Source: an uncultured virus (IMG/VR IMGVR_UViG_3300004097_000004)
Taxonomy: Duplodnaviria > Heunggongvirae > Uroviricota > Caudoviricetes > Schitoviridae
IMG/VR virus record: IMGVR_UViG_3300004097_000004
Strand: one strand, 5' to 3'
DNA length: 20,000 nucleotides
The position numbers and the translations under genes are program-made. Shown here piece after piece: positions 1 through 20,000 of the stretch. The notes beneath the pieces were generated by a model that was not told where the DNA came from, made no database searches, and saw only the letters and a list, made by a program, of their open reading frames with translations. Within the stretch, counting starts at the first letter, position 1. The number at the start of each line of letters is the position of its first letter.

Positions 1-3000
1 TGATACTGCTCTCTGATACGGTCAGGTATATAAGCATCTTCATCCGGATTAAGGTTTAAGAATTTTTTGATATCTTTATCATTTGACAGATTTTTATTAC
101 CAAACTCAATCGCCCAGTTATAGGTAGCTAGTGCCACAGATGTGAGAGTGTTCTCATCAATCTGCCCATCTTCTTGTAAGAAGCCTTTCAAATCCTGATA
201 ATTGAAGTCAGCTCCAGTTTTATCTGATTTACCTTTACTCTTGAACGTATCTAATAGATGCTGTGACAACTCATCTCTATAAGCCAAGAAGTCTACTAAC
301 TGATCTCTCTGTGCCTTTGTAGGGCTTTCAGACACGAGTGAACCCAATCCTTGCATTAGATCAATCTTTAGCTTAGACGCTAGATTAGCCACACCTGATA
401 AAGGCTTAGACTTGGCAGCTACTTGAGTGAAACCGGCCAGTAGTTGATTGCGCTGCCAGAACTCTTTACTACGCTCAATCTCTACCTCTTCCTTGATAAC
501 ATCTTGGAATACCTTGGCTTTACCACCCTCACTTGATTTGAAGTTAACCTCATTATTCTTAGACTGAAGCTCTACGGTACGTGATGTGATATCCATCATA
601 CGGTCAAACAAAGTAGCTGTTTGGTCGTTACTGGCAATGTTAAAGAACGTGCGTAAGCTATTAGTTATTTTACGGAATAAGCTACTCTTAACCTTACCCT
701 CAGTAGTAGACACAGAACGTAGGAACTTACCGATAGCAGGGTCACTTACTACAGCACCTAGTAATTTCTCATTACTAGATAGAGCATCTAATAGTCTGGC
801 TTTCTCTTTACGTGTAAGACCCATGTACTCTTTACCGCTGAGAGTAACAATACGCTCAATATCACGCTTGGCTTTAGACAAATCATAGTTAAGCTGAACC
901 ATCTGTTTACCTTCAGCTTTGATATTCTCATACGTACTGTCTTGCAAACGAATAGCCAAATTAGCAGTAGCACTGTACACAACCATACGTGTAGTTTCTT
1001 GTAGGATATTACTACCCTTACTATTAACCTTTACGTAGATAGTATTGTTGGATTTATCATAGCTACTTGCTTTCACTGTCTCAGACAAACGTATCTTTAA
1101 GCCGGGATTAAAATTAAGAATAGGCTTAATGATTGAAGTATATAACTTACGTTCTTTAGTACTGACTGTCTCTGACTCAATGTAATCAAACAGAGTGTCA
1201 ATAACAGGCTCAATTACTGTAGCTTTACGTAGCTCTTTAGGGAAAGTACGCCCCTTAACATTATCAAGTTCAGGTGTAGTATCTACACTTGCTTCGCTGC
1301 TATCTGTTTGTTGTAACACCTGCTTAATACCATTATCTGCTTCAATCTGATCAATGATATCGCCATCAGTCATCATGTCATCAAATTCTAGTATGCTACG
1401 TACGTTCTTACCTTCAATATCGGTATTGTCCAGTACAACTTTTGCTACTCTGTTATCTGACTTATTACGCACAATATTAAGCGACCATTGACCACCAGTA
1501 TTACTAGGGCCACTATAGTTGTTTCTGTATCCACGCTTACCAACAGTAGAAGTAGTGGTTAACTCATTACTACCTTGTTGTGGTTCAAGTGGGTTAGAAG
1601 CCACAGTAGATAGCTTACCTTTACTATTTACAGCACTTCGCTTAGGTACAACCTTTCTAGGTGCATTAGCCAGTAGAGTAGTATTATCTACTCCTAATTT
1701 GCTCTGTAGCTGTTCTTGTAGGTAAGCGTACGTCTTAGGTGCATTGGCCTTTAACTTCGCCCCTACGCCCACATCAGGGAACATTACGTTACCTGTTTCA
1801 GCAGTAGCTAATACCTTATCAATAGCTGCAGTATTTTTATCTAATGTTTCATCTGTAGCAACATTTAACCCATATTGATTTTTCTCATTAAAACCAAATG
1901 TATCATCAGTTAAATAGATCGCATCATCTACAGTGTCATCTTGCTCAGCAAATACTGTTGCAGGATTAACTGGTACTACAGGGGTTGGAGACACACTCAC
2001 AGGAGGCACAGCAGCCGTAGGCGTAGGTGCCGATGCAGTAGTAGTCGTTACAGGCGTAGTGGGTGTAGGCACGACCACAGGAGCTGTTACCGTTGATGCT
2101 ACAACTGGGTTCTGTGTATTAATCAAGGTGCTTGATATAACACCCATTGCTTCCCTAAAATCAGACAGATCATTAGCTTCTGACTGGATAGCTTTAGTTA
2201 AACGGTTAGGCCCATTAAATGATAAACCACCTGCTTTCTTAAATTCTGCTTCTGTGTAAGCACTACGGTCAACAATACCCCATTCATTATTTTCATTAGG
2301 AGCAATGGTCAAAGGATTATCACGAGTAGCTGCAGCTATGTTGTCTTGGATTAATGTATTTTTACTTGCATGGTTATCTACAAAGTTATCAAGCATACCT
2401 AAATACTTATCGGCAGTGTCAGTGTCATTCGTACTTATACTACGAGTGATCACTTCTTCATACTGTTGAATACCCAAATTAGACTCTAAAGTAGTAGCAC
2501 CTTTCTTACCCTTATAGATTTCTGTGCTAACTTTATCAATGTCATTACCTGATTTGATTTTCTCTTTGATACCTAACAGTTTACGTAAAGCCACTTTCTG
2601 CGCTTGACTGTAAAGAGGACTCTCTTCAATCTCTTTCTCACCTAACACAGAGACTAAATCTCTTTTACTTTTGCTTATGTACTTCTCATTTTCGTCTATG
2701 AAGGCATCAGTAGATTCTATAAATTCCTCAATGTTTTCTTCTTCTGTAATATCTACTTCTTCATCAAAAGGAATATCAAGAGGTGCAATCTCTTCAGCAT
2801 CATAGTCTACCGTTTCTTCTGTATTCTCAGCACTAGATTGACCTGCAATCCTACCTGTAACAGACACGTGAATATGACCACCTGTAGCCCCCTCAGACGG
2901 ATTAGTATATTCATTAAGAACTTTGATTGTGAAACCCTGAGCTTTAGCAGATGCTTCCAACTTCTTAACGATATCAGCACTTTTAGCTTTGGCTTCAGCT

Positions 3001-5318
3001 TGCGTACCTTTAATACTGAAATCAAATGCCTGTCCTTTAGGGTGTTGACCGCCACGACTACCATGGAAATCATCATTAAAAGATGCAAAATGAACTAGTT
3101 CATCACCAACTAAGTCTTGAGTTACTTTAGCAAAGTCAGCAGTATATCCACGTACTTCACCATTACCTATAGATTCACCACTCTTAATACGTAGACCTTT
3201 TAACTTATCATTACTGACAAAACCATTACCTGAATTGGTAGCAGTACCTACTGATCCACCACCTAAGTAACCACGTACTTTACCTACATAACCATCTACT
3301 TCAGCTTTACGTGCTGCACTGCCTGAGAATGTACCATTCTTATAGCTACGTACACCGCCACGGCCTGCATTGTATGCAAGGATAGCGTCATCCCAATTGC
3401 CAAACTCTTTATATGACTTAGCTAAATCTTGTACGGTAGCATCTACAGCAGCATTAGTAACACCAATACTATCCCCTGTTCTTAAGCCATATTCTTTACG
3501 GAATATACCAGTGTGTTGTAGTAGACCTACCGCACCTGTTGGACTCTTAGCTGAGAACTTACCTCCTGACTCTGTTGCAACAATAGCTGTAATTACCCGC
3601 ATAGGTACACCAAATTTCTCTGATGCTTCTTTGAAGTAAGGAACTTTAGCTACAGCAGATTTAGACACTTCCCAAGTTTTACGTTGGTCATCAGACATGT
3701 GAGAAGTATCGTCAGAATTAGCAATACCTGTTGAAGTGGTAGATACTTGGTCATCTGATCTTGATGGAGTATAACTACCTATCTCTGTACCTCTATCTGC
3801 AATAGCTGCATCGTAGCGGGCAGCACGTACTGAAGCAGTGCTTTCAAGTGACTTAGACACATTGCCTATCATTTCTCTGCTCTGCTCAATAATCTCAGCC
3901 TTATTAGCTTTAACACTATTGATATGGTTTTTAACTTCAGCTTCCATTGGTGCCACATACTTAGCTTCAAACTCTATCAAGTCATTGATAAGCTTTGTCT
4001 GTGTTGCAATATCTGTCTCACTGTCAATTGCTTTTTCCATTTCGTCTACACGTGTGTAGATAGCTTTACTTGCAGCAACAACAGTAAGCTCCGCTTGTGC
4101 ACGCTCTTCAGGATTACTTGAACCACTCTTGAATAGTGCATCTTTATACGCGCGTACAGGATTGAATTTATCACTGGTGATATCAACGTTTTCTTCAGCT
4201 GTACCATTCTTTCTAGTATCTCTCTGCTCTATAGCAGTACCTACATCAGCTGTGGCGCTACCTACGACTCCTGGAAGTGTTGTGGCTACGTTAGCATTTA
4301 TCCCAATTAGCAGACCCTGTGTACCGGCTGCTAGAGCACCCTGATCCAAACGAATACGTTTATCCCAGTTATCTATTACTTTCTCGGCAGACTCACCTAA
4401 GAACTCTTCTACACCCTCTACTGGAGCACCTATAGCAGCACCTTTAAGAGTACGAGCACTGTTACCTGCCATACCTGATAGGATTGTATCCATATCGCCA
4501 TGTGGGGCTAGTCTTGCGAAACCACCAGTAATACCACCCACAGTTAGGCCTTTGGCAGCAGCAGCCATAATAGTGCGAGCATCTACATCGTTGTTAGGGT
4601 CATCAGCAGCTTCTGAGATAGCGTTACCAAATACTGTACCACTGGTAGCTGTACCTACTCTTGCAGCTGCACTCATCTTGTTTAAGCCACGAATACCACT
4701 GACAACCTTACCACCTGTGTACATCTCAACCACTGACTGAGGAAGTACCTTAGCAGTATCAAGTAGTAGCATATCAGGATTATCTTTGTAGTAACCTGCA
4801 ACAGCTCCTGCACGATCTGTCTCAGACATGTTGGTATTCTTCATGATACCGTCTAATAAAGCTTGCTTGTTCTTAACAAGATCAGACTTATTCTCTTGTA
4901 AGAATTCCTTGGCTTGGTTTAACCCTAGTGCCTGCTTAGTGTTATTGATAGTTAGGTCAGTATCAACATCTGTACTACCTTTAGTAACCATGTCATAAAT
5001 CATTTTGTGACCAGAACCTGCCAGAGCAGCACTAGATGCTAAACCACTAGCAGCACCAACTAGGCCTGAGCCTATAGCATTAGCCGTATCTTTGAGCACA
5101 GCAGTAGCAGTATTGGCTTTAGGCACACGGTTAGCTGCCAGTGTGTTTGGCTCATACACTACTTGGTTTGGTTGGTTGAAGTCAGGTATAGGTTCAGCTA
5201 CCTTAGTGGCTATACCATTTTTAGTCTTGAAGGTATCAAGTGTTGTTGCAACGTTAGCACGTGCATTCTCAAGATCAATTTTGTTCTGCTCAATATAATC
5301 TGTAATGGTATTCGCCAT
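1..5318 (-). CDS. Giant virion-encapsidated RNA polymerase (N4 gp50-like vRNAP), N-terminal 1772 aa. The gene continues beyond the left edge. Includes SLT and M15 peptidase domains.
   Basis: Manual translation from ATG at 5318 (MANTITDYIEQNK..., purine-rich AGAGAG upstream) gives no stop codon down to position 1, and the frame is consistent at both ends. It sits directly downstream of the gp52/gp51-like genes, as in N4-like phages. I saw no Cys codon, and N4 vRNAP is Cys-free. The last ~150 aa (RNQLLAGFTQ...DENTLTSVALATYNWAIE...DIKKFLNL) resemble the start of the polymerase part of N4-like vRNAPs. The catalytic motifs lie outside the window. Confidence 0.88.
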   Translation of the reverse strand, partial: MANTITDYIEQNKIDLENARANVATTLDTFKTKNGIATKVAEPIPDFNQPNQVVYEPNTLAANRVPKANTATAVLKDTANAIGSGLVGAASGLASSAALAGSGHKMIYDMVTKGSTDVDTDLTINNTKQALGLNQAKEFLQENKSDLVKNKQALLDGIMKNTNMSETDRAGAVAGYYKDNPDMLLLDTAKVLPQSVVEMYTGGKVVSGIRGLNKMSAAARVGTATSGTVFGNAISEAADDPNNDVDARTIMAAAAKGLTVGGITGGFARLAPHGDMDTILSGMAGNSARTLKGAAIGAPVEGVEEFLGESAEKVIDNWDKRIRLDQGALAAGTQGLLIGINANVATTLPGVVGSATADVGTAIEQRDTRKNGTAEENVDITSDKFNPVRAYKDALFKSGSSNPEERAQAELTVVAASKAIYTRVDEMEKAIDSETDIATQTKLINDLIEFEAKYVAPMEAEVKNHINSVKANKAEIIEQSREMIGNVSKSLESTASVRAARYDAAIADRGTEIGSYTPSRSDDQVSTTSTGIANSDDTSHMSDDQRKTWEVSKSAVAKVPYFKEASEKFGVPMRVITAIVATESGGKFSAKSPTGAVGLLQHTGIFRKEYGLRTGDSIGVTNAAVDATVQDLAKSYKEFGNWDDAILAYNAGRGGVRSYKNGTFSGSAARKAEVDGYVGKVRGYLGGGSVGTATNSGNGFVSNDKLKGLRIKSGESIGNGEVRGYTADFAKVTQDLVGDELVHFASFNDDFHGSRGGQHPKGQAFDFSIKGTQAEAKAKSADIVKKLEASAKAQGFTIKVLNEYTNPSEGATGGHIHVSVTGRIAGQSSAENTEETVDYDAEEIAPLDIPFDEEVDITEEENIEEFIESTDAFIDENEKYISKSKRDLVSVLGEKEIEESPLYSQAQKVALRKLLGIKEKIKSGNDIDKVSTEIYKGKKGATTLESNLGIQQYEEVITRSISTNDTDTADKYLGMLDNFVDNHASKNTLIQDNIAAATRDNPLTIAPNENNEWGIVDRSAYTEAEFKKAGGLSFNGPNRLTKAIQSEANDLSDFREAMGVISSTLINTQNPVVASTVTAPVVVPTPTTPVTTTTASAPTPTAAVPPVSVSPTPVVPVNPATVFAEQDDTVDDAIYLTDDTFGFNEKNQYGLNVATDETLDKNTAAIDKVLATAETGNVMFPDVGVGAKLKANAPKTYAYLQEQLQSKLGVDNTTLLANAPRKVVPKRSAVNSKGKLSTVASNPLEPQQGSNELTTTSTVGKRGYRNNYSGPSNTGGQWSLNIVRNKSDNRVAKVVLDNTDIEGKNVRSILEFDDMMTDGDIIDQIEADNGIKQVLQQTDSSEASVDTTPELDNVKGRTFPKELRKATVIEPVIDTLFDYIESETVSTKERKLYTSIIKPILNFNPGLKIRLSETVKASSYDKSNNTIYVKVNSKGSNILQETTRMVVYSATANLAIRLQDSTYENIKAEGKQMVQLNYDLSKAKRDIERIVTLSGKEYMGLTRKEKARLLDALSSNEKLLGAVVSDPAIGKFLRSVSTTEGKVKSSLFRKITNSLRTFFNIASNDQTATLFDRMMDITSRTVELQSKNNEVNFKSSEGGKAKVFQDVIKEEVEIERSKEFWQRNQLLAGFTQVAAKSKPLSGVANLASKLKIDLMQGLGSLVSESPTKAQRDQLVDFLAYRDELSQHLLDTFKSKGKSDKTGADFNYQDLKGFLQEDGQIDENTLTSVALATYNWAIEFGNKNLSNDKDIKKFLNLNPDEDAYIPDRIREQY
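2850..3200 (-). other. M15/LAS-type Zn peptidoglycan peptidase domain within the vRNAP ORF (about aa 707-823)
   Basis: Reads FASFNDDFHGSRGGQHPKGQAFDFSIKG...ATGGHIHVSV. It has H-x6-D (codons 3042-3044 and 3021-3023) in an HxxGxAxD context and HxH (2868-2876). Confidence 0.8.
3264..3650 (-). other. Soluble lytic transglycosylase (SLT/GH23) domain within the vRNAP ORF (about aa 557-685)
   Basis: Reads YFKEASEKFGVPMRVITAIVATESGGKFSAKSPTGAVGLLQ...FGNWDDAILAYNAGRGGV...EVDGYVGKV. Motif I is ES (catalytic Glu codon 3570-3572), motif II GLLQ (3516-3527), motif III AYNAG (3363-3377), and the terminal ExxxYV motif is present. Confidence 0.92.
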
Positions 5319-5385
5319 TTTATACTCTCTATGTTTAATTGAATAACTGGGTATAGTTTATACCACATACAAAACTACAGATAAT

Positions 5386-5410
5386 AAAAAAGCCACCATT
5401 TAGGTGACTT
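5386..5410 (-). terminator. Rho-independent terminator after the gp51-like gene, upstream of vRNAP
   Basis: Minus strand reads AAGTCACC-TAAAT-GGTGGCTT then TTTTATT: an 8-bp stem with one G-U pair and a U-tract, 10 nt after the stop codon at 5421. Confidence 0.8.
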
Positions 5411-5420
5411 AGTTTAGATC

Positions 5421-6986
5421 TTAGTAATTATTTCTCAGATCGTAGACACTTCGTGGAGTACCACCACTAGCCTTAGATGGTTTAACTTGATTGCCACTTT
5501 TCTCAATAGCAGCGGCAGCTCTTTTAGCTTTTAGTGCCTTGTCCACATACTCGGGTTTGTCTGTGTAAACAGGGCCTTTGTACTCACTGTTTCTTAATGA
5601 TGGGGGTAGGTACTTGTTATGCTCACTATCAGGACCCATATTCATAATTTTAGTTAGTTCAACTGCGTCAACCAGTTTACCTGCACCCCCAAAAAAGTTT
5701 GCATACACTTCGGCGATAGCGTTGTTTTCTTTTATAGGTTGTGTCTGTTGACGTAGGCGGTTAACAAAATTAGGTACTACCTCTTCGTAAAGACCCTCAT
5801 AGTTAGATACCCCTGCTACGTTCCATGTGCCCGCACTATCAGACTGAAGCTCACCTGTTGCCATGGCTTGAATTACAGCCCACTTCTCATCGTCATTGAG
5901 TTTAAGTGACTTACCTTGCACATTCTGTAGAGCATAGTTAGTTAAAGACTTCTGTGCTTGCCCTAACTGAACATTGTCAAGAACCCTATTATCATCAGGG
6001 GTTTTCATGTACTCAAGAACACGGTCAGCAAACGGTACAGAGTCTGTAGGGTTACGCAGCTTACGTACAGCATCATCTACCTGAGCTGCCAATCCTTGTG
6101 CAGCAGCTCCTGCATCAATACTACCATCTTTTTTAAACATCGTAGGTGGTAAGCCATATAACTCCGCTTTATTACGTACTTCTGCAACCTGAGCTTGTTG
6201 TGTTTTAGCTGTACCCTCCTGTATCTTAAAAGACAAGCCAACATTGCCACGAGTGTTAGCATCAATAGCATTATTAATGTTTGTCTCGGCAGTTTTCTGA
6301 CGTAGTCTTCTCTCATAAGCATCGTTATTCTGACTTTCACCTAGTGCAAACAGATTAGCAGAATCAAGCATATCTATACCATCAGGGTCAGATTTAGCTA
6401 TGGCCTGATCCATTTCTAATTGGTACTTAGCAGCTTCAGCTTTACCCTCTGGTGTAGTCATATCCAATGTACCTAAGTAAGCTTCACCACTACTCATTAT
6501 TTTTAAAATGTCTGAGTACTGTGCTTCTTTCTTGGCTGCAGCAGACGCAGCTTCTGCTTCACTATTGGTACGTGCGTTAACAATACCTGTCTGTGTCATG
6601 TCTTGGGTAGCTGACTGTAGATCAACACCTGCTTGGGCATTACCTATCTGCTTACCACCACGGTTGAGTAACGTGTCTTTACGTGTATCCAGTGCTGCTC
6701 CTATTACAGTTGGGTCCCAGTTGTTACCTGTTGCTGCTGCCATACCTTTGAACTGCTCCATTAGAGCTGCTACGGCAGTAGGGTCATTTATGTTCTCAGG
6801 TGTTTGCTGATTAATGATAGCTTGCATATCTGCGTGATTACGGTTCTGTACCGCACCCATAGCCTCTTGGAATACACCTTGCAAACCAGTTAATGCAGTG
6901 TTACCTGATTGGGCTGCCGCTAGGCGCAAAGCATTACTATCATTAAAGTTAGCTCCTGCAACTTGTCTAAAGTCAATTGTAGCCAT
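5421..6986 (-). CDS. Internal virion/ejection protein, N4 gp51-like (periplasmic tunnel candidate), 521 aa
   Basis: Ala/Gln/Asn-rich, Cys-free ORF with a GGAG RBS, lying between the gp52-like gene and vRNAP. Function is inferred from synteny. Confidence 0.65.
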   Translation of the reverse strand: MATIDFRQVAGANFNDSNALRLAAAQSGNTALTGLQGVFQEAMGAVQNRNHADMQAIINQQTPENINDPTAVAALMEQFKGMAAATGNNWDPTVIGAALDTRKDTLLNRGGKQIGNAQAGVDLQSATQDMTQTGIVNARTNSEAEAASAAAKKEAQYSDILKIMSSGEAYLGTLDMTTPEGKAEAAKYQLEMDQAIAKSDPDGIDMLDSANLFALGESQNNDAYERRLRQKTAETNINNAIDANTRGNVGLSFKIQEGTAKTQQAQVAEVRNKAELYGLPPTMFKKDGSIDAGAAAQGLAAQVDDAVRKLRNPTDSVPFADRVLEYMKTPDDNRVLDNVQLGQAQKSLTNYALQNVQGKSLKLNDDEKWAVIQAMATGELQSDSAGTWNVAGVSNYEGLYEEVVPNFVNRLRQQTQPIKENNAIAEVYANFFGGAGKLVDAVELTKIMNMGPDSEHNKYLPPSLRNSEYKGPVYTDKPEYVDKALKAKRAAAAIEKSGNQVKPSKASGGTPRSVYDLRNNY

Positions 6987-6990
6987 ATTC

Positions 6991-7551
6991 TTATACTCCG
7001 TATTTGCTCATGTAGTCGTCAACACTTGCGTAGGTATTAGGGTCTTTAGCTACACGTGTTGCTTGACGATCAGCCAGTGCTGCATTGGTAGTTTTAGCAG
7101 ATGCTTCAAAGTTTTTATTAAATGAGTCTTTGGTGAATTGAAACTGATCATCAGCTAGTTTGTTTTGTTGGTAGGCATTGTACATATTATAGACACTCTG
7201 TGCTCCGCCCAGCACTGCACTACCTTTTTCACCAAAAGACATCTTATCCCAACTTGCAGCACCTTGATCAATTATCTCCCCTGCTCCTTGAGCTACTGCT
7301 GAGACATCTGCACCTACACCCGCATAGGTATTAGGGAACTTGGATTGAAGCCATTGTTGAACAGAGTTAAGCTGCTTACCTGCACTCACTTGTATATCAG
7401 GTGCAACGTTAGAGACACTGTTTACTATAGGTGTAATGCTCCCTGTTTCTGCCATACCTCCAGTATTGCTGTAAGGACTTGGAATACTAACATTTGGTGT
7501 TTGTGCCCCCTGCAAGATGCTGCTTATTGTGGTAGGAAATTGTATAGCCAT
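6991..7551 (-). CDS. Virion ejection protein, N4 gp52-like (outer-membrane channel candidate), 186 aa
   Basis: AAGGA RBS. The C-terminal pattern GSAVLGGAQSVYNMYNAYQQNKLADDQFQFTKDSFNKNFEASAKTTNAALADRQATR...SVDDYMSKYGV is typical of the N4 gp52 family, and synteny agrees. Confidence 0.8.
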   Translation of the reverse strand: MAIQFPTTISSILQGAQTPNVSIPSPYSNTGGMAETGSITPIVNSVSNVAPDIQVSAGKQLNSVQQWLQSKFPNTYAGVGADVSAVAQGAGEIIDQGAASWDKMSFGEKGSAVLGGAQSVYNMYNAYQQNKLADDQFQFTKDSFNKNFEASAKTTNAALADRQATRVAKDPNTYASVDDYMSKYGV

Positions 7552-7562
7552 TACTGTAATCC

Positions 7563-9848
7563 TTATGTGATTAATAGTTCTTCAATAGGCTCATTAGGCC
7601 TACTGTTGATGGTTTTATATTGAAGTGGTATATCTTTTGCTGCTGCTAAGAAGTAATCCACTGAATTGTAGGACAAGTCATAAACATCAACAAAGGTGCT
7701 TCTAGTATAGAAGTCTTCAGCTGTCTCACCCAAATTTATATTTACCGTGCTTATAGGTGTCAGTAGCTGTTCTAAAGTTAAAGGTACAACACCTGTGTTA
7801 AGCATCTCTTGGGCTTCAGATAATCTGTCCCACTCACTTTCAGCGTACTCATCAAACTCTTGCATCTTTTCTTGTACTAGTTTGATCCTTTCTGCTGTCA
7901 CACGTGCATACATATTAAATGCTTGGTTTGTGGCTTCCATCAAATTTTTAGCATCTAGTATCTTACTAAAATCTATCTTACCTGACATAGCCCCTGCTGC
8001 TACCAATATCAATGTTATTACAGCTGTAAGTTCAGGGGATAATCCTACAGCCACTGCTATCTCTACAGCTATGTTGATAATTACTTTAATGGCTAAACCA
8101 GTTAATACAGTGACTACTACCGCCTCCATTAAGGCTGTAAGAGTTAGGCCAGAACCCGGTACGATTAAATTCATACCAATAGATATGACTGCCATTACTA
8201 CTTTAAATATAGTGCTTTCATACCATTTCTCTTTTATGACTTTCTTGGTGCTAACAGTTATCTGCATGGCTCTGTTAAGCAGTAACTCTCTTCTATTAAA
8301 TTGAGATTGCTCAACCACTGTTATATCTAGTGGTACTGTTAAATTCTCATCATAGTCTATGGCTGTAACTGTGTTGTTCTGATATATCTGCTTAATCCTG
8401 AGATCGTGTAGTGTCAGTTCTATGTACTGGTTATCACCTATCTGGTAAACGAATATGTGCTTACTGGTAGTTGAGCCAAATACACTGTTACCTTTGTTTG
8501 TACGCACAATACCGTACTTAACACAGAACTCACCTTTAGCTAAATCAGCACCATCGTTATTAGTAGTGACACCAGTACGTACTGATTTGCCTGCTTTGGT
8601 ATAACTTAACACCTGAGTGTATTCACTATCTGTTATGGTTTGAGTCATTCTACTCTTTTCATTACTGAGTACCGGTGCCACCCTATCCGCCACTGCTACA
8701 TCATCACTCTTGTCATATAGTGTATTAAAGTAGTTGTATAGGTATTCAGCATTGACTTGGTCATCTTGGTCTTTATTGACAGAGATAGACAGATGCATGA
8801 ATATGTACTTATAACTGCTGTCTATATCTTCAATACTTTCCTCAATCTGTTCAGTGATAGAGTCTAAGTCCAAACCTAGTAAGTTCATCATATTTTCAGT
8901 ATGTACTTTACGGGTGTCATCGTCAGCCCTTTCCACAACATCTTCACTATCTATACGTGTGTAGAGTCTTGGGTAATAATGACCGAACTCTTCCTCATAA
9001 CCTGTGGCCTTATCAATCTCCTCAATACCACCACTCATGTATTCATAAGTAAAGAGTTTGTACGTATCACCTACTTTATACATGGCCTGCATGTACTCAA
9101 CCTCTTCAGGTGCGTCTACTGTACTCTCAAGCACTACAGGGAATACATCATCTAGTGATATGGTTTCAGTACCTGTCTCTAATTGATTATTTAAACTATA
9201 CACGTAGGTTATGATTAGTTTATCTGCATCACCTATCTCTATGTCTGGTTGCTCTCTATTAGGGTCTACTGCTCTGTCTGGAGTATATCCGTAGGACATA
9301 GCCAAGCCATACTGCTCTGTAGTGCCCATTCTAGTGCTTTCATCTATGGATTCTTGTGTTAGTATCATCTGACTGCTTAGTAGGTAACAAGGCGTACCCA
9401 TACGCACTGAGAGCTTCTTAATCTCATTGGTTTTACCTGAGTACAAGTAATCATCGTATAAGGCCTTCCAACCGAAGTGGTAAGGGTTCTTATCATTTAG
9501 GCTGTTATAGAGCACACTTACTGCCTGACCTTCTACAGTCTCAAGGTATGTAGTGAGGGCTGCTTTAGTATCAGTGAGACTCGTAGTACTGATACTTGAT
9601 CTAGGTACACCAAATATGTAGTTATCCGTGTCTAAGGCTCTGTTATAGGCCTGTTTCCACTTAACAGGCATAGACGTACTTCTGATACCTGTCACGCACT
9701 CTCCAAGGCTTTTGGAGTCCATACTAGGCCTTAGATTTAGCTTCCTCTCTGCTATATACTTTTGCATACCATAATCAGCAGAGCTGCTATAGTTTTCGTC
9801 ATCTAGCAGTCTCTGTGTTACTGAACTTCTATACGTCTTACTACCCAT
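7563..9848 (-). CDS. Virion structural protein, N4 gp53-like (tail plug/tip candidate), about 761 aa
   Basis: Long ORF with a KEKWYES motif followed by several hydrophobic segments, as in gp53 homologues. I moved the start from 9896 to the ATG at 9848 (MGSKTY...) because a GGGTG RBS precedes it and the upstream extension overlaps a terminator. Confidence 0.75.
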   Translation of the reverse strand: MGSKTYRSSVTQRLLDDENYSSSADYGMQKYIAERKLNLRPSMDSKSLGECVTGIRSTSMPVKWKQAYNRALDTDNYIFGVPRSSISTTSLTDTKAALTTYLETVEGQAVSVLYNSLNDKNPYHFGWKALYDDYLYSGKTNEIKKLSVRMGTPCYLLSSQMILTQESIDESTRMGTTEQYGLAMSYGYTPDRAVDPNREQPDIEIGDADKLIITYVYSLNNQLETGTETISLDDVFPVVLESTVDAPEEVEYMQAMYKVGDTYKLFTYEYMSGGIEEIDKATGYEEEFGHYYPRLYTRIDSEDVVERADDDTRKVHTENMMNLLGLDLDSITEQIEESIEDIDSSYKYIFMHLSISVNKDQDDQVNAEYLYNYFNTLYDKSDDVAVADRVAPVLSNEKSRMTQTITDSEYTQVLSYTKAGKSVRTGVTTNNDGADLAKGEFCVKYGIVRTNKGNSVFGSTTSKHIFVYQIGDNQYIELTLHDLRIKQIYQNNTVTAIDYDENLTVPLDITVVEQSQFNRRELLLNRAMQITVSTKKVIKEKWYESTIFKVVMAVISIGMNLIVPGSGLTLTALMEAVVVTVLTGLAIKVIINIAVEIAVAVGLSPELTAVITLILVAAGAMSGKIDFSKILDAKNLMEATNQAFNMYARVTAERIKLVQEKMQEFDEYAESEWDRLSEAQEMLNTGVVPLTLEQLLTPISTVNINLGETAEDFYTRSTFVDVYDLSYNSVDYFLAAAKDIPLQYKTINSRPNEPIEELLIT

Positions 9849-9861
9849 AATATTCACCCAT

Positions 9862-9891
9862 AAAAAAAGGACATTGTCTCCAATGCCCTTT
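9862..9891 (-). terminator. Rho-independent terminator after the gp54-like gene
   Basis: Minus strand reads AGGGCATTG-GAGA-CAATGTCCT then TTTTTT: a 9-bp stem, a GNRA tetraloop and a U7 tract. Confidence 0.88.
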
Positions 9892-9908
9892 ATCATATAC
9901 TAAACCAA

Positions 9909-11090
9909 TTAAACAATAGTAACATCAATACCACTCATGATTGACTGCACTGCTTTACCAATAGTTGTGTCTTCCAACTTATTGTTAGCATCAGCTCTGT
10001 TACCATCAGGGTCATTTTGATTTCTAACTATCCATGTGTCTATCAATAACTTAGCAGCTGTTTGTTGTGCGCTACGTAAGAAAGTTTTTGATTGCTCCTG
10101 TATTAAATTATTGTTATAGGCCAATACAGAGTCTTCAGTTAAATCAGAACCATCTACCTGAGCTTTCTCAGTTTTAGTCTTCTGGTCATAAAAAGATTTC
10201 TGTGAAGTGGTCAGTGCTACCTCTGCAGGTAGTTTATTAGCTAACTCATATTTAGTCAGTAATATCTGCTCTGCTTTTAACAACAAGTCTTTACTACTTA
10301 GATCCAATTGAGCTTGTTTAACCAACAGCTCTTTAGTTCCTAAATCAATTTGATTTTGCTTGAGTAAAATATCTTTAGTGGCTAAATCAATCTGAGCTTG
10401 CTTAACAAGTATCTCTTTATCAGATAACGCTAACTGCTTTTCTTTAAGTGTGATATCAGATTGTATAGACTCTAATTCCACTGCCTGTTTGAAGTCACGC
10501 TCAAATACGAGCATATCCCACTGAACATCTTTAAGTTTAGTATCAGCAGTAATGGATTTGGTTTGCTCATCAATCTGATCACGTTGTGCAACAGTGTTAA
10601 GTGTTTGTTGTACGACTTGAGCTTCTTGTACTGTAACGAGTGATGTCTGTGCTTCAGTGGCTTCCAACTGAGCGGGTAGTATAAAGTTGGTCTGATAATC
10701 TGTCTGTCTTGTATTGGCTAATACCATTGCTGCATTAGCATTCTCAGTTGTAATCTGAGCTTCAAGTAGCGCAGCTTGCTTGGTAGTTAATACCGTATCA
10801 GCAGCCAGTTTACCTATCTGCGCTTCCAGTAGTTGTAGCTCTAAACCCATCTTAGACTTAGCCAACGCATACTGCGTGGCTTGCGCCATTACCTGTGTAA
10901 GAGACTGTGAGAAGACATTAGCATAGTCAGTACCACGAATACGTTCAGCATCAAACTCCTCACGTAAGTGGGATTTAACAGCTTTGAGCATTACATCAAA
11001 GACACCATTACCATCTGCGGTGCCTTTAGTCAGCTCATCAATCTGGAACTCAAGACTGATACTACTATCTGGAATTGGAATAGAAGACAT
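9909..11090 (-). CDS. Virion structural protein, N4 gp54-like (coiled-coil tail tube candidate), 393 aa
   Basis: N-terminal LTKGTADGNGVFDVMLKAVKSHLREEFDAERIRGTDYANVF and C-terminal QTAAKLLIDTWIVR motifs are typical of the gp54 family. It has an AAGG RBS and an extended coiled coil. Confidence 0.82.
   Translation of the reverse strand: MSSIPIPDSSISLEFQIDELTKGTADGNGVFDVMLKAVKSHLREEFDAERIRGTDYANVFSQSLTQVMAQATQYALAKSKMGLELQLLEAQIGKLAADTVLTTKQAALLEAQITTENANAAMVLANTRQTDYQTNFILPAQLEATEAQTSLVTVQEAQVVQQTLNTVAQRDQIDEQTKSITADTKLKDVQWDMLVFERDFKQAVELESIQSDITLKEKQLALSDKEILVKQAQIDLATKDILLKQNQIDLGTKELLVKQAQLDLSSKDLLLKAEQILLTKYELANKLPAEVALTTSQKSFYDQKTKTEKAQVDGSDLTEDSVLAYNNNLIQEQSKTFLRSAQQTAAKLLIDTWIVRNQNDPDGNRADANNKLEDTTIGKAVQSIMSGIDVTIV
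10245..10454 (-). repeat. Five tandem 14-aa (42-nt) degenerate repeats within the gp54-like gene
   Basis: ITLKEKQLALSDKE / ILVKQAQIDLATKD / ILLKQNQIDLGTKE / LLVKQAQLDLSSKD / LLLKAEQILLTKYE. Confidence 0.85.
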
Positions 11091-11103
11091 TATATAACCT
11101 TAA

Positions 11104-11637
11104 TTAGTCGTTTACAGCGTTACGGTTTTCTTGGCTACGACCAAGCTCAATTAACTCTTCTTTGGTAAGTGTAGGCAAGCGGGTAACATTGAATGCTTTA
11201 GCCATCTTAGACTCACGTACATCACGACCGTTCACACGCTTGGTAGTGAAGTATTGCATTTCCTGAGCTTCAATGTGCTCAAGGATAATGTTTGGGATAT
11301 GGAACTCACTGTTGAACAGAATATACTTACTGATCGTGTTGATAACAGAGTTACCTACAGAGAACAACTGGCCTTGGTAGTCTCGCATATGGGCGGCCAC
11401 TGGCATTACAACTGCACGAATTAGTTTGCCGCTTTCTTTTTCAAGAGTCACACGGTCTTTGTTTGAAATAGACTTATCATTATCATCTGACTCAGACAGT
11501 AGTAAATCCATGATTTGCTTGCGTAGTGCTTTGGCACTCACATTACCTTTATAGTCTAAACCAAGAATATCAGCTTGAGTCTTTAGTAGCTCAATTTCGC
11601 TAGGTAATTTAACTTCTTTAGTAGTATCAACGCTCAT
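11104..11637 (-). CDS. Conserved N4 gp55-like protein, about 177 aa
   Basis: ELLKTQADILGLDYKGNVSAKALRKQI and LPTLTKEELIELG motifs, located just downstream of the capsid gene. ATG 11637 (after AAGGTGCAGGA) is preferred over TTG 11655. Confidence 0.8.
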   Translation of the reverse strand: MSVDTTKEVKLPSEIELLKTQADILGLDYKGNVSAKALRKQIMDLLLSESDDNDKSISNKDRVTLEKESGKLIRAVVMPVAAHMRDYQGQLFSVGNSVINTISKYILFNSEFHIPNIILEHIEAQEMQYFTTKRVNGRDVRESKMAKAFNVTRLPTLTKEELIELGRSQENRNAVND

Positions 11638-11671
11638 TAGTCCTGCACCTTGCAATTATTTAATTATAGAT

Positions 11672-11705
11672 AAAAGATTGGCCTAACCCCACATGGGGCT
11701 AGACC
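11672..11705 (-). terminator. Stem-loop or weak terminator after the major capsid gene
   Basis: Minus strand reads GGTCTAGCCCC-ATGT-GGGGTTAGGCC (11 bp including G-U pairs) followed by AATCTTTTAT, a displaced U-tract. Confidence 0.65.
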
Positions 11706-11714
11706 GGTTAGTTG

Positions 11715-12890
11715 TTACATTACAGCAGCTGTCTTGATAACTGCGATACGCTCAGTACGTAGGCCCATGAAGCCGTACCACCATTTGATAGAGCTGAAGC
11801 CCATTTCGCCATACGGATCATTACGGTCTGCAGTTTCAACGCCGGGCTTACGGTTAACAGTTTCAAACTTATTACCTTTACCATCAGTTTGGAAACCAAT
11901 AGTAGTGAATGATTCATCACCAACAATCAATAGTGGGAATACATCGTATTTAGTACCTGTACTATGGAATGAAGCATCAGAGTTAGTAGCACCAACACCT
12001 GCCCATTTGAACATGTTAGGGACAACTACAAAGCGGAACTCACCAATAGAACCACGTTCGCCTTTAAGCAGAGTAGTACCTGCAGCATACTGGTTGACCG
12101 GAACAAAGGCACGTTCACCATGTAAATCTTTCATGGCTTCAAGAGTATGGATCATTTCAGAACCACAGTAAACAACACGGCAAGCAGGGATAGTCTTGGT
12201 ATCAATGTTACGAGTACCAGTGATAATCTTAGTTTGCTTAGGCGTACGGTTGTTGTCCAAAGTAATCGCCACACGCATCAAATCAGTGTAGGTCAGTACA
12301 GAGGTTTCACTTACGGTAGCAGCAGTTGTTGCAGCACCTGTAAAGTAAATCGTAGCAGCGTTGGTCAATAGGTCAATCTGTAGTGCATCTTCAGTTACCT
12401 GCATGGCGCCAGTCATTAGCTCACGCATGATATGACTCATCATTTCAGGATCAGAGTCAAAGTTCATCAAGTCTTTTGAGTATTCAGTGAAGAAACCAAA
12501 TTTCTCAAAAGTACCTTCAATTTCTTTACGCTTGAAACCAACACGGTTGACACGACCACCAGTCTCACCAAGTGCAGGGAGCTTACCAGTGATTAAACCA
12601 ATGTCTTTGGTACTGCCATAGAGATTACCATCAACAAGTTCAGCACCCGCTGCGTCAATCCCCTGATCGTTGATGTTGGCATCATCAAGTAAAGGTAGGT
12701 AATGATACTGCTTAATGCGTGTACCAGAGTTTTTAGGCATACTACGTACATCAGCTAACTGACCGAAGTATTGCTCTTCACGTGCTTCAACAAGAGCTTT
12801 ACGCTCAAAGAAGTGTGGATTTAATTGGGTAGAGCCTACGGTAGACGCACCGTCATTATAGGTCATACCTTGTTTAGTTGCTGCAACCAT
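11715..12890 (-). CDS. Major capsid protein, N4 gp56 family, 391 aa
   Basis: Family motifs YFGQLADVRSMPKN, YLPLLDDANINDQGIDA, GNLYGSTKD, GGRVNRVGF and DPYGEMGFSSIKWWYG. AAGGA RBS. Confidence 0.97.
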   Translation of the reverse strand: MVAATKQGMTYNDGASTVGSTQLNPHFFERKALVEAREEQYFGQLADVRSMPKNSGTRIKQYHYLPLLDDANINDQGIDAAGAELVDGNLYGSTKDIGLITGKLPALGETGGRVNRVGFKRKEIEGTFEKFGFFTEYSKDLMNFDSDPEMMSHIMRELMTGAMQVTEDALQIDLLTNAATIYFTGAATTAATVSETSVLTYTDLMRVAITLDNNRTPKQTKIITGTRNIDTKTIPACRVVYCGSEMIHTLEAMKDLHGERAFVPVNQYAAGTTLLKGERGSIGEFRFVVVPNMFKWAGVGATNSDASFHSTGTKYDVFPLLIVGDESFTTIGFQTDGKGNKFETVNRKPGVETADRNDPYGEMGFSSIKWWYGFMGLRTERIAVIKTAAVM

Positions 12891-12907
12891 CGTTATATTC
12901 CTTCAGA

Positions 12908-14041
12908 TTAATATAATTTGTGTAGTTCGGCCATTTTCATAATCTCTTCATCAGAGACAGCCAGTGGATTGAATGCTTCTTCTTTAGCAGAACTGCCACT
13001 ATTAGGGCTAGCCACTTTACGCTTCTTGCTGTTATTACTTGCAGCTTTAGGCTTAGGTCGTGGTGCTTTAATAACTGGTTTAGGTTCTGCAGGTTTAGTG
13101 CTAGGTATTAGTGTTTGCTCCACAATAGAGTAAGCCTGAATATCTGATACATCTTTCAAACGTCCGCAAGAACGTTCGTATTCAACCTTATCTAAAATCT
13201 TATTGAAGTCACCATTTTCTTGCTGTTCACTAAGCACACGTAGAACGTTAGGATTGTTGATAACAAAGTGGTGACTATCTTCATCCCATGAGCCAGAGAT
13301 AGTTTGTAGTAGTCCTGCAAATTTTGGTGAGCTTCTTAGCTCTGCGACCACTTCTTGAAACTTACTCTGCTCAATAACTTTATTAACTGGCTTGTAGCTA
13401 TCTGTGTCCTCAGACTCAAGATCATAAGCTTCAATACCACTATCTTTCACAAGTTTGGCAATGGCTTTAGGGTCTTTGTTATGCAGGTCAATTAGATAGG
13501 AGATTTTCTCATTACTCATTAAACCATGTTCTTCAAGTGTTCTAAGTACACCCATTCCCGGTTTCATCTCAGCCATACGCTTGCTGTAGTTGATACCTTG
13601 CTGCACTAAAGTCTTAATGTCAGATGGGTTGCTAATGCTCATCATCTTACCGTTAGCTTTAAACTCAGCAGTGACAGCGTCATAGAAACTTTGCAGCTCT
13701 TCTAATGACATACCATCTGTAGGTTCTTCCGACTCTTCGTCAGTGTCCTCATCAGCATCTTCTTGAGTACCTTCATCGGCATTGTCAAAAACATCGGCTT
13801 CTGTGGTATCTGCAGGCTCTTCAGTTTCATCTACTTCGGCAGTTTCCACTTCTTCCTGTTCTTCTTCTTCACCATCTATTTCTGACTCTGCATTGTCAGC
13901 TTCTGGCTCCGGAGCTTCTTCAGGTTCTTCTGGCGTTTGCTCAGCAGGTTCCTCATCAGCAACCTCTTCGTTGTCAGCAACAAATTGACCGAAATCCATT
14001 TGTGCTAATTCTTCATCGGACATACTATACATATCAGGCAT
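12908..14041 (-). CDS. N4 gp57-like protein (probable head scaffold/assembly protein, often annotated as tape measure), 377 aa
   Basis: Very acidic N-terminal ~110 aa, conserved FKANGK...LVQQGINYSKRM and YLIDLHNKDPKAIAKLVKDSGI core, and a basic Pro-rich tail. It lies immediately upstream of the capsid gene. Confidence 0.82.
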   Translation of the reverse strand: MPDMYSMSDEELAQMDFGQFVADNEEVADEEPAEQTPEEPEEAPEPEADNAESEIDGEEEEQEEVETAEVDETEEPADTTEADVFDNADEGTQEDADEDTDEESEEPTDGMSLEELQSFYDAVTAEFKANGKMMSISNPSDIKTLVQQGINYSKRMAEMKPGMGVLRTLEEHGLMSNEKISYLIDLHNKDPKAIAKLVKDSGIEAYDLESEDTDSYKPVNKVIEQSKFQEVVAELRSSPKFAGLLQTISGSWDEDSHHFVINNPNVLRVLSEQQENGDFNKILDKVEYERSCGRLKDVSDIQAYSIVEQTLIPSTKPAEPKPVIKAPRPKPKAASNNSKKRKVASPNSGSSAKEEAFNPLAVSDEEIMKMAELHKLY

Positions 14042-14358
14042 TAATATAACTCACTCTCAGGGATAGCTTTAGCATCTTTAAGATTGCTTTCAGACAATTG
14101 CCCTTCTTTAATTGTGGATTTTAAGAACAGGTTAAAACGACTAATAGCATCAAGCTCTGCAACTAGTTCTACATACTCTGCACTATCTCGTGCATGCATA
14201 CATAATTTATTAACTATCTCAATTGGGTAATCCTTTAGGTACATATCAGTTACTAAACTAAAATCTTTATTTGCATAAAGCAGTTCAGCTGAACGTCCTA
14301 GTTTTACCTTAGATTCTAGTGTTGCAATCTCTTTATCTAAATCAGTACGTGATAACAT
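14041..14358 (-). CDS. N4 gp58-like small conserved protein, 105 aa
   Basis: AAGG RBS and TAATG coupling to the next gene. The LYANKDF and LDAISRFNLFL patterns and the position between portal and gp57 fit gp58. Confidence 0.75.
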   Translation of the reverse strand: MLSRTDLDKEIATLESKVKLGRSAELLYANKDFSLVTDMYLKDYPIEIVNKLCMHARDSAEYVELVAELDAISRFNLFLKSTIKEGQLSESNLKDAKAIPESELY

Positions 14359-14433
14359 CTGTTCTTACCTTAGTTGATTGTTGTATTTATAACCCAATAC
14401 TAAATTGGGTACATAATTTATTTTCAATTTATT

Positions 14434-16680
14434 TTATGCAGATGCAGGGCTAGGTATGCGTGCTTGCATCTCAACATCGGCTGCTGACTTCAGTAAGTCC
14501 ATGTTATGCTTATCTTTCATCTGCTGTGACTGAGCTGCTGCCTTAGCTTCTTGAGACATCAAATTACCTTGGTTCACTGCATCTTGTTTAGCAAGCTCAT
14601 TAGCCTGTTTAACACCACTCTCACGTTCAGCAAAGTCAATGGCCTTGTTACCGGCATCACCTTCTAGTGAGCGTGCTCGTGCGTTCTCTACACCAACTTT
14701 CTCACCATATACAAGAGACTTGGCTTCAAGTTCTTTAGCTTCTGCCATAATTTTAGCAATCTCAGCTTTCTTATACTCAATCTCAAGTTGTTGCATTTCT
14801 TGCTGCATTGGGTCAGGTTCAGGTGCATAATCCTCAAGCATCTTGGCTAGGTCAGGCATCTTACGTAAAGTAGCAATCTTAGCTAAAATGGTTTGCATGA
14901 TCTTTGGACCCATCTTATCGCCCATGGTTTGCAACATGAATGCAAGCTCTTCAGCACTGGCATTATCTGCTTCAGCTGTTGAGATAGTAAGAACCAAGTC
15001 AAAGTCGCCCGCTAGGTCATCTCTACGTATCTTAATAAACTCACTATTAGTAATACGTACAGTTTCTTCCTCTGATAAAAACTCAGAGTTCATAGAGATA
15101 ATTTTCTTACCTATATTTTTGAAACCTTCAGATATACGTCTAAGAATACTAAGCTCACGTTTAGATACAGCATCCAGTACGCCACGGACACCAGTGGCAG
15201 TATTACCGAAGTTAACGCCATTTAATCCCTCCTGACCAAATGCTTTCACACCTGATAAAGACTCAGAGTCGTTATTGACCATCTGAATAACTTGCATTGC
15301 ACTATTAGGTATCTCAGGGAATTTATGCATGTGCATATGCACTCTAGGGTCAAACCCTTGGTTAAACTCATAATCATCACCATTACGGTATCTAATCTTG
15401 TTTGAGCTATCCAAGAAGTTTTTACTGTACCCAGTTTGAGCATTGGCACTCTTACCCATGATATCAATAACACCACGTGTCACTGCACCTAAGATGTTTT
15501 GATTATCCCCCAACAACTCAGCATCAGGTATACCATAGATAGACTCTTCTTCCGGTAAATAGTTAAACACTACAAACGGTGGCTTCTTATCAGGGAACGG
15601 ATTCTCCTCCATACGGATAATAGTATTACCTACCCATGAAGCCATGATAGAAGTTGTCTCACCGCTACCATCAATATCTAGATAACCCCAATATTCATAT
15701 ACCACAATTTTCTTACGGGCTTTATCTTTGAACTTGAAGTTAAGCAACTCACTGGAACCATCATGATCAAATGCATCACCATGTTCATAGTTCTCAAGCT
15801 TATCCAAATTTTTGAAGTTACCATCTTTCTTCAAGTCAGAGAGTGAGCTTTCATAACTGTAGATAATGAACTGAGCTTTATTAATATCACCCATACAGGT
15901 TGGGTCAACATACACATTACGGATATTACAGACTTCAGTAGTTGGTTTATTATATAAAGTCTTTGTGGTTTTCTCCTCTACTTCACCAACAGCAATTGCT
16001 TGTAAAGGCATACTCTGTTCCATGCTCATTTCAAAGCCAGCTTTAAGCTCTTCAGGTAATTGCTCATAACTATCAGGTTCAGATACTTTAAGCTGCTCTA
16101 ACTGCTGATACTGTTGCATTAGGGCTTCATCTTGAGTAGGTACATAGTCAAACTCAGTAACCATTTCAGTCACTGTCACTTCTTTAAAGCGCCAACCAGT
16201 GCGGGCAATTACCGTACCATCTTTAGCTAAACGTCTGACAATACTATCAACCAAAAACACTTTATTAAGGTCATTATTAAATTGGCGATTAAGTATCAGA
16301 GAGTTTTGTTTGGCTCTATTCACATCTTCAAAGGTAAGCGGCTTTACTTCAAACAGATTGTTAGTGGACAAGAACGGTTCTGACAGCGCAGGACAGCGCC
16401 ACTCAACTTGCTTACGTATAAGTTTAGGACTTACACGACTACCTTTAGTATCTTTATCCCCAAACTTAGGGGCATCATAGAGTTTATTCCAACGGTCTAA
16501 GTCACCCATGAAAGATGCTCTATCATTTTTAGCACCCTCAAAATCTTCCTTAAGGTCTTCTAATGTAGGTTCATTCTTCCAGTTAGTAAACTTAGTTTTA
16601 CTCACAATATCTGTGACTCTACTACCCTTACCCTCTAACACCTCATCATCTGAGTATTTAGATAAATCTTTTGTATCCAT
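14434..16680 (-). CDS. Portal protein, N4 gp59-like, 748 aa
   Basis: Motifs TNWKNEPTLEDLK, PKLIRKQVEWRCPALSEPFL, CNIRNVYVDPTC, VVYEYWG and IRMEENPFPD, with a C-terminal coiled-coil barrel. Confidence 0.96.
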   Translation of the reverse strand: MDTKDLSKYSDDEVLEGKGSRVTDIVSKTKFTNWKNEPTLEDLKEDFEGAKNDRASFMGDLDRWNKLYDAPKFGDKDTKGSRVSPKLIRKQVEWRCPALSEPFLSTNNLFEVKPLTFEDVNRAKQNSLILNRQFNNDLNKVFLVDSIVRRLAKDGTVIARTGWRFKEVTVTEMVTEFDYVPTQDEALMQQYQQLEQLKVSEPDSYEQLPEELKAGFEMSMEQSMPLQAIAVGEVEEKTTKTLYNKPTTEVCNIRNVYVDPTCMGDINKAQFIIYSYESSLSDLKKDGNFKNLDKLENYEHGDAFDHDGSSELLNFKFKDKARKKIVVYEYWGYLDIDGSGETTSIMASWVGNTIIRMEENPFPDKKPPFVVFNYLPEEESIYGIPDAELLGDNQNILGAVTRGVIDIMGKSANAQTGYSKNFLDSSNKIRYRNGDDYEFNQGFDPRVHMHMHKFPEIPNSAMQVIQMVNNDSESLSGVKAFGQEGLNGVNFGNTATGVRGVLDAVSKRELSILRRISEGFKNIGKKIISMNSEFLSEEETVRITNSEFIKIRRDDLAGDFDLVLTISTAEADNASAEELAFMLQTMGDKMGPKIMQTILAKIATLRKMPDLAKMLEDYAPEPDPMQQEMQQLEIEYKKAEIAKIMAEAKELEAKSLVYGEKVGVENARARSLEGDAGNKAIDFAERESGVKQANELAKQDAVNQGNLMSQEAKAAAQSQQMKDKHNMDLLKSAADVEMQARIPSPASA

Positions 16681-17294
16681 TAAGCAAATCCTCTACGTGT
16701 AAATCGGTCATTGATGAACATATCCTCTACATCAATACCCTGATTATTGAGTGTGACAATCTCATCTTGATACTTACGCTCATATGAGACACCCTCATTC
16801 AAGTCACCATCTAACTGATTAACAGCACCTGCGAATAGGCGGGCAGCTACAAAGTACAGCAGTGCATTGACGTAAGACGAGGGTAAATTCACTTCAGTAT
16901 CTAATGATATATCCAACTCTGTTAGTGTTCTATGACTGGCTTTGTACTCTACACGTATGTCATCTGCGATACCTAAAACAATATTAATCTGAAATGAGTT
17001 AGTACCCAATAACTTGTACTCGCACTCATGCAGCTTCTTACCATTCACATAGATATATAACACTTCAACGAAGTCATCATTCTCTATTGTGTAGGTAAAC
17101 TCCCCTGCCACTGTGTCTAAAGACACGTAGGATCTGCGTATTAAAAACTTAGTATGTAGGTCTTCCAACCCACGGTTAATATTACGTAAGACTATAATGG
17201 CTTTTTCCTCTTTGATAGTCTTACGGTCTGCAGCTAGATTAAGGTTGCCCAGTTCGCCTGAAGCCAAGTATTCTAGCAATAGTGATAATTTCAT
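16680..17294 (-). CDS. Head-tail adaptor/neck protein, N4 gp67-like, about 204 aa
   Basis: LASGELGNL, INRGLEDLHTKF, LPSSYVNALLYFVAAR and C-terminal RFTRRGF motifs. I moved the start to ATG 17294 (AAGGA RBS, avoids overlap with terL). TAATG-coupled to the portal gene. Confidence 0.82.
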   Translation of the reverse strand: MKLSLLLEYLASGELGNLNLAADRKTIKEEKAIIVLRNINRGLEDLHTKFLIRRSYVSLDTVAGEFTYTIENDDFVEVLYIYVNGKKLHECEYKLLGTNSFQINIVLGIADDIRVEYKASHRTLTELDISLDTEVNLPSSYVNALLYFVAARLFAGAVNQLDGDLNEGVSYERKYQDEIVTLNNQGIDVEDMFINDRFTRRGFA

Positions 17295-17305
17295 TTTCGT
17301 ATTCC

Positions 17306-18907
17306 TTATACGATGTAACTGCTTAGAGAAGAAGAAGAGCTTTCGTGTTCTATGCCCCATATGTTATCACCCTTGTTTTGCCATAGCGTCTGTTCACTAG
17401 GTAACCATATTTGCATGAGTGCAAGCATTGATATTGTATCCAAGGCATCATCATGTTTACTCTTAAAACCGCCAATAGAGGCCTGACTGATCTCAAGTAG
17501 CATTTCCTTGACCGCAATTGAGAATTTCTTTTCAACAGGGAAAAAGAATCTATTTAACTTAAAATCTGGCACCACAACGTTAAATCTTTCTAACTTAGTA
17601 CCAGTAGGTCGTACACCTGCTTTACTATCATTACTACTTGAAGCCAATAAGAAGAATATATTTCTACTCATCATCTCACGCTCAATCCAAGGAATAAAAC
17701 CTCCTTGCTGCCCTGATACTTCCACACCTACTGACAGTGGATTGTACTTATTAGCAAACATGAACAGGTCATCAATATTTCTATCCATTGTCTGCCGCTT
17801 ACAGATACCATCAACCCAGTAATAGCTACCTTTATTATTAACAGCCCAAACACTTATGAAACTAAAATCCGCAGACTCTTTCTCACTGGTTGCAAAATCC
17901 GTAGTGATGTAGAAGTTGAAGTTACTCTTGTTCTCCATGAGGTGCGATAGTGTAAACCATCTGAGATCAGAGTCTAGCACCAACCTATCCTCATCAGACA
18001 TAATCTGTAACATCAGCTCTTGATAGAAACCATTGACCATACCCTGAGCCAGTGACTCTTCATACATGGCTTCAACGTAATCATAATCAAAGCGGTCTTC
18101 CCAAGCACCTTTAAACTCTTCTCTACTACAAGGGAATTTCTCGCATATAGGGTAAACACTTACATCCCATGCACCAGACTCCATTGCTTCATACAAAGGA
18201 TCATTAGCATTAAACGGAGTACCAAGCCATACACACTTAGAACGTTTAGGATGCAATGCATACTTAATGGCCTGACCAACTGTATCTTTAATTGCCTGAA
18301 TAACAGTAGGTGAGCGAGAGTCATCGTTTGAAACCAAATCATCTAGTATCGCCATTTGGGGTCGTGTACCCATTTCTTTAACACCACGAATACCTGTCTT
18401 GGCACCATAACCTTTAACAACAAACTTAGTACCATTGATGTTCTTAAACTCCCAACGGATATCAGTAAGTTTCAGTCCAGACTTAGGTAGATATTTCTGT
18501 AAAAATTCACTACTCTCCCAACGTGACTCCAAGTTCTTACGCATTGACTTAACACCGTTGTCAATACTATCTGACACATACAGCACTAGCTTCACCCGCC
18601 CAAAAGCAGGTAATCGCCCATACACTGCCAAGTATAAAATCATATACTCAGCCATCAATGTAGTCTTACCGGCACCACGGAAAATCATATTAGCTACGTT
18701 ACGTAGACCACCATCCAACTTATCCAACATCTTCAAGTGAATAACAGGTGATACGTTTTCCTCACCTTCACCACCATTAACCAACTTAATAAAAGTAAGA
18801 AACTCCAAGGCAAACTCACTTGGCATATAATCAGGGTCATCAGAGTAATTAACCTCCTTTAACCATTCACCAATCTCTTTTCTCTGAAAACGACTACCAT
18901 TACTCAT
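17306..18907 (-). CDS. terL: Terminase large subunit, N4 gp68-like, 533 aa
   Basis: Walker A FRGAGKTT, Walker B ILDD, coupling motif GTP, and nuclease motifs TTDFA and KHDDALD. Confidence 0.96.
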   Translation of the reverse strand: MSNGSRFQRKEIGEWLKEVNYSDDPDYMPSEFALEFLTFIKLVNGGEGEENVSPVIHLKMLDKLDGGLRNVANMIFRGAGKTTLMAEYMILYLAVYGRLPAFGRVKLVLYVSDSIDNGVKSMRKNLESRWESSEFLQKYLPKSGLKLTDIRWEFKNINGTKFVVKGYGAKTGIRGVKEMGTRPQMAILDDLVSNDDSRSPTVIQAIKDTVGQAIKYALHPKRSKCVWLGTPFNANDPLYEAMESGAWDVSVYPICEKFPCSREEFKGAWEDRFDYDYVEAMYEESLAQGMVNGFYQELMLQIMSDEDRLVLDSDLRWFTLSHLMENKSNFNFYITTDFATSEKESADFSFISVWAVNNKGSYYWVDGICKRQTMDRNIDDLFMFANKYNPLSVGVEVSGQQGGFIPWIEREMMSRNIFFLLASSSNDSKAGVRPTGTKLERFNVVVPDFKLNRFFFPVEKKFSIAVKEMLLEISQASIGGFKSKHDDALDTISMLALMQIWLPSEQTLWQNKGDNIWGIEHESSSSSLSSYIV

Positions 18908-19041
18908 TAGAATGCCCCTATTGCAAAGACTATGAACACAACCATAAGTACCAATGAGAATCTATCCAAACCAAGGAAAGGTAGTGCAATCTGTAGAACA
19001 ACCATTGCTGCAAGTATTACAATATACAATACACTATTCAT
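18907..19041 (-). CDS. Small membrane protein with two predicted transmembrane segments, 44 aa, not in the ORF track
   Basis: MNSVLYIVILAAMVVLQIALPFLGLDRFSLVLMVVFIVFAIGAF*. Strong RBS (AAAGGGGA), and its stop overlaps the terL start (TAATG). Confidence 0.72.
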   Translation of the reverse strand: MNSVLYIVILAAMVVLQIALPFLGLDRFSLVLMVVFIVFAIGAF

Positions 19042-19108
19042 CTAGTTCCCCTTTCGCCACACCGCCTACGGCTAAGTGGCTCATTATCCATAGCAGTACA
19101 GATAGCAT
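19034..19108 (-). CDS. Putative 24-aa hydrophobic peptide, not in the ORF track
   Basis: MLSVLLWIMSHLAVGGVAKGELDE*. An AGGT RBS precedes it. It begins 10 nt after the upstream stop and overlaps the 44-aa ORF start by 8 nt (ATGAATAG). Confidence 0.4.
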   Translation of the reverse strand: MLSVLLWIMSHLAVGGVAKGELDE

Positions 19109-19118
19109 TAGTACCTGA

Positions 19119-19814
19119 CTAATCTTCTTCATGGTCATATACCTTGCGTGTTACCACACGCTGTTCCGCTGCGCCTTTAGCAGTCATTAAACCACCTTGG
19201 ATCAGTCTAAGTTGTTGTGAAGCTAACTCTGCAGTTAGCGTTTTAAGATCAGCAATCTCATCATCTTGCTTAACACCAATATCCAATTCTACCTTGGTAA
19301 CTTCTGGTGGTTTAAGATGGGTCAACAGACTATTAGCTGCATCACTTCTTACTTTCTCACTCACAGCATTCACCATCAATTCTGCCTGAACATTAATGGC
19401 TTTCTGGTGTAAATGCTGATTAATAATCCATGACGGAACAATAGACTGCTCCATAATAAGATTGACCAACTTGGACTTGTTATACACCGTAATAATTGAG
19501 GACATCTCTTTATTAGTAAGCCCCCTATGCAACATACTCTTATACCTATCAGGAAAGGTAATAGAATAAGCAACAGTATTACTATTACCCATTAACTTCT
19601 GAGTAGTATATTTAACTGCATTCAAGTAGTCAGTTATCTTAAACCGTCCATCATTCAACACATTCAAGTAACTCAGGAAGTTCTCTCTATACGTATCCTG
19701 AACATCAGGGTCAGTCAAAGTATTATTGATAGTATCCAACAAATCTTGATTAAGACTTGCTTGAAACTTTGCAGGTAATGCTCTCTCTAGCACCTCAGTA
19801 CTAATTACACTCAT
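19119..19814 (-). CDS. N4 gp69-like protein, putative terminase small subunit, 231 aa
   Basis: Motifs YRENFLSY, GRFKITDYLNAVKY, YNKSKLVNLIMEQS and SEKVRSDAANSLLTHLKPPE of the gp69 family, located upstream of terL. Confidence 0.8.
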   Translation of the reverse strand: MSVISTEVLERALPAKFQASLNQDLLDTINNTLTDPDVQDTYRENFLSYLNVLNDGRFKITDYLNAVKYTTQKLMGNSNTVAYSITFPDRYKSMLHRGLTNKEMSSIITVYNKSKLVNLIMEQSIVPSWIINQHLHQKAINVQAELMVNAVSEKVRSDAANSLLTHLKPPEVTKVELDIGVKQDDEIADLKTLTAELASQQLRLIQGGLMTAKGAAEQRVVTRKVYDHEED

Positions 19815-20000
19815 AGCTAAGTCACTCTATTATATTAATTGCTATACATTAACTTAAAGCCATAACACTCACCAACTTTCTGTTAAATAGTCATAAATAA
19901 TATAGGGGAAATTATTGGCAACTTTTTCCATTTTTTAAATATTATGCGTGAGAGTAGGGGTTCATACTTCACAGCCAACTACGCCAAACATACCCCCCCC

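What the first reader, a model, noticed from the sequence alone, without database searches (positions are those of the whole stretch)
2850..3650. Virion RNA polymerase carrying a tandem two-enzyme cell-wall hydrolase module (lytic transglycosylase plus M15 Zn-peptidase)
Seen in sequence: the unannotated giant ORF contains an intact SLT domain (TES with E583, GLLQ, AYNAG, ExxxYV). After a short Gly/Ser linker (GGGSVGTATNSGNG) comes an intact H759-x6-D766...H815-x-H817 domain. Established knowledge: SLT cleaves glycan strands, M15/LAS peptidases cleave stem peptides, and N4-like vRNAP is ejected across the cell envelope. To my recollection the N4 prototype vRNAP has no such pair. Inference: one polypeptide both breaches peptidoglycan (glycan and peptide bonds) and starts early transcription. 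An SLT fused to a large ejected protein has precedent in T7 gp16, but this dual module on an RNA polymerase would be hidden under a plain 'vRNAP' label. I cannot establish novelty without a search.
Basis: partly seen in the sequence, partly recalled or inferred. Interest (0 to 1): 0.88.

Follow-up and report, generated by a model that had tools for sequence, protein, structure and literature searches.

The report
Injected phage polymerase with two wall-cutting domains
The giant RNA polymerase that this N4-like phage probably injects with its DNA carries, near its front end, one domain that likely cuts the sugar chains and one that likely cuts the peptide links of the bacterial cell wall. This is a two-enzyme version of a fusion first described in 2017.

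Summary
The minus-strand ORF 3..5318 (1772 aa, runs off the window) is the N-terminal part of an N4-type virion RNA polymerase (vRNAP). The evidence is a phrog_2206 match, 54% identity to a 4078-aa full-length relative, and gp53-like, capsid and portal genes alongside.

- **First domain:** residues 561-663 are a Pfam SLT domain (57 bits; E583, GLLQ and AYNAG intact).
- **Second domain:** residues ~700-829 are an intact LAS (hedgehog/DD-peptidase clan) zinc-peptidase domain. H759-x6-D766 and H815 are invariant, and H817 nearly so, across 39 relatives. The best fold match is pneumococcal VldE, the "MT3" tape-measure motif. It passes no curated Pfam M15 model, so "M15" holds only at clan level.

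Novelty is limited. Iyer et al. 2017 already reported N4-like vRNAPs fused to lysozyme/transglycosylase domains. What is new is the glycan-cutter plus peptide-cutter pair. It sits in a ~400-570-aa slot found in the window's protein and 31 relatives. In near-identical relatives the peptidase alone is swapped (P0162/P0164).

The likely role is local wall digestion during ejection, an activity a 2026 paper says N4's own ejection proteins lack. No activity was tested.

The parts
3..5318 (-). N-terminal 1772 aa of an N4-type virion RNA polymerase (gp50 equivalent). The ORF runs off the window, so the polymerase core lies beyond it.
   Evidence: ORF list and translation. phrog_2206 'virion RNA polymerase' E 1.1e-33 on aa 904-1759. 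54% identity to the 4078-aa P0002, which covers phrog_2206 almost end to end.
4254..5078 (-). Region holding three Gly/Ala-rich, weakly hydrophobic segments (aa 81-103, 249-268, 327-355). These are candidate membrane-inserting helices of the N-terminal domain.
   Evidence: Kyte-Doolittle scan, 19-aa window, mean >1.0. The analogy is to the putative membrane-spanning helices at residues 224-278 of the N4 gp50 NTD (PMC13434306). Inferred; no topology predictor was run.
3330..3638 (-). SLT (GH23-type lytic transglycosylase) domain, aa 561-663. Catalytic E583 is at 3570-3572.
   Evidence: Pfam PF01464 57 bits, E 1.8e-15. Aligns to the T7 gp16 N-terminal transglycosylase with TES on TES. Residues checked.
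3222..3263 (-). Gly/Ser/Thr linker GGGSVGTATNSGNG (aa 686-699) between the two enzyme domains.
   Evidence: Read from the translation. pLDDT is about 57 for the first 10 residues of the domain model, which starts at aa 687.
2832..3221 (-). LAS / hedgehog-DD-peptidase-fold zinc metallopeptidase domain (MT3-like), aa 700-829. Predicted Zn ligands are H759, D766 and H817; H815 is the first His of the HxH motif.
   Evidence: Alignment A1 invariants. Profile against PDB: Sonic hedgehog N E 1.3e-3, VldE E 0.09. Relatives hit HH_signal 16/39, Peptidase_M15_4 14/39, M15_3 8/39, VanY 7/39. AF2 pLDDT 89.8. VIA Z 8.9 to VldE and 8.0-8.3 to hedgehog N.
2679..2831 (-). Acidic, probably disordered linker (aa 830-880) after the enzyme pair.
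   Evidence: Read from the translation. It is poorly conserved against P0002 in the BLASTP alignment.
2139..2663 (-). Conserved block (aa 886-1060) that forms the downstream border of the variable muralytic slot.
   Evidence: phmmer finds this block in 48 of the 76 related vRNAPs. It starts at ~870-1060 in the 31 slot-bearing relatives and at ~551-586 in five of the shorter (3374-3567 aa) ones.
1944..2126 (-). Pro/Thr/Val-rich low-complexity linker (aa 1065-1125) ahead of the polymerase part.
   Evidence: Read from the translation. Analogous to the ~100-residue low-complexity NTD-RNAP linker of N4 gp50 (PMC13434306); this is an inference.
5421..6986 (-). 521-aa ORF in the position of N4 gp51 (periplasmic tunnel protein). 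Assigned by position only.
   Evidence: No PHROG, Pfam or PDB sequence match. It lies between the gp52-position ORF and the vRNAP.
6991..7551 (-). 186-aa ORF in the gp52 position.
   Evidence: phrog_2646 (unknown function) E 1.3e-25. The gp52 role is inferred from position.
7563..9896 (-). N4 gp53-like protein.
   Evidence: phrog_2220 E 1.9e-84. PDB chain 9ze4_M 'N4 gp53-like protein' E 6.5e-31.

Best explanation
The ORF is the N-terminal domain of an N4-type virion RNA polymerase, a protein that in N4 is packed in the capsid and ejected into the host with the DNA. Between its hydrophobic N-terminal helices and the linker that leads to the polymerase, it carries two cell-wall enzymes in tandem.

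- **SLT lytic transglycosylase (aa 561-663, catalytic E583).** It should cleave MurNAc-GlcNAc bonds of the glycan strands.
- **LAS-type zinc metallopeptidase (aa ~700-829).** Predicted Zn ligands are H759, D766 and H817, with H815 of the HxH motif. It should cleave a stem-peptide or cross-link bond. By likeness to VldE, Ply500 and T5 endolysin, an L-Ala-D-Glu cut is the best guess.

**Proposed mechanism (inferred).** During ejection the N-terminal domain reaches the periplasm and inner membrane. The two flexibly linked enzymes open the peptidoglycan mesh locally, in both of its bond types. The trans-envelope channel and the rest of the polymerase and DNA can then pass, after which the polymerase part transcribes the early genes.

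**Shown:** the domains, their intact motifs, the fold, and the vRNAP identity.

**Inferred:** catalysis, bond specificity, timing, and presence in the virion.
For: **vRNAP identity:**
- phrog_2206 hit.
- P0002 is 54% identical over all 1772 aa. It matches phrog_2206 over aa 827-4066 and N4 vRNAP PDB chains at E 1e-34. It has DGVNNG and R-x3-K-x8-Y polymerase motif sequence.
- Synteny with gp53-like, capsid, portal and terminase genes.

**SLT domain:** Pfam 57 bits, with TES aligned to T7 gp16 TES.

**LAS domain:**
- 603 relatives, with the motif residues invariant in 39 sequences.
- Profile hit to hedgehog N at E 1.3e-3, aligning H759/D766 on the SLHYEGRAVD stretch.
- Sub-threshold M15_3, M15_4 and VanY hits in relatives.
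- Model pLDDT 89.8.
- The top four of 48,161 chains are VldE (Z 8.9) and three hedgehog N domains (Z 8.0-8.3). T5 peptidase, MepA, LdcB, 1lbu, DacB and VanX follow at Z 5.4-6.2. Foldseek's top hits are the same families.

**Muralytic context:**
- Of 34 relatives scanned, 13 carry a Pfam glycosidase-type domain next to this domain.
- Six are tape-measure or minor-tail proteins, and PHROG tape-measure hits agree.
- VldE/MT3 is an experimentally shown L-Ala-D-Glu endopeptidase with Zn on H301/D308/H375 (PMC11667670, passages read).

**Need for such an activity:** the N4 paper states that peptidoglycan hydrolysis is required, that N4's ejection proteins seem to lack it, and that the gp50 NTD binds lipid (PMC13434306).
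Against: - No enzymatic, proteomic or infection data exist for this protein or any close relative.
- The phage is known only from uncultured sequence. No relative was found in the phage, viral-contig or genome collections.
- The window's LAS domain passes no Pfam model. The fold scores are middling: Foldseek E 0.02, Z just above the tool's caution line of 8.
- Hedgehog N shows that this fold with its zinc site need not act as a wall peptidase.
- I could not inspect the model's coordinates, so the zinc-site geometry is unchecked.
- In the published N4 model the vRNAP leaves the capsid last, after the outer-membrane and periplasmic parts are in place. A wall cutter riding on it would arrive late unless the order differs here.
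- The polymerase core is outside the window and no genome is held. It is therefore inferred from P0002.
Confidence: 0.75

Rival explanations
1. The LAS domain is not a wall peptidase. It is either a zinc protease that processes the polyvalent protein or a host protein, or a non-catalytic binding or structural module, as in hedgehog N. Only the SLT domain would then cut the wall.
For: Hedgehog N domains are among the top sequence and fold matches. No Pfam peptidase model is passed. Iyer et al. 2017 propose that polyvalent proteins are cut into units, though by a different zincin domain.
Against: The family sits almost only in tape-measure, tail-lysin, TraG-like and virion proteins, beside glycosidase domains in 13 of 34 scanned. 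The closest solved fold, VldE/MT3, is a proven peptidoglycan endopeptidase. In related vRNAPs the position is filled by other wall-peptidase types: Peptidase_M15_4 in P0159, and a module with an M15A-like fold in P0153-type proteins.
Confidence: 0.1
2. The ORF is not a virion RNA polymerase. It is another large ejected or tail protein (tape-measure-like or polyvalent) that merely shares N-terminal blocks with vRNAPs.
For: The polymerase core is not in the window. The nearest relatives of the LAS domain are tape-measure proteins at 51-57% identity. P0003, a 4735-aa SLT-bearing protein with helicase and methylase hits, shows that other giant proteins share the SLT.
Against: aa 904-1759 match the vRNAP profile at positions 656-1068. 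The whole 1772 aa aligns colinearly at 54% identity with P0002, which continues into a complete vRNAP. The gene order is that of N4 gp50-gp53.
Confidence: 0.03
3. The enzyme pair is a decayed or silent passenger cassette with no role in infection.
For: The slot is highly variable and exchanged among relatives. Shorter vRNAPs, N4 included, do without it.
Against: Every catalytic and invariant residue of both domains is intact. The pair is 57% identical over 369 aa of the slot to P0002, against a 54% whole-protein identity. That is no faster drift than the rest of the protein.
Confidence: 0.05

Closest known systems
Polyvalent N4-like vRNAPs fused to a lysozyme/transglycosylase domain (Iyer, Burroughs, Anand, de Souza, Aravind 2017, J Bacteriol; example Moraxella prophage DR90_1081)
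   Same: An N4-type virion polymerase carrying a wall-cutting domain in the same polypeptide, proposed to help breach peptidoglycan at invasion (passages read).
   Different: The passages I read name lysozyme/transglycosylase, ART and RNase fusions on vRNAPs. They mention DD-peptidases only for 'a limited subset of polyvalent proteins' in general. A glycosidase plus LAS-peptidase pair on a vRNAP, and its module-by-module exchange, are not in those passages. I did not read the paper's figures or supplements. I could not fetch the Moraxella protein to compare it.
T7 gp16 (internal virion protein D) N-terminal SLT domain
   Same: An SLT domain on a large ejected podovirus protein. It aligns to the window's SLT at E 9e-4, with the catalytic TES conserved.
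   Different: T7 gp16 has one enzyme, at the extreme N-terminus, and no polymerase. Here the SLT starts at aa 561, is followed by a peptidase, and sits on a vRNAP. That gp16's SLT is needed only under some growth conditions is recalled, not checked here.
MT3 domain: motif 3 of mycobacteriophage TM4 tape measure protein (Piuri & Hatfull 2006) and S. pneumoniae VldE (Spr1875)
   Same: Best structural match (Z 8.9, rmsd 2.9 over 89 residues, 24% identity). Same H-x6-D ... H-x-H zinc motif. Relatives of the window's domain are mostly tape-measure proteins. VldE cuts L-Ala-D-Glu.
   Different: Sequence similarity to VldE is marginal (profile E 0.09). The residue seven positions before the first zinc His is Arg294 in VldE, but at the same spacing here it is an invariant His (H752). 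This reading rests on spacing only, with no residue-level alignment. VldE's zinc-zipper loop was not examined. The Piuri & Hatfull paper was seen only as a citation.
Coliphage N4 gp50 N-terminal domain
   Same: Same position in the protein and probably the same job: lipid binding and inner-membrane complex, followed by a low-complexity linker to the polymerase.
   Different: N4's NTD (residues 1-906) has no recognised wall hydrolase, and the authors expect that activity in trans. The first ~608 positions of the vRNAP PHROG profile do not align with aa 1-826 of the relative P0002.
Pseudomonas phage EL ORF183 (gp183) and similar jumbo-phage virion lysins
   Same: They carry the same LAS-type domain (37.6% identity over 112 aa, E 1e-10) near the C-terminus of a giant structural protein. 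EL-like proteins P0123 and P0136 have Phage_lysozyme2 immediately before it.
   Different: These are contractile-tail phage proteins with no polymerase. The glycosidase partner is Phage_lysozyme2, not SLT.

Membership tests
Pfam SLT (PF01464), GH23-type lytic transglycosylase | Profile score above the curated gathering cut-off | tested here: met
   57 bits against 21.3, E 1.8e-15, aa 561-663, profile positions 2-108 of 117.
Pfam SLT (PF01464), GH23-type lytic transglycosylase | Catalytic Glu in the E-S motif, plus the GLMQ-like and AYNxG motifs | tested here: met
   T582-E583-S584, GLLQ 598-601 and AYNAG 648-652. TES aligns with TES of T7 gp16. That these motifs define the family is recalled knowledge.
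Pfam SLT (PF01464), GH23-type lytic transglycosylase | Lytic transglycosylase activity (1,6-anhydro-MurNAc products) | not testable with these tools
   Needs enzyme assays.
LAS / clan MD (hedgehog/DD-peptidase fold) zinc metallopeptidases | H-x6-D and H-x-H zinc-binding/catalytic motifs | tested here: met
   H759-x6-D766 and H815-x-H817. H759, D766 and H815 are invariant; H817 is kept in 37 of 39 (Asp in 2). H759/D766 align on the hedgehog SLHYEGRAVD stretch. Which hedgehog residues bind zinc is recalled.
LAS / clan MD (hedgehog/DD-peptidase fold) zinc metallopeptidases | The alpha/beta LAS fold | tested here: met
   AF2 pLDDT 89.8. VIA-align against 48,161 chains: VldE Z 8.9, hedgehog N Z 8.3/8.2/8.0, then T5 peptidase, MepA, LdcB, 1lbu, DacB, VanX and the RB49 peptidase at Z 5.0-6.2. 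Foldseek top hits are VldE (prob 0.98, E 0.02) and hedgehog N. The scores are middling; the consistency of the families carries the call.
LAS / clan MD (hedgehog/DD-peptidase fold) zinc metallopeptidases | Zinc binding and peptidase activity | not testable with these tools
Curated Pfam M15 families (Peptidase_M15_3, Peptidase_M15_4, VanY, Peptidase_M15_2) | Profile score above the gathering cut-off | tested here: not met
   The window's domain gives no M15 hit even at E<=10. Among 39 family members, sub-threshold hits at E<=1 occur in 14 (M15_4), 8 (M15_3), 7 (VanY) and 1 (M15_2). The domain is therefore related at clan level but is not a member of these models.
MT3 domain (TM4 tape-measure motif 3 / VldE) | Sequence and fold likeness to VldE-MT3, and occurrence in tape-measure proteins | tested here: inconclusive
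   VldE is the top fold match (Z 8.9), but the profile E-value is only 0.09. Relatives are largely tape-measure proteins. The TM4 sequence itself was not compared.
N4-type virion RNA polymerase (phrog_2206; Schitoviridae gp50) | Match to the vRNAP profile | tested here: met
   E 1.1e-33 over aa 904-1759, matching profile positions 656-1068 of 3406. The relative P0002 scores 1145 bits over profile positions 609-3394.
N4-type virion RNA polymerase (phrog_2206; Schitoviridae gp50) | T7-like single-subunit polymerase motifs | not testable with these tools
   These lie beyond the window and no genome is held. In P0002 the motif-B region aligns at E 8e-44, with SDGVNNG and RANMKALLIPFGYS. Motif naming is recalled.
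N4-type virion RNA polymerase (phrog_2206; Schitoviridae gp50) | Gene neighbourhood: gp51-gp53 equivalents, then capsid, portal and terminase on the same strand | tested here: met
   gp53-like (E 6.5e-31 to 9ze4_M), major head protein, SU10-type portal and large terminase. The gp51 and gp52 equivalents are assigned by position only.
Polyvalent proteins (Iyer et al. 2017) | Zincin-like metallopeptidase (HExxH) domain in the C-terminal part | not testable with these tools
   This lies beyond the window. The only hint is a sub-threshold SprT-like hit at aa 3084-3122 of relative P0170.

The most novel reading that the evidence does not exclude
The N-terminal domain of a whole clade of uncultured giant vRNAPs (about 4100-6000 aa) holds a two-position 'wall-breaching slot'. 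In it, the glycan-cutting and the peptide-cutting modules are exchanged independently between otherwise near-identical phages.

- **Shown here:** P0162 and P0164 are 95-100% identical on both sides, but only 11-41% identical across ~190 aa where one LAS subtype replaces another.
- **Shown here:** nearly identical LAS modules sit behind either an SLT or a different first module.
- **Novel reading:** this mix-and-match tunes the ejection machine to the peptidoglycan chemistry of the host. Crossing the wall would then be a host-range step in N4-like phages, and the activity that N4 itself seems to lack would be supplied in cis.
Probability: 0.4. Interest if true: 0.6.

Novelty: new variant of a known kind. 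Interest (0 to 1): 0.45.

Why it matters
How N4-like phages get through the peptidoglycan layer is an acknowledged gap. The 2026 structural paper on N4 says the activity is needed but is not found in N4's ejection proteins.

This lineage puts two complementary wall enzymes on the ejected polymerase itself. That gives a concrete, testable answer for part of the family.

The LAS domain involved has no Pfam model and has 603 relatives, mostly in tape-measure and tail proteins. It would be missed by routine annotation, and defining it would improve annotation of virion-associated lysins. Such lysins are also of practical interest as enzymes active on Gram-negative walls.

The clean module swaps in relatives offer natural experiments on whether wall chemistry limits host range.

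Tried and rejected
- **Whole genome:** not held for this window. The continuation of the ORF could not be read and was inferred from P0002.
- **Close relatives in contig collections:** none. The didomain query found nothing in viral contigs or genome contigs. An alignment of the conserved aa 1301-1772 block found nothing either.
- **Phage collection, second domain:** tblastn found 14 records, none under a feature annotated as vRNAP. They are EL-like and Erwinia jumbo phages, a Psychrobacter phage and a Vibrio phage.
- **Phage collection, SLT:** 378 records matched. Only 60 rows were seen, none under a vRNAP feature, and 318 were not inspected. This is not a full survey of Schitoviridae.
- **Pfam on the second domain alone:** only a chance-level Phage_Gp84 hit.
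- **Sequence search of the didomain against PDB:** found the SLT only.
- **One or several origins of the LAS domain in vRNAPs:** a tree was used, with 51 rows (14 vRNAP, 37 others). P0025 and P0032 were never included. The vRNAP label needs 4 changes on the tree, but well-supported branches force only 1, so the question stays open.
- **Alternative first module (GES...KYQ) of P0153-type relatives:** no Pfam hit at E<=0.5 and no PDB sequence hit. The only fold match is weak: Z 6.0 to a cyanophage A-1(L) baseplate protein, on a model with pLDDT 59.5. Its lysozyme-like nature is only my guess.
- **Protein atlas look-ups for P0153 parts:** Not pursued.
- **The gp51-position ORF:** no PHROG, Pfam or PDB match.
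- **Literature:** searches found no paper describing a peptidase or a glycosidase-peptidase pair on a vRNAP. Only open-access full text and bioRxiv were searched.
Full report
**What is in the window.** All long ORFs lie on the minus strand. PHROG, Pfam and PDB matches identify the following genes:

| Window coordinates | Assignment | Evidence |
|---|---|---|
| 17306..18907 | large terminase | PHROG |
| 14434..16680 | SU10-type portal | phrog_1216, 749 bits |
| 11715..12890 | major head protein | PHROG |
| 9909..11090, 11104..11655, 12908..14041 | N4-type structural proteins | PHROG |
| 7563..9896 | gp53-like protein | E 6.5e-31 to PDB 9ze4_M |
| 6991..7551, 5421..6986 | positions of N4 gp52 and gp51 | position; phrog_2646 on the 6991..7551 ORF only |
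| 3..5318 | giant ORF, 1772 aa, runs off the window | |

This is the late-gene module of an N4-like podovirus. At nucleotide level it is far from every deposited phage. The best match is 70% identity over about 1.1 kb of the capsid gene.

**Is the giant ORF a virion RNA polymerase?** Residues 904-1759 match phrog_2206 'virion RNA polymerase' (E 1.1e-33) at profile positions 656-1068 of 3406. That is the stretch just before and at the start of the polymerase core. The core itself is outside the window and no genome is held.

A full-length relative exists in the metagenomic protein collection. P0002 has 4078 aa and is 54% identical and colinear over all 1772 aa. It matches phrog_2206 from aa 827 to 4066 at 1145 bits. 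It matches the solved full-length N4 vRNAP chains at E about 1e-34. It carries SDGVNNG and R-x3-K-x8-Y sequence in the block that aligns with the motif-B region of other vRNAPs at E 8e-44. I take the vRNAP identity as well supported but formally inferred for the window's own protein.

**The first enzyme.** Pfam SLT scores 57 bits (cut-off 21.3) on aa 561-663. The catalytic Glu (E583, codon 3570-3572), GLLQ and AYNAG are in place. The domain aligns with the N-terminal transglycosylase of T7 gp16, TES on TES.

**The second enzyme.** Pfam does not recognise aa ~700-829. A full HMMER scan of 1.84 billion representative proteins found 603 relatives at E<=0.001.

I aligned the domain from 38 of them with the window's copy (alignment A1). 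Invariant residues are K712, D749, H752, H759, G762, D766, E803, Y804, S808 and H815. H817 is His in 37 and Asp in 2. This gives the S/G-x-H-x-x-G-x-A-x-D plus H-x-H signature of LAS enzymes.

- The A1 profile hits Sonic hedgehog N domains in the PDB (E 1.3e-3) and, weakly, VldE and LdcB.
- Individual members give sub-threshold Pfam hits to HH_signal (16 of 39), Peptidase_M15_4 (14), Peptidase_M15_3 (8) and VanY (7).
- The AlphaFold model is confident, with pLDDT 89.8.
- Against 48,161 PDB representatives, the top four matches are the VldE C-terminal domain (Z 8.9, rmsd 2.9, 89 residues) and three hedgehog N domains (Z 8.0-8.3).
- T5 L-alanoyl-D-glutamate peptidase, MepA, LdcB, the Streptomyces Zn DD-peptidase, DacB and VanX follow at Z 5.4-6.2.
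- Foldseek ranks the same families first, with weak E-values of 0.02.

[quoted passage not shown] It is a zinc L,D-endopeptidase that cuts L-Ala-D-Glu, with H301, D308 and H375 on the zinc (PMC11667670, passages read).

H-x-H domain is therefore real and intact. 'M15' is right only at the level of the clan; the nearest characterised relative is MT3/VldE.

**Where the second domain occurs elsewhere.** I scanned 34 relatives with Pfam.
- Five are TMP_3 tape-measure proteins, one is a PhageMin_Tail protein and one has a TraG N-terminal region.
- Thirteen carry a glycosidase-type domain next to it, in either order. The types are SLT, SLT_3, Phage_lysozyme2, GH19 and VgrG3-like C. PHROG hits agree.
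- In deposited phages the domain appears in EL ORF183-type giant virion proteins and in a baseplate-region protein of Psychrobacter phage D'Alembert. It appears in no record under a vRNAP feature.

The glycan-cutter plus LAS-peptidase pair is thus a common kit of phage entry proteins that has been placed here on a polymerase.

**How common it is on vRNAPs.** Searching with the C-terminal domain of P0002 returned 76 giant proteins of 3065-5963 aa.

| Feature | Count | Call |
|---|---|---|
| Precomputed Pfam SLT | 9 of 76 | 52 |
| Precomputed Amidase_2, VanY, Phage_lysozyme2 | 1 each | 52 (accessions); names of the last two confirmed in 55, PF01510's recalled |
| A1-type LAS domain, always at aa ~680-880 (my profile) | 13 of 76 | 53 |
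| SLT followed by A1-LAS, as in the window (P0002, P0157, P0168, P0173, P0176) | 5 of 76 | 53 |

Other combinations also occur. P0159 has SLT plus Peptidase_M15_4. P0189 has VanY plus A1-LAS. P0155 has SLT plus another module.

Two conserved blocks flank this region in the window's protein and in 31 relatives, leaving a variable slot of ~390-570 aa. In five of the shorter (3374-3567 aa) vRNAPs the downstream block starts ~300-400 residues earlier, so they have no slot.

The alternative second module, with a 'STAHNHGxAGD ... GRxHFG' signature, also folds as a LAS domain. It matches 1lbu at Z 6.9, hedgehog N at 6.5 and VanX at 6.2, and Foldseek's top hits are hedgehog N and 1lbu. The model is mediocre, with pLDDT 59.5 overall and 75-89 in that domain.

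**Module exchange.** P0162 and P0164 are 95-100% identical in every 60-residue window from aa 1 to 720 and from 909 to 1388. They are only 11-41% identical between aa 721 and 908, where A1-LAS is replaced by the other LAS type. Three more pairs show the same picture at lower background identity.

Conversely, ten vRNAP A1-LAS modules form one clade with 100/100 support and very short tips, although four sit behind an SLT and six behind a different first module. Both positions of the slot are therefore exchanged independently.

The window's LAS groups only with P0002's (97/98 support). It is closer to tape-measure copies (51-57% identity) than to the other vRNAP copies (about 32-46%). The tree cannot tell one origin from several.

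**Mechanism.** The 2026 N4 study describes gp50 as 'beads on a string'. Its lipid-binding N-terminal domain has putative membrane-spanning helices at residues 224-278, and a ~100-residue low-complexity linker joins it to the polymerase. That study states that peptidoglycan hydrolysis is needed but is not found in N4's ejection proteins (PMC13434306, passages read).

The window's protein has the same layout:
- weakly hydrophobic Gly/Ala-rich segments at aa 81-103, 249-268 and 327-355;
- a Pro/Thr-rich linker at aa ~1065-1125;
- the two enzymes in between, set off by a Gly/Ser linker and an acidic linker.

I infer that the pair is exposed in the periplasm during ejection and opens the wall locally in both bond types.

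One open difficulty remains. In the N4 model the vRNAP leaves last, after the periplasmic tunnel is built. No other ORF of the window has a Pfam muralytic domain.

**Comparison with what is known.** Iyer et al. 2017 already reported that N4-like vRNAPs can be fused to lysozyme/transglycosylase domains and proposed a role in breaching peptidoglycan. They mention DD-peptidases in a small subset of polyvalent proteins generally (PMC5512222, passages read). Hardies et al. 2016 note that internal virion proteins host tail-lysozyme domains and place the N4 polymerase within an IVP-D homologue (PMC4819975, passages read).

Six full-text searches found no description of a peptidase, or of a glycosidase-peptidase pair, on a vRNAP. 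My results on different proteins agree with that picture.

**Verdict.** The observation and the structural reading are right. The functional reading is plausible and untested. The finding is a new variant of a known kind (a polyvalent vRNAP with a muralytic add-on), of moderate interest. The more interesting point is the independently exchangeable two-enzyme slot in the wider clade.

Noticed in passing
Relatives P0162 / P0164 (aa 721-908); also P0161/P0165, P0163/P0170, P0158/P0156: Near-identical giant vRNAPs (95-100% identity on both sides) differ only in a ~190-aa block where one LAS-peptidase subtype replaces another. This is a clean cassette swap.
   Followed up: yes
Relative P0189, aa 580-703 and 748-883: This vRNAP carries two peptidase-type domains in tandem and no Pfam-detected glycosidase: VanY (108 bits) followed by the A1-type LAS domain.
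   Followed up: partly
Relatives P0153, P0158, P0161, P0163 etc., first ~170 aa of the slot's folded part (P0153 slot residues ~98-259): A conserved helical module with a 'GESG...VNYG...VAVGKYQ' signature occupies the place of the SLT. It has no Pfam or PDB sequence match and only a weak fold match (Z 6.0) to a cyanophage A-1(L) baseplate protein. It is possibly an unrecognised muramidase family.
   Followed up: partly
window 5421..6986 (-): The 521-aa ORF in the position of N4 gp51 (periplasmic tunnel) has no PHROG, Pfam or PDB sequence match at all.
   Followed up: partly
L001 (Pseudomonas phage EL, ORF183), locus 1501-1836: The same LAS-type domain lies near the C-terminus of EL's giant virion protein. 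Different records annotate it only as 'lysozyme domain', 'tail fiber protein' or 'endolysin'. The peptidase part seems unannotated.
   Followed up: partly
Relatives listed (e.g. P0183, P0186, P0187, P0191, P0194, P0201, P0212, P0217, P0223): Other vRNAPs of the clade carry further cargo domains by precomputed Pfam accession: PF18798, PF18760, PF18809, PF13671, PF08719, and a helicase set PF13604/PF13245/PF13538/PF05970. The accession names were not looked up here.
   Followed up: no
window 17306..17360 (-): The longest-ORF call for the large terminase overlaps the end of the upstream adaptor-like gene (16680..17360) by 55 bases. The true terminase start may be a later start codon.
   Followed up: no
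window 1944..2126 (-), aa 1065-1125: A Pro/Thr/Val-rich low-complexity stretch sits where N4 gp50 has its ~100-residue NTD-polymerase linker. It is much less conserved against P0002 than the flanks.
   Followed up: no
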